From positions 4,292,855 through 4,356,854 of the forward strand of contig JAWLBI010000001.1 in NCBI GenBank assembly GCA_041394985.1: a stretch of DNA of 64,000 bases, written 5' to 3'. Position numbers and translations under genes: made by a program. The stretch comes from Candidatus Zixiibacteriota bacterium. Lineage in GTDB: Bacteria; Zixibacteria; MSB-5A5; GN15; JAAZOE01. Position 1 is the first letter of the stretch; every line of letters starts with the position of its first letter. Under the pieces are notes generated by a model. It had not been told where the DNA came from, did no database searches, and was given only the letters and a program-made list of their open reading frames with translations. Shown piece after piece: positions 1 to 64,000 of this stretch.

Positions 1-372
1 GACCAGATGGTCGAATTAAACAGTTTCGACGTTCCTGACACAATGGTCGATTCGTATCTTAATGGCGTCGTCAAGGAACATCAGCAGCACAACCCGAAGG
101 CCAATGAAAAGGACATTCGCGAGAAGTATCGGCAGACCGGTATCAATACCGTCCGCTGGTATTTAATTTATCATCGCCTCGCAGTACAGGAAAAGATTGA
201 AGTTTCGTCCGAGGATACCGAAAAATGGATAAAGAACTTCGCCGATACGTATCATATGGATACGGGCAAGGCGAAGGAGATTTTGGCCAAAACCGGGCGG
301 GCCGATGACATTAAGGACGGTCTCCTGGAAGAAAAAGTGCTCGATTTCCTGGCCGACAAAGCAGGAAAATAA
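1..372 (+). CDS. tig: trigger factor, C-terminal fragment (5' end outside window)
   Basis: The ORF is open in frame from position 1. The translation resembles the trigger-factor C-terminal chaperone domain. It lies immediately upstream of clpP-clpX, the classical tig-clpP-clpX order. Confidence 0.6.
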   Translation, partial: DQMVELNSFDVPDTMVDSYLNGVVKEHQQHNPKANEKDIREKYRQTGINTVRWYLIYHRLAVQEKIEVSSEDTEKWIKNFADTYHMDTGKAKEILAKTGRADDIKDGLLEEKVLDFLADKAGK

Positions 373-404
373 GCGAGCCGGGTAAAAACTAAGGAAGGTA
401 TACC

Positions 405-1016
405 ATGACACTGATTCCGATGGTAGTCGAAACAACCGGGCGAGGCGAGCGCGCCTATGATATTTATTCACGGCTTCTCAAGGACCGCATTATCTTCATC
501 GGCACGCCTATCGACGACAACGTCGCCAACCTTGTCATCGCCCAAATGCTGTTTTTGGACGCGGAAGATCCGGGTAAAGATATATTTCTCTATATCAATT
601 CGCCGGGTGGTTCGGTCACGGCCGGTATGGCAATCTATGACACGATGCAGTTCATCAAACCGGATATCGTTACGACCTGTATGGGTATGGCCGCCTCCAT
701 GGGAGCGTTTCTGCTTACCGCCGGTACGGCCGGAAAACGAACCGCGCTGCCGAACTCGCGTATAATGATACACCAGCCGTTAGCCGGTACCCAGGGTCAG
801 GTTTCCGATATCGAAATCATGACCAGAGAGTTTCTGGGAACAAAAAAGCGGTTAAATGACTTGTTAGCTATGCACACCGGTCAACCGCTGTCGCGTATTG
901 AAGAGGACACGGACCGGAATTATTTTATGTCGGCTCATGAGGCGAAAGAGTACGGTATCATAGACAAGGTCTATGAGTTTAAGATAAAGACGAAGGATAA
1001 CAAAGAAGAGAAATAA
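405..1016 (+). CDS. clpP: ATP-dependent Clp protease proteolytic subunit ClpP
   Basis: 203 aa with the ClpP signature (GMAASMG Ser nucleophile, IMIHQP His) and typical length. GGA-rich RBS region upstream. Followed by clpX with a TAATG overlap. Confidence 0.93.
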
Positions 1017-2263
1017 TGCCAGACGATCCGAAAATCCCCGGTCCCTCTGAGCGATGTTCGTTCTGCGGGAAAAAGGCCGAGCAGGTCAAGCGGCTGTATT
1101 CGGGATATAATGCATTTATCTGCAATGACTGCGTCACCCTGTGTCATGACTTGATGAAATCGGAGCCGCAGTTGCCGGACAATCGGGAGGAGTTCGATCT
1201 TCCCGCCCCGTCCGAAATCAAGGCCTTCCTGGATCAATATGTCATCGACCAGGAGGAATCCAAGCGCACCGTTTCGGTGGCGGTGTATAATCATTACAAG
1301 CGGATTCAGGCCAAGCCGACTTCTGATGATGTCGAGCTGGAGAAATCAAACATTCTCCTGCTCGGCCCGACCGGAACCGGCAAGACGCTTTTGGCGCGGA
1401 CGCTGGCCAAATTTCTCAAGGTGCCGTTCACGATTGCCGATGCCACGGTGTTGACCGAGGCGGGCTATGTCGGCGAGGATGTTGAGAATATTCTCGTGCG
1501 GCTCTTTCATGCCGCCAATTATGATGCGCGCAAAACCGAGCGCGGTATTATCTACATTGATGAAATCGACAAGATTTCCCGCACCGATGGTAACCCGTCT
1601 ATCACCCGGGATGTGTCCGGTGAAGGCGTGCAGCAGGCATTGTTGAAGATTTTGGAAGGGACGATTGCGAACATTCCCCCCAAGGGTGGACGCAAGCATC
1701 CGGAACAGGCGTTTGTGGCGATCGATACGTCGAATATCCTGTTTATCTGCGGCGGCGCATTTGAAGGGCTTGAAAAAATCATTGCCCGCCGTGTCGGTAA
1801 AAAGACCGTCGGATTCGAATCCAAGCGGGTCAATGTCGAGGAAGACAAATCGATGTTACTCTCTCAGGTCGAACCGCCGGATCTTCTGGAATACGGCCTG
1901 ATTCCTGAGCTCATCGGCCGACTGCCGGTAGCGACTGCTCTTAAGCCGCTCACCGAGAGTGCCCTGCTGGCGATATTGACCGAACCAAAGAATGCCCTCG
2001 TTAAGCAATATCAGCGACTGTTCGAAATCGACGGCATTAAACTGAGTTTCGAGCCATCGGCATTGCATGCGGCAGTTGCCAAGGCGGTTCGTCGGAAAAC
2101 CGGCGCGCGCTCATTGCGTTCCATCTTCGAATCGACTATGCTTGATGTCATGTATGAGGCGCCGACTATCGCCAACCTCGAGGAAGTCGTCATTAATGAG
2201 CAGGTTATAAATAAAACGGGTAAACCGGAGTATAAGTATAAAAAAGGTAAGAAATCGGCCTGA
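1016..2263 (+). CDS. clpX: ATP-dependent Clp protease ATP-binding subunit ClpX
   Basis: N-terminal C4 zinc-binding module (CSFCGK...CNDCV). Walker A GPTGTGKT and AAA+ sensor regions. 415 aa. Start overlaps the clpP stop (TAATG). Confidence 0.93.
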
Positions 2264-2291
2264 TCGACGATAAAATTTCTCCGAATTTCAA

Positions 2292-2324
2292 GGCGGGATT
2301 TGGTTTAATCCCGCCTTTTTATTT
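2292..2324 (+). terminator. rho-independent terminator after clpX
   Basis: Stem GGCGGGATT...AATCCCGCC followed by a TTTTTATTT tract. Confidence 0.7.
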
Positions 2325-2457
2325 CATATCAGTTCAAAAATCAAACAGGAATCATCAATAATAATAAAATATTGTTTACATTCTCCAGTTTAAGAGAATT
2401 AGACCGATACATGTACCAACAACCGAGATAAACAACTATAGAAACTGGGGGAAATTC

Positions 2458-3537
2458 ATGAACCGAGTAGTTTTGACAATCTCTTTATTTGTATTATCCG
2501 CTTTTGTTTTATTTTTTGTCGGCTGTAGCGATGACGACAGCAATCCGACGACACCGGGAACCGGTGGGACGACTGCCGATACTCTGGAGGCCAGTCTGGT
2601 AGATGTTACTGATGTCATTCGTGCGGCTGCTCCGCCTATTTTCACCGCACCGACGGCGGCGCCTGCCATCGACTCATTCCAGGTCTGGACGGAAGGCGAA
2701 TATCCGCTTCTGGAAAAGGTTTTCGGTGAGGATGATCCGCAGACACTGCACCGTAATGTCAGTGATTTTGAAATGTTCATGGACATCCTTGCAAGTTGTC
2801 TTTATGTCGATGAGAACGGCGATATTATCGAAGGCACGTTCGTTGACTCCTCCACCGAGGATATCGGCGGCCAGATGATGACTATGCATGTCACCGGATC
2901 CGTCTCCGCGCTGGAAAGCGCCACGGCCATCCCGACAGCATATCAGTCCATTTTCGGCGCTTCCATTGATTTGGACTATCTTGTACAGATTACCGTCGAG
3001 GAAATCGAAGGCGGCCTTCTTCAGTTCGGCGTGAAACTGTCCGATACCGAACAGAATCTCCTCGTCTTCCAGCAGAATATGAGCGGCGATCCGGAATCCA
3101 CCGAAGCATCGCTCGTTTATTCGACGCTGACGCTTGCCGATTCATCCTTCGAATTTTCCGGCATTATGCACAGTGAGGATTCACAGGGCGAATTCGATGT
3201 CACGTACATCATGACGGCTGATGCATCGAATGATTTCAGCTACCGCATGAGCTGGTTCTCCGATGATATCCCGGCGCCTGATTATACTCTCCTGGGCTGC
3301 ATCATCGGCGGCGGTAACAAAGATACCGAGTTCGCGCTGAAGTATCGCCAGTACACTCCGGCCGACGCAGCGAGTATCGATTCCGAATGGAGCTTCGATG
3401 AAGTCTTCGGGCCGAATTATACCAACGGCACAGGTCTGATTACCGACTATTCCGATTTCGTAAACGAAGAACTCATCATCGGTTATGCCTCGGTGCCGAC
3501 GACGGCGATCACCAGTCCGTGGGCGGTTGTTCGTTAA
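2458..3537 (+). CDS. hypothetical lipoprotein (signal peptide plus lipobox FVGC)
   Basis: The N-terminus MNRVVLTISLFVLSAFVLFFVGCSDDDS has a lipoprotein signal and lipobox. Acidic, Thr/Ser-rich mature part with no recognisable catalytic motif. A terminator follows. Confidence 0.55.
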   Translation: MNRVVLTISLFVLSAFVLFFVGCSDDDSNPTTPGTGGTTADTLEASLVDVTDVIRAAAPPIFTAPTAAPAIDSFQVWTEGEYPLLEKVFGEDDPQTLHRNVSDFEMFMDILASCLYVDENGDIIEGTFVDSSTEDIGGQMMTMHVTGSVSALESATAIPTAYQSIFGASIDLDYLVQITVEEIEGGLLQFGVKLSDTEQNLLVFQQNMSGDPESTEASLVYSTLTLADSSFEFSGIMHSEDSQGEFDVTYIMTADASNDFSYRMSWFSDDIPAPDYTLLGCIIGGGNKDTEFALKYRQYTPADAASIDSEWSFDEVFGPNYTNGTGLITDYSDFVNEELIIGYASVPTTAITSPWAVVR

Positions 3538-3576
3538 AAGACAATAGCTTTAGCAGGACTGTATAGATTTACACGA

Positions 3577-3606
3577 GAAGGCCTCCGGATACGGAGGCCT
3601 TTTTTA
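3577..3606 (+). terminator. rho-independent terminator
   Basis: Stem GAAGGCCTCCG...CGGAGGCCT followed by TTTTTT. Confidence 0.7.
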
Positions 3607-3666
3607 ATTCTCCCATTCCCTTTTTGCCCCCGCCTGCTCTTGACATCACGGCGATAAAACATAACA

Positions 3667-4455
3667 TTGTCGGCAATGAAGCTGACGACCGACAAAGCGG
3701 GCCTGTATCGGCATTTCCAAAAGAATCCTGTGCTCTATTCGTATCTCATCGGCGATCTGGATGATTTTTACTTTCCACTCTGCACCTGGCCGGTAATTGA
3801 GAATGAAGAGGGCGATATTGAAGACGCCGTTTTATTGTATAACAATCCGCGCTTCGTATGTGTGCAGGCGTTCGGCCAAACGGATCGATTCGAACAGCTT
3901 CTAACTGAAACTCTCCCCCATCTTCCGGATAGATTCTATTGTCATTATCTAAAACCATATCGAGACCTGTTCCGGCAATCATTCGAAGAGAAGCCACTCA
4001 GCACGCATATAAAAATGAAGCTGAAAAACTTTACGCCGCATCATAGCGAAGATGAAAACCTTCGACGATTGTCGATGGATGATTTCGATGCCATAATCGA
4101 TTTATACGAGGCAGCCTATCCTGACAGGTATTTCGACGAGCGCCTGCTTGCCACGGGAAAGTTTTTCGGTATTTCTGCGGGCCCGGCCATCATCGCTGTC
4201 GCCGGTGTACATGTCTATTCGAAGGAATACGATATTGCGGTCCTTGGAAGTATTGCGACGCATCCCGATTATCGCGGTCGCGGTCTGGCGACACGAGTGA
4301 CTTCGCGGTTGATTCAGGAATTGCAGCAATCGGTCGGGCTGATAGCGCTCAATGTCCAGCACCATAATGTCCCGGCAATCCGCTGTTATGAGAAATTGGG
4401 ATTTATTAAGCACTGTGAATATGAGGAGGCGCTGTTCGAGCGTCGGATACCATAA
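3667..4455 (+). CDS. GNAT family N-acetyltransferase
   Basis: C-terminal acetyl-CoA binding motif (R-G-R-G-L-A...CYEKLGF). 262 aa; the exact start is uncertain. Confidence 0.6.
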   Translation: MSAMKLTTDKAGLYRHFQKNPVLYSYLIGDLDDFYFPLCTWPVIENEEGDIEDAVLLYNNPRFVCVQAFGQTDRFEQLLTETLPHLPDRFYCHYLKPYRDLFRQSFEEKPLSTHIKMKLKNFTPHHSEDENLRRLSMDDFDAIIDLYEAAYPDRYFDERLLATGKFFGISAGPAIIAVAGVHVYSKEYDIAVLGSIATHPDYRGRGLATRVTSRLIQELQQSVGLIALNVQHHNVPAIRCYEKLGFIKHCEYEEALFERRIP

Positions 4456-4478
4456 ATTAGTCCGTAAGGAGTCATCAG

Positions 4479-4868
4479 ATGGCTGAAGGTACATTCGCCA
4501 CCGCGATTAATTGCATGGACGGCCGTGTCCAATTACCAATTATTGAGTGGATGAAAAATCGATTTCATGTCGACTACATCGACACCATTACTGAGCCGGG
4601 ACCGGATAAGATACTGGCGGAATGCCAGACCCCGCTCGTCGAATCCATTAAGAATCGTGTGAAAATTTCTGTAGAAAAGCACGGTTCGAAAGTTGTTGTC
4701 ATTACGGGCCACGCCGATTGCGCAGGAAATCCGGTTTCCAAAGAAAAACATATTGAACATGTGAAAAAGGCGATGAAGGAAATCGCCGGCTGGAAGCTGC
4801 CGGTTTCTATCTGCGGCGTCTGGATGGATACCGACTGGAAGCCGGAAATTATCGATATCATCGAATAG
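4479..4868 (+). CDS. small hypothetical protein with beta-carbonic-anhydrase-like Cys/His motifs (C-x-D-x-R ... H-x-D-C-x-G)
   Basis: 129 aa ORF with a good RBS (AAGGAG). Contains NCMDGR and ITGHADCAGN, which mimic the beta-CA zinc-ligand motifs. It is far shorter than canonical beta-CA (about 200 aa). Confidence 0.35.
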   Translation: MAEGTFATAINCMDGRVQLPIIEWMKNRFHVDYIDTITEPGPDKILAECQTPLVESIKNRVKISVEKHGSKVVVITGHADCAGNPVSKEKHIEHVKKAMKEIAGWKLPVSICGVWMDTDWKPEIIDIIE

Positions 4869-4870
4869 CG

Positions 4871-5734
4871 TCAGCGGACTTTGCAGACGACAACCCGATC
4901 GATATCGGCCAGGTCCTTTAACAGCGAACAGCGCACATAGCGGTCATCCGACTCGACGCGCTCGAATATCAAATCGGCCTGATCGTACCCGATCTCGAAT
5001 GCAAGGGTGCCGGATGGGTTCAGATAATCGGGCGCCTGTTTCAACAGCCGATCAATAATTTCCATCCCTTGTTTGCCGCCAAGCAGCGACAGTGTCGGGT
5101 CGGCCTTGACCTCGGGCGGCAGCGTATCGTAGTCATCGGAATTGATGTACGGCGGATTCGAGGCGATAATATCGAATGTCATACCAGCATCAATGTTTTC
5201 GAATAAATCAGACTCCACCCAGCGAATCTTTTCAAGAACACCAAACCGCCCGGCATTTTTCTGCGCCACGGCCAGGGCATCGGGCGAAATATCCGATGCC
5301 GTCACATCGAGGTCGGGGTTCTCCAATTTACTGGAAACCGAAACAACTCCCGAGCCGGTACCGATATCCAGCAGGCGCACCGGATTGGAGTTGCTAAGCC
5401 GAGCCGAGCGCAGAACGGATTCTAAAAGTAATTCCGTCTCCGGACACGGCACCATGACACTTTCATTGACAACGAATTTACGACCGTAGAAATAAGCCGA
5501 ACCGAGAATATATTGCAGCGGATATCGAGTGAGGCGTTTTTCGACAATCTGATTGAAGCGGTCGATAATCTCGGGCGTTATCATTGTGTGACCGTCGAGA
5601 TAGAGTTTCAGCCGCTCACAATCGAGCAGTTCGCACAGGATGATTTCGGCCTCTGCCTTACCGGCATCGATTCCTGCGGCGAGGAGCTTTTTCTCGGCCT
5701 CGGTGATGAGCTCATTGATGTTCGTATCCGGCAA
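4871..5734 (-). CDS. prmC: release factor glutamine N5-methyltransferase PrmC (HemK)
   Basis: NPPY motif (IIASNPPYI) and SAM-binding DIGTGSG. 287 aa. Lies at the downstream end of the prfA operon. Confidence 0.88.
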   Translation of the reverse strand: MPDTNINELITEAEKKLLAAGIDAGKAEAEIILCELLDCERLKLYLDGHTMITPEIIDRFNQIVEKRLTRYPLQYILGSAYFYGRKFVVNESVMVPCPETELLLESVLRSARLSNSNPVRLLDIGTGSGVVSVSSKLENPDLDVTASDISPDALAVAQKNAGRFGVLEKIRWVESDLFENIDAGMTFDIIASNPPYINSDDYDTLPPEVKADPTLSLLGGKQGMEIIDRLLKQAPDYLNPSGTLAFEIGYDQADLIFERVESDDRYVRCSLLKDLADIDRVVVCKVR

Positions 5735-5977
5735 TTAAAACTCCTCGGGAAGAACGGCGCCGCCTCCGGCCCAGATATCGGTTATTTCGGGTCGGAAGGC
5801 GCACCCGGATTTGGCATGGCCATGAAAGCGATACAGGGGCACTTCCTTGGGCATTCGATTATCAATCGGTTCGATTGCCAGAACACTGTCGACGCCAGTC
5901 AGGGTAATAGTCGCCCCAGCCGCCAGTATCGCGGATAATATCATAAATTCGCGGCGGTCTAACATGAGCCCTCCCAT
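5735..5977 (-). CDS. small ORF (80 aa) with a twin-arginine-type signal peptide; function unknown
   Basis: The translation carries DRREFMILSAILAAGATITL...VLA, a Tat-like S/T-R-R-x-F-L motif with an h-region and an AxA-like cleavage site. The ORF exactly fills the pmbA-prmC gap. Its stop abuts the prmC ATG and its start overlaps the pmbA 3' end. Confidence 0.4.
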   Translation of the reverse strand: MGGLMLDRREFMILSAILAAGATITLTGVDSVLAIEPIDNRMPKEVPLYRFHGHAKSGCAFRPEITDIWAGGGAVLPEEF

Positions 5978-7320
5978 TCTTCCTTCGTTTCCTGCACCAG
6001 GTTGAAATTGTTGATCTTCATCGCCGGAACATACATGAGCGACGCATACTGCGGATACACGATGCGATCTTTCGACATCATCTCGACATTGGAGAACGCC
6101 TCAAGGATTGACTGATTCGTGCGCATGTTTTTGATTGCCGGGCCGATTTGACCGTTTTCAATCAGGAAGGTGCCATCGAACGTCGTGCCGGTGATCATCG
6201 TGCGCATCGGATTGAGATAGTTGATGTACCAGAAATGCGAAATCAAAACGCCTTTTTCCGTCGATGCGATCATTTCATCGAATGTCTTGTCGCCGGGCTG
6301 CATGACGAGGTTTTTCGGATATGGTCCAAAACCGTTATTCGGCTGGACCGAATGGCCCGTCGGAGCCGTACCCATCATTGCGGCATAATAGCTGTCGAAG
6401 GCCCCCTCGCCTGCCTTACCATTCTGAATCGGAACGATACGTTTTTTGGAAACGCCTTCGTAGTCGAATAACAATGATCCGAAGATCGGGTTTTCCGCTT
6501 CGTCCGATATTGTGATGTTTTCGCCCGTGATAATTTCGCCGGTTTTGTTCGACAAGAATGACCGTTGCTGAGCCAGCGTGCGGCCGCCGAATCCGAGGAA
6601 ACTGAGAAACAGCAATAACTGTCCGACTGCCGCCGGTTCCAGAATCACGGTATACTGCCCGTCGGGCAGTACAATGGGATTGATATTTTTTTCTGCCTTC
6701 GAAATGGCGGCCTCGGCGGCTCGTTTGTAGTCGATGCTCGCAGGATCGGGACTGAATGCGATACCGAATCCGGATTGTTCACCCTCGCCGACTATTGTCA
6801 GTGATAATTCTGCCTTCCCATTTCGCCCGAACTGTTCGACACCGAGCGAGTTCGCTATCGCGACCGTATTGATATCATGCCGAAAGGCTCCGGATGCGGC
6901 CAGATTCTTCGCCTTGGTCATCTTCACCACAGCCTCAACCGTGCCCGCCATATCATTCGGGGTGAAATTGAGATTCGTCTCGACAGTCGCGGTTTTATCC
7001 AGCTTCGGAGCCATAGTCGTATCGGGAAATGACTGAAAGCGCGCATCGGGTTTTTGCAGTTTGCTGATTTGATTGGCCTTCGCCACCGCTTCCGCTATTC
7101 CGTCATCGGATAAATCGTTAGTTGTCGCAATACCGACCTTTTGTTCATTGACTGCCGTGATAACCAGTGTCGTTTCCTCTTGTGAGATATTCTGTGTAAT
7201 TGTCGATTCGGCGAAACGCGTCAGGTCGGTTTTCTCACCCATCAGTACGACTTCGGTCTGATCGGCGGATGATTGCTTTAGGGCCTTATGCAAAACTTCC
7301 ATTGCTTTCGATTCGGTCAT
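5959..7320 (-). CDS. pmbA: TldE/PmbA family metallopeptidase
   Basis: 453 aa. TldD/PmbA fold signatures (C-terminal GxC region). Start overlaps the tldD stop (TAATG). The TldD/TldE pairing is characteristic. Confidence 0.75.
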   Translation of the reverse strand: MTESKAMEVLHKALKQSSADQTEVVLMGEKTDLTRFAESTITQNISQEETTLVITAVNEQKVGIATTNDLSDDGIAEAVAKANQISKLQKPDARFQSFPDTTMAPKLDKTATVETNLNFTPNDMAGTVEAVVKMTKAKNLAASGAFRHDINTVAIANSLGVEQFGRNGKAELSLTIVGEGEQSGFGIAFSPDPASIDYKRAAEAAISKAEKNINPIVLPDGQYTVILEPAAVGQLLLFLSFLGFGGRTLAQQRSFLSNKTGEIITGENITISDEAENPIFGSLLFDYEGVSKKRIVPIQNGKAGEGAFDSYYAAMMGTAPTGHSVQPNNGFGPYPKNLVMQPGDKTFDEMIASTEKGVLISHFWYINYLNPMRTMITGTTFDGTFLIENGQIGPAIKNMRTNQSILEAFSNVEMMSKDRIVYPQYASLMYVPAMKINNFNLVQETKEEWEGSC

Positions 7321-8765
7321 TATGCCTGCCCTCCTACCTGAATATCGACGAAGCGGGTCGGCGATGCGCCTTCACCCGTCCGCGCATTCTGTCCCGGTTG
7401 CCCCTTGCCGCAGTTTGGTGTTCCCTGAATCACGAACTGCGAGGCATCACCGATGGCATTGCAATTGTTCCAGAACTGTGTCGTGCAGCCGGAAAAGGTC
7501 GGATTCTTGATGGCGCTGCCGATTTTGCCACCCTTGATTTCCCAGCCGATTTCGCATCCGAATTGGAAGTTTTTGCGCAGGTCATCGATCGACCAGGAAG
7601 TCGGACCGCTCATGAAGATGCCGTCGTCGACTTCGCCGATCAAATCGGCGAATGATTTATCTCCCGGTTGAAGTAGCGTATTCGACATGCGGATAATCGG
7701 GATGTTCTTCCACCCCTCGGCTCTCAGATTGGCCGTCGAGGTGCGGTTGACTCTCCCCGCCAGTTCGCGCGAGGACAAATAGTTTTTCAATCTGCCGTTT
7801 TCAATCAACAGTGTACAGCCTGCGGCGACGCCCTCGTCGTCCCAGCCATAGGAACCGAGCGCGTGCTTGGCGGTTGCATCCACCGCGAAATTGACGATGT
7901 CGGAGCCGTACTGCAGACTATCCAGATTCTCCGGTGTCGCGAAAGACATGCCGGAAAAGTTTCGCTCCATCCCGAAGACGCGGTCGAGTTCCAGCGCATG
8001 CCCGACGGATTCATGAATGACCAGCGAGGTAATATTGCCGTCGAGCACGAGTGTCGTCGTTTTGGCGGGACAGTCGATGGCTGTCTCCAGTTGCTTGATG
8101 TCCTCGACCAATCTGGGTATCTGCGCCTTGAAATCCAATTCTTTCAGTAGTTCATATCCCTTTAGTTCATATTGCCCGGCCGGTTTCGGATAGCTGCGCT
8201 CGTATCGCTCGCGTCGGGAAACCGATTTGCCCATGCTGATTCCTGCGCCGGATTGAATCAGGATTTGATGCAGTTCGCTGCCCTCGGATGAAAAGAAATA
8301 CTTGTCGTATTTACGAAACGATGCGAAACAGCTCCGGGAATTGATTCCCTCGTGTGCACCCATGGCCGCATCGAGGTCGGCGAGGAAGGCGATTTTGTCT
8401 TCCAGCGGTACGGTGAATGGATCTGTTTGATACGGCGAGATAAATTCGCCAACCTGTATCTGGGCCGGAGTCAGTTTTACGCGTTCTGCCATCACTTTTC
8501 CGGAGGCTTTGGCGACAGCCGCGGCCATATCGGTGAGAGCCTTGATCGACAGGGTGGGATCATCGGATGATGCGAATCCCCAGGCGCCGTCAATAAGCAA
8601 ACGGACGGCCCAGCCGGCCGAAACCGAAGTTTCAATAGGTTCCGGTTCGCCGTCGGAATAGGCCAGGTTTTCGTCGCGGATGACTTCATAGCGGATATCG
8701 CAATAGGACGCCTTGTGCGCCGATGCGGCCACGAGTCCATCCATGGCGATAGATTTAATATCCAT
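7320..8765 (-). CDS. tldD: TldD family metallopeptidase
   Basis: 481 aa with the HExxxH zinc motif (HESVGHALE) typical of TldD. Immediately upstream of pmbA. Confidence 0.8.
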   Translation of the reverse strand: MDIKSIAMDGLVAASAHKASYCDIRYEVIRDENLAYSDGEPEPIETSVSAGWAVRLLIDGAWGFASSDDPTLSIKALTDMAAAVAKASGKVMAERVKLTPAQIQVGEFISPYQTDPFTVPLEDKIAFLADLDAAMGAHEGINSRSCFASFRKYDKYFFSSEGSELHQILIQSGAGISMGKSVSRRERYERSYPKPAGQYELKGYELLKELDFKAQIPRLVEDIKQLETAIDCPAKTTTLVLDGNITSLVIHESVGHALELDRVFGMERNFSGMSFATPENLDSLQYGSDIVNFAVDATAKHALGSYGWDDEGVAAGCTLLIENGRLKNYLSSRELAGRVNRTSTANLRAEGWKNIPIIRMSNTLLQPGDKSFADLIGEVDDGIFMSGPTSWSIDDLRKNFQFGCEIGWEIKGGKIGSAIKNPTFSGCTTQFWNNCNAIGDASQFVIQGTPNCGKGQPGQNARTGEGASPTRFVDIQVGGQA

Positions 8766-8851
8766 ATTACCTCGCAGGCGATTGTTATGAACAATAATAC
8801 GATAATGTAGGTAATTTCATGGGAGGAGTCAAAAGCAAATACGCCGAGACT

Positions 8852-9316
8852 TCACTGTTCGATGCGACGGTCGAGCCAGATGACCTCGGTTTGCACGAAA
8901 TCATTGGCGTCGAAAAACTCCTGCGCGCCGATGTTTTTGCGATGCGTGATGCCGTAGATGGCGATATAGCCGTTTTCCTTCGCCCATTCGATCATATACG
9001 CCAGCATCGACCGGCCGATTCCTCGGTTGCGGCAATCGCTCTTGATGTGGATTTCATTGAGCCACAGATACCGTCCGCCGCTTTCCAGTCCAATAGCAGT
9101 ATTGAAAAAGCAAAAGCCGGTAACATCGCTGCACTCCTCATCGACCGAGGCTATGAAATGCGCGCGGGAGTCTTCTTCGAGGACGATATCAATCGTGTGT
9201 TCGACTCTGGATTTGGACGTTTCCGTCCCGAGGACATGCATGTGAGCGAGGACCAGCCGCACCAGCGCCGGTCGGTATGATTCAATATTGTCGCGAGTTA
9301 TTTCGACTATAGCCAT
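8852..9316 (-). CDS. GNAT family N-acetyltransferase
   Basis: 154 aa. Acetyl-CoA binding motif NRGIGRSML. Sits 8 bp downstream of prfA in the same orientation. Confidence 0.65.
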   Translation of the reverse strand: MAIVEITRDNIESYRPALVRLVLAHMHVLGTETSKSRVEHTIDIVLEEDSRAHFIASVDEECSDVTGFCFFNTAIGLESGGRYLWLNEIHIKSDCRNRGIGRSMLAYMIEWAKENGYIAIYGITHRKNIGAQEFFDANDFVQTEVIWLDRRIEQ

Positions 9317-9324
9317 GCCGCAAT

Positions 9325-10401
9325 TTACACATCTAATTCGGCCGCCGCAAGTAAATCTTCCTGTTCGCGATTGGTCAGGGCCTCGATCAATTCATCCAGA
9401 TCGCCGTTTAATATCGCCTGGAGCCTGTACAGAGTCAGGTTAATGCGATGATCCGTGACGCGCCCCTGTGGGAAATTATAGGTGCGAATTTTGGCCGACC
9501 TGTCCCCAGACCCGACCATGGATTTACGCTCGGCGGCGATTTTACTTTGTTGCTCCTGCATGGCTTTATCGAGCAGCCGTGCACGGAGCACTTTGAGCGC
9601 TTTGGTCTTGTTCTTTAACTGTGATTTTTCATCCTGACAGGTCACAACCAGCCCGGTCGGGAGGTGTGTGATACGCACGGCCGAATCGGTCGTGTTGACC
9701 GACTGACCGCCCGGGCCCGATGAACGGTAAACGTCGATTTTCAATTCGTTCTCATTGATGGCGATATCGACTTCCTCCGCTTCGGGCAGCACTGCCACCG
9801 ATGAGGCCGATGTATGAATGCGGCCGGAACTCTCCGTTTCCGGTACTCTCTGAACGCGGTGAACACCTGACTCGAATTTCAGGCGTGAATATGCCCCTGC
9901 CCCGACAATACTGAAGATAATTTCCTTGAGGCCGCCGATACCGGTTGGGTTGGTAGACAGTGTTTCGACTTTCCATCCCTGCTCCTCGGCAAAATGGCAG
10001 TACATACGATAGAGGTCGGCCGCGAAAAGCGCTGCCTCTTCGCCTCCCGTACCGGCGCGGATTTCCACGACAACGTCTTTATCGTCGTTCGGGTCGCGCG
10101 GGAGGAGCATGACGCGGAGACTGTTTTCTACATCGTCGATTGTTTCGTTCGCTTCATCCAGTTCGGCATGAGCCATTTCAACCAGATCGGGATCCTCGTT
10201 CAGACGAATGATTTCCTTCGCCTCATCGATATTCTTGAGAAGTTTGCGGTATTCGTCGGCGACCCGTTTCACTTCTTCCAAGTGCCTGTGCTCGCGCGAG
10301 AGCTGCTTGAGCTTATTGGGATTACTCAAATTCTCGGGAAGCGTCAGTTTCTCGGAGATGTCATTATAGCGGTCGTCTATTTTCGCCAGTAAATCAAGCA
10401 T
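9325..10401 (-). CDS. prfA: peptide chain release factor 1
   Basis: GGQ motif ([22 protein letters not shown]) and the RF1-type P-x-T tripeptide region ([10 protein letters not shown]). 358 aa. Confidence 0.9.
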
Positions 10402-10492
10402 AGGTTCCTCTCAGAATGAATCGGAATATAGCTGTCGCCGGTTCGGCAGGCAAGCATTTAAGAGCGACTTGAAATGTCGGAAGTGGAATTCG

Positions 10493-11479
10493 CTAAGTTG
10501 CGGGGACTCGTTTGACGGACAGTTTGGAATTCTCCGTAATATCCATCGCCGATTCCAGAGCCACAATGGCTACCTCGATCTGATCGAGGCTCGGCTCTTT
10601 GGTCGTAATGGTTTGCAGCCACAGTCCGGGGGCGATGAGCAACTGGGTAATTTTTGAATCACGGGTCCGCCCCGAGAGTTTCAAGAGCTCATATGAGCCG
10701 CCGGCGACGAGCGGGAGAAGCGAGAAATGAATACCGAAGCGAACCAGAAGTGTCGGGGCCTCGCCGGTCACGATTGCAAAAATCGTATCTGAAATGGAAT
10801 AGATGAGAATCGCGAACAAGGCGACGATTAATATAAAACTGGTTCCGCAGCGAGGATGGCGGCGCGGATAATTCGACACTTCTTCGGGGACCATTCTGGC
10901 CCCGGATTCGAAGGCAAAAATCGATTTATGCTCGGCGCCGTGATAGGCGAAGACGCGCTTGAAATCGCCGATAAAGGAAATGCCCCAGACATAGGCGAGG
11001 AATAACACGACGCGAATAACCCCGGCAACGAGGTTGAAAGCGAGGGCATCCTTGTTGATATTCAGAAACGTGGAAATGGCAAGGGGCAGGAAAAAGAATA
11101 CGGTGATACCGAGGGCCAGGGCAAAAACGACCGTCCCGGCCAGCATGACCGAATTAGTTTTCTTCTTCTCTTTTTCCTTGTATACTTCGCCGTTCTTTGC
11201 GGCTTCTTCCTTCTCGATTTCAACGACCGCGATATCGGCGGAGAAATTGAGAGATTTGATGCCGATGACCAGCATCTCCAGGAAAGAAACGGCCCCCCGG
11301 ATTACCGGCAGGCCGAGAACTTTATATTTCTTGGTTAACGAGATAAACTCGTCGGTTTTCACTTTTATTTCGCCGGATGGGACTCTGACGGCTGTTGCGA
11401 TACGATCGTCCGACCGCATCATCACGCCCTCAATCACTGCTTGTCCGCCCACTGCCAGATCGGGCATGGTGTCTCCCAC
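10493..11479 (-). CDS. DUF1385 (YqhQ-like) membrane protein
   Basis: 328 aa. HGAEHK motif plus C-terminal TM helices. It occupies the position this family usually holds, between rpmE and prfA. Confidence 0.55.
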   Translation of the reverse strand: MGDTMPDLAVGGQAVIEGVMMRSDDRIATAVRVPSGEIKVKTDEFISLTKKYKVLGLPVIRGAVSFLEMLVIGIKSLNFSADIAVVEIEKEEAAKNGEVYKEKEKKKTNSVMLAGTVVFALALGITVFFFLPLAISTFLNINKDALAFNLVAGVIRVVLFLAYVWGISFIGDFKRVFAYHGAEHKSIFAFESGARMVPEEVSNYPRRHPRCGTSFILIVALFAILIYSISDTIFAIVTGEAPTLLVRFGIHFSLLPLVAGGSYELLKLSGRTRDSKITQLLIAPGLWLQTITTKEPSLDQIEVAIVALESAMDITENSKLSVKRVPAT

Positions 11480-11560
11480 GCATCTTGTTAATGAACGTTT
11501 ACCTTAACATACTACATTTACTAATAGTACGAAAGGACGGCGGCGAATGGTGAGAAGAAA

Positions 11561-11773
11561 CTATTTCTTTTTCTTATCGAGATTGTATTTCTGGCGGAAC
11601 CGTTCGACGCGACCAGCGGTGTCGACCAGTTTCTGCTTACCGGTGAAGAACGGATGGCAGTTCGCGCAGATTTCAACCTTGATGTCTTTCGATGTCGAGC
11701 GAGTTTCGATGACACTTCCACAGGCGCAGGTTATCGTCGTCGGCTCGTATTTCGGATGAATCTTTTCTTTCAT
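11561..11773 (-). CDS. rpmE: 50S ribosomal protein L31
   Basis: MKEKIHPKY...C-x-C...C-x-x-C-H zinc-ribbon L31 signature. The true start is the internal Met of the 106-aa ORF (ATG at 11771-11773 on the minus strand), giving 70 aa. Confidence 0.88.
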
Positions 11774-12023
11774 GCTCCAAAACCTTCTTTCTAACTTCCA
11801 TTGTGCAAAGCTTTTACGCAAATGCAGACGGACAATATAATACTTTTCGACAAAAAGACAAGCAAATTGACGATCCCCCATTGTTAAAAATTCAGGAACA
11901 TCAGGGGGCTGCTTGCGGTGAAGTGATTAGCGTATCGCCTTATAAATCAATCGGTTATGAGGACCGACGGCTATTTGTGATGTCTGGGATCGAATTATTT
12001 CTTATATTTCATGAAATGGAGAC

Positions 12024-12392
12024 ATGTCTATGCTGACGAATTCATCCCGGTATTTTCGACGAATCAGAAACTGGTGCCTGAAACAGGAAATGGTAACGGA
12101 GGAGTATCCCTGGGAGTGTATCGTCTATAAAGTCAATGGCAAGGTGTTCGCCATTTGCAGTTCCGAGACACCGCTTGGAATCACCCTCAAACCGGAAAAG
12201 GAGCATCTGGACGGATATCTCTATCATCCCGACGTCGACATCGCCAGTCATGTCGGACGGTTCGGGTGGATTACCGTCACGGTGCATGATAAGGCGTCGG
12301 CCGATTTGGCATTTGCATTGATACAGGAGAGTTATGCCGTCGTCGTAAAAAAACACTTCAGAAAACTGTATCGAAAGCTCTTTGCCGAGTAG
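12024..12392 (+). CDS. MmcQ/YjbR family DNA-binding protein
   Basis: 122 aa. The pattern of conserved hydrophobic and aromatic residues (KVFA...LK...W..V) matches the YjbR family. Confidence 0.45.
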   Translation: MSMLTNSSRYFRRIRNWCLKQEMVTEEYPWECIVYKVNGKVFAICSSETPLGITLKPEKEHLDGYLYHPDVDIASHVGRFGWITVTVHDKASADLAFALIQESYAVVVKKHFRKLYRKLFAE

Positions 12393-12589
12393 AATAATGC
12401 TATCGGTACATCGCGAATGTAATAATCGCTTGCAAGATTTTCTATCCTCGTCTATATTATGATAATTACAGGAAGAGGTTCCCCTGTAATCCCTCACCTC
12501 GCACAGGTGTATTGATTTTCGCATCGCCGCAATCATGCAGTTCGTTATTTCACATTATCCTTGCAAGCGCATGTTTTAGGAGGGGAGCT

Positions 12590-13369
12590 ATGTCTCACAA
12601 GCTTATCGTATTTCTCGTGGTAACGTTGTTATTAGTCGCTTTCGCCGGAGATATTTCGGCCAAGGCTCTCGCCCGCTGGGTCGGTCCGATCGCCTATACG
12701 GGGGCTCACACTCGTGTCATCGGTGTAAAGTTCTGCGACGATGAGGAAATTTACCCGTTCACGACATCGAATCTCCCGATTCAGGCCTACTGTGAAAGTA
12801 TACGACCGGATTGGAAACAAGGCGGAGCCGTGGCGTATGCGTATTGTGATACGACCGCGACCGGGCGCAAAATTCAATGGGCATTCGCGCATTCCTGGGG
12901 CGTACTGGCCTGGGCAGGCAAATCGGCCGGCGATACGACGCGCTGTAGTACTCAGGTGATCTCATCAATCGACGCGGGACATCTTAGTATGGATGTTTAC
13001 GGTTCATTGTCATCGGTTGATCAGAAGCAAGGGGCTATTTTGCGACTCGATGTCACAGCCGGCGCGGATACTATTTTCAGCGGCCGAGCGGAATTGCGCG
13101 GCGCACCTGACGAATTGACCGCAAGTGGCGATTTCACCGTAGGCGATTTTTCCGTTGTCGGAAACGCGGTTGAAATGGAGCGAACATTTGCGGGCATTGA
13201 CGTATCCGCTTACAACCCGGATGATATTCAAATAGAGATAACCTCGGATGCGCAATCGTATATGCGGGTTCCTTCGACGACACCGTATGGGTTACTCATT
13301 CTCATCGGCCTGCTTGCCCTCACGGCGGCCTTCCTGGTGTTGAGGAGGTATCGCATCGCACGAATATAA
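12590..13369 (+). CDS. secreted 4-Cys protein with C-terminal TM anchor and RRYRIA tail (paralog A)
   Basis: The likely true start is the internal ATG at 12590, preceded by AGGAGG. Signal peptide, four conserved Cys, and C-terminal VPSTTPYG, then a hydrophobic helix, then RRYRIARI. It is a paralog of 13731..14504. Confidence 0.6.
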   Translation: MSHKLIVFLVVTLLLVAFAGDISAKALARWVGPIAYTGAHTRVIGVKFCDDEEIYPFTTSNLPIQAYCESIRPDWKQGGAVAYAYCDTTATGRKIQWAFAHSWGVLAWAGKSAGDTTRCSTQVISSIDAGHLSMDVYGSLSSVDQKQGAILRLDVTAGADTIFSGRAELRGAPDELTASGDFTVGDFSVVGNAVEMERTFAGIDVSAYNPDDIQIEITSDAQSYMRVPSTTPYGLLILIGLLALTAAFLVLRRYRIARI

Positions 13370-13426
13370 ACCGACGCGCCCTGACTGAATGGGGTGTCGC
13401 CGGAGCTTAATCAATCCCACGACATC

Positions 13427-13465
13427 GCCGCCGCCCGAGTAAATCGGGCGGCGGTTTTATATTTG
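13427..13465 (+). terminator. rho-independent terminator after paralog A
   Basis: Stem GCCGCCGCCCGA...TCGGGCGGCGG followed by TTTTATATTT. A second hairpin (GGCAGATGT/ACATCTGCC) lies immediately downstream. Confidence 0.65.
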
Positions 13466-13730
13466 TGGGCGGCAGATGTCCACATCTGCCAACTCTTGAC
13501 CTAAGCATAGCCTGCACCGTGAACGTTTTATATCATTATAAGTAGCACAATATAATATTAATAAATGCTTGCATATTTCTTTATATATATGTATGATACG
13601 AATGTCGAACACAAACATCTTTGCCATTCCCAGCCTCACACAATACAACACTACGTTCAAACCGCCGCTTAATATAGTGCAGTAATTTTTACGCACTTGA
13701 CACAGGCATGAAACATCGAGGAGGAGCCGT

Positions 13731-14504
13731 ATGTTTAAGAAGTTCTCAGCAATTTTATTCTGTTGCTTTTTACTATTCGTCATTGCAGGCAATATACAGG
13801 CCGGTGCCAAAGCCACATGGATCGGCCCAAACGCGGATGTTGAAGTTGACGCATCGGCATTAGGACAGAAGTTATGTGTCGATGCGGATTCCTATCCCGA
13901 TCCCAATCCGGGTTTACCGATTACCGCCGAATGTGAAGTGAATCGCCCGGCGCCTCAATTCGGTGGGGCGCTATCATTTGCCCGTTGTAATGAAACGTCT
14001 CCCCGAAAACAATTATTTGCCGTTGCGAAGGCATGGGGATTTCGCACTTCAGCCGACAAGTCTTTAACCGACACAACCAGTTGTAGCACATATGTGTCAT
14101 ATGAGATAATCGGTGGAATACTTAACATGGATGTAGTCGGTTATTTGTATTCAATAGACCCGCAACAAACTGCCATCATTCGACTAACAGTTTCATCCCA
14201 GGGAAATTCCATATTTAATGGATTGGCAACGCTAAGGGGTTCTACTGATAATTTGACTACGAATGGGGATTTTACAAATGCACACTTTATTCTGATAGCC
14301 GACTCGGCCCTGATCGGTGTTCCCTTTAATGGAATAGACGTATCCGCATATAACGTGGAGACGATTAAGGTGGAATTGACCGTAAATGCCCACTCCTACA
14401 TCAAAACTCCATCATCATCCTATTACGGGAAAATCGCGCTAATACTTTTAATGGCGCTCACGGCAGTTTTTTTAGTTTTCCGAAAATACAGGATAGCTGC
14501 TTGA
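13731..14504 (+). CDS. secreted 4-Cys protein with C-terminal TM anchor and RKYRIAA tail (paralog B)
   Basis: RBS GAGGAGG. Signal peptide ending IQAGAKA. Cys positions aligned with paralog A. C-terminal TPSSSYYG, then TM helix, then RKYRIAA. Confidence 0.6.
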   Translation: MFKKFSAILFCCFLLFVIAGNIQAGAKATWIGPNADVEVDASALGQKLCVDADSYPDPNPGLPITAECEVNRPAPQFGGALSFARCNETSPRKQLFAVAKAWGFRTSADKSLTDTTSCSTYVSYEIIGGILNMDVVGYLYSIDPQQTAIIRLTVSSQGNSIFNGLATLRGSTDNLTTNGDFTNAHFILIADSALIGVPFNGIDVSAYNVETIKVELTVNAHSYIKTPSSSYYGKIALILLMALTAVFLVFRKYRIAA

Positions 14505-14542
14505 TTACAAAAGGGCGACTGGCCTGACTAACCGGCGGTGAG

Positions 14543-15469
14543 TCAGGAATCGAGCAGTTTCCAGAGGGAGCCGTTGACCGACGCCAGTCGGTCGGCGGCT
14601 TCTTGTTTTGAGAGGCTCAGGCGATGCATCGCGATCGCCGTTTTGACCGATCCACCGGATGATTCGATCAGGGCGTCCGCGGCCTCGAAATCGATATCCA
14701 ACAATTCCATCAAAATCTTGCGCGACCGGGCGACTAATTTATCCGAGGTCGCCTTGAGGTCGACCATCAGATTGCCATAGCATTTCCCGAGCAGAATCAT
14801 CGCGGTCGTCGAAATCATATTGAGCGTCATCTTCTGGGCGGTACCGGATTTCATGCGCGTCGAGCCGGTAATAACCTCGGATCCGACCAGCAATTCGATT
14901 AGATAATCCGGTCGAACCGCAAGGTCATCTGCCTTGTTGCAGACGATCATTGCCGTTTTCGCGCCGATTCGTTTGGCATACTCGATACCGGCCAGCGTAT
15001 ACGGCGTGCGAATGGAAGCCGCCAGACCGATGAGAAAATCCTCGCTGCTGAATGCAAATTTTTTCAAATCATGCGGCGCCTCGTCGGCCCGGTCTTCTAT
15101 CCCCTCTTTGGATAACACCAGTGTATCCCGTCCGCCGGCGATAACACCGGTGACGAGAGCTGGATCGGCGCCGAAGGTCGGCGGTATTTCCGATGCATCC
15201 AGGACACCCAGACGCCCGGATGTGCCTGCTCCGATATAAAATAACCGCCCGCCGTTTCGCATAACGGCAGCAACCGCCTCGGCCGTTGCGGCAATGTTAT
15301 CGATTTGTCGCTCGACAGCGGCGGCAACGGTTTTGTCCTCATCGTTGATGATGCGGCAAATATCGACCGCCGCCAGGCGGTCGATATGCAGACTTTTTGG
15401 ATTGGGGCTTTCCGTGGAAAGCCGATTGAGGTGCCCGAGGAGTTCTTTTGCCTTCGCTTTGTCGCTCAT
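14543..15469 (-). CDS. murQ: N-acetylmuramic acid 6-phosphate etherase
   Basis: SIS domain with the MurQ signature (FYIGAGTSGRLGVLDASE). 308 aa. Confidence 0.85.
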   Translation of the reverse strand: MSDKAKAKELLGHLNRLSTESPNPKSLHIDRLAAVDICRIINDEDKTVAAAVERQIDNIAATAEAVAAVMRNGGRLFYIGAGTSGRLGVLDASEIPPTFGADPALVTGVIAGGRDTLVLSKEGIEDRADEAPHDLKKFAFSSEDFLIGLAASIRTPYTLAGIEYAKRIGAKTAMIVCNKADDLAVRPDYLIELLVGSEVITGSTRMKSGTAQKMTLNMISTTAMILLGKCYGNLMVDLKATSDKLVARSRKILMELLDIDFEAADALIESSGGSVKTAIAMHRLSLSKQEAADRLASVNGSLWKLLDS

Positions 15470-16215
15470 GGATTTGATACGGATATGGAATCCGGTAGTC
15501 CGATAACGATGCCGGCCGCTCGACCGGAAATATTCGACCCGGAAATATTATCACCCGGAATCAGGAGTTTCGGCAGGTCGAACGGAATGAATGTATTGGC
15601 AATCGGTGCGCCGTTATATGCGGCGACATAAATCATGTGCATGCCGATAATGCGATCGTTGACACCCAACTCGAACGCCTCACTCGGAATCGTGCCGTTA
15701 TTAACCGCCACGTATGCACTGTACCCGGTATCGACCGATGCGCTCGCGGGCGGCATCGTGGCCAGGATAAATCCATCGGCATTGGCGCCGCCGGTCCAGC
15801 TGACTGCCTCGGCGCTGCCGGTGTAAAACCGGAATCCGGTATTGGTAATAATCGGCGCTCCGGCCAATCGAATACTTATGGCTCTATCCAATAATGTCGA
15901 ATCGACCAGCGACAGCGTATAGACGGCATTAACCGGAATCGTTCCGGCGCCATACGTCTGGTAATATCCGATGGTATTCGTTTCGAGGGTATCGTTATTG
16001 AGCGCCACGGTAGCGGTCGTAATTGTGTCGCCGTTTCGAGTCAGCAAAACATCGATTCTGGCGGTGTCCGTCTGGACATTCTTCACCAGCGTGGCATAGA
16101 CGACGTACGTATCTTTTGTTCCGCCGCCGGTCAAATCGCCGCCACAACCGACCAGCCCGAGAATGAGGGCCAGAATCGGTATCACGAAGAGAACTGTTTT
16201 CTTTTCCATACTCAT
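15466..16215 (-). CDS. hypothetical lipoprotein
   Basis: The N-terminus MSMEKKTVLFVIPILALILGLVGCGG has a lipobox. Its stop overlaps the murQ start (ATGA). Confidence 0.5.
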   Translation of the reverse strand: MSMEKKTVLFVIPILALILGLVGCGGDLTGGGTKDTYVVYATLVKNVQTDTARIDVLLTRNGDTITTATVALNNDTLETNTIGYYQTYGAGTIPVNAVYTLSLVDSTLLDRAISIRLAGAPIITNTGFRFYTGSAEAVSWTGGANADGFILATMPPASASVDTGYSAYVAVNNGTIPSEAFELGVNDRIIGMHMIYVAAYNGAPIANTFIPFDLPKLLIPGDNISGSNISGRAAGIVIGLPDSISVSNP

Positions 16216-16345
16216 AGTATCGGAAGCCGTCCCTGCTCAGTTTACCTTTTTATACTACAGAGTTAACGCCTTAATTGCAAACAAATTACTCTCCGCTATT
16301 CTTTTTTATTGCTCGGATTGCGCCGGGCCGTTACTTTATCGAATT

Positions 16346-17275
16346 ATGACTAAACAAACCAAAGAAACCATCAAGACTTCCGCGGTTATTGTCATTGTAC
16401 TGCTGGGGGTCTTTTTCCTCTGGATTTATCCGCTCAATCAGGCCGGAAAAATAATTGAGCGCCCCGAGGAATCTTCTTCTCTTATTGATCTCTCCGAACA
16501 CGGACTCATCGGTGAGGATTTTAAGATTCTGACCGAGGATAACCTCAGCATGTCGGGGTTTTATATTCAGGCGAATCTCGATTCGGCAGCGGCCCAACCG
16601 GCGGGAACCGTTGTTTTACTCCATGGGTTGTTCTCAGACATGTCATCGCAAATCGATAAGGCCAAAGTACTGGCCGACCTCGGATATAACTGCGCCATCT
16701 ACGACCAGCGAGGATTCGGACAGAGCGACGGTGAATTCCGCTCCGGAGGCTATTACGAGGCCAATGATTTGCACACGCTGCTGACTCGTATGGAACTGGA
16801 GGACCGCCTTGTTCACCCAATCGTCTTATGGGGCGAGGATCACGGCGGGACGGCCGCAATTCGTACCGCAAATGAATTATCGAATGTCGATTTCTGTATC
16901 GCCGAGAATCCGGTTGTCGACGGTATTGACTGGGAGAAACGCGTAATAAAGGCCCGCGATATGTCCGCGCCCGATTTCTATCTTTCATTCATCTGGTGGT
17001 GGATGAAGCAGACTTCCAGCTATGAAATCAGTCTCGACGAATCGGATGTGTCGGATGCCTTCGGCATGGTGACTGAGAAAAAACCGAACGGATTGCTAAT
17101 CATCGCCGCCGGCGCCGGCAATACGCCGATCAATGAGAAACTGGCGGAACTGCAGGGCCTCGGTGGAAACTGGCTGGTCGTGCCTGCAGGCGATAATCTG
17201 TTTACTGAAAACCAGGAAGTTGTCATGGATCGTTTTGTGACCATGATGAAACCGAGTGAAACGCCGGTAGAGTAA
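16346..17275 (+). CDS. alpha/beta-hydrolase fold protein with N-terminal TM helix; putative Asp-nucleophile (GEDHGG) type
   Basis: The likely start is ATG 16346 (MTKQTKE...), followed by a TM helix. Contains HGLFSD...YDQRGFGQSDG and a nucleophile-elbow-like WGEDHGG, reminiscent of the GHDWGG elbow of epoxide hydrolases and dehalogenases. Confidence 0.5.
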   Translation: MTKQTKETIKTSAVIVIVLLGVFFLWIYPLNQAGKIIERPEESSSLIDLSEHGLIGEDFKILTEDNLSMSGFYIQANLDSAAAQPAGTVVLLHGLFSDMSSQIDKAKVLADLGYNCAIYDQRGFGQSDGEFRSGGYYEANDLHTLLTRMELEDRLVHPIVLWGEDHGGTAAIRTANELSNVDFCIAENPVVDGIDWEKRVIKARDMSAPDFYLSFIWWWMKQTSSYEISLDESDVSDAFGMVTEKKPNGLLIIAAGAGNTPINEKLAELQGLGGNWLVVPAGDNLFTENQEVVMDRFVTMMKPSETPVE

Positions 17276-17302
17276 GCAACCTGCCGGCGACAGGCCATTT
17301 AT

Positions 17303-18199
17303 CTATTCGATAAACAGGAGCGCTACGCCTGCGATGGCGACAATGGCTCCGACAACCGACCGCATGGTCGGTTTTTCTTTGTGGACAATCATAGTTAGCG
17401 GTATCACGATAATCGGAAAAGTCGACATGATCGTTGCAGCTATTCCGGCATGAGTATGCTTGACGGCGACAAGCGACATCCAGACACCGATAGTCGGCCC
17501 GACAAACGCCGCGCCCATCAGAGTAAACAGCGCCTTTTTATCCGTCAGGTGTGTCATTGTCGTCACGATTTCCCGCCGAAAGGCGGCGATAATCCAGATC
17601 CCGAGTGATGAGGCTACCATGCGAATAAATGTCGCCGACAGTGGATCGAACGAATCGCCCATCGCCTCCTTGGCAATAATCAATCCGAATGATTGCCCGG
17701 CTGCTCCGAATACTCCCATGAGGACACCGAAGGCCTTGGAGCCCTCCCGGTTATCCATCCTGTCGTCTTTTTTATCCGTAGTCACCCAAGCGACACCGGC
17801 GAGCGTGATGATGAGTCCGAGAATGGCGAGCAGTCCGAGTCGCTCATCGAGAAAAAAGAATGCGGCTATCGCTGTAATCGGCGGCGACAGCGATTCCAAT
17901 AGGGCGCCTCGGCGGGGCCCAAGAATCACCAGGCAGCGGAAATAACAGGTATCGCCGATGATGAGGCCGATAATGCCGGAGAGGGTCAACAGGATCGTGG
18001 TGCGGCTGTCTATCCCGGTCGGAAAAAAACTGCCGTGCATGACAAGCAGGAGCGTCCCCAGAAAAACGGCCGACATCGGAATGCGCAGCTTATTGACATT
18101 GTACGACCCGATTCGCCTGCCGGCTGCGGCAAAGAGGAGTGTGCCGCCTCCCCAGCAAAAGGCCGTGGTCAATGCAGCCATTTCACCAAGCAGTTCCAC
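17303..18199 (-). CDS. EamA/DMT family transporter
   Basis: 298 aa with about 10 TM helices. N-terminal TAFCWGG motif typical of EamA. Confidence 0.7.
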   Translation of the reverse strand: MELLGEMAALTTAFCWGGGTLLFAAAGRRIGSYNVNKLRIPMSAVFLGTLLLVMHGSFFPTGIDSRTTILLTLSGIIGLIIGDTCYFRCLVILGPRRGALLESLSPPITAIAAFFFLDERLGLLAILGLIITLAGVAWVTTDKKDDRMDNREGSKAFGVLMGVFGAAGQSFGLIIAKEAMGDSFDPLSATFIRMVASSLGIWIIAAFRREIVTTMTHLTDKKALFTLMGAAFVGPTIGVWMSLVAVKHTHAGIAATIMSTFPIIVIPLTMIVHKEKPTMRSVVGAIVAIAGVALLFIE

Positions 18200-18217
18200 C
18201 GTATCTTGCTCCCTGCC

Positions 18218-19369
18218 TTATGAAAGGGCCGCCGATTCGAGCCCCTCGATGAGGCGAGCGATATCGTCGAAATTGTTGAAAACGTGGACCGATACGCGAA
18301 TCGAACCCTCGCGCAAAGCGATCATGATTTTCATCTTCTGTAGATGGGTGAATACCGAGCGGATATCGCCGGATGTTGTCGTAAAGGTCAGAATACCGCT
18401 GCGCGCGGCCGGTGTTAAATCGCTCGTTATTGTATAGGCGGGATTTGATTCCAAATAAGTAATCAGTCTGTCCAGCAGGGCATGATTGTGCGCCTGTATG
18501 TTCTCGGTTCCTATCTCAGTCAGGAATTTGATCGATTCATCCATGCCGAGCATAATCGGTACCGGATATGTCCCAAGCTCGAACTGCCGAGCTGTTTTCG
18601 GGTATGCCCTTCCATAATCATTCAGGTTAGTCCAGTCGCACTTCCAATCGATGCTGAGCCAGCTCCGCCACGGCGGTCGAATAACTGATTGCATCTCTTT
18701 TGAAATAAAATATAATCCTGTCCCCTGCGAGGACAGTAGCCACTTCTGCGCTCCGGCCGATGCGATATCGACACCCCACTCGTTCAATCTCAACGGTTCT
18801 ACACCGGCGCCCTGTATGGCATCGACGACGAAATACATGCCGTTGGCCTTGCAGATTTCGCCGATGGCCTTGAGATCACTTTTGTAGCCATTGAAGAATT
18901 GCACGAATGACACCGAAAGGCATTTCGTATTTTTCGTGATGGCCTTCCGTAGTTCATCGATAGAAAAACAGCGATTAATGCTTTTGATAAACTTTACATT
19001 GATGCCCCGATTGCGCAGTTCCAGCCAGGGATAGACATTTGTCGGAAAATCGACATCGGAGAGCAGCACTTCGTCCCCGGCTTCCAATGGCAATCCGAAT
19101 GCCGCGAGGTTAATTCCGAATGTCGTGTTGAATCCGAATCCGACTTCATCGGGAGAACAGCCGAAAATCCTTGCTCCGTTGGCGCTGATCGATGTGAGTG
19201 ATTCGAAAACGTTTTCCTGCGCACCGATCATGGCATGCCGCGATGTCGACAGGCTGCCATTTAATACCTCATATGCGCGATTCGGCATCGGACCGTTCGA
19301 GGCGACATTGAAATACGTGCGCTCTGTCGTATGCGGAAATTGTGCGCGGAGTTCGGTGGTACCGAGCAT
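18218..19369 (-). CDS. aminotransferase class V-fold PLP-dependent enzyme
   Basis: 383 aa. Candidate PLP-lysine region SAGAQKW...GTG. Resembles the cysteine desulfurase / isopenicillin-N-epimerase fold type. Confidence 0.6.
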   Translation of the reverse strand: MLGTTELRAQFPHTTERTYFNVASNGPMPNRAYEVLNGSLSTSRHAMIGAQENVFESLTSISANGARIFGCSPDEVGFGFNTTFGINLAAFGLPLEAGDEVLLSDVDFPTNVYPWLELRNRGINVKFIKSINRCFSIDELRKAITKNTKCLSVSFVQFFNGYKSDLKAIGEICKANGMYFVVDAIQGAGVEPLRLNEWGVDIASAGAQKWLLSSQGTGLYFISKEMQSVIRPPWRSWLSIDWKCDWTNLNDYGRAYPKTARQFELGTYPVPIMLGMDESIKFLTEIGTENIQAHNHALLDRLITYLESNPAYTITSDLTPAARSGILTFTTTSGDIRSVFTHLQKMKIMIALREGSIRVSVHVFNNFDDIARLIEGLESAALS

Positions 19370-19378
19370 GGCGACTCC

Positions 19379-19798
19379 TTATAAAATATATAAATACCCG
19401 ATGATGCCGTATATCAGAAGCAATTTGAGCAGATACCCGGCCAGTTGAAACAGAATATATGAGACGGGAAGTTTGACCCGCATGAGTATCGCCACCGTGA
19501 ATGGCATGATACCAAGGATAAACAGAACCAGGGCCACCGCCATACCGGCGCGAATGCCATAGAATGGAATCATGACATAAAACCAGCTGTATGCGGCGGT
19601 CGGCACGATGACGATAAAGGCGAACTGCATGATGAATTTGGATATAAAATAGCCGAGACCGGTTTCCTCAAGAAGCTCTTCCGGGAGCTTGTTGAGCAGG
19701 TTGAGTCGCTTCTCCAGTTGATACCAGATGACCTCGAAGATAAACAGCGCACCTCCGGCCCAGATGAGCGAGGTTATCAGCAGTTGCAAACTTATCAT
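19379..19798 (-). CDS. hypothetical integral membrane protein
   Basis: Four predicted TM helices. The start was chosen at the internal Met so the overlap with the upstream gene is ATGA. Confidence 0.4.
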   Translation of the reverse strand: MISLQLLITSLIWAGGALFIFEVIWYQLEKRLNLLNKLPEELLEETGLGYFISKFIMQFAFIVIVPTAAYSWFYVMIPFYGIRAGMAVALVLFILGIMPFTVAILMRVKLPVSYILFQLAGYLLKLLLIYGIIGYLYIL

Positions 19799-20790
19799 TT
19801 CAACCAGCCTTCCCGGCGATACCAATCAATAGTTTGAGCGGCTCCGGTCTTAAAATCGACCGCGGCCTCGAATCCGAGCTCATCCTTTGCCCGGCTAACA
19901 TCCAATTCCCAATTCGTCGTCAACTCGCGCACCTTTTCCCGCGAAAAATGCGGCGTGTGTCCAATGAGCCTGAAAAACAATTCCGACAGCAGCGCGATAC
20001 AATTCAACAGCCATCCCGGTATGGTGATGCCGATACCTTTTTTCCCCAGCAATTCGCCGATACCATTTAGCATATCCCGCGATGAATGCGCTTCGGCATG
20101 GGCAATCTGATATGCCCGCCCGCGGCTCTTCGGTGTTTCCATGGCCAGTTTTATCGCCATGGCGAGATCATCGACATAGACTAACTGAATCTTGTTATGG
20201 CCGCCCTTCATATACGGCCGGAATCCCTTATTGACGATATCGAACAGCGTGAAAATTTCGGTATCACCCGGGCCATACACGCCGGGAGGCCTCAGTACCG
20301 TAATCGGGATGATATCGGAATATGACTGTATTGATTCTTCACCCGCCAGTTTACTTCGACCATAGGTCGTCAGAGGATTCGGTGCATCATCCTCTTTTCG
20401 CGGCCGGTCGTCCGATGGCCCGAATGCCGCCAGCGATGATATTAACACGAATTTCTTGAGCGATAGATTGCAGTTTTTGACTGCATTGAGCAAGTTGACC
20501 GTTCCACCTTGATTGACGCGGAAGTAATCATCGGCAGTTTTGGCCTTGACCAGTCCTGCGAGGTGTACGATGTAATCCGTATTTTCTACCGCGGCGTGAA
20601 GCGAATCGGGATCGGTGATATCGGCAAAGATTTTCGTGTACGGGATGTCGGCCAGCTGCGTCAGATCGGATGTTTTACGGCACACAATGCGAATTGCGTA
20701 GCCGTTGGCCGCCAGCAAACGGCAGACGCGACTGCCGATGAAGCCGTTCGCGCCGGTAATCGTAACTGTTTGTACATCCGCCCGCTGCAT
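19795..20790 (-). CDS. NAD-dependent epimerase/dehydratase family protein (extended SDR)
   Basis: Rossmann motif TGANGFIGS near the N-terminus. 331 aa. Confidence 0.75.
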   Translation of the reverse strand: MQRADVQTVTITGANGFIGSRVCRLLAANGYAIRIVCRKTSDLTQLADIPYTKIFADITDPDSLHAAVENTDYIVHLAGLVKAKTADDYFRVNQGGTVNLLNAVKNCNLSLKKFVLISSLAAFGPSDDRPRKEDDAPNPLTTYGRSKLAGEESIQSYSDIIPITVLRPPGVYGPGDTEIFTLFDIVNKGFRPYMKGGHNKIQLVYVDDLAMAIKLAMETPKSRGRAYQIAHAEAHSSRDMLNGIGELLGKKGIGITIPGWLLNCIALLSELFFRLIGHTPHFSREKVRELTTNWELDVSRAKDELGFEAAVDFKTGAAQTIDWYRREGWLK

Positions 20791-20840
20791 TGGCGCAATG
20801 TACCGGATTGCCGGGTGTTTTTCAAGATAAAGTTGGGGGA

Positions 20841-21512
20841 CTATTCGCGCGGCAAAAGATGCACCAGTGCCAATACCGAAACATACTTAGCCCCTGCCGC
20901 CCGCATTAATTCCGCGGCCTCATTCATGCTCTGCCCGGTGGCATAAATATCATCGAAAATGAGGACATGCTTGCCGGAAACGGATTCGGGAGATGTCAGA
21001 CGATACCTGAGTGTCCGGTCCCCTTTTCTCTCAGTCCACGATCGGTTCTTCTGCGGCTTGCCGATCTTCGCCGGGATAATCAGGTCGTCCAAGAATGGCC
21101 AACCGAGTCGCTCGCAGAAACAGGAGGTTATGGCCGCTACGGTCGGATACGAACGTGGTCGCGAATCGGGGATAATGGTCACGATATCGGGCGGATTATC
21201 CAGAGGATTTTCTAAAAAGAAATCGGATACGGCAGTAACAAATATTGATCTGGCCTGTTCGGAGTTCTCGTTTTTCAACTCCCGAATCAATCCTCCAACT
21301 ACCGATGATCGGTGAAAATCGTCAAATTCCTGCCGCCAGAGACATAACGAACCGTCGAAGGGCCCGGGGAGTTCTTCCAAGTCTTTACCAGGCAATTGAT
21401 TCAAAGCCTCCTGGCGTTGTTCAGACCTAAAAAATGAGAAGATATATCTATCAAAAAAATCTCGAACCGCCATGGGGAAAATATGCGCAAAAACTCCTGT
21501 AATGGCAATCAC
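20841..21512 (-). CDS. ComF-family phosphoribosyltransferase-domain protein
   Basis: C-terminal PRT motif VLIFDDIYATGQSMNEA. No N-terminal zinc-ribbon cysteines. Confidence 0.5.
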   Translation of the reverse strand: MIAITGVFAHIFPMAVRDFFDRYIFSFFRSEQRQEALNQLPGKDLEELPGPFDGSLCLWRQEFDDFHRSSVVGGLIRELKNENSEQARSIFVTAVSDFFLENPLDNPPDIVTIIPDSRPRSYPTVAAITSCFCERLGWPFLDDLIIPAKIGKPQKNRSWTERKGDRTLRYRLTSPESVSGKHVLIFDDIYATGQSMNEAAELMRAAGAKYVSVLALVHLLPRE

Positions 21513-21687
21513 TTACTTAATTCCCTTTTCATGGATTGACAGGGAAATAAATAATAGAAAACCTTTGGAACAAAGCGGAAACCTGCCGTGTTTAATTGGG
21601 TAATTAAACAGGACAAAAACTCTACCTTTTCTTGACTGTTTGTGAACGGAAAAATTTTTAATTAACGCTACATCTTAGGAGGATTAA

Positions 21688-22209
21688 GTGAAGAAGCAGT
21701 TACTGACAGCAATGACCGTTGTATTGACCGTATTATTCGTCTTCAGCGGTTCCGTATTTGCCGGTTCCTGCAGCGGCGGCGCCACGAAGAGCGCGTCGGC
21801 CTGTACCGGCACCAAGGCTTCTGTTGACGCGATGAAAACCGCAGCCACGACAACCGATGGCAGCACGGTTGTTCTGACCGTCTCTAAGATGACCTGTGGA
21901 AGTTGCGTCAAGCATGTCACCCAGACCCTGACCGCTATCGACGGCGTCCAGAAGGTCGACGTGAGCCTCGAAAAAGGCACCGCGACGGTGGCATACGACA
22001 AGACCAAGAAAGTCGACGAATCAATGCTCGTGGCCGCTTTGGTAAAAGCCGGTTATCCGACCAAGCTTGCCAATGCCACGACTGCCGATGCGAAGACGGA
22101 CAAAGCAGGATGCGATCCGGCCGCCTGTGCCGACAAGAAAGGCTGTGACCCGGCCGCTTGCGCTGCCAAGCCCGGCTGCGATCCGGCTGCATGCACCGGT
22201 AAAAAATAA
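21688..22209 (+). CDS. secreted heavy-metal-associated (HMA) domain protein with three C-terminal GCDPAAC repeats
   Basis: RBS AGGAGG. Signal peptide. M-x-C-x-x-C metal-binding motif (MTCGSC) in a ferredoxin-like HMA domain. Tail KAGCDPAACADKKGCDPAACAAKPGCDPAACTGKK. Confidence 0.7.
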   Translation: MKKQLLTAMTVVLTVLFVFSGSVFAGSCSGGATKSASACTGTKASVDAMKTAATTTDGSTVVLTVSKMTCGSCVKHVTQTLTAIDGVQKVDVSLEKGTATVAYDKTKKVDESMLVAALVKAGYPTKLANATTADAKTDKAGCDPAACADKKGCDPAACAAKPGCDPAACTGKK

Positions 22210-22242
22210 CCAAGCGCTGAAAAGCGATTGAAGTCTGATCAA

Positions 22243-22272
22243 GGCGGGAGACTTTTTCCCGCCTTTTTTATT
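22243..22272 (+). terminator. rho-independent terminator
   Basis: Stem GGCGGGAG...CCCGCC followed by TTTTTTATT. Confidence 0.7.
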
Positions 22273-22308
22273 GCCGGGACGTAGAAGATATACCTATATT
22301 GAGCCGTC

Positions 22309-23256
22309 ATGAGAAAACTATTCGAATATATTGTCTTAATTATCTGCCTGTTCGGAGCATCTGCGCAGGCTACGAAATATGCCGGCGAACCATTCTCACT
22401 CGGTGTCGGCGCGAACGCGCTCGGTATGGGCGGCGCTGTCGTCGCAGGGCCGTACAATGCAACGGCGGGCTACTGGAATCCGGCCGGACTGGCCTTTACC
22501 GCTCCCGGCAAGCAGCTCTATACCATGCACTCCGAAACATTCGGATCGCTTTTAAATCAGGATTATATCGGATTCTCTTCTCATAATGGTCGCACGACCG
22601 GCCTCACCAGTTTCGGTCTCTATCTCTATTACCTCGGCGGCGGCGGTATTAAAATCACCGGCTTCGACACGGACTCCCAGTATCCGTATGTCATCCGCGA
22701 GGAAAACCATTTCGATATCCAATTCGGAGCCTCTTTGGCAGGGCGAGCACGAGATAATATCAGTTATGGTATTACCGCCAAAGTAATTTATCGGGATATT
22801 GCGGTCGAGACCGCCTATGGGTTGGGGCTCGATGCAGGAGTCGTCTACAAAGTCGATACCATGATCACTGCGGCTCTTGCCGTAACCGATATCACCTCGA
22901 CATTCCTCGCCTATTCCAACGATAATACCGAAACGATTTATCCCGCGGTCAAACCGGGTCTGTCGATTCGCTTCGCCCGCCCGCATGTTTCCATTCTGCT
23001 GTCCGGACAGTCGATCATCCGCTTTGAAGGTCGGAAGCAGAATGCCGAATTATGGCAGGGAGAAATCTCGGCCGATTTCCAGGCCGGGATGGAGGTCGCC
23101 TATCGCGGTGTTGCCTTCGGACGCGTCGGTTATGATCAGGATCGTCTGACGGCCGGTCTCGGCGCAATCATAAACAGGTATGTTATAGATTTGGCGTATC
23201 TGCATCACAATGACCTGGATGAAACATTCCGCATCTCGGCCGGCGTAAATTTCTAA
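22309..23256 (+). CDS. FadL/TodX-like outer-membrane beta-barrel protein (small, 315 aa)
   Basis: Signal peptide, then SLGVGANALGMGGAVVAGPYNATAGYWNPAGLA, which matches the FadL-family N-terminal hatch signature. Alternating beta-strand pattern. C-terminal aromatic residue (F). Confidence 0.45.
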   Translation: MRKLFEYIVLIICLFGASAQATKYAGEPFSLGVGANALGMGGAVVAGPYNATAGYWNPAGLAFTAPGKQLYTMHSETFGSLLNQDYIGFSSHNGRTTGLTSFGLYLYYLGGGGIKITGFDTDSQYPYVIREENHFDIQFGASLAGRARDNISYGITAKVIYRDIAVETAYGLGLDAGVVYKVDTMITAALAVTDITSTFLAYSNDNTETIYPAVKPGLSIRFARPHVSILLSGQSIIRFEGRKQNAELWQGEISADFQAGMEVAYRGVAFGRVGYDQDRLTAGLGAIINRYVIDLAYLHHNDLDETFRISAGVNF

Positions 23257-23589
23257 TTGAAACACCCGCCCAATTCAAATTTCATACCCATCGGCAACGA
23301 ATAGTATTACTATCGTACTAATTTTCCTCATACGGGGATAAAATCGTTATTTTCCCCCAATATTCGACATGCCGATTTCCTCTCCGGAAAATAGAATGTT
23401 CAAAGAAGAAACTTTCCTCACAAGGAGGGGTAACGGCTGAAGATTTTTATAAATTTCGCCGCGATTTCTCTCGACAATGATAATATGTAACAGAGGATTG
23501 GGTTTCTGTCGCAACACCCTTCAGCGAGGTCACCCCTCGCGCTAATCCAGTAAATAATTAACCCAGATAAACCAGAGAGAGGAACGTTT

Positions 23590-24306
23590 ATGATCTATCG
23601 ACTTTATTCCGGCGCGGTATTGCTGGCCATCATCGGACTGCTCGGCCTGTTTGGCTGCTCCGATAATACCTTCAGCTCTTCGACAACGCAAGTCAGCGAA
23701 GATGCTCCGGCCAGCGCCTATGTTCCGCTGAATCAGGGGTGGCGCATCAGCTATGTTCAGATGGAGCCGGAAGTCGCATATTATAATATCGAAGTTACCG
23801 ACCCCGTTAACATCTCCGGACATGCCGGATATGTTATCCGGAGGACGAATACATCGACCAATCAGGTAACATATAATTACCGATATGCCGCCGATAATGC
23901 CGTTTTTGAAAGTTATTCCACGGCCGATCCGGGCGTTCGAATCCTTGACGGCCCATTTGCAGTCGGCCACTCCTGGAATCGATATAACACGACCGTTGGC
24001 GGCGGAACCAATGATGGCGATACCGATACAACCACTTCCGGAGACGATCCGCAGCTCGGGTCGATCCCCGGTGACGATTATCAGACGATGTCGATCGTGG
24101 CGATAGAATCGGTGGCCGCAATGGACGGTCATACATACGGCAATTGCATAAAGGTCGCATGGCAGATTGGCGAATATGCATATAACTATTACTGGTATGC
24201 CGCCGGTATCGGCCTCGTGAAATTCGAGAGCGTTACTAATGCGCTTGCCGCCGACGATAGTGATGTTCTCACTATTATGAGCGATTACGCGGATATTCAA
24301 TATTAA
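23590..24306 (+). CDS. hypothetical lipoprotein
   Basis: Lipobox LLGLFGC. Asn/Asp/Thr-rich. A terminator follows. Confidence 0.5.
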   Translation: MIYRLYSGAVLLAIIGLLGLFGCSDNTFSSSTTQVSEDAPASAYVPLNQGWRISYVQMEPEVAYYNIEVTDPVNISGHAGYVIRRTNTSTNQVTYNYRYAADNAVFESYSTADPGVRILDGPFAVGHSWNRYNTTVGGGTNDGDTDTTTSGDDPQLGSIPGDDYQTMSIVAIESVAAMDGHTYGNCIKVAWQIGEYAYNYYWYAAGIGLVKFESVTNALAADDSDVLTIMSDYADIQY

Positions 24307-24326
24307 CCTCCTGAAAACCCAAACCG

Positions 24327-24360
24327 AGCCGACCGATGCATATCGGTCGGCTTTTTTGTT
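24327..24360 (+). terminator. rho-independent terminator
   Basis: Stem AGCCGACCGAT...ATCGGTCGGCT followed by TTTTTTGTTTTTT. Confidence 0.75.
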
Positions 24361-24499
24361 TTTTATCATGATGTAATACATCCTACTTTTCACTTGCGAC
24401 CCGCGATTGCGTTGCGTACTTTTTCCTAACATCAATTAAAGCTTCACTCCAACCGCCCGCCTGAGCGGTGAAACATAATTTGCGCCGATTGGAGGCCCC

Positions 24500-25897
24500 G
24501 TGGAATTTATCAACAGTATTTTCAGCACTCTCGGCTCCTACATCTGGGAATTTCCCGAAGAATTCCCCCTGATGCTTATTATCCTGCTGGGAACCGGATT
24601 GTTTGTGTCGTTCCGCCTCGGATGGATACAGTTGCGTCGCGTCAAGCACGCCATAGACATCACACGAGGGAAATACGACAATCCGGAACACGAAGGGGAT
24701 ATTTCACATTTTCAGGCGCTCTCCACGGCCCTCTCGGCAACTATCGGTATCGGCAACATTGCCGGAGTCGCAACAGCCATCCACTATGGCGGTCCGGGCG
24801 CCTTGTTCTGGATGTGGGTGACCGGAATCCTCGGAACGTCTCTTAAATATGCCGAGTGCACGCTGTCGATGAAATACCGCAAAATCAACCCCGACGGTTC
24901 GGCATCCGGCGGACCGATGTATTATATCGAACATGCCCTTGGATGGAAGTGGCTGGCTATCATATTTGCGGCGGCCGCCTCGATGTGCGCGCTGGCCACC
25001 GGCAATGCGGTTCAAGCCAATACCGTCGCAGATCAGCTCAAGTCCGATTTCGGCATCAGCGTCTATGTTACCGGCGCCGTCATCGCAGTTCTCGTCGCCA
25101 TGGTCATTCTGGGCGGCATTAAGCGCATTGGCAGAGTTACCTCGATACTCTCACCATTGATGACCGTCATCTATGTCATCGGGGCGCTGTCCATCCTCAT
25201 CATACACATCGATCAGGTTCCCGGAGCATTCGCCACGATTTTTTCCTCTGCCTTCTCCGCCGAAGGGGCAACGGCAGGATTTGCCGGAGCGACATTTATG
25301 CACTGTCTCATCTGGGGCGTCAAACGAGGATTATTCTCCAACGAGGCCGGGCAGGGATCGGCGCCTATCGCGCATGCCGCCGCTAAAACCGATGAACCGG
25401 TTCGCGAGGGCACTGTCGCCATGATGGGACCATACATTGACACCATTACGATCTGCTCGCTGACCGGACTCGTCATCGTTATTACCGGAGCATGGAATGC
25501 CGTCGATGCCGCAGGTAATGGTCTTTTTCTGAATGGATCTCCCCTGACCTCGTATGCATTTTCCCAGGGATTGGCTGTAATTGGCGGATGGGGTGGATAC
25601 ATCGTCACCGCGGCGGTTTTATTATTCGCGACATCCACTATTATTTCCTGGTCGTACTATGGCGACCGGTCGATTCAATATCTCTTCGGAGATAAGGTCA
25701 TTTTCCCGTATCGCATACTGTTTTGCATTATGATTTTCTGGGGAGCGGTAAGCCGCCTGGAAGTTGCCTGGGCCTTCGGCGATTTCGGCCTTGGATTGAT
25801 GGCGCTGCCGAACCTCATCGCACTCGTTGCCCTCTCGGGCGTTGTCGTCAAACTGACGAACGATTACTATTCGCGCGAACACATCCCGTACAAATAA
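24500..25897 (+). CDS. alanine/glycine:cation symporter (AGCS family)
   Basis: 465 aa. N-terminal region and TM topology match sodium:alanine symporters (GNIAGVATAI...GGPGALFWMW). Confidence 0.8.
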   Translation: MEFINSIFSTLGSYIWEFPEEFPLMLIILLGTGLFVSFRLGWIQLRRVKHAIDITRGKYDNPEHEGDISHFQALSTALSATIGIGNIAGVATAIHYGGPGALFWMWVTGILGTSLKYAECTLSMKYRKINPDGSASGGPMYYIEHALGWKWLAIIFAAAASMCALATGNAVQANTVADQLKSDFGISVYVTGAVIAVLVAMVILGGIKRIGRVTSILSPLMTVIYVIGALSILIIHIDQVPGAFATIFSSAFSAEGATAGFAGATFMHCLIWGVKRGLFSNEAGQGSAPIAHAAAKTDEPVREGTVAMMGPYIDTITICSLTGLVIVITGAWNAVDAAGNGLFLNGSPLTSYAFSQGLAVIGGWGGYIVTAAVLLFATSTIISWSYYGDRSIQYLFGDKVIFPYRILFCIMIFWGAVSRLEVAWAFGDFGLGLMALPNLIALVALSGVVVKLTNDYYSREHIPYK

Positions 25898-25910
25898 TTC
25901 CGAATGACAT

Positions 25911-25951
25911 AAAAAAAACCGGATGATCGACGGTCCTTGTCGGTCATCCGG
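25911..25951 (-). terminator. terminator for the minus-strand H1/SWIB gene (hairpin shared between convergent genes)
   Basis: Hairpin CCGGATGATCG...CGGTCATCCGG. The A8 tract on the plus strand becomes a T8 tract on the minus strand after the hairpin. Confidence 0.6.
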
Positions 25952-25984
25952 TAACGTGAAGTCCAGTTGTCAAAGCGAGAGTGT

Positions 25985-26542
25985 CTAGCTTAAGTGACCG
26001 CTGATAAGCTTGGTCATCTCGAACATATTGACTTTTTTCTTCTTGCCGAAGACTGCGAGCAGTTTATCGTCAGCAATGATTTCCCGTTTGTTTTCCGGGT
26101 TCTGCAATTTGTTCTTCTTGATGTAGTCCCAAACTTTCTTGGTGACTTCAGTCCGAGGAAGCGGCTTTGAACCGACGATGGCGGCAAGCTCGGCAGACGG
26201 CGTCATCGGTTTCATGAAGGCCGCATTCGGTTTGCGCTTTGTCGCTGTTTTTTTTGTCGTCTTCTTCATAGTTTTTTTTGGTGCTTTCTTAGCTACTTTC
26301 TTAGTGGTTTTCTTGGCGGCCGGTTTCTTGGCCACTTTCTTCTTCGGAGCGGCTTTCTTCTTGGCGGCCGGTTTCTTCTTCGGAGCTGCCTTCTTCGCCG
26401 TTGTCTTCTTCGTCACTTTCTTCTTCGTTGTTACTTTCTTCGTCACTTTCTTTTTAGTGGTTGCTTTCTTGGCGGCGGGTTTCTTGGCTGCCGGTTTCTT
26501 AGCCGTTTTCTTGGCGGCGGGTTTCTTCTTTGCAGTTGCCAT
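25985..26542 (-). CDS. histone H1-like Lys/Ala/Pro-rich protein fused to a SWIB/MDM2 domain
   Basis: The first ~105 aa are AKK/PAAKK repeats. The C-terminal ~80 aa match the SWIB consensus (ELAAIVG...TEVTKKVWDYIKKNKLQNP.NKREI..DDKL..VFG...MFEM.KLIS.HL). Strong RBS AAGGAG. Confidence 0.75.
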   Translation of the reverse strand: MATAKKKPAAKKTAKKPAAKKPAAKKATTKKKVTKKVTTKKKVTKKTTAKKAAPKKKPAAKKKAAPKKKVAKKPAAKKTTKKVAKKAPKKTMKKTTKKTATKRKPNAAFMKPMTPSAELAAIVGSKPLPRTEVTKKVWDYIKKNKLQNPENKREIIADDKLLAVFGKKKKVNMFEMTKLISGHLS

Positions 26543-26790
26543 TGATCAACTCCTTATTCATGTGTTACTCTATTCAACTCTATTCTTATCGTCCGGCTTT
26601 TTGAAGTCTTCACCTCTGAAGCAATACAACCAGTACATGCAAATGTGCATTATTTTTTATTTCATAGGCAACTAAAAAAACCTCGAAAGATTCATTTTTT
26701 TCAGGGGGATAATCCGCACCAGTTTTGAGTCATGAAATGCCCATTCGCAGCCGGCACCCCGGGGTACCGGCTGTGACCGGTGGCAATGCC

Positions 26791-28053
26791 CTACCCCTCT
26801 AATTCCTCAAGGAGGTCTTTGGTCCCCTGATGTTCGGGATTAATCTCCAGTGCCTTCTTCAGACATCGGATGGCCTCCTTCTTGTTCCCTGCTTCCTTAT
26901 ATGCAATCCCCATGGACCGATAGCAGAATCCGGCATAATCCCCCTCGGGATACTCCTCGACCGAGATACTGAAGAATTTGACGGCATCCATCTTCTTATC
27001 ATTTGAATACAACTTGTACCCAATGATGAGAGAGGTCACCTCATCGAAGCCATACTCCTCGGATTCGGTCGCCTTCAGTTTATGATACAGTGCCACGGCA
27101 GCGTCGATGCCTTCGTCCCGATAGGCATAATATATCGGTCTGTAGATATCCTTCGTCTCCGCCTTGGGGTGTTGGGCATCCTCTATTCCATCGGCAATGC
27201 ACGTCAACCAATGATCTCTGGACGTATAACTACCGTCATAGGACTCGAATTGCTTCAGGGCATCTTCCTCCTGTAGAGTAGCCTTATCCTTTCCCGAGGC
27301 CAATCCTTCGCGCACGATGTCCTCCGACGTACTGAGCATATGGAGAAACTTGCGGGCGTCGTCCATCGTGCAATCGGCTCCGTGTCCGGGGATTATTTTT
27401 ACGTCCTCGGGAAGTATCGCCAACAGCCGGGCTACCGTCTCCGGATACTCCAGGACATTCCCGGTTTTACCGTCGACCGAGGGAAAATGAAACCCATTGA
27501 GGATGGCTCCGACAAAAACGATTTTCGACTGGACAAACCAGATGATAATATCGCTGTTGTCGTGGGCTCCGCCGAAATACATCATGCGAATATCTTCATC
27601 GTTAAACCGCAGATTCAAGGAGTCGTCGAATTCGAGTTCAGGCAGGGCCTCTGAAGGAAACTCGTCGAACAGATAGCTGCCGCTCATGAGCCTCGACCGG
27701 ACATTGCGATGCCCGATAATAAGGGGCTCTCGCCCGAAAGCCATATTGCCGCCCGTGTGCTCAATATGAGAATGACTGCTGATAATGATTTTCGGATTGC
27801 CATAGCCGAGTTGCGCCAGCTGTTTTTTGAGCGCCTCGCCGGCCTCCTTTTCGCCGGCATCAACAATGAGCAACCCATCGGGACCGACCAAGGCCAATAC
27901 CTTGACAGTATAGCCGCCGCCATCCGTTTCGAACTTATAGATATTTTCCGATAGTTTACTCACGGAATAGACCGAATCATCCTGTGCCCCCACAAGACCG
28001 GAACAGGTGTAGCATGCCAAAATCAGCACGATGTACCATTTCATGGATTTCAT
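26791..28053 (-). CDS. MBL-fold metallo-hydrolase with C-terminal TPR repeats, secreted
   Basis: Signal peptide after the internal Met (MKSMKWYIVLILACYTCSG). H-x-H-x-E-H (SSHSHIEHTGG) metallo-beta-lactamase motif. TPR-like C-terminus. Confidence 0.55.
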   Translation of the reverse strand: MKSMKWYIVLILACYTCSGLVGAQDDSVYSVSKLSENIYKFETDGGGYTVKVLALVGPDGLLIVDAGEKEAGEALKKQLAQLGYGNPKIIISSHSHIEHTGGNMAFGREPLIIGHRNVRSRLMSGSYLFDEFPSEALPELEFDDSLNLRFNDEDIRMMYFGGAHDNSDIIIWFVQSKIVFVGAILNGFHFPSVDGKTGNVLEYPETVARLLAILPEDVKIIPGHGADCTMDDARKFLHMLSTSEDIVREGLASGKDKATLQEEDALKQFESYDGSYTSRDHWLTCIADGIEDAQHPKAETKDIYRPIYYAYRDEGIDAAVALYHKLKATESEEYGFDEVTSLIIGYKLYSNDKKMDAVKFFSISVEEYPEGDYAGFCYRSMGIAYKEAGNKKEAIRCLKKALEINPEHQGTKDLLEELEG

Positions 28054-28308
28054 ACTTTTCCCTTCCTTCCTACCGCATGCATCAAAGAACAAAGCCAAAT
28101 TAGTCTATTTTGAGTATTGTCCGGTCGGGATAATTCTTGCAGGGAAAAGCGTGATAAAAAAAATATGGCCGTGGACTTATTGCCTCTCGGTCTAAATTAG
28201 TTCGGGTATTTCCCGAAAATATGTATATCGCTCGCTAAAGCGTTTTATTGACAGAATGGCGCAGGTCGCCTATATTGCGAATAGAGAATCTACTATCTCG
28301 GAGAGCAC

Positions 28309-30675
28309 GTGAAAACTACCGCCGGCATTATCAGTATTATCCTGTGTCTTGTCGCAGTACTTTCTGCCAATCCATCCGTGCATATCGAACGTTTCGTTAC
28401 GACAAACCCCTCGGAACCGATAACTCTGGCCATAACGCTCGAAAACCAATCCGGATTCCAAACCGGCGGCTTCGACCTTGTCATAGACGTAGACAATACC
28501 TTCTCTATCGAATCGGTAACGGCCGGAGACATCCTCGGCCTCTGCGAGTGGGAAGCGTTTACTTACGAATTGTTGCCGGATAGCAGCATTCATATCACCG
28601 CAATGGCGGAGACCGCTAATGGCCCCTATCACCCGGACTGTTTTCTCGATACATCCGGAGTATTGGCATATATCACTCTCGAAACCAATGCCAACTTTAC
28701 ATTTTGCGAGTTTTTCCCGATTCGCTGGAAATGGTATGACTGTGGAGATAACGCCTTCAGCTCTCGTCTCGGCGATACGTTATATGTATCAGACGAGGTT
28801 TATGATTACAACGGACATGCCGATATCCCCATCGCCAGGGATACGACATTTCCGACAATATATGGTGCTCCTGAATCCTGCATGCCTCTTCCTCGCGAAA
28901 TTGATTTTTATAACGGCGGCATCTGGGTTGTCATAAATGATTATACGCCGCCTGTCATCGACTGTCAGGATGATACGACTGTTTACAGTGACCCTGGCGT
29001 TTGCGGAGCGGTTGTTGAATTCACTCTTAATGGGTGGGATGACTGCGGCGGCATTGAATTATCCAGTAGTCCGCCGAGCGGCGCGACATTCCAGATTGGC
29101 GAATCACCGGTCTTTTGTCTGGCCCGAGATGCCCTGGGAAATGTCGATACCTGTTGGTTTACGATAACCGTTATCGACACACAGTCCCCGCAAGTCGTCT
29201 GTCCCGCCGACACGATCGTAGCGAGCCGTCCGGGCGCCTGCAGCGCGATTGTTCAATATGTTGCTGATGTTATCGATAACTGCCCGGAAACCTATGCCTG
29301 GTGTAATCCTGCGCCGGGTTACAATTTCCCCATCGGAGAAACGACCGTTCATTGCACGGCGACCGATGCCGCAGGGAATACCGATACCGGCTCATTTACC
29401 GTCACTGTGGTCGACGCTGAGCCACCGACAATTGACTGCCCGGGGGATATCCTGATTAACAACGAAACCGGTTTGTGCGGTGGGTATCTATCATATGAAC
29501 CGACCATTTCGGATAATTGCTCCGGAGTATCATATACGATGACTCCGGCCTCGGGAAGTTACCTAACGATAGGAGAACACCCGGTACAAATCATCGCTGC
29601 GGATGCGGCCGGGCTTGCAGATACCTGCTCGTTCCTGGCCATCGTAGTAGATGCCGAACGCCCAGTCATCACTTGCCCGGATACGATACGAGCGACAGCC
29701 GCAGCCGGTGAATGCGGATCTCTTGTCTCGTTTTCAGCAGACGCCGAAGATAATTGTCAGGGAATCAATTTTATCTATTCTCCTCCGGCGGGTTCATATT
29801 TCCCCGTTGGGACATCTCCTGTTCGGGCTATCGCCGTCGACACCTACGGTAATGCCGACACCTGCATGTTTACGGTCATTGTTGCCGATACCGTCGCTCC
29901 GGTGATAACTGTCCCGGATCTGGCCTATGGCCCGGCCGACAGCGGCCAGTGCGGAGCGGTGATTACATTTGACATCACGGCTGAAGATAATTGTACAGCG
30001 ACGCAAATTACCGCAGAACCGCCATCGGGTTCATATTTCGAAATCGGAGAAACAACCGTTGTGGCCACGGCGTCAGATGCCTTCGGTAACAGCGTGAGCG
30101 ACTCGTTTACCGTATTCGTCTATGATATTCAAAAACCGATTGTGACCTGCCCCGGTGAGACATCACTCCTTAGCGACTCCGGTTATTACGGCGCCTTCCT
30201 GTCATTCGATTTCGATGTGACCGATAACTGCGACAGCGTCTATGCCATCGCCGAGCCTCCTTCCGGGAGCCTCTTCCTTGCCGGAGTGACCGAGGTTCAT
30301 GTTATCGGTATCGATAAAACGAACAATCGCGATACCTGTTCGTTCCTCGTCACCGTGACCCTTGTGGATGCAGACAACGATAGTATTCCTGATTGGGATG
30401 ATAATTGCCCGTTCGATTCGAATCATGATCAGAACGACGCCGACGGTGACGGCATCGGAGATGTCTGTGACTGGCGCCACGGTGATGCCAATGGAGACGA
30501 CTCCTTCAATATCGGCGACGCCGTATTTCTTATCTCGTATATCTTCAAAGGCGGCCCGGCTCCCTTCCCGCTCCTGGCAGGCGATGCCAACTGCGACGGC
30601 AGCGTGAATATCGGTGACGCCGTCTACCTCGTCGATTATATCTTCAACGCAGGCCCCCCTCCTCCCTGCCCATAA
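28309..30675 (+). CDS. secreted protein with six tandem HYR (hyalin-repeat) domains and a C-terminal dockerin-type double EF-hand repeat
   Basis: GTG start with a GGAGAG RBS. Signal peptide. Six ~80-aa repeats, each with C-P...G.CGA.V.F....DNC....SPPSGS.F..G.T.V...A.D..GN.DTC.F.V.V.D. C-terminal DANGDDSFNIGDAVFLISYIF and DANCDGSVNIGDAVYLVDYIF dockerin-like calcium-binding repeats. Confidence 0.7.
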   Translation: MKTTAGIISIILCLVAVLSANPSVHIERFVTTNPSEPITLAITLENQSGFQTGGFDLVIDVDNTFSIESVTAGDILGLCEWEAFTYELLPDSSIHITAMAETANGPYHPDCFLDTSGVLAYITLETNANFTFCEFFPIRWKWYDCGDNAFSSRLGDTLYVSDEVYDYNGHADIPIARDTTFPTIYGAPESCMPLPREIDFYNGGIWVVINDYTPPVIDCQDDTTVYSDPGVCGAVVEFTLNGWDDCGGIELSSSPPSGATFQIGESPVFCLARDALGNVDTCWFTITVIDTQSPQVVCPADTIVASRPGACSAIVQYVADVIDNCPETYAWCNPAPGYNFPIGETTVHCTATDAAGNTDTGSFTVTVVDAEPPTIDCPGDILINNETGLCGGYLSYEPTISDNCSGVSYTMTPASGSYLTIGEHPVQIIAADAAGLADTCSFLAIVVDAERPVITCPDTIRATAAAGECGSLVSFSADAEDNCQGINFIYSPPAGSYFPVGTSPVRAIAVDTYGNADTCMFTVIVADTVAPVITVPDLAYGPADSGQCGAVITFDITAEDNCTATQITAEPPSGSYFEIGETTVVATASDAFGNSVSDSFTVFVYDIQKPIVTCPGETSLLSDSGYYGAFLSFDFDVTDNCDSVYAIAEPPSGSLFLAGVTEVHVIGIDKTNNRDTCSFLVTVTLVDADNDSIPDWDDNCPFDSNHDQNDADGDGIGDVCDWRHGDANGDDSFNIGDAVFLISYIFKGGPAPFPLLAGDANCDGSVNIGDAVYLVDYIFNAGPPPPCP

Positions 30676-30750
30676 TCCGATTCGCCGGCGAAAACATATT
30701 GCGACCGGCTGTCTCCTGTTCGTATTATTAATATAAAGGAGAACAACTCA

Positions 30751-31131
30751 ATGTCGCTTGCGCCGCCCAATTCCAATGTTGCCGTGTTAGGAGCATCCCC
30801 GAAAGAGGAGCGCTATTCATTTAAGGCCGTTCACATGCTCAAGGAGCACGGTCATTCCCCGATACCGGTCCACCCGGCCGGACATGCCGTCGATGGCATT
30901 CCGGGTGTCAAATCCCTCCAGGAAATCGAGGTCGATATCGATACGCTGACCGTGTATGTCAACGAGAAAATATCGAGTGAGCAATTCGATTCCATCATCG
31001 GACTCAAACCGCGGCGGGTTATTTTTAATCCGGGTGCGGAAAACGAGGATCTGGCCGACAAACTCGGGGCTGCCGGTATAGAAGTCGTTCGTGCCTGCAC
31101 ACTGGTTATGCTTCGCACAGGGCAGTTTTAA
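30751..31131 (+). CDS. CoA-binding domain protein (YccU/YneT-like)
   Basis: 126 aa. VAVLGAS...P glycine-rich Rossmann-like start typical of the CoA-binding domain. Confidence 0.6.
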   Translation: MSLAPPNSNVAVLGASPKEERYSFKAVHMLKEHGHSPIPVHPAGHAVDGIPGVKSLQEIEVDIDTLTVYVNEKISSEQFDSIIGLKPRRVIFNPGAENEDLADKLGAAGIEVVRACTLVMLRTGQF

Positions 31132-31163
31132 AAATAAAAAGGCGCACCGTTGTCGGATGCGCC
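31131..31163 (-). terminator. terminator hairpin between convergent genes (serves the flotillin gene)
   Basis: Stem GGCGCA...TGCGCC with an A-tract on the plus-strand side, which gives a T-tract for the minus strand. Confidence 0.5.
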
Positions 31164-31184
31164 TTCAATCAGTGAATATCCGTC

Positions 31185-32816
31185 TTATGATTTGGAGGGC
31201 AAGTTACCTTTATCGGTAGCTTTCTTTGCTGCCATTTCATCTTCATTCAGAGATAAACCTATTTTACCAAGCAGTCCCTTCACATCAATACCGGCCGCCT
31301 CAGCCTGTTCGATGAGCTGGAACAGCATCAGCGGTCCTGTCTTAGCGAAGCGATTCAACGCGCCGGAACCATCCTTACCGGTTCCGCCATTGCCGCCGCT
31401 GTCGACGACGACCAGTTTATCGATATTGCCCATCGGCGCGGAGATGGCGCCGAATACCGTACCGACCGATTCGATCGCCGGCGGCAACGCCTTGACCAAT
31501 TCGAGAATCAACGCCTTATCGTTGAAGTTGCCATAGGCATCGGAAACTTTGAGCAATGCCTCGGCTCGAGCCAAACCCTGTTGTTTGATAACTTCGGCCT
31601 CGGCCAGACCCTGTTCGCGAATCACCTTCGCCTGTGCAAGACCTTTGGCCTCGATCGCCATAGCCTCACCGGTACCTTCCACTTCACGTTTGTGGTTTTC
31701 GGCGTCGGCTCGCGCGATGATATCGTATTTATCACCGTCGGCGCGGGCCAGTTTGGCCTGTTTATACCCTTCGGCCTCCCTGATCTGTGCATCGGCTTTG
31801 GCCTTTGCGGGAACGACGATAACCGCCTCCTGGGCCTTTTGCTCTCTGAGGATGTTTTGCTCTTCCACAGCAATCTGCGCACGAGACTGTTCTTCCTCAA
31901 TCTTGACTTCGGCGACGATAACTTTCTGCCGTTCCTGGGCGGTCGACAGCGGTCCCGCCTGCTCGGTCTTCGCAGCCTCGCGTGCGACTTCGGCGTAGTA
32001 GGTCTGCTTGGCGACATCGGCGTTTTTGCGCGCCTCGGCCATCAACTTTTCGTTGCTCTGCGCAACAACTTCCGCCGCTCGCTCAGCATCGGTCGATTTC
32101 TTCTTCGCTTCCGCCAGCGCCTCGGCCTCACCAATGGATGCGTCTCGTTTGACTTCGGCCGTCTTTGTCTTACCCAGCGCATGGATATACCCCTGCTCGT
32201 CGGTAATCGACTGCGGGTTAAAGACGTCGATCTGCATACCGAGCCGGGTCAGGTCATCGCCGGCCTCGCCGAGAACCTGCTGTCTGAATTTATCGCGGTC
32301 TTTAATAAGCTCGTCAACCGTCAGCGTACCGACGACGCCTCGGAGGTTCGCCTCCAGCGTCTCGCGAGCAGTCGATACGATATTGTCTCGCTGCATACCG
32401 AGGAACCGGGCGCCGGCGGCAAGGAGTGATTCGCCATCATCCTTAAATCGAATATTGGCAACTGCCTCGACCGTGACAAGAACGCCGTCGATGTTCGGCA
32501 TGTTTTCCACGCGAATCTGAGGGAGGGTGATTTCCGACAAATCAAGAAACTGTACTTCCTCGATGATCGGCTTTCGGATGCGACCGCCGCCGGTAACGAC
32601 AACCGTTCCGGGAGGCAGTACTTTCACCTGGTCACCAGTTTCTTGTCTGAGCGTTTGTATTTTGCGATGGCCGCTTCGGGCGCCATAAAAGAAGGCTGCC
32701 TTGTTCGGGGGAACCCGAACATAGAATGCGGACAGGGTTTTGACAAGGACAAAAAAGGCCACGACTATGGCTAAGCCGATAACTGGCCAGGTCAGGTTTT
32801 CTACGAGGAAATCCAT
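31185..32816 (-). CDS. floT: flotillin-like SPFH/band-7 protein
   Basis: N-terminal TM helix, then an SPFH domain. Long Ala/Glu/Lys-rich coiled-coil repeats (EA repeats). 543 aa. Upstream NfeD partner. Confidence 0.85.
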   Translation of the reverse strand: MDFLVENLTWPVIGLAIVVAFFVLVKTLSAFYVRVPPNKAAFFYGARSGHRKIQTLRQETGDQVKVLPPGTVVVTGGGRIRKPIIEEVQFLDLSEITLPQIRVENMPNIDGVLVTVEAVANIRFKDDGESLLAAGARFLGMQRDNIVSTARETLEANLRGVVGTLTVDELIKDRDKFRQQVLGEAGDDLTRLGMQIDVFNPQSITDEQGYIHALGKTKTAEVKRDASIGEAEALAEAKKKSTDAERAAEVVAQSNEKLMAEARKNADVAKQTYYAEVAREAAKTEQAGPLSTAQERQKVIVAEVKIEEEQSRAQIAVEEQNILREQKAQEAVIVVPAKAKADAQIREAEGYKQAKLARADGDKYDIIARADAENHKREVEGTGEAMAIEAKGLAQAKVIREQGLAEAEVIKQQGLARAEALLKVSDAYGNFNDKALILELVKALPPAIESVGTVFGAISAPMGNIDKLVVVDSGGNGGTGKDGSGALNRFAKTGPLMLFQLIEQAEAAGIDVKGLLGKIGLSLNEDEMAAKKATDKGNLPSKS

Positions 32817-32855
32817 CAGTTATACCTCCCTATGGATGTTGCACAACACACTATT

Positions 32856-33377
32856 CTACAGTTTCTGCACTTTCACGGAATTGCCGATTCTGGACACGAT
32901 TTTCACGGGCGTACTTTTCGGGATTGCCTCGCCGTCCTCGACATTCATCGCGACAAATGTCACTTCGCGCCCCTGAATAATACAGGCAACCTGGCCACGG
33001 CCACCGGCCGGAACGGCATCTATGAGTGTGCCGCTGGCGCCGATGATATCCTGATTGCCGATTGTCGAATTGGCCTGGCTCATATACATGGCCCGGATAA
33101 TCAAATATCCGATGATTCCGACGACAATGGCGCCGCCGATGCCGGACATTGAGGCAATGAACATAGTGGCATCCGTGGTCGCTCGAATACCGAACGCCAT
33201 GGCGCCGAAACCGACCATCAACAACGATATCATCTTCAGGCTGAATATGCTCGGTCCATGATCGAAACCATGATCGAAGTCGCCGTCGACATCGGCATCG
33301 ACATCATCGCCTCCGAAAATGAGACTCGATATGAGCAGTAAAAAACCAACGCCGAAAATAGTTGCGAACAGTATCAT
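32856..33377 (-). CDS. NfeD family protein (short form, OB-fold)
   Basis: TM helices plus a C-terminal OB-fold beta-rich segment. Sits immediately upstream of flotillin, like the yuaF-floT arrangement. Confidence 0.65.
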   Translation of the reverse strand: MILFATIFGVGFLLLISSLIFGGDDVDADVDGDFDHGFDHGPSIFSLKMISLLMVGFGAMAFGIRATTDATMFIASMSGIGGAIVVGIIGYLIIRAMYMSQANSTIGNQDIIGASGTLIDAVPAGGRGQVACIIQGREVTFVAMNVEDGEAIPKSTPVKIVSRIGNSVKVQKL

Positions 33378-33603
33378 GGCCTCTACCTCCCGCTAAAAGT
33401 CACTCTCAGGTCATATACCGATGACAGAAACATATATTCAAAAAAACCAGAGACCCCATGGCCGAATTCATATTGAATCTTTGCGCTGTCGAGACACGAG
33501 ATGATCGGCTCACGGGACCGGATTTAGTGTCGCCTGAAAAACATTCATGCTCAGGATAAGAATGTTTAAATATAAAAGGCAATGGCGAAAACCGAGAGAC
33601 CAA

Positions 33604-33617
33604 TTGACCTAAGTCAA
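33604..33617. promoter_or_regulatory. candidate Crp/Fnr-family (HcpR/FNR-like) binding site TTGAC-N4-GTCAA upstream of the octahaem cytochrome operon
   Basis: Perfect 14-bp palindrome TTGACCTAAGTCAA. A -10-like GATATT/ATATTA lies about 30 bp downstream, which is class II spacing. The same palindrome type occurs upstream of hcp. Confidence 0.5.
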
Positions 33618-33814
33618 GGAAATCATCGGGCCCGAAGTCGATATTAGTACCGGTAACCGAGTTCACCTAATTATTGACTTTTTTATTGCGGGAGCCGCCA
33701 ATGCGCAATATCATGAAATACGGGCTGGAATCTTCGACCACATCATCCATGACATGCGCTCATTCACATCAGACTTATATCAATGTTCATGATAGAGATA
33801 AGGGGAGTATAATC

Positions 33815-35140
33815 ATGAAGCGGATGGGTATCCTGGCGAGCCTGTTGCTCGCACTGTTTTTAGTATCGGCGCTTCAGGCCGACAATGCCGAGATTGCCGG
33901 AAAATGTATGACCTGTCACAAGGAGAAATCGCCGGGACTGTACAAACAATGGTATATGTCCGAGCATGCCAATCACAAGGTCACCTGTTATGACTGCCAT
34001 CAGGCTCAGAGCGGCGACGCCGATGCGTTCATGCACGAAGGCGCCCTCATTGCCACACTCGTGACGCCGAAGGACTGCGGTAAGTGTCACCAGAAGGAGA
34101 TGACCGAGGTCAGCAATTCCTACCATGCGACCGCCGGAGAAATCCTGGAATCGGCCGATGCCTATCTGGCCCATGTTGCGGCCGGTGAGCCGGTTGCCAT
34201 TACGGGATGCGAAAACTGCCACGGAGGTAAAATTAAAATCGACCCCGCATCACCGAACAAGTTATCATCGAAATCCTGGCCGAACTCGGGAATCGGTCGC
34301 CTGAATCCGGACGGCTCCAAGGGTTCCTGCAATGCCTGTCACACTCGGCATTCGTTCTCAAAAGCTCAGGCGCGTCAGCCGGAGGCCTGTTCCAAATGTC
34401 ACCTCGGTCCGGACCATCCGCAAAAAGAGGTCTATGAGGAGTCCAAACACGGTAATGCCTACTATACACATATTGACCAGATGAATCTTAAATCCGACTC
34501 TTGGGTCGTCGGCGTCGACTATTTCGAGGCCCCGACCTGCGCCACCTGTCATATGTCGGCAACGACTCAATCCGGTGTGACGCATGATGTCGGCAATCGC
34601 ATCTCCTGGACGCTCCGTCCGCCGATTTCCAAGCATAAGGAAAACTGGCAGGAAAAACGCAATAATATGAAGATGGTGTGCACATCCTGTCACGGCCAGA
34701 CATTCGCTGATGGCCATTACTATCAATTCGACGCTGTCGTCGAACTGTATAATGAGAAATTCGCCAAACCGGCTACCGAGATGATGAAGATTATCCGCGA
34801 TAATAAGCTCATGGAAAACCCGGCCAGTTTCAGCAACAAGGTCGAATGGACCTACTGGGAGCTGTGGCACCATGAAGGTCGCCGCGCCCGCCACGGCGCT
34901 GCAATGATGGGACCGGACTATACCTGGTGGCACGGTCTGTATGAAGTCGCCCAGCATTTCTATTTCAAGATGATTCCCGAGGCGCGCGAGTTCAACAATC
35001 CCGAACTGAACGCCTACATCGATAAAGTACTCGCCGATCCTATGCACGAATGGATGAGCACCGACACCAATTCACTCAAGGAAGCCATCCGTTCCGGAAA
35101 GATGCAAAAAGTGTACGAAGAGATGTTCGACAAAAAATAG
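33815..35140 (+). CDS. octahaem c-type cytochrome (HAO/OTR/ONR superfamily-like), secreted
   Basis: Likely start ATG 33815 (RBS AGGGGAG), then signal peptide MKRMGILASLLLALFLVSALQA. Eight CxxCH motifs (CMTCH, CYDCH, CGKCH, CENCH, CNACH, CSKCH, CATCH, CTSCH) in about 440 aa. Confidence 0.75.
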   Translation: MKRMGILASLLLALFLVSALQADNAEIAGKCMTCHKEKSPGLYKQWYMSEHANHKVTCYDCHQAQSGDADAFMHEGALIATLVTPKDCGKCHQKEMTEVSNSYHATAGEILESADAYLAHVAAGEPVAITGCENCHGGKIKIDPASPNKLSSKSWPNSGIGRLNPDGSKGSCNACHTRHSFSKAQARQPEACSKCHLGPDHPQKEVYEESKHGNAYYTHIDQMNLKSDSWVVGVDYFEAPTCATCHMSATTQSGVTHDVGNRISWTLRPPISKHKENWQEKRNNMKMVCTSCHGQTFADGHYYQFDAVVELYNEKFAKPATEMMKIIRDNKLMENPASFSNKVEWTYWELWHHEGRRARHGAAMMGPDYTWWHGLYEVAQHFYFKMIPEAREFNNPELNAYIDKVLADPMHEWMSTDTNSLKEAIRSGKMQKVYEEMFDKK

Positions 35141-35149
35141 GGGTCGACC

Positions 35150-36643
35150 GTGCTTGATAAATATATCAATTTCGTTCGCGGCGTTTCGGTGAACATTGTG
35201 GGAAAGATTGGGGTCGTCCTGACGACCTCGTCTTTTTTCACGTTCGTCCTGCTGGAAGTCGCCCGCATAGCGGGGCTTCTGACCAACGCCTATATCGGGC
35301 TGATAACCTATCTCCTCCTGCCGGCCCTGTTTATCATCGGACTATTGCTTATCCCAATTGGCTGGCGGATGTGGAAAAAACAGACCGGGAAAACGACTCA
35401 ACAATTGCTTTCTGAGCGGTTCGATGATACCGACATCAAGGGTGGGCTGTTCGGTTCCCGATTATTTCTGTCGGTTGGCATATTCACGGTTATCAATATT
35501 ATCTTTCTCGTCGGCGCCAGTTCACGAATGCTCACCTTTATGGACGGCCCGGAATTCTGCGGTACGGCCTGTCACACCGTTATGAATCCTGAATGGGTGA
35601 CCTATCAGCAATCTCCCCATGCGCGCGTCGATTGCGTCGATTGCCATGTCGGCGAGGGAGTCGATGCCCTGATTAACAGTAAACTCAACGGCACCTGGCA
35701 GATGATTTCGGTGACGTTCGATTTGCTGGACCGCCCCATTCCGACGCCGGTGCACCAACTTCGGCCCGCTCGAGAGACATGTGAAAAATGCCACTGGCCG
35801 GACAAATTCTATGGGAGCCGCCTGAAAACGATTACGCACTATGACTCTGACGAACAGTCCACCCGTAAGTTTACGACCCTGAACCTCAAAATCGATGCCG
35901 GGACCGGCGCCAAAAAATCCGGCATTCACTGGCACGTCGCGGCAGAAAACCTTGTTCGCTACGCCTCGGTCGATGATGAGCGCAAGGAAATGATCTGGGT
36001 CGAGGTTTTAGAGCCTGACTGGTCATTCAAGAGATATACCAACAGGCGCCTTAAGGATGTCGATCCTTCGCACGAGAGTATCCGGGTTCTCGATTGCGTC
36101 GACTGCCACAACAGAGCAACCCATATTTATGAGTACCCATCCGATGCTATTGACAGCCGTATTGCGGCAGAGATGATCGACCATTCTCTACCCTATATCA
36201 AGCGCGAGGCGCTCAAGGCGGTATCGGCCCACTATGTCGATACGGCGGCCGCTCGTGAGGGCATCGCCAATAGTATCGCCTCTTTTTATCGTACAACATA
36301 TCCCGAGGTCGCACGCTCTAAGTTCGATGCCATCGATAAATCCATTGCGGCTGCGCAGGCGGTGTATGCCCGAAACATTCATCCGTATATGAATATCACC
36401 TGGGGAAGTTATCCGAACTTTCTGGGACATCGTGGCAATTCCGGTTGTTTCCGCTGTCATAATGATAACATGGTCGATGATGCGGGAACTCCGATTTCGT
36501 CGGACTGCGCACTCTGCCATTCGATTCTGGCCTACGGCAGCGAGCAGGCATTCGAATATCTCAATCCAGCCGACACGGCCTCGAAGGACTACCTGATGCA
36601 CGAATACTTGCGGCAGGAATTTCTGGATTATATTAAGAAGTAA
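35150..36643 (+). CDS. membrane-anchored hexahaem c-type cytochrome (putative quinol-oxidising partner)
   Basis: Two N-terminal TM helices, then six CxxCH motifs (CGTACH, CVDCH, CEKCH, CVDCH, CFRCH, CALCH). Starts 10 bp after the octahaem gene. Confidence 0.7.
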   Translation: MLDKYINFVRGVSVNIVGKIGVVLTTSSFFTFVLLEVARIAGLLTNAYIGLITYLLLPALFIIGLLLIPIGWRMWKKQTGKTTQQLLSERFDDTDIKGGLFGSRLFLSVGIFTVINIIFLVGASSRMLTFMDGPEFCGTACHTVMNPEWVTYQQSPHARVDCVDCHVGEGVDALINSKLNGTWQMISVTFDLLDRPIPTPVHQLRPARETCEKCHWPDKFYGSRLKTITHYDSDEQSTRKFTTLNLKIDAGTGAKKSGIHWHVAAENLVRYASVDDERKEMIWVEVLEPDWSFKRYTNRRLKDVDPSHESIRVLDCVDCHNRATHIYEYPSDAIDSRIAAEMIDHSLPYIKREALKAVSAHYVDTAAAREGIANSIASFYRTTYPEVARSKFDAIDKSIAAAQAVYARNIHPYMNITWGSYPNFLGHRGNSGCFRCHNDNMVDDAGTPISSDCALCHSILAYGSEQAFEYLNPADTASKDYLMHEYLRQEFLDYIKK

Positions 36644-36658
36644 ATTCCGGAAGACCAT

Positions 36659-36692
36659 AAGGCAGATTTTTCCAAAAATCTGCCTTTTCTAT
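36659..36692. terminator. bidirectional terminator hairpin between convergent cytochrome and L,D-transpeptidase genes
   Basis: GGCAGATTTTT...AAAAATCTGCC stem followed by TTTTCT. Confidence 0.6.
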
Positions 36693-37447
36693 TCACTTAT
36701 TTCGTAAGAACCATCTGCATTGATACGAACATCCGGCAGCCGGTGTGTCGTCTCGAAATGATTATAAATCGGCAACAATTCATCCCAGAATGATTTCAGT
36801 CCCACATTGTCTTTGGAGAATCCTGCCATCATGTCGATTTTGGTACTGTCGGTCATACGGCAGGGGAACATATGAACCGGAATCGTTTTCTGCCCATTGC
36901 TTTTGGCATCGACAACAATAAGGTACAATTCCTTGATCGCATTATTGCCGATCGGGATACAGCCTATTGTCACCCTGTTTCCATGAATAAAGATATCTCC
37001 CCCGGGATCGGCGCCGGACTTTCGTATTCTGTCCGACTTGTTCGGATAATCGACGCTGAACGACAAGTGATAACTGCTCGCCGGATTGAACCGGTCAATC
37101 GAATAAACCCCTTCCGGGATTTGCAGATCTCCCTGCCTGCGTTTCGGACCGAGTGTTCCGGAAAATGCCGTGAAGGGATATGCCTTTATCAATCGGAACG
37201 TATCGGCCGAATCGCTTTTTGCCCATAATTCCAGAGATTTCTCGAACTTCAGCGCTCGAATAAAAATCTCGGCCGGCGGATAGGCAACACCGGCCGAGTC
37301 AAATATCTGTTTGATGGATGATTCTTTTTCGGCTCTGGCTTGTCGCACTCGGGGAAATTTCTGTTGCGATTCGGCGAAGTTTTCGGCAAGTGACAATCCC
37401 GCCAATCCAAGAAGGCACAAACCGAAAACAGCAATTATCCGAAACAC
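36689..37447 (-). CDS. L,D-transpeptidase (YkuD) family protein, secreted
   Basis: Signal peptide. C-terminal IHGN...GCIPIGNNAIKELY resembles the YkuD HG...GC(I)..N..I.EL catalytic motif. Confidence 0.5.
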   Translation of the reverse strand: MFRIIAVFGLCLLGLAGLSLAENFAESQQKFPRVRQARAEKESSIKQIFDSAGVAYPPAEIFIRALKFEKSLELWAKSDSADTFRLIKAYPFTAFSGTLGPKRRQGDLQIPEGVYSIDRFNPASSYHLSFSVDYPNKSDRIRKSGADPGGDIFIHGNRVTIGCIPIGNNAIKELYLIVVDAKSNGQKTIPVHMFPCRMTDSTKIDMMAGFSKDNVGLKSFWDELLPIYNHFETTHRLPDVRINADGSYEISE

Positions 37448-37461
37448 GATACCCCTTAGTG

Positions 37462-38625
37462 TTATGCCGACCTGAGGGAATCGACAATATTCAGATACGC
37501 CGCCCGGATGGCCGGCAGTACCCCGCCGACGAATCCCATCACCAGTGCAAAAACCACCGCCGCGATGACGATATTCGTATTCAGGCTGAATCGAAATGCC
37601 ACATCGGTGAAGGTACTCCAGTTCGTCGTAGACACCTCGACCAATTGCAAAAAGTACGATCCAACAATTCCGAATACGCCGCCCAGTAGCGATAGGACAA
37701 CTGCTTCGAGTAGGAACGATGTTAATATTGCGAATCGGCCGAACCCGAGTGTCCGCAGTGTTCCGATTTCTCTTGTCCGGTTGGCCACTGCAGCATACAT
37801 GGTAATCATCGCACCGACGATTGCGCCCAGACTGAAGATGACGCTGATGATCATTCCCGTGATGCCCATAAAGGTGGAAAACATCTCGGATTGCTCCGCA
37901 TAATACACTTTCTCTTTTTTGACATCCAGCGGAAGCCTCCGGTCGTCCTCGATGCGCTGTTTCAGAGCCGCAAACTGCGTCGTATCGGCCATGCGAAAGG
38001 TCAGCGAGGAATAGATTGGTCGTCTGAAGGCATCGGCCATTTGCTGATACTCACCCCAGACTTCTGATTCGAACCCGGAGTCTTCTCCCTCAAAAACTCC
38101 GACTATCGTCCAGTTGCGAGCGCCGAAGCGGACTGTCTCGCCGAGACCGCATCCCTTGAATTTCTCCGCGATCTTGCGACCGGCGATAATTTCGGATCCG
38201 GGATCCTGCCACATCCGCCCCTCGACGATTTTAACATCCGGGCGCAACTCAAATGATTTTTCGGTGATACCCCGGACCGTAACATTGCCGTCCTCATTCG
38301 TCGCGCGAGTCGGAACCGTAATCAGAACAAAAACCTCGTGCGTGATCAGAGGCGTTCCATCCTTGGCCTTGGCGATTTCCGGGAAGGTCTGAACTATTTG
38401 TCCCTGTTCCAGATTTATAATCGACATGACTTCCGATTGTGATGCCTTGCGGATACAAATGACATTATCGTCATTGCCGGTACTGACCAGCGTCTCGGTC
38501 ATGCCGTTCGTGAGCATCTGTGACCCGCAGAATACGAAAACGACCAGGGCGATACCGAAAATCGTCAAACCTGATGTCACCTTGCGGTTCAGGATATTTC
38601 TGAATGTATAGCTTGGAGGAATCAT
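37462..38625 (-). CDS. ABC transporter permease (FtsX/MacB-type)
   Basis: N-terminal TM helix, large periplasmic domain, C-terminal FtsX-like 3-TM bundle. 387 aa. Confidence 0.75.
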   Translation of the reverse strand: MIPPSYTFRNILNRKVTSGLTIFGIALVVFVFCGSQMLTNGMTETLVSTGNDDNVICIRKASQSEVMSIINLEQGQIVQTFPEIAKAKDGTPLITHEVFVLITVPTRATNEDGNVTVRGITEKSFELRPDVKIVEGRMWQDPGSEIIAGRKIAEKFKGCGLGETVRFGARNWTIVGVFEGEDSGFESEVWGEYQQMADAFRRPIYSSLTFRMADTTQFAALKQRIEDDRRLPLDVKKEKVYYAEQSEMFSTFMGITGMIISVIFSLGAIVGAMITMYAAVANRTREIGTLRTLGFGRFAILTSFLLEAVVLSLLGGVFGIVGSYFLQLVEVSTTNWSTFTDVAFRFSLNTNIVIAAVVFALVMGFVGGVLPAIRAAYLNIVDSLRSA

Positions 38626-38637
38626 GATTCGTCCCTT

Positions 38638-39795
38638 TTAATCCACTACTCGCAAACCGTCAACGATTCTTATGCGCAGCGCCCGCTGTATCGGGAAAAT
38701 CGCCGCAATGAGACCGACAATGACAGCCGTTATCAAACAGACTATAAACGTTGTCGGTTCGACCGTAAATCCCGGGAAGAACTGCTTGAGTCCCTCCTTC
38801 GCGACATTCGCGGCCATTTCCAACAGTCCCATTCCGATAACACCGCCGATGATGGCAATCAACAGTGATTCACCCAGAATCAGACCTGCCAGATGATAGC
38901 CTCGGAAACCGAGTGTCTTCATAAACGCATTTTCAGAAATTCGCTCGCGAGCCGTCATCGTCATAGTGTTAACGAGCACCATCAGAATAACACCAATGAT
39001 GAGGTACGATACGATTCGCAGGCCGAGAATAATCGCACTCGACAATTCGATAAAGCTCATCTGAAATTCCTTTTCCGTCTCGGTTCTGGTCTCGGCCCAA
39101 GAGTTATCGAATTGTTTATCGACTGCGGCACTTATTTGCGCGGAACGACTCGGATCATCGATTTGTAATGCGTACCAACCAACCTCACCGGCTCGTCCCG
39201 GTGACTGCTGTCGCATCGTCTCGTCAAGATAATCGTGGCGCATATAAAAAATCGTCTCATCCGTATCCGTCCGGGCGCCGGTGTAAATTCCTCGGATGAT
39301 AAAATCCCAGTCCCCCGGATACACCGTTCCGATAAGCGTCACTTTATCGCCGATCGACCATCCGAACCGGTCGGCCAGCCCCTGTCCGACAATTACCGCT
39401 TTCCGCTCATTCTTAAATGCCTCGAACTGCTCCGGGGAAATTAAAAATTCCGGGAAGATATCGAAATAATTCGTGTGATCGATACAGAACTGCGGAAAGA
39501 AATTCGACGGATCCACATAGAAACCGCCGAACCAGTTGGCGTATGTCACCGCCTTGACGCCTTCGACCTTCAACAGTCGCTCTTTATACGACATGGGAAG
39601 TGTAAAAACGATGGAAACAGCGTGGCGGGTAATTAGTCTGTCGGGCGCCGCTGCCCTCGCCCCGGCATACCAGGCGGAAATGAATGTCTTGATGAGCCCG
39701 AAGGCCATCACCGCGAGGGCAATGCCGAGAATCGTCAAGAACGTCCGCAGCTTATGCCGAAAGGCGTTTTTATAAACCAATTTAAAGACTTTCAT
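38638..39795 (-). CDS. ABC transporter permease (FtsX/MacB-type)
   Basis: Same architecture as 37462..38625. 385 aa. Confidence 0.75.
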
Positions 39796-40475
39796 CGGTC
39801 CAGCACTCCCTTGTTCAAATGGCGAATCAGTTCGGCCTTTTCGGCCGCACTCGGATCGTGCGTAACCATGATAATCGTCTTATTAAATTCCTTATTGAGC
39901 CGTCCCAGCAGCGTCATAATTTCCTCGGCCGACTGCTTATCCAGATCACCGGTCGGCTCATCGGCGAGAATAATTGACGGATCGGATACGATGGCCCGCG
40001 CAATCGCAACGCGCTGTTCCTGACCGCCGGACAATTGCCGGGGATAATGTTTCATCCTGTCACCCAATCCGACTATTGATAGGGCCGTCTCGACATGCTG
40101 GCGGCGCTCCTTTCCAGACAGATTGGTCAATAATAGCGGCAATTCGACGTTCTCGTATGCCGTGAGAACCGGGAGCAGATTATAAAATTGAAAGACAAAT
40201 CCGATATGCCGGGATCGCCACTTGGCCATATCGCCATCGGATAAGCGGGAAATATCCTCTCCGGCCACGGATAAATGGCCCGCCGTCGGTTGATCAATAC
40301 CGGCAAGCAGATTCAATAGTGTTGTTTTACCCGACCCGGATGGTCCCATCAGGGCCAAGAATTGCCCGGTCGGTACATCCAGATCGATTCCGTGCAAAAC
40401 GGGTATTTCCATCGCCCCGCGAAAATATGATTTCGTCACACCGGAGAGCTTAACCATTGTCTCAGACATACACAT
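39792..40475 (-). CDS. ABC transporter ATP-binding protein (MacB/LolD-like)
   Basis: Walker [10 protein letters not shown], signature LSGGQEQR, Walker [12 protein letters not shown]. 227 aa. Confidence 0.88.
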
Positions 40476-40482
40476 CTATCCC

Positions 40483-41676
40483 TTATTGAGAAATTTCTAT
40501 TTTGTCGCCAGATTTCAGGCCACCCGGGGGAGACAGCACAACAGTCTGTCCCGCCGACAGTCCCGATACGATTTCGGTTTCATCTCCCATCCGACGACCG
40601 ATAGTGATCGCCTGCTGCGAGACATATTCGCCGTCGACGACAAATGCCACCGTCTGGCCGTCTCGGGATGTAATCGCACCATGATCCACGACTAATACGG
40701 GCTCGACATATTGATCCTCGCCGGATTTCTCCGGAAGGAAATTCACGCGCGCCGACATTTCCGGCAATACCTTGTCATCCAGATTGGAAAACGCAACTTT
40801 GACCATCACGGTCGCCCGCGAGCGATCCGCAGTAGGAACAATTTTCTTGACGAATCCGGCATAAGTCACATCCGGATAGGCGTCTAAAATGATTTCACAC
40901 GGCGCGCCGATCTTAACCTTTTGAATATTCGACTCGGACACATCGGCCTCGACCTCCAGTGACCGCATATCCGCAATCGTTACGACTGCGCCCCGGGAAG
41001 ATGCCGACGATGCAAATGGCGCGACCATTTCACCGACATCGGCATTTTTTGTCAGGACTGTTCCATCAAACGGCGCCTTGATAATTGTGTACTCAAGGTC
41101 CACTTCGGCGGCTCGCACAGCCGCCCGCGACGCCTTTACGGATGCCGCCGCCTTGGCAAACGCGGCAGTGGCTGCTTCCACGACTTCAGCAGTCGTATAA
41201 TCGGATTCCCTGAGTTTTATCTGCCGCCGCAGGTTGAGCTCCGTCTCGATCGAATCGGCCAGGGACAAGCTCAGATTCGCCTCGGCAATTGCAAGCTGCG
41301 CCTTGATATCTTCGTTGTACAACTCGGCCAGTACTTCATCTTTCGTGACGACATCGCCCTCTTCGACGTTGAGGACCCGCAGTCGCCCGGTCGCTTTCGA
41401 TGCGACCGCCGCCTTTACCTGGGCGACGACATAGCCGGTCGCCACCAACTCCGCTGTAGCATTACTGCCGGTAATCGTATAGGCCGTGGCCGTCCGAACC
41501 TTCAGTGACGGGCGGATTTCTCGAATCGATGCCTGATAGGCAAAATATCCGATAATGATCACCGGAACCCAGAGAAGGTGGAGCCATCGCTTCCATCGGC
41601 CGGGGGGTTTTGTTTTTTTTGAGCGGTCTATTTTCAATGCGGATAAATCCGCACCATGAGCATTCGAATCCGTCAT
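40483..41676 (-). CDS. efflux transporter periplasmic adaptor subunit (MacA/HlyD family)
   Basis: N-terminal TM anchor, coiled-coil hairpin, beta-barrel and MP domain pattern. First gene of the minus-strand efflux operon. Confidence 0.75.
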   Translation of the reverse strand: MTDSNAHGADLSALKIDRSKKTKPPGRWKRWLHLLWVPVIIIGYFAYQASIREIRPSLKVRTATAYTITGSNATAELVATGYVVAQVKAAVASKATGRLRVLNVEEGDVVTKDEVLAELYNEDIKAQLAIAEANLSLSLADSIETELNLRRQIKLRESDYTTAEVVEAATAAFAKAAASVKASRAAVRAAEVDLEYTIIKAPFDGTVLTKNADVGEMVAPFASSASSRGAVVTIADMRSLEVEADVSESNIQKVKIGAPCEIILDAYPDVTYAGFVKKIVPTADRSRATVMVKVAFSNLDDKVLPEMSARVNFLPEKSGEDQYVEPVLVVDHGAITSRDGQTVAFVVDGEYVSQQAITIGRRMGDETEIVSGLSAGQTVVLSPPGGLKSGDKIEISQ

Positions 41677-41906
41677 ACATTCACCTGAAGTCTAAAGCTG
41701 CGCGTGTGCTGCCCTATTATACATAAAATGGCGACCATCGCCATCACATATTCTCTCAACCTACGAATCAGGGCAGAAAAGGTTGCCGCCGAAACGACGG
41801 CCACATTATTCGCTCGTAAGTATACTATTTTCTTATTGTTAATGCAATACTCCGCCGGCGTATCTTATCCGGCGGAGTTTTGTTCTGATATTTTGACTTG
41901 TGCCGA

Positions 41907-43601
41907 TTAATCTGAATTGACGAACCAGTGCGATGCCAGCCGCTCGGTCACCTCGACGATTTCCTTATTCCGCTCGCTTAAGGCATCGCGCTCGATCAAG
42001 CCATGGATCGCATTATGCAATAATACCATTTTATCGCGAACCGGTATCAACGCCGGATAATACTCATTGTTGAAGAAAATCCGGAACCGCTCGGATAAAA
42101 ATTCATCATCCAGCATGCCGCCGATGACTTTCTCCAAATCGCCGCCTTCGAGGTCGTACAGTTGCTCCTTGGGCGGAACCATGAGACCAATCGAATACTG
42201 GAGACTCTGCTTGGCCTTGAATTCCATCGACCAGCACTGCATGATGCCAAGAGATGTGATGACGACGACTGTTACTTTCACCGTACGGCCTTCGTGATTT
42301 GCCTGCACCCCCTTGGCCATCGGAACATAATAATTATCGGTGATGGATCCGAAGGCGCTGATGCCGCCGGCAAACGGGTCTTCCATGATATCGAAGATCG
42401 TGAAGTACGGTTTGCGCTCGAACCTGGCATCCTGAATCGTCATGAACTCTTCTTCGGTAAAATGGAATCGCTCTTTCCATCTCTCATCCGGTGTCAAATT
42501 CGGATTGGTCAACACCGTCTGGCTGGTTAACATGCCCAGCGCCTGGCCGCCTCGCCAGACCAATGGCAGTGCGCCCAGCGCCCACTCAGCGCTGCCGCCG
42601 ATTTCACCGATCATCGAGTTCAATTCACGTCCGTCCGGGAAGTGTAAACCATCCAGCCCTAACACTAATCCCGGCATCAGGTCACCGTCCTGATCGAACG
42701 GCGTCGCGATTCCGGCCTTATGCAGTTTTTCGAACGCCGGTGTGTGACGAGGGCGATCCAGGAAAAAGGCGCTCAAGTCCTCTATTTGCTTGGCCGGATG
42801 ATAGGATTCCGCTATAATCTTGGCGGCACCCAACAGTCCCTCTTCGCGCGGATTAAATTCCTTGAAATACCCACCGCTGGCCCAGCGTTGGACATAAATA
42901 TCCGGAAGATGTCGTTTGACACCCGATTCGGTCACGAACAGTGCGGTCATACTGGAGTGAATTCCCTTGACCGATTTCGTCGTTCCCTCGACAACGTCAC
43001 TGCCCATGGACAACAACGTAACATTCTGCGGCATGGCCAAGCCATACTGTGACCGGTGGCGTTCCTTGCCGAAGACGGCGCCGACCGCAATCGTCGGATT
43101 GCCGCCCGGCTCCTTACCCGGCTTGGCTCGCGCGCCTTCCGTGATCGTCGATTCGATGAGCACTTCCTCGCCGACGGGCAGCGTCTCCGTCGTCGTCTGT
43201 AAAACTTCGGATATCACCTGAGCCGCTGTTCTGTCATTGGCGCGCTTGAGTTTATTGGTCAATTCTTTTGTGACATGCTCTTTCGGGACTTTGTTCAGGC
43301 TTCCGCACCCGTGCAGGCCGACGGCGATTGCGGATAAGGCGGCAGAGAGAATAACCGACTGCCGCAACTGCCGATTGCGAAGCGCCCCCAGGTTGGACTT
43401 TTCATTTACCTTATCGCTGAGCGTGTAAATCGTGCAGGTTTTCAGCTCCATATCATAATTACCGAGAGCCGCTTTGTGCCGATGATTGAATTCGACGATT
43501 TGATCCGCCGTAAATTTGTCTTCTGCACTGGGCCCCTCGTATACCAGCCGCTTGTCGGCAATATTGAACAATAAATCACTCATGGGTAACTTCCGCCTCA
43601 C
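41907..43601 (-). CDS. GlpX-like (class II fructose-1,6-bisphosphatase superfamily) domain protein with internal lipobox and a ~200-aa C-terminal extension
   Basis: The central region aligns by eye to the GlpX motifs: D-x-x-EGT (GSDVVEGTT), LDRPRH (compare LAKPRH), GEIGGSAEW (compare GIGGAPEG). ~75 aa into the ORF there is a lipoprotein-like signal, LSAALSAIAVGLHGCGS. 564 aa. Confidence 0.4.
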   Translation of the reverse strand: MRRKLPMSDLLFNIADKRLVYEGPSAEDKFTADQIVEFNHRHKAALGNYDMELKTCTIYTLSDKVNEKSNLGALRNRQLRQSVILSAALSAIAVGLHGCGSLNKVPKEHVTKELTNKLKRANDRTAAQVISEVLQTTTETLPVGEEVLIESTITEGARAKPGKEPGGNPTIAVGAVFGKERHRSQYGLAMPQNVTLLSMGSDVVEGTTKSVKGIHSSMTALFVTESGVKRHLPDIYVQRWASGGYFKEFNPREEGLLGAAKIIAESYHPAKQIEDLSAFFLDRPRHTPAFEKLHKAGIATPFDQDGDLMPGLVLGLDGLHFPDGRELNSMIGEIGGSAEWALGALPLVWRGGQALGMLTSQTVLTNPNLTPDERWKERFHFTEEEFMTIQDARFERKPYFTIFDIMEDPFAGGISAFGSITDNYYVPMAKGVQANHEGRTVKVTVVVITSLGIMQCWSMEFKAKQSLQYSIGLMVPPKEQLYDLEGGDLEKVIGGMLDDEFLSERFRIFFNNEYYPALIPVRDKMVLLHNAIHGLIERDALSERNKEIVEVTERLASHWFVNSD

Positions 43602-43710
43602 TGTCCTATGCTATCAGTTTAATATCAAAGATATTTTCATCTTTATTGCCAAGAGTACGAAATGATATTCAGCTATCGCAACAGAAAAAAGTATCGTCCG
43701 GTTCCTCAAA

Positions 43711-44886
43711 CTATAAAAGATACGAAAGCCCGAGAACCAGCGCAAATACTATCAACGTGGCCCATATCAGTCCCAGAATGAGTCTCCGAATTGACGTACG
43801 GAAAAACTCACATGTCACCACCACACAGGGGTGTGCAGGCGACATGATATACCCGAAATACACGCCGACATACAACAGGGCAAAAATCCCTGGCGAAATC
43901 GAATTCCCCGACCCTAAATAGATCGGAATGATAATCGAGGCCGGTAATTGCACACGCCCGGTAAATAATCCTAACAGGAATCCTGCCGTCACCGAGAGCG
44001 GTAGAAGCGGCAGCGGCAATTGCGCAATCGCCTCGCCCGCATTCGTTTGCTCGAATATGTGCTGATACAGAAACATCCCGATGATAATCAGCGAAAAATT
44101 CCACGGCTTCGCCTTTTTTATAAGCGGCACGATATCACATCGCTTCTTGCTGAATGCTAATGAAAGAACTATAGCCGTCACAACGCCTATAAGGGTTGCA
44201 ACCGCGCCCATGTCGATCCCTTTTTTCAGCGAAAAATCCAAAATCGGCGCAATCGTGATAATGATAAGCGGCACGAACAACTTCCGGGCGGAAAACTCGC
44301 CGACAAACCGAGGCGTCCCGGTCACACGGCGCAGGAAAAACCAATATCCTAATATAGCTGCCAGCACCGCAAACGGGACGATATAGAGAATAGCAACATA
44401 AATATCGAGGTTGGACATCCTTGTGGCGACTATCAACGCCGGTTCCAGCGGATAAATCAGAATAAACAGGTGCCGGTACCAGACATTGATGAGCGCCTTC
44501 AACTCACCGGAGACGCCCTCGCCGGCCCGGTCGACAATCGGCGCCGATAGCAGCGCTCCGCCGGGCATTGGCAACAATCCCATGAGGGCTGCCGAGAATG
44601 GTAAAACGAATCGCCGAGAAAAGCGCACATTGTTTATCAGGTCATCGATCTGGCCGCTCTGCTTCATAGTCCCGCCCAGGAGCGGAATCAATCCCATCGC
44701 TACGGCCAGTATTAATATCGTCGGATTCAATACCGTCAGCCGAATCTGCTCGATCACGGCTGATATCGGAATCGCAAACAATCCCAGGACGACCGCCCCG
44801 AAAATCAGTCCCAGCGGCAGGTTTTTCCGCGATATCAGCAGAATCACCGCCAGGGATAATACAAACCCGGCCCATAGCATAGTCAT
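43711..44886 (-). CDS. DUF401-like integral membrane protein (putative transporter)
   Basis: About 12 TM helices. Conserved LPMPGGALLSAP motif. The start is set at the internal Met (ATG at 44886 on the minus strand). Confidence 0.4.
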   Translation of the reverse strand: MTMLWAGFVLSLAVILLISRKNLPLGLIFGAVVLGLFAIPISAVIEQIRLTVLNPTILILAVAMGLIPLLGGTMKQSGQIDDLINNVRFSRRFVLPFSAALMGLLPMPGGALLSAPIVDRAGEGVSGELKALINVWYRHLFILIYPLEPALIVATRMSNLDIYVAILYIVPFAVLAAILGYWFFLRRVTGTPRFVGEFSARKLFVPLIIITIAPILDFSLKKGIDMGAVATLIGVVTAIVLSLAFSKKRCDIVPLIKKAKPWNFSLIIIGMFLYQHIFEQTNAGEAIAQLPLPLLPLSVTAGFLLGLFTGRVQLPASIIIPIYLGSGNSISPGIFALLYVGVYFGYIMSPAHPCVVVTCEFFRTSIRRLILGLIWATLIVFALVLGLSYLL

Positions 44887-45027
44887 GGCCGTAGTATTGT
44901 GCAAACAAGGCCGGAAATCAATGCCTGACACAAAGATAATTACTTATTTGCCTTTGGGAGAAAATGCCGTATGTTTATGTATAAAGACCAATAAGAGCAT
45001 TGACTGAAATCCAGGAGTTTTTCCAAT

Positions 45028-46218
45028 ATGACGCGCTTCATCCTGCCGGTGCTGACCTGTATTATCTTCCTCTTTTCGACTATTCAATCCATCGAACTAA
45101 TCGAGACACTCGACGAGGCGAAATCCCTGTCGGCCGCCTCCGGCAAGCCGATATTGATTGAATTCTATCGCGAGGACTGTGAATACTGCGCCAAGGCGGC
45201 CGAGGAGGAACAGCGCAATACCGATATACAGGACGCGCTCAAGGATTTTCTCTATGTCAAACTCTGTGTCCAATACGGCGAAGGCGAGGCGCTCGTCGAT
45301 ACCTACAAGGTCGGCAGCACATTCCCCCTGTACATAGTCGCCAATGCCCGCGGCGAGGTCATCTCGCGATGGGCCGGATTCGGCGGGGCCCAGCGGCAAA
45401 TCAGTTCGCTGAAAACGGCATTGCGCGATCAGACTTCGGTTGAGGAACGCACGGCGCGCTTCCAGTCCGCCCCGAACTTCCGCGACGCCCTCGTGCTCGC
45501 GAAATATTATTCCGACTCCCAGCAAAATGAGGACGCCGTCAAATATTACCGGTTGGCCGAGAAATACAGCAAGGGCGGCCGCGCCGATTACTCCTATCAG
45601 ATATTCTCAAACACCGCGAATCTCGTCTGGTACGATACCTGGTCGTTCGATTCGGTGCTTAAAGCCGCCGATGCCGTCATGGAGAACAAACTTAATACGA
45701 AGGATATTATAAACTGCGTCACCGTCCTCTGCCGTGTGGCTCGGCGCGCCGATAAAACCGACGAATTAAAGCCGTATATGTACGCGGCCCTTGAAGCAAC
45801 CAACGGTACAACCGATGAAAGCCTCCGCGCCAAACATTATGAGCTGGCCATCGACACTATCCTATACATCACCAAAGATATCGGAGCGGCCCTTCGCGTC
45901 AAAGAAGCGACCCTCGGTGACAATTGGCAAAACGATCCGAAGAAATTTTATCCTTACACGCGCTGGTGCCTGGAGCGCGAGATTAATCTTGTTAAGGCGG
46001 AACAGTTCGCCCGCACGGCCGTCGACCGGGTTAACCCGGGAGCTTTCAAGGCGCAGGTACTTCACACACTGGCCTGTATATTGGATATTCGAGGCAAATA
46101 CGATGAAGCCGTCCGATTTATCGAGCTGGCGACTCAGGAGGACCCGGCCAACTCATTCTACGCCTCGGAATACGACCGCATTCTGGCCGACTGGTCAACC
46201 GCCGAGAGCAAAAAATAA
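45028..46218 (+). CDS. secreted thioredoxin-fold protein (CEYC active-site motif) with TPR-like C-terminal domain
   Basis: Signal peptide. ILIEFYREDCEYCAK thioredoxin-like CxxC. Helical repeat C-terminus. Confidence 0.5.
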   Translation: MTRFILPVLTCIIFLFSTIQSIELIETLDEAKSLSAASGKPILIEFYREDCEYCAKAAEEEQRNTDIQDALKDFLYVKLCVQYGEGEALVDTYKVGSTFPLYIVANARGEVISRWAGFGGAQRQISSLKTALRDQTSVEERTARFQSAPNFRDALVLAKYYSDSQQNEDAVKYYRLAEKYSKGGRADYSYQIFSNTANLVWYDTWSFDSVLKAADAVMENKLNTKDIINCVTVLCRVARRADKTDELKPYMYAALEATNGTTDESLRAKHYELAIDTILYITKDIGAALRVKEATLGDNWQNDPKKFYPYTRWCLEREINLVKAEQFARTAVDRVNPGAFKAQVLHTLACILDIRGKYDEAVRFIELATQEDPANSFYASEYDRILADWSTAESKK

Positions 46219-46361
46219 TCATCGACCTTTTATTCCTTGATTGAACCCGAATCGTTTCTTACCATGTAAGAAATCTGTTGCGTTGTGAACACTTTTTTCT
46301 TCGATTACGGCTGTGATGCGTAATACAGGAAGGAACGCTTAACTATTTTGGAGATACAATA

Positions 46362-46913
46362 ATGCCTGAAATGGATGAACTCTACCGCATGCTGTTGCTT
46401 TCAGTAGGTGAGGATCCCAACCGGGACGGCCTCAGAAAAACGCCCCAAAGAGCCGCCCGCGCCTTTCAGTTTCTGACCAAGGGTTATAAAGAAGACATCG
46501 GTCAACTGATCAATGACGCGCTGTTCGAATCGGAAAACAAGGAAATGGTCGTCGTGAAAAACATCGAGCTGTATTCGATGTGCGAACACCACCTTCTGCC
46601 GTTTATCGGCAAGGCGCATGTCGGCTATATTCCGAACGGCAAAGTCCTTGGGCTATCGAAAATCGCCCGTCTGGTCGATGCCTTCGGCCGCCGCCTGCAA
46701 ATTCAGGAAAATCTGACCAAGCAGATCGCCGAGACGATTCAGGAGTATACCGGAGCCCTCGGCGTGGCCGTCGTTGTCGAGGCCCAGCATCTCTGTATGA
46801 TGATGCGCGGGGTAGAAAAACAGAATTCGGTCATGACGACCTCCTGCCTGCTCGGCGAACTTCATGACGACCCGGCGACCAGATCCGAATTCCTGCATCT
46901 TATCGATAAATAG
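46362..46913 (+). CDS. folE: GTP cyclohydrolase I
   Basis: 183 aa. MCEHHLLPF and the GKAHVGYIP...KIAR signature of FolE type I. Confidence 0.9.
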
Positions 46914-46924
46914 GCGGATGCACG

Positions 46925-48139
46925 ATGCGGCTGACGATCAGCAAAAAATTTGAAATCTCGCTCTCCTATCGCCTGTACAACCCGGCCTGGACCGAGGGAA
47001 AAAATCGGGAAGTCTATGGTCAAAAAGTCGGGACCACTCACGGCTTCGGCGGGAATTTCAATCTATATACGGTCTTCGACGGCCCCGTCGATCCGAAGAC
47101 AGGGATGCTGATTAATGTCGTCATCGTGAAAGAGAGGATCAAACGCCTGCTTGCCGAACGCTACGACCATAAATTTCTCAATCGAGATACGCAGCCGTTC
47201 GATACGATTGTCCCTACTCCAGAGAATATCATTAGGCAGATATTCAAGGAATCTGCGCCATTGTTTGCCGGTGAATCGGCCAATCTCACGGCCTGTCATC
47301 TGACGCTGTCACCATGGGATGAGGCCACGGCCTATGCCAATGGAACGATCGAGAGGCATTATCTGGCCGATTTCTCCGCCGCCCGCAGAACCTATTCCCC
47401 GCATTTAGGCGACGAGGAAAACTCACGCCTTTTCGGTATCGCCGCCTCGCCATCCGGTCATGGACATCATTACACGCTGCGCGTGACTCTGGCTGATTCG
47501 GTAAATGCTGAAACCGGCATGCTCACCGACGATGTAATTGCGCGACGGACAATCAACGACATCGTAGCCGAATTCGATCATCGCAACATTACGACCGATA
47601 TTCCGGAATTCAAGTCAATCCCCAACACGACCGAATGTCTGGCGAGATATTTCTATGATCGGCTAAGCGAAACTCTCCCTGTTACTCGTGTGAAGTTACA
47701 TGAGAATCCCTGGTTTTACTGTGAATACACCGGCAACAATCATGCCGTCATGGGAATAGAAACCAACTTCAATGCCGCTCATCGTTTGCATAGCCCTAAA
47801 TTATCGGACTCAGAAAACTGTGACATTTACGGCAAATGTAACAATCCGGCCGGACACGGTCATCGCTATCGAGTCGAGGCGGCCTTCGACGGGCAAATTG
47901 ACAGGAAGACTGGCATGCTCTATCCGTTGGATATTATCGTTAAAAGCATGTCCGACATCCTAAAAGACTGGAATTACAAACATCTCGATGCCGATACCGG
48001 GGATTTTACCGACATCCCCAGCACCGGCGAAAACATTATCACAATTTTGCAGAATAAGATAAACGAGCGAATAGATTATCCCATGTATCGCCTGCGCCTC
48101 TGGGAGACACCCAACAATCGTTTTACTCTGCGACGCTAA
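46925..48139 (+). CDS. triplicated 6-pyruvoyl-tetrahydropterin synthase (PTPS/QueD-fold) protein
   Basis: Three ~135-aa repeats, each ending in a ...ETGML/KTGML segment. Repeat 3 has the full C-x5-HGH motif (CNNPAGHGH). Repeat 2 has HGH but an Ala at the Cys position. Repeat 1 has only THGFGG. Confidence 0.75.
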   Translation: MRLTISKKFEISLSYRLYNPAWTEGKNREVYGQKVGTTHGFGGNFNLYTVFDGPVDPKTGMLINVVIVKERIKRLLAERYDHKFLNRDTQPFDTIVPTPENIIRQIFKESAPLFAGESANLTACHLTLSPWDEATAYANGTIERHYLADFSAARRTYSPHLGDEENSRLFGIAASPSGHGHHYTLRVTLADSVNAETGMLTDDVIARRTINDIVAEFDHRNITTDIPEFKSIPNTTECLARYFYDRLSETLPVTRVKLHENPWFYCEYTGNNHAVMGIETNFNAAHRLHSPKLSDSENCDIYGKCNNPAGHGHRYRVEAAFDGQIDRKTGMLYPLDIIVKSMSDILKDWNYKHLDADTGDFTDIPSTGENIITILQNKINERIDYPMYRLRLWETPNNRFTLRR

Positions 48140-48163
48140 TGATAACCGGAAAGGACATTAATC

Positions 48164-48856
48164 ATGAGAACTATTCTTATCACAGGAGCCAGCGGCGATA
48201 TCGGTCGCGCCATCGCGGAACGCCTGGCCGACCGTGACACGACTCTTATTCTCCACGGTCGCAATATCACCAAACTGGAAAAAACATGTTCCGCGGCCCG
48301 CGAAAAGGACGCCAAAATCATCGCCTTCCCCGGCGATTTCCATCGCGAGAAAGACCTGAATAAATTTATCGCTCGCGCCGCCAAGGAGCAGATCGATGTA
48401 ATCATTCACAGCACCGGACTGGCCATTGTTGAGCCGTTCGAGAAGATTGCTCTCGATGCATGGAACAAGGCCCTGCACCTCAATGTGACCGTCCCGTTTT
48501 ATATCACCCAGCAGCTCATCGAACATCTCACGGACAATGGCATGATCGTCAACATCATGTCCGTTGCCGCCAAAACGGGATTTCCCGGCTGGACCAGTTA
48601 CTGCACCGGTAAATTCGCCCTCGACGGATTTTCGAAAAGCCTCCGCGAAGAACTCCGGGCGAAAAAAATCCGCGTCAGCAATATCTATCCGGCCGCGACC
48701 GATACCGGGCTCTGGGATAGCATTGACGGCGATTGGAATCGCGATAAGATGATGAAACCGACCGATGTCGCAGAGGCTGTCGCCTTCGCCATTGCCCAAC
48801 CTCCGCACGTGTCAGTCGATGCCATTGAGGTCAATAATACCGGCGGTAATCTCTAA
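48164..48856 (+). CDS. SDR family oxidoreductase (sepiapterin-reductase-like candidate)
   Basis: TGASGDIGRAIA Rossmann motif. Y-x-x-x-K (YCTGK) catalytic motif. 230 aa. Directly follows folE and PTPS. Confidence 0.7.
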   Translation: MRTILITGASGDIGRAIAERLADRDTTLILHGRNITKLEKTCSAAREKDAKIIAFPGDFHREKDLNKFIARAAKEQIDVIIHSTGLAIVEPFEKIALDAWNKALHLNVTVPFYITQQLIEHLTDNGMIVNIMSVAAKTGFPGWTSYCTGKFALDGFSKSLREELRAKKIRVSNIYPAATDTGLWDSIDGDWNRDKMMKPTDVAEAVAFAIAQPPHVSVDAIEVNNTGGNL

Positions 48857-49008
48857 AGCATATAAAGAGATACGACCATATTTCGATGAACCTTTTCATG
48901 GAATTTGCCGTCTTATAACTATTCTTTGCCGGAAATGTCGGGATGGGGCAATACTGAAGTAGAGACAAAACCGACAATCCGACAGGTTTTCTATGTGGGA
49001 GGCAAACC

Positions 49009-51357
49009 ATGTTACAGCGGGCTAATGTCGCAATATTCATCTCGATCTGCCTTGTCATTCTTCTCAGTTCGTATTCTCTTTCTCTTGCCACGATGCCGAA
49101 TAATGCCTATGAACCGAGATTCAAACCGGAAGTCACAATTTCCCAAAAGACCGGCGACATAAAAATCGACGGACACCTTCATGATCCCGGATGGGCCGGG
49201 GCTGCCATGATCGATCACTTCGTGGAAAACGAACCGGGCGACCAAATTAAACCGCCGGTGGATACGAAGGCATATCTGACGTATGATAAAGACTATCTGT
49301 ACGTCTCAATTGTCTGCTATGACAACCCGGAAGATATCCGCGCAACGCTATGCGAACGAGATCAGATGTATTCCGATGACAACGTCGGTTTCTTTTTCGA
49401 CACCTACGGCGACGCTTCCTGGGCATATACCATGAATGTCAACCCATACGGGGTGCAGGCCGACGCCATCTGGACGAATGGATTCGGCGAGGACAGTAAA
49501 TACGATTTGGTGTGGGAATCGGCCGGGCAGATTACGGATTCAGGTTATCAGGTGGAAATAGCCATACCCTTCTCGACGCTTCGCTTTCCCAACAAACCGG
49601 AACAAAACTGGCGCATCGAATTCTGGCGCCACCACTACCGCGATGTCCACTACAACCTCTCATGGTGCGCTTATGACAGAAATGAACCATGCTGGGCGTG
49701 TCAATGGGGTTATCTGAAAGGCATCAAAGACGTCCAGCCGGGCAAAGGTATCGAAATCATTCCCGCATTCGTGGGATATCAATCCGGCTTCGCAACCGAG
49801 TTGGATGCCGGCACCCCCAATATCGTCGATTCCATCGGATTCGAGAATGAAGATGCCGACGGTGAAATCGCACTGAATATCAAGTACTCACCCGTTTCCA
49901 ATATCACGATCGAGGGCTCGTACAATCCGGACTTCTCGCAGGTCGAGGCCGATGCCGACCAGATTGACGTCAACACGACCACGGCACTGTGGTTTCCTGA
50001 AAAACGACCGTTCTTCCAGGAAGGCAGCGACTTATTCAAGACTATTTTCGATGCCGTCTATACGCGCACGATCAATGATCCTGATTTCGCCTCGAAATTC
50101 ACGGCCAGAATCAATCGCACCAGTATTGCCGTTTTGAGCGCTCACGATGAGCATACACCTATCCTCATGCCGTTCGAGGAGCGCAGCAAAACTTTCACTA
50201 TCGGCAAATCATACAACAACTTCGTTCGAATCAGGCAGGCATTCGGAGAAAACTCGCAATTCGGAGCATTGATTACCGATCGACGCTATGAAGGCGGCGG
50301 TTCGGGTTCGGCATTCAGTCTAGACGGATCATTCCGGCTCAGCCAGAAATTCCGCCTGATGGTACAGTCAATTGCCAGTTATACCGAGGAACCGGATGAC
50401 AGCCTTTTAACATCTGGACTTTCAATTTATGATAAGACCGTAGACTCTTCGGTCGCATTCAATCAGTTTTACTACGATGCCGACCGGAACCATACGGCCG
50501 GATTCGATGGCGAATCATTCTGGGGACACTCCTTTATCGCCCTGCTCGATTACAGTATCAGAGACCTTTATATCAGCAGCCGGTTGTCGGAAATAAGTGA
50601 AAACTTCCGTGCGGAAAACGGGTATCTGCCTCGCAATGATCGCCGTCAGGCAAGTATTGTCATATCTAAGGACTTTCGCGCCGACCATGGATTGATAAAG
50701 ACAATCAGTCCGCAGTTCTTCGCAGCCCGCATCTGGAACATGGATGGACAGATTAAGGACGAATGGATAAACATTGAATTGCCGACATACTTCAGAAAAT
50801 GGCAGTCCTATATGCACCTCAACTTGCTCCTCAGCCGCGAGAACTATGGCGGCAGACAATTCGATAACATCTGGGGAATACACAACTGTTTCCAGGTACA
50901 GGGGTTGAGCAAAAACATCCAATTCGGCGGTTCGGTCGACTATGGCAATCGCATTGCCCGAAATGACTTTGTCATGGGCAGGGAACTGCAACTGTCCGGC
51001 TGGGTCGACGTGCGGCTGTTCAGTCGCCTGTTATCGGAGTTTAATTATTCATATATCCAAAGCCGCAACAGTGATACCGACGACTTGCTCTATCTGGGCT
51101 ACATTCTCAGAAATAAAATTAGTCTGCAGCTCAATCGCGAGTTATCAATTCGCCTTGTTACGCAGTTCAATCAATTCAACAATGCATGGGATATTGACCC
51201 GCTGATCACGTATCGCCTGAGCCCCTTCTCTCTGTTCTATATCGGCACAACATACGATTATATACGCTATGACAATTATCAGACGATCGATAACAGCACC
51301 TATAAACTGGCGGCGCGCCAGTTCTTCATGAAACTCCAGTACATGTTCCAGATATAA
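49009..51357 (+). CDS. CBM9-like/DUF5916-type large secreted or outer-membrane protein
   Basis: Signal peptide. The N-terminal ~230 aa are a carbohydrate-binding family-9-like domain (DG.LDD..W......F...P.....P...T.....D...LY.....D...). A long beta-rich C-terminal region follows. 782 aa. Confidence 0.4.
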   Translation: MLQRANVAIFISICLVILLSSYSLSLATMPNNAYEPRFKPEVTISQKTGDIKIDGHLHDPGWAGAAMIDHFVENEPGDQIKPPVDTKAYLTYDKDYLYVSIVCYDNPEDIRATLCERDQMYSDDNVGFFFDTYGDASWAYTMNVNPYGVQADAIWTNGFGEDSKYDLVWESAGQITDSGYQVEIAIPFSTLRFPNKPEQNWRIEFWRHHYRDVHYNLSWCAYDRNEPCWACQWGYLKGIKDVQPGKGIEIIPAFVGYQSGFATELDAGTPNIVDSIGFENEDADGEIALNIKYSPVSNITIEGSYNPDFSQVEADADQIDVNTTTALWFPEKRPFFQEGSDLFKTIFDAVYTRTINDPDFASKFTARINRTSIAVLSAHDEHTPILMPFEERSKTFTIGKSYNNFVRIRQAFGENSQFGALITDRRYEGGGSGSAFSLDGSFRLSQKFRLMVQSIASYTEEPDDSLLTSGLSIYDKTVDSSVAFNQFYYDADRNHTAGFDGESFWGHSFIALLDYSIRDLYISSRLSEISENFRAENGYLPRNDRRQASIVISKDFRADHGLIKTISPQFFAARIWNMDGQIKDEWINIELPTYFRKWQSYMHLNLLLSRENYGGRQFDNIWGIHNCFQVQGLSKNIQFGGSVDYGNRIARNDFVMGRELQLSGWVDVRLFSRLLSEFNYSYIQSRNSDTDDLLYLGYILRNKISLQLNRELSIRLVTQFNQFNNAWDIDPLITYRLSPFSLFYIGTTYDYIRYDNYQTIDNSTYKLAARQFFMKLQYMFQI

Positions 51358-51377
51358 ATTTCAAAATTTCAGCGACA

Positions 51378-51413
51378 TAAAAAAAGGGCCGCGTTGTGAA
51401 ACGGCCCTTTTTT
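51378..51413. terminator. bidirectional rho-independent terminator
   Basis: A7 tract, then GGGCCG...CGGCCC stem, then TTTTTT. Sits between convergent genes. Confidence 0.75.
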
Positions 51414-51487
51414 CAAGTGCAAACAGGTATGTATGTGCACAAGAGAGGATTCGTGGGTGGCGTATGTCCCCGTGCGCCATCAATAAC

Positions 51488-52741
51488 TTATTCGTACCGC
51501 AATGCTTCGATCGGGTCGACTCGCGTCGCACGCCAGGCCGGATACAATCCCGCGATGACTCCCGTTCCGATCGAGACAGCCATCCCGATCACCGTCCACA
51601 GTGGCGACAGATAATAATGCCACTCCAACGATGTTGTGACAATCAACCCGACGATAGCTCCGAACACGATACCGACGACACCCCCCATCCCGGTCAGCGT
51701 CCCGGCCTCGACTAAAAACTGGAAGAGAATATTTTTCTTGCGCGCTCCGAGCGCCTTGCGCACCCCGATCTCTCTCGTCCGCTGCGTTACCGCCACCAGC
51801 ATGATGTTCATGACACCGATAACGCCCACCAAGAGCCCAACGCAGGCAACGGACACGGCGACCAGCCGAGCTATCCCGGTAATCTCGCCGACTTCATCCC
51901 GCAGGGAGTCCTGTGTTTCAATACCGAAATTGTTTTCCTCACTCGGGCGCAATTGCCGCACTCGCCGAAGGGCATTGACGACCTGATCCATCGCCTCGCC
52001 GAACTGTGTTCGCGAAACCGCGCTGACCAGCAGATACACGCGCTCAACATCAGGATACAACCGCTCGAATGTCGTCATCGGGATGTAGATAAAATCATTT
52101 TCGCTTATCCCGAACAGATCATCAATCTCCTCCTGCACGCCGATAACGGTGAACTCCCAGCCGTTTACTCGGATCACCTTGTTGATGGCATCGGCTCGGT
52201 CCCCGAACAGTTCATCCGCTACCGCCGGTCCGATGACAGTCACCCGAGCGCCTCGGCGCAAATCGTTGTCATCGATAAAGCGCCCGTGCGAGACATCGCG
52301 ATTCGTGACGATCGCCTGTTCCGGCCAGCAGCCTCGAAAATCATCGGGATTGCGAATTTCCTTATCACCATATTTCGCGACATTGCGCCAGGATTTTTTC
52401 TCGGGTGATACCGCTTTAACCAGCGGACACATATCCCGGATCGCATAGGCTTCGTCCATCGTGATATTCTTGCGCTTGCGCTGTTCTTCGGTCAGATTAT
52501 CGAAATCGGTATTCTCATCCCACTTGGATATGTACATGACATTCTTGCCGATTTTTTCGATGGAATATTCGACATACTGATTGAATCCGTCCATGATGGT
52601 ATTGACGATAATCACCGCGCCGACACCGATCATAACGCCCAGGATCGTCATAAACGACCGGAATTTATTCGAGCGCACGGCATCCATGGCCAGCAGGATG
52701 CCCTCTTTCATCTCGTCCGTCGAATGAAACAGTTTATTCAT
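51488..52741 (-). CDS. ABC transporter permease (FtsX/MacB-type)
   Basis: 417 aa with the same TM / periplasmic domain / FtsX architecture. Start overlaps the upstream permease stop. Confidence 0.75.
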   Translation of the reverse strand: MNKLFHSTDEMKEGILLAMDAVRSNKFRSFMTILGVMIGVGAVIIVNTIMDGFNQYVEYSIEKIGKNVMYISKWDENTDFDNLTEEQRKRKNITMDEAYAIRDMCPLVKAVSPEKKSWRNVAKYGDKEIRNPDDFRGCWPEQAIVTNRDVSHGRFIDDNDLRRGARVTVIGPAVADELFGDRADAINKVIRVNGWEFTVIGVQEEIDDLFGISENDFIYIPMTTFERLYPDVERVYLLVSAVSRTQFGEAMDQVVNALRRVRQLRPSEENNFGIETQDSLRDEVGEITGIARLVAVSVACVGLLVGVIGVMNIMLVAVTQRTREIGVRKALGARKKNILFQFLVEAGTLTGMGGVVGIVFGAIVGLIVTTSLEWHYYLSPLWTVIGMAVSIGTGVIAGLYPAWRATRVDPIEALRYE

Positions 52742-53966
52742 AGGTCAATGCCTTTATCGGATCGAGTTTCGCCGCTTTACGCGCCGGATAAATACCGAAA
52801 AATATCCCTACGCCCGACGATATCCCCAATCCCAGGATAATCGCCAATGTCGTCGGAGCGATATAAATATCCATAACACTGTTGAGTATGTACGCACCAA
52901 GTTTGACGCCCAACGCCAGGCCGATAACGCCTCCGCAAAACGACAGGATCACCGATTCGTACAAAAACTGCATCATGATCTTTCCGCGGCTGGCTCCGAG
53001 AGATTTACGAATCCCGATTTCCCGCGTCCGCTCGGTCACCGATATCATCATGATGTTCATGATGACGATACCGCCGATAATGATTGACAACAGCGGCAGA
53101 GAAATCATGATAACCCGGAATGCCGCCGTGATATCATTGATGAAGCTGAGAACATTGTCAGGAGTGAAAATGATAAAATCATCCTTCGCCTCGTATGGGA
53201 CATGCCGCATCGAGCGCAGGACGACACGGACCTGGTCCATCGCGGCTTCGCGGCGTTCCAGCGTCTTGGCGCTGATGACCAAAACGACAGGATCTCCCGG
53301 CTGCTTAAACACTTTTTGATGAGTCGATATCGGAATAATAATGCACTCATCGATGCCGTTCACGATTTCGTTATCGAGTTTCTCAATGACGCCGATAACG
53401 GTAAACTCATGGGGACCGACGCGGATTTGCTTACCCAATGGATCCTCATCCCGAGACTGAAAAAACTTATCGTATACCTTGTACCCGATAATCGCCACAT
53501 GCTTTCGCATGGCATCATCGGTTTCGGTGATGCCGCGCCCCATAATGAGGTCCAGTTTGCGGGTACTTAACAAATTCGGTGTTTCGCCCCGAATTTCCAC
53601 CCACCGCATCCGCTGATCACCGTATTTCAGATGGTCATTTTCAAATGCCTCGGCGCCGACCTGGTCGCAGTCGGGACAACCTCGCTTGATCGGTTCGATT
53701 AAGTCGACGGTCAGCTTCTTACGCTTCAGCAGGCGAAGATAATCATCCCAGGAAACATTGAATCCGAAACGGCTGACGATAAACGATCGCGGGCCCATGG
53801 TCTCGAAGATATTTTCTATCGATGACTGCATCCCCTCGACCGAGGACACGATCGCGATCACCGATGTCACTCCCATGACCATACCAAGGACCGTCAAAAA
53901 CGACCGCAGACGGTTGGCCCACAGAGCGCCGAAAGCCTCAGGAATGATGGACAACAATACTCTCAT
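52734..53966 (-). CDS. ABC transporter permease (FtsX/MacB-type)
   Basis: 410 aa. Paralogous to 51488..52741. Confidence 0.75.
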   Translation of the reverse strand: MRVLLSIIPEAFGALWANRLRSFLTVLGMVMGVTSVIAIVSSVEGMQSSIENIFETMGPRSFIVSRFGFNVSWDDYLRLLKRKKLTVDLIEPIKRGCPDCDQVGAEAFENDHLKYGDQRMRWVEIRGETPNLLSTRKLDLIMGRGITETDDAMRKHVAIIGYKVYDKFFQSRDEDPLGKQIRVGPHEFTVIGVIEKLDNEIVNGIDECIIIPISTHQKVFKQPGDPVVLVISAKTLERREAAMDQVRVVLRSMRHVPYEAKDDFIIFTPDNVLSFINDITAAFRVIMISLPLLSIIIGGIVIMNIMMISVTERTREIGIRKSLGASRGKIMMQFLYESVILSFCGGVIGLALGVKLGAYILNSVMDIYIAPTTLAIILGLGISSGVGIFFGIYPARKAAKLDPIKALTYE

Positions 53967-53981
53967 ACCTGCTCCGCCGCC

Positions 53982-55343
53982 CTACAAGGATATCGATTCG
54001 ATTTGTTCGGCGATTCGCTTACCGGAGTTTTCGTCAATCGAAACGGCTTCTCCTTCGGCAAGACGCCGGAGCGTCTGATACGAACCGGAGATAACCGTAT
54101 CGGTCGGCTGAATTCCATCCAATACTGCAATGTTGCGCTCATCGGCAATACCGGTCATAACCTGTTTAAAGACGGCTTTGCCCTCTTTAATGACAAAAAC
54201 GCCATCCAATTCGACCATCGTACGTTTTTTGCCGATTGTCTTTTCAGCCGAGGTATTCGAGCCGACACTCGACGCTACAGCAAAAGATGCATTGATGCCG
54301 CCTGCTTGAGCCGTCTCGACCGGCGCCTCTACACCCTCGGGCAGAGAATCGACATCGAATTCCCGCATCACTACCGCCGCATATGGAATCAAAAGCGCAT
54401 CCGGTGAATACGCGGTCGTAATATCGGTCGTCGCCGACATACCCGGTCGTATGCCATCGATTGATTTGTCGAAGCGCACCTTCACGAGGAAATTCGTCGA
54501 ATAGTCCTCGCTCCCTTCGCCGATCACGCGAGCCGAGTTTCCGATTTCGACGACCGTGCCGGCAAACGAAGTGTCGCGGAAAGCATCGACACGGATTTTT
54601 GCCATCTGGCCGAGAAATACCTTGGCGATTTCGGTCTCGTCGATATCGACTTCAACCTCGAACACCGATAAATCGGCGATCGTCATCAGTCGTTTTCCCT
54701 GCGTATACGAGGTCTGCGCCTGAGCGATTTCACCGGCTTCCGCATTCAAAAACGTGACGAATCCGTCCATCGGTGAGCGAATCGTTGTCTTGGTCAGATT
54801 ATCCGCGGCCTTATCAAGAATGGCGCTGTTGATGTTAACCTGCGCCAGCCAGGCATCGTAATTGGCCTTGGATGATTCATAGATATAAGTTGCATCGGCA
54901 TACTCGGTTTCGGAAATCAACTTGCCGTTGAACAATCGCGTCTGCCGTTCGAATTCCCGCTCGTCCTTGTCGAACTGGGCTCGGGCCGCCGCGAGACGCG
55001 CCTTTGTCTCATCGAGCGAAAACTGCGCCTGATGCAAATCGGATTGCAACTGGACGGTATCCAGCGTCATCAGAAGCTGTCCTTTGTCGACGAAATCCCC
55101 CTCATTGACATGCAATCCGACAATTTCCGCCGACACCTCGGCGGAGATATCGACTTTCGTCTGCGGCTGGATGCGCCCGGAAGCCGTCACCGTTTCGGCG
55201 ATATCATCGATATATGCCAAATCGGCCTGTACCAATGTTTTTGTATCGCCATTCTGCTGTAGGCTTACGACAGCAATCACCGCAACGACAACGACAATCG
55301 CGCCGCCGATCCACAACCATTTTTTCTTTCTTTTTTTTGCCAT
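53982..55343 (-). CDS. efflux transporter periplasmic adaptor subunit (HlyD/MacA family)
   Basis: N-terminal KKRKKK plus a TM anchor, then a coiled-coil and beta-barrel layout. 453 aa. Confidence 0.75.
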   Translation of the reverse strand: MAKKRKKKWLWIGGAIVVVVAVIAVVSLQQNGDTKTLVQADLAYIDDIAETVTASGRIQPQTKVDISAEVSAEIVGLHVNEGDFVDKGQLLMTLDTVQLQSDLHQAQFSLDETKARLAAARAQFDKDEREFERQTRLFNGKLISETEYADATYIYESSKANYDAWLAQVNINSAILDKAADNLTKTTIRSPMDGFVTFLNAEAGEIAQAQTSYTQGKRLMTIADLSVFEVEVDIDETEIAKVFLGQMAKIRVDAFRDTSFAGTVVEIGNSARVIGEGSEDYSTNFLVKVRFDKSIDGIRPGMSATTDITTAYSPDALLIPYAAVVMREFDVDSLPEGVEAPVETAQAGGINASFAVASSVGSNTSAEKTIGKKRTMVELDGVFVIKEGKAVFKQVMTGIADERNIAVLDGIQPTDTVISGSYQTLRRLAEGEAVSIDENSGKRIAEQIESISL

Positions 55344-55581
55344 GACACACCCTATCTGTTTGCACTAAAGGTACATATAACGTTTGAGAAGGAATCGGCA
55401 GTTTGAAGGCCGCGATCGGGTACCCAATTGTATTGGACTGGCTTTGCAAATAAAAGTTGCAAAAAACTCGAAAAAGACCCAGTTTTATACTGGATTCCGG
55501 AATCGAAAATATACACCTTGCACTACCCGTACTGCTGACGTATCATATGAAGACACAGGATTGGACTTTAGGGAGGATTTC

Positions 55582-55989
55582 ATGAAAAGGCTTTCACTGC
55601 TGCTGGTTCTGACGATAATTTCGGCCGTGTTTTTAACAATTGCCTGTGACGACGAAGCCGACAAGAGCTATCTCAATCCCTTTACGCCCGATCCGAATGA
55701 CATAGATCCGCCCACCGTCTCAATCGTATCCCCCGCCGACAGCTCGGTTGTCCCCAGAGACGACAGCGTCCTCATTACCATCAACGCCAGTGATGATACC
55801 GGGATTCGCCGCATCTATCTGTCGATAAATGATGTACTTGTCTATGACCAGGTGGATGCTCCATATGAATATTATTGGGATACCAGAACCCTAAGCCCCG
55901 GGGTAGGATATAAGCTTTGCGCCTATGCGCACGATAACGGCGGCAAAGTGACTGAAACCTGTAATACTGCGATCATTGAACTGAAATAG
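55582..55989 (+). CDS. small lipoprotein with Ig-like (Big-type) fold
   Basis: True start ATG 55582 (RBS GGGAGG). Lipobox LTIAC. PPTVSIVSPADSSVV...ASDDTGI pattern typical of bacterial Ig-like domains. Confidence 0.5.
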   Translation: MKRLSLLLVLTIISAVFLTIACDDEADKSYLNPFTPDPNDIDPPTVSIVSPADSSVVPRDDSVLITINASDDTGIRRIYLSINDVLVYDQVDAPYEYYWDTRTLSPGVGYKLCAYAHDNGGKVTETCNTAIIELK

Positions 55990-56122
55990 AGCGCCGAGAT
56001 CACGGACCGATACTACGTAAAGACATCACAATAAAAAAAATTCCCCACGGCGCGTTTATTATTGCCTTTTAGACCCATTTTTTAGTATCTATGCCGTGCA
56101 CTATATGTGAAAGGATGAAGTC

Positions 56123-56686
56123 ATGAAACGATTTTTAATAACAACCTGCCTGCTCTGCCTCCTCGTACCGGCCCTGATGGCCCAATCCGACGAGGAAAAA
56201 GTCCAGGCTGTCATGCATGCGGATGCGATCGACTGGAACAGTCTGGCCGATTGTCTTCCGGATGAAGCCGACGATATGGATGTAAGCGATGTCGACGGCG
56301 GCACCATGTCGATGGCCGACCCCACTAATCCGGGCAGCAAATTCAGCTATTCATTTGCCGAGCGTACCTACACGAAGGGAGATAACGGTATTATTCTCCG
56401 TATCACCGATACCGGCTACAGCCAGTTTCTCACGATGCCGTATATGATGGCATTCGAAATGGATACACCCGACGCGACAATCAAAAGCGTAAAAGTCGGC
56501 GACCGCGACGCCAAATTCATCCAGAATAAGGAAAAAGGTAAGGTAATCTCCACGCAATACCTGATTCTTATCTCCGAGCGTGTTCTGGTCATGGCGGAAA
56601 ATGACGGCGGGGCATCTAAGGACGAAATCGAATCGATGTTGAAGAAAATCGATTTCGAAAAACTCACGAAACTCGCCGCAAAGTAA
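56123..56686 (+). CDS. hypothetical secreted protein
   Basis: Signal peptide ending in a cleavage site of the form ALMAQS. A terminator follows. No recognisable motif. Confidence 0.45.
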   Translation: MKRFLITTCLLCLLVPALMAQSDEEKVQAVMHADAIDWNSLADCLPDEADDMDVSDVDGGTMSMADPTNPGSKFSYSFAERTYTKGDNGIILRITDTGYSQFLTMPYMMAFEMDTPDATIKSVKVGDRDAKFIQNKEKGKVISTQYLILISERVLVMAENDGGASKDEIESMLKKIDFEKLTKLAAK

Positions 56687-56706
56687 GAAAAAACAAATCG
56701 TAAAAG

Positions 56707-56741
56707 GGCGCGATCGAATCTCGGATCGCGCCCTTTTTTGT
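56707..56741 (+). terminator. rho-independent terminator
   Basis: GGGCGCGATCGA...TCGGATCGCGCCC stem followed by TTTTTTGTTT. Confidence 0.8.
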
Positions 56742-56788
56742 TTAATAACTCTCTTTTTTAACAAGAATATCGCACTTCCTCATCTGCT

Positions 56789-56802
56789 TTGACCTGAGTC
56801 AA
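56789..56802. promoter_or_regulatory. candidate Crp/Fnr-family (HcpR-like) binding site TTGAC-N4-GTCAA upstream of hcp
   Basis: Perfect palindrome TTGACCTGAGTCAA centred about 80 bp upstream of the hcp ATG. A TACACT -10-like hexamer lies about 30 bp downstream, which is class II geometry. Confidence 0.55.
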
Positions 56803-56874
56803 TTCTTTTTCCCCCGATTCTTCATACACTCCTGCCACAATGAACAAACAGACAATGACAACGAACGAAGGGAA

Positions 56875-58551
56875 ATGACTATGTTTTGCTATCAGTGCGA
56901 ACAATCCGCCAAAGGCACCGGCTGTACCGCTATCGGTCAGTGCGGAAAAGACCCCGAAACTGCTGCGCTCCAGGATATCCTGGTTTGGTCGGCCCAGAGA
57001 ATTTCTCTGTACGCCAACCACTTACATAAACTCAATAAACGCGACAAAGAATTGGATATTTTTGTCGTCGAAGCCCTCTTTACGACCGTGACCAACGTCA
57101 ACTTTGACCCCGCGCGTCTGAAATCCCTCATCGAAAAAGCCGACACCTTACGCAAAAAAGCACGAGACCTGTATGAGACTGCCTGTAAGGAAACGGGCAC
57201 GACTCCTGTAAACATTAAGGACACCGGCACCTTCGATCCGCTCGCGGCACTTCTTAACCCGACCAAATCATCACTGCCCGTCGGCATTGAAACCCGCCGC
57301 GCGGCCTTCGGCGATGATATCGCCGGCCTTCGCGAACTCGTTATGTACGGTCTGAAAGGCATGGCCGCCTATGCCGATCATGCATTGGTTCTCGGCCGGG
57401 AGGATGATGCCGTTTATGCCTTTATCCATGAAGCTCTGGATACCCTGACCAATGTCGACCTGACCGCCGACGAACTCACCGCCCTCGCCTTGAAAACAGG
57501 CGAAGTCAACATCCGTGTCATGGAATTACTCGATGATGCCAATACCGGTACGTATGGCCATCCGGAACCGACTCGGGCTCTGGTTACAGTCAAAAAAGGC
57601 AGGGCGATTCTAGTGTCGGGGCATGACCTGAAAGACCTCGAGACATTGTTGAAGCAGACTGAAGGAAAAGATATCAACATATACACGCATGGCGAGATGC
57701 TCCCTGCCCTGGCCTACCCGGAACTGAAAAAGTATCCGCACCTTGTCGGCAATTATGGCGGCGCATGGCAGGATCAGCAGAAGGAATTCGAGAATTTCCC
57801 CGGTGCCGTATTGATGACGACCAACTGTATTCAAAAGCCGCGCTCATCATATGCTGGTCGAATTTTCACAACCGGCCTGGTCGCCTGGCCGGGTGTGATG
57901 CATGTGCCGAATGACGATTTTACACCAGTCATCGACGCTGCACTCGCAGCCGATGGATTCACCGAGGACGAACCGGAACGGTACATCACAATCGGATTCG
58001 CCCGCAATGCCGTCCTGCAGGTGGCCGACAAAGTCATCGATGCAGTGAAGGCAGGGGCGATCAAACATTTCTTCCTGGTCGGTGGATGCGACGGCGCCAA
58101 ACCGGGACGGAATTACTATACCGATTTCGCCAAAATGGTACCCGAAGATTGCGTTATCCTGACGCTGGCCTGCGGTAAATTCAGATTCAATAAGCTGCCG
58201 TTCGGAGATATCGGCGGCATTCCGCGCCTGCTGGATGTCGGCCAGTGCAATGATGCCTACTCTGCAGTCAAAATCGCCCTGGCGCTCGCCGATGCCTTCG
58301 GCACCGATATCAATGGACTCCCGTTATCGCTCATTCTCTCATGGTACGAGCAAAAGGCCGTCGTTATCCTGCTCAGTCTCCTTCATCTTGGTGTGAAAGA
58401 TATCCGCCTCGGCCCGTCATTACCGGCATTTATCTCGCCGAATGTATTGAAAGTATTGGTGTCCGCATTCAACATCAAGCCCGTTGGCACGGCTGAAGGA
58501 GATCTAAAAGATATTCTCCCGAATGCCCGAATCCAGTCGGTATCGGTATAG
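56875..58551 (+). CDS. hcp: hydroxylamine reductase (hybrid-cluster protein)
   Basis: N-terminal CYQCEQSAKGTGC...GQCGK cysteine cluster of Hcp. 558 aa. Conserved hybrid-cluster ligand regions. Confidence 0.9.
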   Translation: MTMFCYQCEQSAKGTGCTAIGQCGKDPETAALQDILVWSAQRISLYANHLHKLNKRDKELDIFVVEALFTTVTNVNFDPARLKSLIEKADTLRKKARDLYETACKETGTTPVNIKDTGTFDPLAALLNPTKSSLPVGIETRRAAFGDDIAGLRELVMYGLKGMAAYADHALVLGREDDAVYAFIHEALDTLTNVDLTADELTALALKTGEVNIRVMELLDDANTGTYGHPEPTRALVTVKKGRAILVSGHDLKDLETLLKQTEGKDINIYTHGEMLPALAYPELKKYPHLVGNYGGAWQDQQKEFENFPGAVLMTTNCIQKPRSSYAGRIFTTGLVAWPGVMHVPNDDFTPVIDAALAADGFTEDEPERYITIGFARNAVLQVADKVIDAVKAGAIKHFFLVGGCDGAKPGRNYYTDFAKMVPEDCVILTLACGKFRFNKLPFGDIGGIPRLLDVGQCNDAYSAVKIALALADAFGTDINGLPLSLILSWYEQKAVVILLSLLHLGVKDIRLGPSLPAFISPNVLKVLVSAFNIKPVGTAEGDLKDILPNARIQSVSV

Positions 58552-58612
58552 ACTTGGATCGAAGTGACATAACTACTATGCGGTAAAAAACACCCAAGGA
58601 TAAAAACAATAA

Positions 58613-58639
58613 AGGCTCAAAAGGCATTCTTTTGAGCCT
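58613..58639. terminator. terminator hairpin between convergent hcp and response-regulator genes
   Basis: AGGCTCAAAAG-GCATT-CTTTTGAGCCT (11-bp stem), with an A-rich tract on one side and a T-rich tract on the other. Confidence 0.65.
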
Positions 58640-58703
58640 TCATAGTATCGTTCATCGATCATTTCGTTTTCTAAGCCGAGTCCCACATCGGCAGTCAAAC
58701 GAA

Positions 58704-59057
58704 TTATCCGATCGCCTTTTTCACTGCCGCCATGAGTTCTTCTCGGTCTATCGGCTTGTCGAACACCGCCACCGGCTGTCTCACCGCCAGATGTCGACCC
58801 GGTACACCACTGATGATGATGACAGGTATTTTCCCCAGCGTTTCGTTGCGATGCATCTTGCGATAAAAATCGGTTCCGGTGTTGTTCGGCATTTGTAAGT
58901 CGAGCGTGATTAAATCGGGAGATTCTGCCTCCAGTTTCTTCAGCCCTTCCACTCCGTCAACGGCGGTAACCGTTTCATAGCCTTCACTTTTGAACAATGT
59001 CTCGAGATAATTTCTGATATCAAGTTCATCATCGATGATGAGGATTTTTTTCGGCAT
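58704..59057 (-). CDS. single-domain response regulator (CheY-like receiver)
   Basis: The start was chosen at the internal Met (MPKKILIIDDE...). Receiver-domain acidic pocket DDE, phospho-acceptor D in LITLDLQMP, and a conserved K near the C-terminus. 117 aa. Confidence 0.7.
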   Translation of the reverse strand: MPKKILIIDDELDIRNYLETLFKSEGYETVTAVDGVEGLKKLEAESPDLITLDLQMPNNTGTDFYRKMHRNETLGKIPVIIISGVPGRHLAVRQPVAVFDKPIDREELMAAVKKAIG

Positions 59058-59969
59058 ATTTCTCTCCCAGATCCAGATAGTTGAGCCGCGCGGCGCGGAT
59101 ATCGCCGTTCCGCAACCGGCATAAACAAAAATACATCTCCACTTATGCAATGGCAAGTGCTTTCCACGGATTATTCATGATCCGGAAGCGAAAATTCAAT
59201 TTGGGTGGCGGGGATTAGGCGCCGTGCGACCACCCGATAACCCGCTGTCATCAAACCGATAAGACAAATTTTATTTCCCAAAGAAGATAAGTTTTTTGCG
59301 CCTCTCGCCGATAATATACAACAACAGAGGAACTGATCTCAGGGAATTGACGGATGTGTTTTCCGACACATCGAAATGAGATTTCGTCACGGAATGACAA
59401 CCTTTGCCGAAGGAAATAGGAAAGCATGAAAAAACGGCATTATGACAATCCCTCACAACCTGTTCGTCAGAATATGCATTATTCGGCGACATAAAAACAA
59501 ACGCTTTAATTTCGGGGTTTGGCGACGTATTATGTTTGCGGCGATTAAATGGATTGTACCTCTGCCTCGACAGTCGCACTGGGAGAAAAAAGGACTTCAT
59601 GCCGGATGCCTCAGCGGAACGGACCGATGGACGGGACGAATACTGATCAGGCGCCACATCCCCAAATTAAATCGGCGATGCCGTTAATTCATTGAATGAA
59701 GAAAATTTAGAGTCAGGAAAAACATCCATATTTTTTGTTGACTTTAATAGTGATTATTCCTGATTTTCTTATTGGACGACTACGGTCAGGAGAGGACTGG
59801 TATGTCTGTAATCATGGATGATGATTAAATGGAATACATAGAATAAATATACCTGTTAAAAAATGTCATGGATAGGTGAGAAAGGAGTTACGCCTATGGA
59901 CAAATTTGTTAAAGTGATAACTCAAAGGGAAACTTGTCAATACCACTGACAAAGGAGGAGTATTCTAGC

Positions 59970-62918
59970 ATGAAGCCAAAAGTTCTAATCGTGGCGTGTT
60001 TCGTAGCATGCTTAATGGCAGGCCCGATTCTTGCAGCCGTCACCGGTTCTATTACGGGAACCGTGATCGACTCGCAGACCAAAGAGCCGCTGGTCGGTGT
60101 CTCGGTCAGCATCGAAGGTACAAGAATGGGCGCCAAAACCGATGATGAAGGACGTTACAATATTCTTAATGTCCCCGTCGGCACGTACAAACTCATGTTC
60201 AGTTCCATCGGTTATGCCAAGGTGGAAGTCTCCAACGTTCGCGTCTCTGCGGACCTTGCGACATTCCAAAACCGGGAACTGCAGCAGGAAACGACTGAAA
60301 CGGGAAAGGTTATTACCGTAACCGCTGAACGCCCGATGGTCATCAAAGATAAGACCACGTCCGTCAACATTGTTGATCGTGAACAGTTGTTGGCGATGCC
60401 GACCCGCGGATTCGAGCAGGTCGTCGGTATTCAGAACTCGGTCGTTCGTATGAATTCGAACGTTGACGTGCGCCAGCGCGGCGGTCGTGAATCACTCGCC
60501 ACCGCTCCGGAAATCAACCTCCGCGGCGGTCGTCCCTCGGAAGTCGCCTACTATGTCGACGGCTTCTCACAGCAGGACCCGCTCTCAGGTCTTTCGACGG
60601 CGAATATCAACAACAACGCCATTAAAGAAGTCTCGGTATTATCCGGCGCCTTCTCTGCCGAATATGGTCACGTCGCTTCCGGTATCGTGAATGTAACGAC
60701 CAATTCCGGATCAAAGGATTATCATGGAAACTTCGAAGTCGTCAGCGATAATATCGCTTCGCCATTCGGCTATGACAGCTTCGACCAGAACTGGTACTCC
60801 GGTGATGTTTCCGGTCCCGTTCCGGGCCTGGAGAATGCCTATTTCTTCTTCTCCGGCGAACGCCGCTTCCTTCGCGATCGTTCTCCGTCTATCAAAACCA
60901 AGGAAATCTACGAAAAGTTCAATATTGCCGATCGCTATGACGAACCGCAGCGACTGCCCTATAACTCAGTCAGCGGTTGGTCCTATCAGGGTAAATTGAA
61001 CTTCGATTTGACCTCGAATATCAAATTAATGGTCAATGGTAATGGCTCCGTCGATAAATGGCAGGAGTATCGCCATTATATGCAGAACCCGGTCTATGCA
61101 TCTCAAATTGCCCACTCGCCGAAATACGACGACCGCAACCTGGGCATCAACGCCAAGATAACGCATACGATCAGCCCCGAGACGTTCTATAACCTGTCCG
61201 TCTCGTATTTCAGCACCGAGCGCTATCGTGGCGACGGCGTTCTGTTCGATAGTTACAATTCCTACTATCGCACCATCTCCGGCTATGGCGAGCTGGCCAA
61301 CCCGGAATACGATTACTACAACCTGTTCCGCGAACCGGATAGTGTCTATGCCGGTGACCTTGATGAAACGCTGCGCGGTACCGACGACGATACGCTCATC
61401 GGAATCTATGATTCCTACTGGGCCAACTATCTGAAGCGGAAATCGACCTATATCGGGTTCAAGGGAGACCTGACGCATCAGTTCAACTCCCATAACACGA
61501 TTAAGGTTGGTTTTGACTTCCAGCGCCATTCGCTTCGCTATTTCGAAAACCTGGATGCCACAAAGGTCCAGGATTCCACACTGACCGCCCTCGTCAACCG
61601 CTTGAATCGGTACGGGTACGGTTTCGACACACAGGAAGCGGATAATCTCACCTTCTTGAACGATACGAAACACCCGATCAACATCGGTATCTTCGTTCAG
61701 GATCGTTTTGACTGGCGCGGATTCATCGTCAATGCCGGTCTCCGGTATGACTATTTCGACTATAAAGCCTTGAGATTTAAAGACCTCAGCAATCCGTTCG
61801 ACCCCGATCTGACCGGCGACCCGAATCTGGATCGCAGCGATCTCACGGAATCGGAGAAATTCAGCCGCGTCTCGCCGCGACTGGGTATTTCATTCCCGGT
61901 GTCTGAGGAAACGCAGATTTACATCAACTTTGGTAAGTTCTATCAGCGGCCCGACCTGCGCCGTCTCTACGTCGGCTATGACTTCTTCGAGCAGCGCGTC
62001 GATGGCGGTTCGTACTATCCGACCGGTTCACCGAACCTCGAACCGGAAAAGACGACTCAGTACGAATTCGGTATGACGCATCAGTTGTCCGACAATATCG
62101 CATTCGATATTGCCGCCTATTACAAAGACGTGACGGATCTGACGCAGATCTTCCATCTGGCCGCGAATCCGAACTCATATGACATCTATTCCAATACGGA
62201 CTATGGCACAATCAAGGGCTTCGACTTCAGCCTGAACATGCGCCGCACCAGGAACATGAGCATGAGTCTGAAATACTCGCTCAGCTATGCCACCGGTACC
62301 GGTTCGTATGCCAATACGGCCTATAACATTGCCTGGAAGAACACCAGCGGTTATCCGAAACAAACCTTCCCGCTTGATTACGATCAGCGGCACAGTCTTA
62401 TCGGTATGTTCGATTTCCGCACCGGCAAGGGCGAAGGTCCGAAGTTCGGCGACACATACATTTTCGAAAACACCGGTATCAATGCCATTGTGCAGATTGC
62501 CAGCGGTACCCCGTACACGCCGACGCTGCCGTATGATGGTGTAACCGTCAACTCATCAGTCCAGCAGATACCGACCGGCCCGATTAACTCGGCCAATCTC
62601 CCCTGGACATTTGTCGTCGATTTGAAGATCGAACGAGTCGTTACGATCAACAAGATCAATCTGACGCCGTATGTCTGGGTGCGCAATCTCCTGGATACGG
62701 AAAACATTCTGGGCGTATACGAAGGCACCGGTAAGGCCGATGTCTCCGGTTACCTCACAACTGACGAAGGTCAGGTGCGGGCTTCCGAAACGACTCTGGC
62801 CTCGACCGGGCGGACGCGCGGCGAAGAGTTCGTGTACCGCTATGATTTCGGCCAGTCGAATCCTAAAAACTATTCTAATCCCAGGATGATTCTTGTCGGA
62901 CTTAGGATGTCATTCTAA
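59970..62918 (+). CDS. TonB-dependent receptor with N-terminal carboxypeptidase-regulatory-like domain
   Basis: RBS AAGGAGGA. Signal peptide. CarbopepD_reg-like stretch (GSITGTVIDSQTKEPLVGVSVSIEG...DDEGRYNI). Plug and 22-strand barrel pattern. C-terminal ...RMSF aromatic terminus. 982 aa. Confidence 0.8.
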   Translation: MKPKVLIVACFVACLMAGPILAAVTGSITGTVIDSQTKEPLVGVSVSIEGTRMGAKTDDEGRYNILNVPVGTYKLMFSSIGYAKVEVSNVRVSADLATFQNRELQQETTETGKVITVTAERPMVIKDKTTSVNIVDREQLLAMPTRGFEQVVGIQNSVVRMNSNVDVRQRGGRESLATAPEINLRGGRPSEVAYYVDGFSQQDPLSGLSTANINNNAIKEVSVLSGAFSAEYGHVASGIVNVTTNSGSKDYHGNFEVVSDNIASPFGYDSFDQNWYSGDVSGPVPGLENAYFFFSGERRFLRDRSPSIKTKEIYEKFNIADRYDEPQRLPYNSVSGWSYQGKLNFDLTSNIKLMVNGNGSVDKWQEYRHYMQNPVYASQIAHSPKYDDRNLGINAKITHTISPETFYNLSVSYFSTERYRGDGVLFDSYNSYYRTISGYGELANPEYDYYNLFREPDSVYAGDLDETLRGTDDDTLIGIYDSYWANYLKRKSTYIGFKGDLTHQFNSHNTIKVGFDFQRHSLRYFENLDATKVQDSTLTALVNRLNRYGYGFDTQEADNLTFLNDTKHPINIGIFVQDRFDWRGFIVNAGLRYDYFDYKALRFKDLSNPFDPDLTGDPNLDRSDLTESEKFSRVSPRLGISFPVSEETQIYINFGKFYQRPDLRRLYVGYDFFEQRVDGGSYYPTGSPNLEPEKTTQYEFGMTHQLSDNIAFDIAAYYKDVTDLTQIFHLAANPNSYDIYSNTDYGTIKGFDFSLNMRRTRNMSMSLKYSLSYATGTGSYANTAYNIAWKNTSGYPKQTFPLDYDQRHSLIGMFDFRTGKGEGPKFGDTYIFENTGINAIVQIASGTPYTPTLPYDGVTVNSSVQQIPTGPINSANLPWTFVVDLKIERVVTINKINLTPYVWVRNLLDTENILGVYEGTGKADVSGYLTTDEGQVRASETTLASTGRTRGEEFVYRYDFGQSNPKNYSNPRMILVGLRMSF

Positions 62919-62937
62919 AAGATGAGGACACGTAAGA

Positions 62938-64000
62938 TGAAAATAAAACTGCTAGTCTGTTGTTTGCTGGTCCTCCTTTTTACGCTGCCATTGACGGCGG
63001 CGCCGCCGAAAGGAAAAACCAGCAATTATGCTCAGACCATTGAAAATACGACATGGATTGATGCTAACAAAATCCTCATGTTCGTAACCAACCACGGTAA
63101 TTTCGGACGCGACCTTTCGGACTACTTCGGCTATGACTACGGTACATTCTATCCGTATGCCGGAGATCCTGACCCGATCGCCGATGGTGTAGCCGACGCT
63201 GTTCGCTCACCGCTTTATGCCGCGGGTCTCTGGGCCGGCGGTCGTGATTCGGCGACCAACGAAGTCCGCGTTATTATCTCTGAGTATAATGACGAATATG
63301 TCCCCGGTAATATGGAAGGCGGCACATTCGTCCCCGATAATCCTGATTTCAAGATATTCAAAATGACGCCGAACATGGATCCGACGTCACAGATGTATCT
63401 TGACTATATGAGCATCGCCGTCCCGCTGGGCGCCCCGACGAAGGAAGTCAACGGCGAAACGGTTCCGGATATTACCGGCAGCCAGATGCTCTGGGCTGTC
63501 TATAACGACGCCAACCCGGCCCAGCACACCAATAACTCAGGTGAAACCAACCCGATGGGTATCGAAGTTCGCCAGAGCACGTTCGGTTTCGACCGCGAAG
63601 ACGCGCTCGGCGAAATCGTGTTCCTGAAATGGCAGATATTCAATAAAGGCGGCAATACGCTGCAGGATTGCTATTTCTCGGTCTGGTCGGATCCTGATCT
63701 TGGTGGCTCGGGCGATGACCTCGTCGGTATCGACACCCTGCTGTCACTGGGCTTTTGCTATAACGCTAATAACAATGACCAGTATTATGCATCAACGCCT
63801 CCGGCCATCGGATTCGACTTCTTCCAGGGTCCGAAGGTCTTCACCGGAGACGATGCCGATACAGCCAAGGAATTCGGTACGTATTGGCCGCAGTACAAAA
63901 CGCTTCCGGCGGCCTCGTTCAATAAATACATCAACGGTACAGACCCGGACAACTTCGGTGAGACCTACAACTATATGCGCGGCTTACAGGCAGACGGTAA
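62938..64000 (+). CDS. hypothetical secreted protein (3' end outside window), co-oriented with the TonB-dependent receptor
   Basis: ATG at 62938 lies 20 bp after the receptor stop. Signal peptide MKIKLLVCCLLVLLFTLPLTAAP. Open to the end of the window. Confidence 0.5.

Follow-up and report, generated by a model that had tools for sequence, protein, structure and literature searches.

The window, by which we mean the whole 64 kb stretch of DNA that was analysed, from a Zixibacteria MAG, contains two co-directional genes for multihaem cytochromes, hereafter genes A and B. These genes and the features considered together with them are the following:

33604..33617: palindrome of the HcpR/FNR type, TTGACCTAAGTCAA, located 211 nt before the ATG of gene A
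33815..35140, + strand: gene A, 441 aa (stop excluded), with a signal peptide (residues 1-22) and eight CxxCH motifs, encoding a periplasmic octahaem cytochrome c; Asp200-His201 as distal pair, Arg268 and Tyr369
35150..36643, + strand: gene B, 497 aa, GTG start, ImcH-family inner-membrane multihaem quinol dehydrogenase with three TM helices, CGTACH (137-142) plus five CxxCH motifs, Lys178 and Gln184, and no seventh haem
36659..36686: terminator-like hairpin with a 12-bp stem, 16 nt past the gene B stop (pattern scan; no more than a consensus match)
56789..56802: second box of the HcpR/FNR type, TTGACCTGAGTCAA, which lies 73 nt before hcp
56875..58551, + strand: hcp (hybrid-cluster protein, annotated 'hydroxylamine reductase'; Pfam Prismane 3e-165), a candidate co-regulated gene outside the A-B operon

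The two reading frames and their common direction, as given by the initial annotation, were confirmed from the sequence, and the gap between them, previously put at 10 bp, is 9 nt. For gene A, we preferred the ATG at 33815 over a longer TTG-initiated ORF from 33674, since its homologues are 440-447 aa long and their alignments begin at residue 1. Among all ORFs of 100 aa or more that the window contains, only A and B carry two or more CxxCH motifs, and the neighbours of the pair (flotillin/NfeD, YkuD and a MacB efflux operon) are unrelated to it. The predicted hairpin downstream of gene B sits between convergent genes.

As the initial annotation had stated, A combines a Sec-type signal peptide (MKRMGILASLLLALFLVSALQA/DN) with exactly eight CxxCH motifs, which lie at residues 31, 58, 88, 132, 172, 192, 242 and 289 and are invariant across the 26 homologues compared, so that the pattern is not a product of chance. 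The proposed membership in the HAO superfamily was borne out by Pfam PF13447 (Multi-haem_cyto), which matched A with 97.4 bits (1e-27; cut-off 21.9), and by comparison with solved structures, where the top match was IhOCC (4qo5; 8e-46 with A itself and 3e-57 with the family profile), with further matches to N. europaea HAO (NeHAO, 1fgj; 6e-21) and, more weakly, to Kuenenia HAOr (1e-18). With E-value thresholds of <=1 for A and <=0.01 for the family profile, these PDB searches returned HAO-family chains and marginal NrfA matches (0.1 to 2e-4) and nothing else, with no match to OTR (1SP3) or MccA (4RKM). The affinity to OTR or ONR that had also been considered was not upheld: no OTR, ONR or MccA structure was matched at these thresholds, A lacks the CxxCK active-site haem motif of the NrfA/ONR type, and the NCBIfam octaheme_Shew model did not match it. 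Also absent from A are the CX15CH motif of the MccA type and Cys residues for a Cu site, because all 16 Cys of the protein lie within CxxCH motifs. Judged from these comparisons, A is an octahaem protein of the HAO/IhOCC clade. The distal D267-H268 pair of NeHAO aligned to D200-H201 of A, which follows the sixth haem motif and is invariant in the 26 homologues, and the position of NeHAO Tyr334 is taken by R268. As to the long C-terminal helices, which make up the trimer interface in the HAO/IhOCC family, AlphaFold, supplied with the 26 close homologues, all of them at least 71% identical, placed helices at residues 303-329, 342-365 and 367-391 of A with local confidence that is mostly fair (block pLDDT 53-96, minimum at 361-370), in a model that is poor overall (pLDDT 49). 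IhOCC is regarded as an octahaem nitrite reductase without P460 and is grouped in clade 1 with HAO/HDH (PMC9250108), and HAO homologues without the cross-link are treated as reductases (PMC8042395).

For B, the initial annotation had counted two TM helices and six CxxCH motifs. We found three helices, both as Kyte-Doolittle peaks (~16-45, 47-72 and 100-125) and in the AlphaFold model (16-40, 47-79 and 104-131), and five CxxCH motifs (at 162, 211, 316, 433 and 453) in addition to one CxxxCH, namely CGTACH at 137-142. The quinol-dehydrogenase module of the NapC/NirT/NrfH type that had been expected in B is indeed there: PF03264 matched residues 111-190 only (33.4 bits, cut-off 24.1), and the sole solved fold that matched B was NrfH, to which residues 106-215 align. 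NrfH or NapC as the identity of B was rejected on account of the three TM helices, the six motifs and a score with the NCBIfam NrfH model of 61.8 bits against a cut-off of 134.2; the NapC, TorC and Cgr1 models remained far under their cut-offs. A BLASTP comparison with an ImcH of Geobacter sulfurreducens (P0375, which falls into one 90% cluster with the authentic ImcH, AAR36650.1, annotated 'Cytochrome c-type protein ImcH') gave 36% identity over 479 residues, covering B 14-481 (E 2e-111). The spacing of the haem motifs is 25/49/105/117/20 in B and 24/49/106/117/20 in GSU3259 (PMC6295460 Table S3). Of five residues in the haem-1 environment, three are identical to those of GSU3259 and one is a conservative exchange: H137, K173 and Q179 of ImcH correspond to H142, K178 and Q184 of B and are invariant across both clades, E127 corresponds to D132, and Tyr188 to Leu193. 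No haem motif is present in B beyond residue 457, so that the seventh, solvent-exposed haem of ImcH is missing, and the protein ends in a conserved non-haem tail of 40 residues.

The published signature of the ImcH family is a CX3CH motif accompanied by 5-9 CX2CH motifs, in a protein with three TM helices. Its members span 6-10 motifs; a seventh haem therefore does not define the family, although it sets the Geobacter subgroup apart from B. Among the 150 best cluster representatives, six haem motifs, as found in B, were the most frequent ImcH architecture, and six-motif ImcH homologues, including one from Zixibacteria RBG-1, were catalogued in 2018 (PMC6295460 Table S3). As B carries this published signature and aligns with G. 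sulfurreducens ImcH over residues 14-481, the earlier view that the partner of A is not a described type had to be abandoned; on the grounds of its sequence, B contains an NrfH-like module yet belongs to the ImcH family. ImcH has been demonstrated biochemically to oxidise menaquinol with release of protons on the P-side (bioRxiv 10.1101/2023.05.03.539133).

The two genes are strictly paired, in agreement with the suggestion that they form a self-contained unit: A lies immediately upstream of B in all 59 informative metagenome loci. The same arrangement was seen in 4/4 contigs collected from B homologues (two of Zixibacteria type, one from Melioribacteraceae and one from Calditrichaceae) and in more distant relatives of B (40-52% identity), and the reverse look-up from A homologues recovered it in Thermoanaerobaculales, Eisenbacteria and Caldithrix. 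Pairing as a general trait of six-motif ImcH homologues was rejected, as P0127, which is 43% identical to B, stands alone. Geobacter imcH likewise stands alone, without an octahaem partner. A census of 140 flanking ORFs found 10 Alginate_exp barrels, four Rrf2 and four ferredoxin-like proteins, and no other recurrent partner; in particular, neither outer-membrane cytochrome or MtrAB-type genes nor sulfur-metabolism genes recurred among these ORFs. A gene for an Alginate_exp outer-membrane barrel neighbours A-B at about 10 of 48 loci, as well as at loci L092 and L094, and a Crp/Fnr regulator gene adjoins the pair at two loci (L006 and L093). At the Calditrichaceae locus, genes for Rrf2, hemerythrin and DUF1858 are located upstream of the pair, while the Melioribacteraceae locus carries nrfHA directly upstream and Rieske/cyt b together with a second HAO-like gene downstream; the 538-aa HAO-like protein encoded after Rieske/cyt b at the latter locus shares only 35% identity with A. 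We found no description of an operon pairing a HAO-family protein with an ImcH-type one in the literature searched, nor anything there to show that the pair is a previously characterised operon type. The parts are known; their pairing and its regulation seem to be undescribed.

Gene A is preceded by an HcpR-type box (TTGACnnnnGTCAA), and a near-identical box, which differs by one central base, precedes hcp at a distance of 23 kb. There are only three TTGA-N6-TCAA sites in the whole window, one of them the box ahead of A, and the chance of finding a near-identical box ahead of hcp is ~5e-5. The sequence of the A box agrees with the HcpR consensus reported in the literature, wyTTGACnnnnGTCAArw (PMC1274295). 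Boxes of the same type occur upstream of A homologues at 10/55 loci, compared with 0.027 expected per 450 nt. Across 707 kb of related loci, 13 exact boxes were counted, 10 of them within 200 nt upstream of the operon, and further boxes were seen besides. A -10-like hexamer, GATATT at 33640-33645, would put the box near -41.5, although this placement is inferred. Neither a Crp/Fnr regulator gene (tblastn with the L006 regulator) nor an Rrf2 gene was found in the window. HcpR regulons have been reported to contain nrfHA in Geobacter and Desulfuromonas, and sulfur-metabolism genes in Desulfovibrio (PMC1274295). Of the substrates put forward by the initial annotation, an N-oxide is favoured for A-B by the HcpR-type box that the operon has in common with hcp. 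The Crp/Fnr genes beside the pair at two loci, the Rrf2, hemerythrin and DUF1858 genes of the Calditrichaceae locus, and nrfHA, Rieske/cyt b and the second HAO-like gene of the Melioribacteraceae locus likewise count in favour of such a substrate.

We consider it probable, though far from certain, that A and B make up an operon of two genes whose products act as a quinol-dependent reductase in the periplasm, transferring electrons from menaquinol to an N-oxide (nitrite, NO or hydroxylamine). According to this model, B, held in the inner membrane by its three helices, would oxidise menaquinol beside the first, CX3CH-bound haem, as do NrfH and Geobacter ImcH, whereby protons would be released to the periplasm and electrons passed along the six haems. 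The conserved 40-residue tail may replace the seventh haem of ImcH, and the electrons would proceed, presumably through physical contact between the two proteins, to A as the fixed partner. A would be soluble and reduce the N-oxide at its fourth haem, with the Asp-His pair and the Arg in the distal pocket; its likeliest substrates would be nitrite, NO or hydroxylamine, taken towards ammonium. Under nitrite or NO, the operon and hcp would be induced by a putative HcpR-type regulator of the CRP/FNR family. Several observations count against this N-oxide model, namely the unrelated neighbours of A-B in this window, the service of ImcH itself in extracellular electron transfer, the Alginate_exp barrel, which accompanies the pair in about one fifth of the loci and is not needed by the model, and the nearly invariant Tyr369 in a loop equivalent to that of NeHAO Tyr467. 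Moreover, plain nitrite ammonification would be redundant in Melioribacteraceae, since NrfHA already adjoins the pair there.

The kinship of B with ImcH also invites a scheme of extracellular or soluble-metal electron transfer, in which B would be the quinol oxidase of an export chain. A would then carry electrons in the periplasm or reduce metals, and the Alginate_exp barrel, where present (at the loci given above), would provide the passage across the outer membrane. Indeed, B is a true homologue of ImcH, which is needed for reducing high-potential extracellular acceptors (PMC4251993), and iron reducers such as Melioribacter occur among the related phyla. We nevertheless consider this scheme unlikely: the catalytic Asp-His pair known from an enzyme family is retained in A, which is more conserved than B (63-77% identity among related loci and 71-86% to the top database homologues, which come from several phyla), as one would expect of an enzyme; the census of 140 flanking ORFs showed no recurrent gene for an outer-membrane cytochrome or of the MtrAB type; the box is shared with hcp, a nitrosative-stress gene; and Geobacter imcH, the sole member proven to act in extracellular transfer, has no such partner. 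Reduction of a sulfur compound (sulfite, tetrathionate or polysulfide) by A in the manner of MccA or OTR, with B as its quinol dehydrogenase, seems very unlikely given that A matched neither structure at the thresholds used, has no CX15CH motif and no spare Cys for a Cu site, and lacks recurrent sulfur-metabolism genes nearby, even though these octahaem relatives use sulfur compounds, several family members are promiscuous (PMC9250108) and Desulfovibrio HcpR regulons include genes of sulfur metabolism (PMC1274295). Furthermore, the five-coordinate haem of A is expected in the C-terminal module, as in HAO and IhOCC, and not in the N-terminal one, as in OTR and MccA (PMC9250108).

The other departure from the N-oxide reductase model concerns Tyr369, whose cross-linking would make the direction of catalysis oxidative: as an HAO with a Tyr-haem (P460) cross-link, A would draw electrons from hydroxylamine, hydrazine or a compound of that kind, and B would run in reverse as a quinone reductase, so that the pair would form a forward hydroxylamine:quinone module. 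This residue (GPDYTWWHG) is a Tyr in 190 of 192 homologues of A and lies between two long C-terminal helices of the poor AlphaFold model (pLDDT 49), in a loop equivalent to the one that holds the cross-linking Tyr467 of N. europaea HAO; opposite it are a Trp in IhOCC and a Val in Kuenenia HAOr, whose structures are both cross-link-free. However, the alignment of NeHAO (a sequence verified against the PDB chains) to A around Tyr369 was not significant and the pairwise registers conflicted by 1-3 residues, while hmmalign left the NeHAO C-terminus unaligned and phmmer searches with the C-termini of A, NeHAO and HAOr gave self matches or noise and nothing else. Phe replaces Tyr369 in two close homologues of A, and the reductive IhOCC is a far closer relative of A than is any HAO of the oxidative kind. 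Most members of the carrier phyla are anaerobes that are not known to possess ammonia monooxygenase, which also speaks against oxidation, and overall we see little chance that A is an oxidative HAO. Tyr347 was rejected as a cross-link candidate, since the cross-link-free HAOr has a Tyr there too. It is highly unlikely that the operon is, by virtue of a Tyr369 cross-link, an oxidative N-cycle module that delivers electrons to the quinone pool via a reversed ImcH-type cytochrome; if it were, this widespread operon would enable anaerobic Zixibacteria, Calditrichota, Ignavibacteriota and Acidobacteriota to use hydroxylamine, hydrazine or NO-derived compounds as electron donors, and the module would be an unrecognised one beyond those of nitrifiers and anammox bacteria.

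The reading of A-B as a menaquinol-dependent N-oxide reductase bears on how both genes are used as markers. In metagenomes, 'hao' is read as hydroxylamine oxidation, and imcH has been proposed as an aid in predicting metal-respiring strategies (PMC4251993); the main text of FeGenie does not mention ImcH. Our analysis shows that a large, multi-phylum branch of the six-motif ImcH group is hard-wired to a HAO-family enzyme. If the N-oxide model is true, many of the genes called as 'imcH' or 'hao' from sediments and aquifers signal neither iron reduction nor nitrification, and the pair would represent a third kind of quinol-linked N-oxide reductase, beside NrfHA and epsilon-Hao. The model also suggests that ImcH of Geobacter either descended from an anchor dedicated to one enzyme or is a sister of such an anchor, an origin that offers a testable route to the partner choice of ImcH.

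Among known systems, B resembles ImcH (GSU3259) in its three N-terminal TM helices, the CX3CH motif by TM3, the spacing of haems 1-6, the Lys and Gln at haem 1 and the NrfH-like core. It differs in having the non-haem C-terminal tail instead of the seventh haem, which is the proposed exit haem of ImcH and is found in the Geobacter subgroup only; moreover, Geobacter imcH is monocistronic and its product a donor to PpcA, whereas gene B shares an operon with an octahaem enzyme. A resembles the octahaem IhOCC of Ignicoccus hospitalis (4QO5), with which it aligns through haems 2-8 and the C-terminal helices, but the archaeal protein is longer (521 aa compared with 441 aa), its stretch from haem 7 to haem 8 being ~100 residues longer, and has a Trp in place of Tyr369. 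We know of no ImcH-type partner for IhOCC. HAO-family octahaem proteins fed from the quinol pool are known from the epsilon-Hao systems of Nautilia and other Campylobacterota ('reverse HURM', with a NapC/NrfH-type cytochrome) and from the Hao-dependent ammonification of Caldithrix and Deferribacter, in which reduction of nitrite and hydroxylamine by such proteins has been either proposed or demonstrated; in these Hao systems, the electrons come from quinol through a cytochrome of the NapC/NrfH family or through a Rieske/cyt b complex. Unlike epsilon-Hao, A represents a distinct, shorter subfamily, and its partner is of the ImcH type rather than a tetrahaem cM552/NrfH. HAOr of Kuenenia stuttgartiensis (Kustc0458/0457, 6H5L) is likewise a HAO homologue with a dedicated cytochrome partner, lacks the Tyr cross-link and reduces nitrite, NO and hydroxylamine (PMC8042395), but that partner is a soluble dihaem cytochrome and the product is NO (anammox), whereas the partner of A is a membrane quinol dehydrogenase. 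In NrfHA, the menaquinol:nitrite oxidoreductase, as predicted here for A-B, the gene for a NapC/NrfH-type quinol dehydrogenase adjoins that for a periplasmic multihaem N-oxide reductase. The tetrahaem anchor NrfH has one helix and a first motif of the form CxxCHxM, whereas B has three TM helices, six haems and CX3CHxxM; NrfA is a pentahaem protein with CxxCK, whereas A is octahaem with a His-ligated CxxCH at the active haem; and, unlike in NrfHA, here the enzyme gene comes first, followed by the gene for its anchor.

The two co-directional reading frames proposed in the initial annotation, an octahaem cytochrome gene followed by a multihaem membrane cytochrome gene (hereafter A and B), were found in the window as claimed. 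They are listed here together with hcp, the gene of the hybrid-cluster protein, and two palindromes of the TTGA-N6-TCAA (HcpR-type) form.

33815–35140 (+): gene A, 441 residues, Sec-type signal peptide, exactly eight CxxCH motifs
35150–36643 (+): gene B, 497 residues, GTG start, 9 nt past the stop of A
211 nt upstream of A: palindrome TTGACCTAAGTCAA, from a pattern scan of the window
56789–56802: palindrome TTGACCTGAGTCAA, 73 nt upstream of hcp and ~23 kb from TTGACCTAAGTCAA
56875–58551 (+): hcp, Pfam Prismane 3e-165

The annotated octahaem nature and signal peptide of A were both confirmed, and all 16 of its cysteines fall inside CxxCH motifs. B had been credited with six CxxCH motifs and two transmembrane helices; it actually carries five CxxCH motifs plus one CxxxCH (CGTACH, residues 137–142), and three hydrophobic helices according to hydropathy, with AlphaFold helices at residues 16–40, 47–79 and 104–131. 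Apart from A and B, no ORF of 100 aa or more in the 64-kb window contains two or more CxxCH motifs; the genes around them are unrelated to the pair, and a terminator-like hairpin lies 3' of B. A longer, TTG-initiated ORF from 33674 was rejected as gene A, given that homologues measure 440–447 aa and their alignment begins with the ATG at 33815.

Several other features of the window were recorded. At 31185–33377 (−), divergent from gene A, lies a gene pair for a 543-aa flotillin-like SPFH/Band 7 protein and an NfeD-like membrane protein. A secreted protein of 788 aa, in which six HYR domains are combined with a dockerin type I domain at the C-terminus, is encoded at 28309–30675 (+). A TTCTTC-rich tandem-repeat tract at 26331–26527 (15/18/30-nt units, score up to 102) sits in a 0.9-kb stretch separating the ORFs (at least 220 aa) at 24500–25897 and 26791–28098, and may code, on the minus strand, for a repetitive segment of low complexity. 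The 404-aa product of 46925–48139 (+) has three matches to 6-pyruvoyl-tetrahydropterin synthase (PTPS), an unusual multi-domain arrangement. ABC efflux operons of the MacB/FtsX type occur twice, at 37462–41676 (−) and 51488–55343 (−); both include a HlyD-family adaptor, but an ABC ATPase gene was confirmed only in the former. The same MacB operon lies downstream of the A-B pair of related locus L089, so synteny is conserved within Zixibacteria.

Residues 106–215 of B form an NrfH-like stretch, which matched the Pfam NapC/NirT N-terminal region (5e-8), PDB chain 2j7a_C (2e-5) and, under the model's cut-off, NCBIfam NrfH (7e-17). For the AlphaFold model of B (pLDDT 70), NrfH was likewise the sole meaningful structural match (probability 1.0, target TM 0.55, 111 columns); outside this part, B matched no solved structure. 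A representatives search, a second homologue search and a cluster look-up led to authentic ImcH, whose family was described in a 2014 paper (PMC4251993) and by Zhong and Shi in 2018 (PMC6295460). B residues 14–481 are 36% identical (E 2e-111) to a Geobacter sulfurreducens ImcH (P0375), which shares a 90% cluster with authentic ImcH AAR36650.1. The haem motifs of B start at positions 137, 162, 211, 316, 433 and 453, so that haems 1–6 are spaced as in G. sulfurreducens ImcH (GSU3259; 132, 156, 205, 311, 428, 448 and 486; Table S3 of PMC6295460), and the same table already includes six-motif homologues from Anaeromyxobacter, Geothrix, Acidobacteria and Zixibacteria RBG-1. A biochemical analysis of ImcH (bioRxiv 10.1101/2023.05.03.539133) highlighted H137, K173 and Q179, the residues of its unusual His/Gln haem 1. 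Their equivalents in B are H142, K178 and Q184, invariant in both clades; ImcH E127 is replaced by Asp and Y188 by Leu. Given this alignment, motif spacing and residue conservation, the suggestion that the partner is not a described type is refuted on its own terms. The seventh haem of ImcH, proposed as its exit haem, has no counterpart in B, which ends instead in a tail of 40 residues (458–497). In the alignment covering the B clade and the Geobacter ImcH clade, the motif FCGxxCHxxMxPE (B residues 136–148) is invariant; its Met lies at His+3, unlike the haem-1 ligand Met of NrfH at His+2, which raises the question whether haem 1 of ImcH-type proteins is ligated by Met instead of His.

A matched Pfam Multi-haem_cyto (PF13447) at 1e-27 (97 bits, cut-off 21.9). 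Its best solved-structure match was the Ignicoccus hospitalis octahaem cytochrome IhOCC (4qo5; 8e-46, or 3e-57 with the family profile), followed by Nitrosomonas HAO (6e-21) and then Kuenenia HAOr (6h5l), KsHAO and HDH, with marginal matches to NrfA. No OTR, ONR or MccA structure appeared at the thresholds used, with either the single sequence or the family profile, and a CxxCK motif was looked for in the A sequence and was absent. The distal-pocket Asp-His pair of HAO is kept, D200-H201 lying opposite D267-H268 of the Nitrosomonas europaea enzyme (NeHAO). In the column of NeHAO Tyr334, a known specificity position, members of the A family invariably have Arg (R268). IhOCC has been grouped with HAO/HDH in one clade and is regarded as a nitrite reductase that lacks P460 (PMC9250108). 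On the basis of the Pfam and structure matches, the Asp-His pair and this published clade, A therefore belongs to the HAO/IhOCC clade, on the IhOCC side, which narrows the broader HAO/OTR/ONR assignment proposed for it to its HAO part.

HAO homologues without the tyrosine–haem cross-link are regarded as reductases (PMC8042395), and a cross-link in A, if real, would reverse the predicted catalytic direction. NeHAO Tyr467 falls in GGWTYTEGW, in the loop joining two long C-terminal helices, and Tyr369 of A (GPDYTWWHG) lies in the equivalent loop, where the NeHAO–A alignment is not significant and registers differ by 1–3 residues. The NeHAO sequence used was verified against PDB chains (length 570; HMM score and coordinates identical to 6m0p_A; C-terminus 100% identical to 4fas_A 420–505). 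In HMM alignments, the residues opposite Tyr369 are Trp491 in IhOCC and Val482 in HAOr, both proteins without the cross-link, and Phe occupies the position in 2 out of 192 homologues. The AlphaFold model of A was unusable. Given the non-significant alignment and the Phe-bearing homologues, we consider the cross-link unlikely.

The ImcH family comprises 2844 clusters (50% identity) at E<1e-3 and 602 at E<1e-30. Among the 150 best representatives, the architecture of B (three transmembrane helices, CX3CH plus five CX2CH) was the commonest (56), and that of Geobacter (CX3CH plus six CX2CH) accounted for 22. Scanning metagenomes with B yielded 571 relatives, from which 80 loci were kept. An A homologue (63–77% identical) lay immediately upstream of B on the same strand in all 59 loci whose upstream sequence was 1350 bp or longer, and wherever a shorter locus had over ~500 bp of such sequence, the truncated end of A was present. 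The A-B gap was 10–55 nt, with one exception of 145 nt, and A is more conserved than B. A also directly precedes B in Melioribacteraceae, Calditrichaceae and two other contigs; the pairing is retained for more distant B relatives (52% and 40% identity), and was recovered starting from A homologues in Thermoanaerobaculales, Eisenbacteria and a Caldithrix MAG. A 43%-identical six-motif B homologue has no A partner, and Geobacter imcH stands alone, in agreement with its publication. The only recurrent neighbours in 140 flanking ORFs were an Alginate_exp outer-membrane barrel (10), Rrf2 regulators (4) and ferredoxin-like proteins (4). Thus, A and B constitute a self-contained, fixed module in several phyla.

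Only three TTGA-N6-TCAA sites occur in the window, two of them the near-identical palindromes before A and hcp. Around 0.002 exact matches are expected in the window, and a copy with no more than one mismatch would fall within 150 nt of hcp by chance with a probability of ~5e-5. The box agrees with the HcpR consensus wyTTGACnnnnGTCAArw, derived for Geobacter, Desulfuromonas and cyanobacteria; nrfHA is within the HcpR regulon of Desulfuromonas and Geobacter, and cytochrome c-like genes are often in predicted HcpR regulons (PMC1274295). The generic box precedes A in 10 of 55 related loci (expected 0.027 per 450 nt; P ~2e-6). Across 707 kb of loci there are 13 exact TTGAC-N4-GTCAA sites, 10 of which are found in the 200 nt ahead of A or ahead of a barrel gene or ORF situated before it. 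In two further loci, the box lies 95 and 246 nt upstream of A. Crp/Fnr genes adjoin the pair in L006 (3356–4033; unclassified bacterial MAG) and L093 (7169–7843; Eisenbacteria MAG); their products share 50% identity and an E--SR-type helix-turn-helix, and are candidate binding factors for the box (TTGACnnnnGTCAA).

In Calditrichaceae, the pair is preceded by Rrf2, hemerythrin/DUF438 and DUF1858 genes, and in Melioribacteraceae directly by nrfH-nrfA, with a Rieske/cytochrome b operon and a second HAO-like gene (538 aa) downstream. Together with the box shared with hcp and the Crp/Fnr genes, these neighbours favour nitrogen oxides over metals or sulfur as substrates. Within 11 kb, one such locus (L001, Melioribacteraceae GCA_016927595.1; 4358–6480 and 12093–15246) holds three putative quinol-linked multihaem reductase systems, namely nrfH-nrfA, the A-B pair, and the Rieske/cytochrome b operon followed by the HAO-like octahaem protein, which is 35% identical to A and also has a GADYTQWHG motif. 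In about one fifth of loci, an Alginate_exp (PF13372) barrel gene, which may encode a substrate channel, adjoins the pair, usually directly upstream (L003 5929–6654, L005 5173–6441, L006 5287–6588, L094 2767–3981, L092 6864–8099 and others); where it precedes A, the HcpR-type box sits before the barrel gene. This window lacks the barrel gene.

The families of the two proteins, ImcH for B and the HAO/IhOCC clade for A, have been described before. A 2018 survey says of imcH genes only that they are 'often associated with genes encoding c-Cyts' (PMC6295460), and in the literature searched we found no description of the fixed HAO-like/ImcH-like operon, its breadth or its HcpR-type box, which may have been described elsewhere.

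Menaquinol oxidation and proton release have been shown for ImcH (bioRxiv 10.1101/2023.05.03.539133). By its haem 1, B would oxidise menaquinol at the NrfH-like site, releasing protons to the periplasm. Electrons would then run through its six haems to A, a transfer we infer because the pairing is invariant and the free exit haem is lost. Nitrite, NO or hydroxylamine would be reduced by A at haem 4, as suggested by the clade of A, its Asp-His-Arg pocket and the regulatory connection with hcp. A NapC/NrfH-type quinol dehydrogenase combined with a multihaem nitrogen-oxide reductase is a classical design: the proposed module would follow the logic of NrfHA and of the Campylobacterota 'reverse HURM', with another anchor and another HAO subfamily as its parts.
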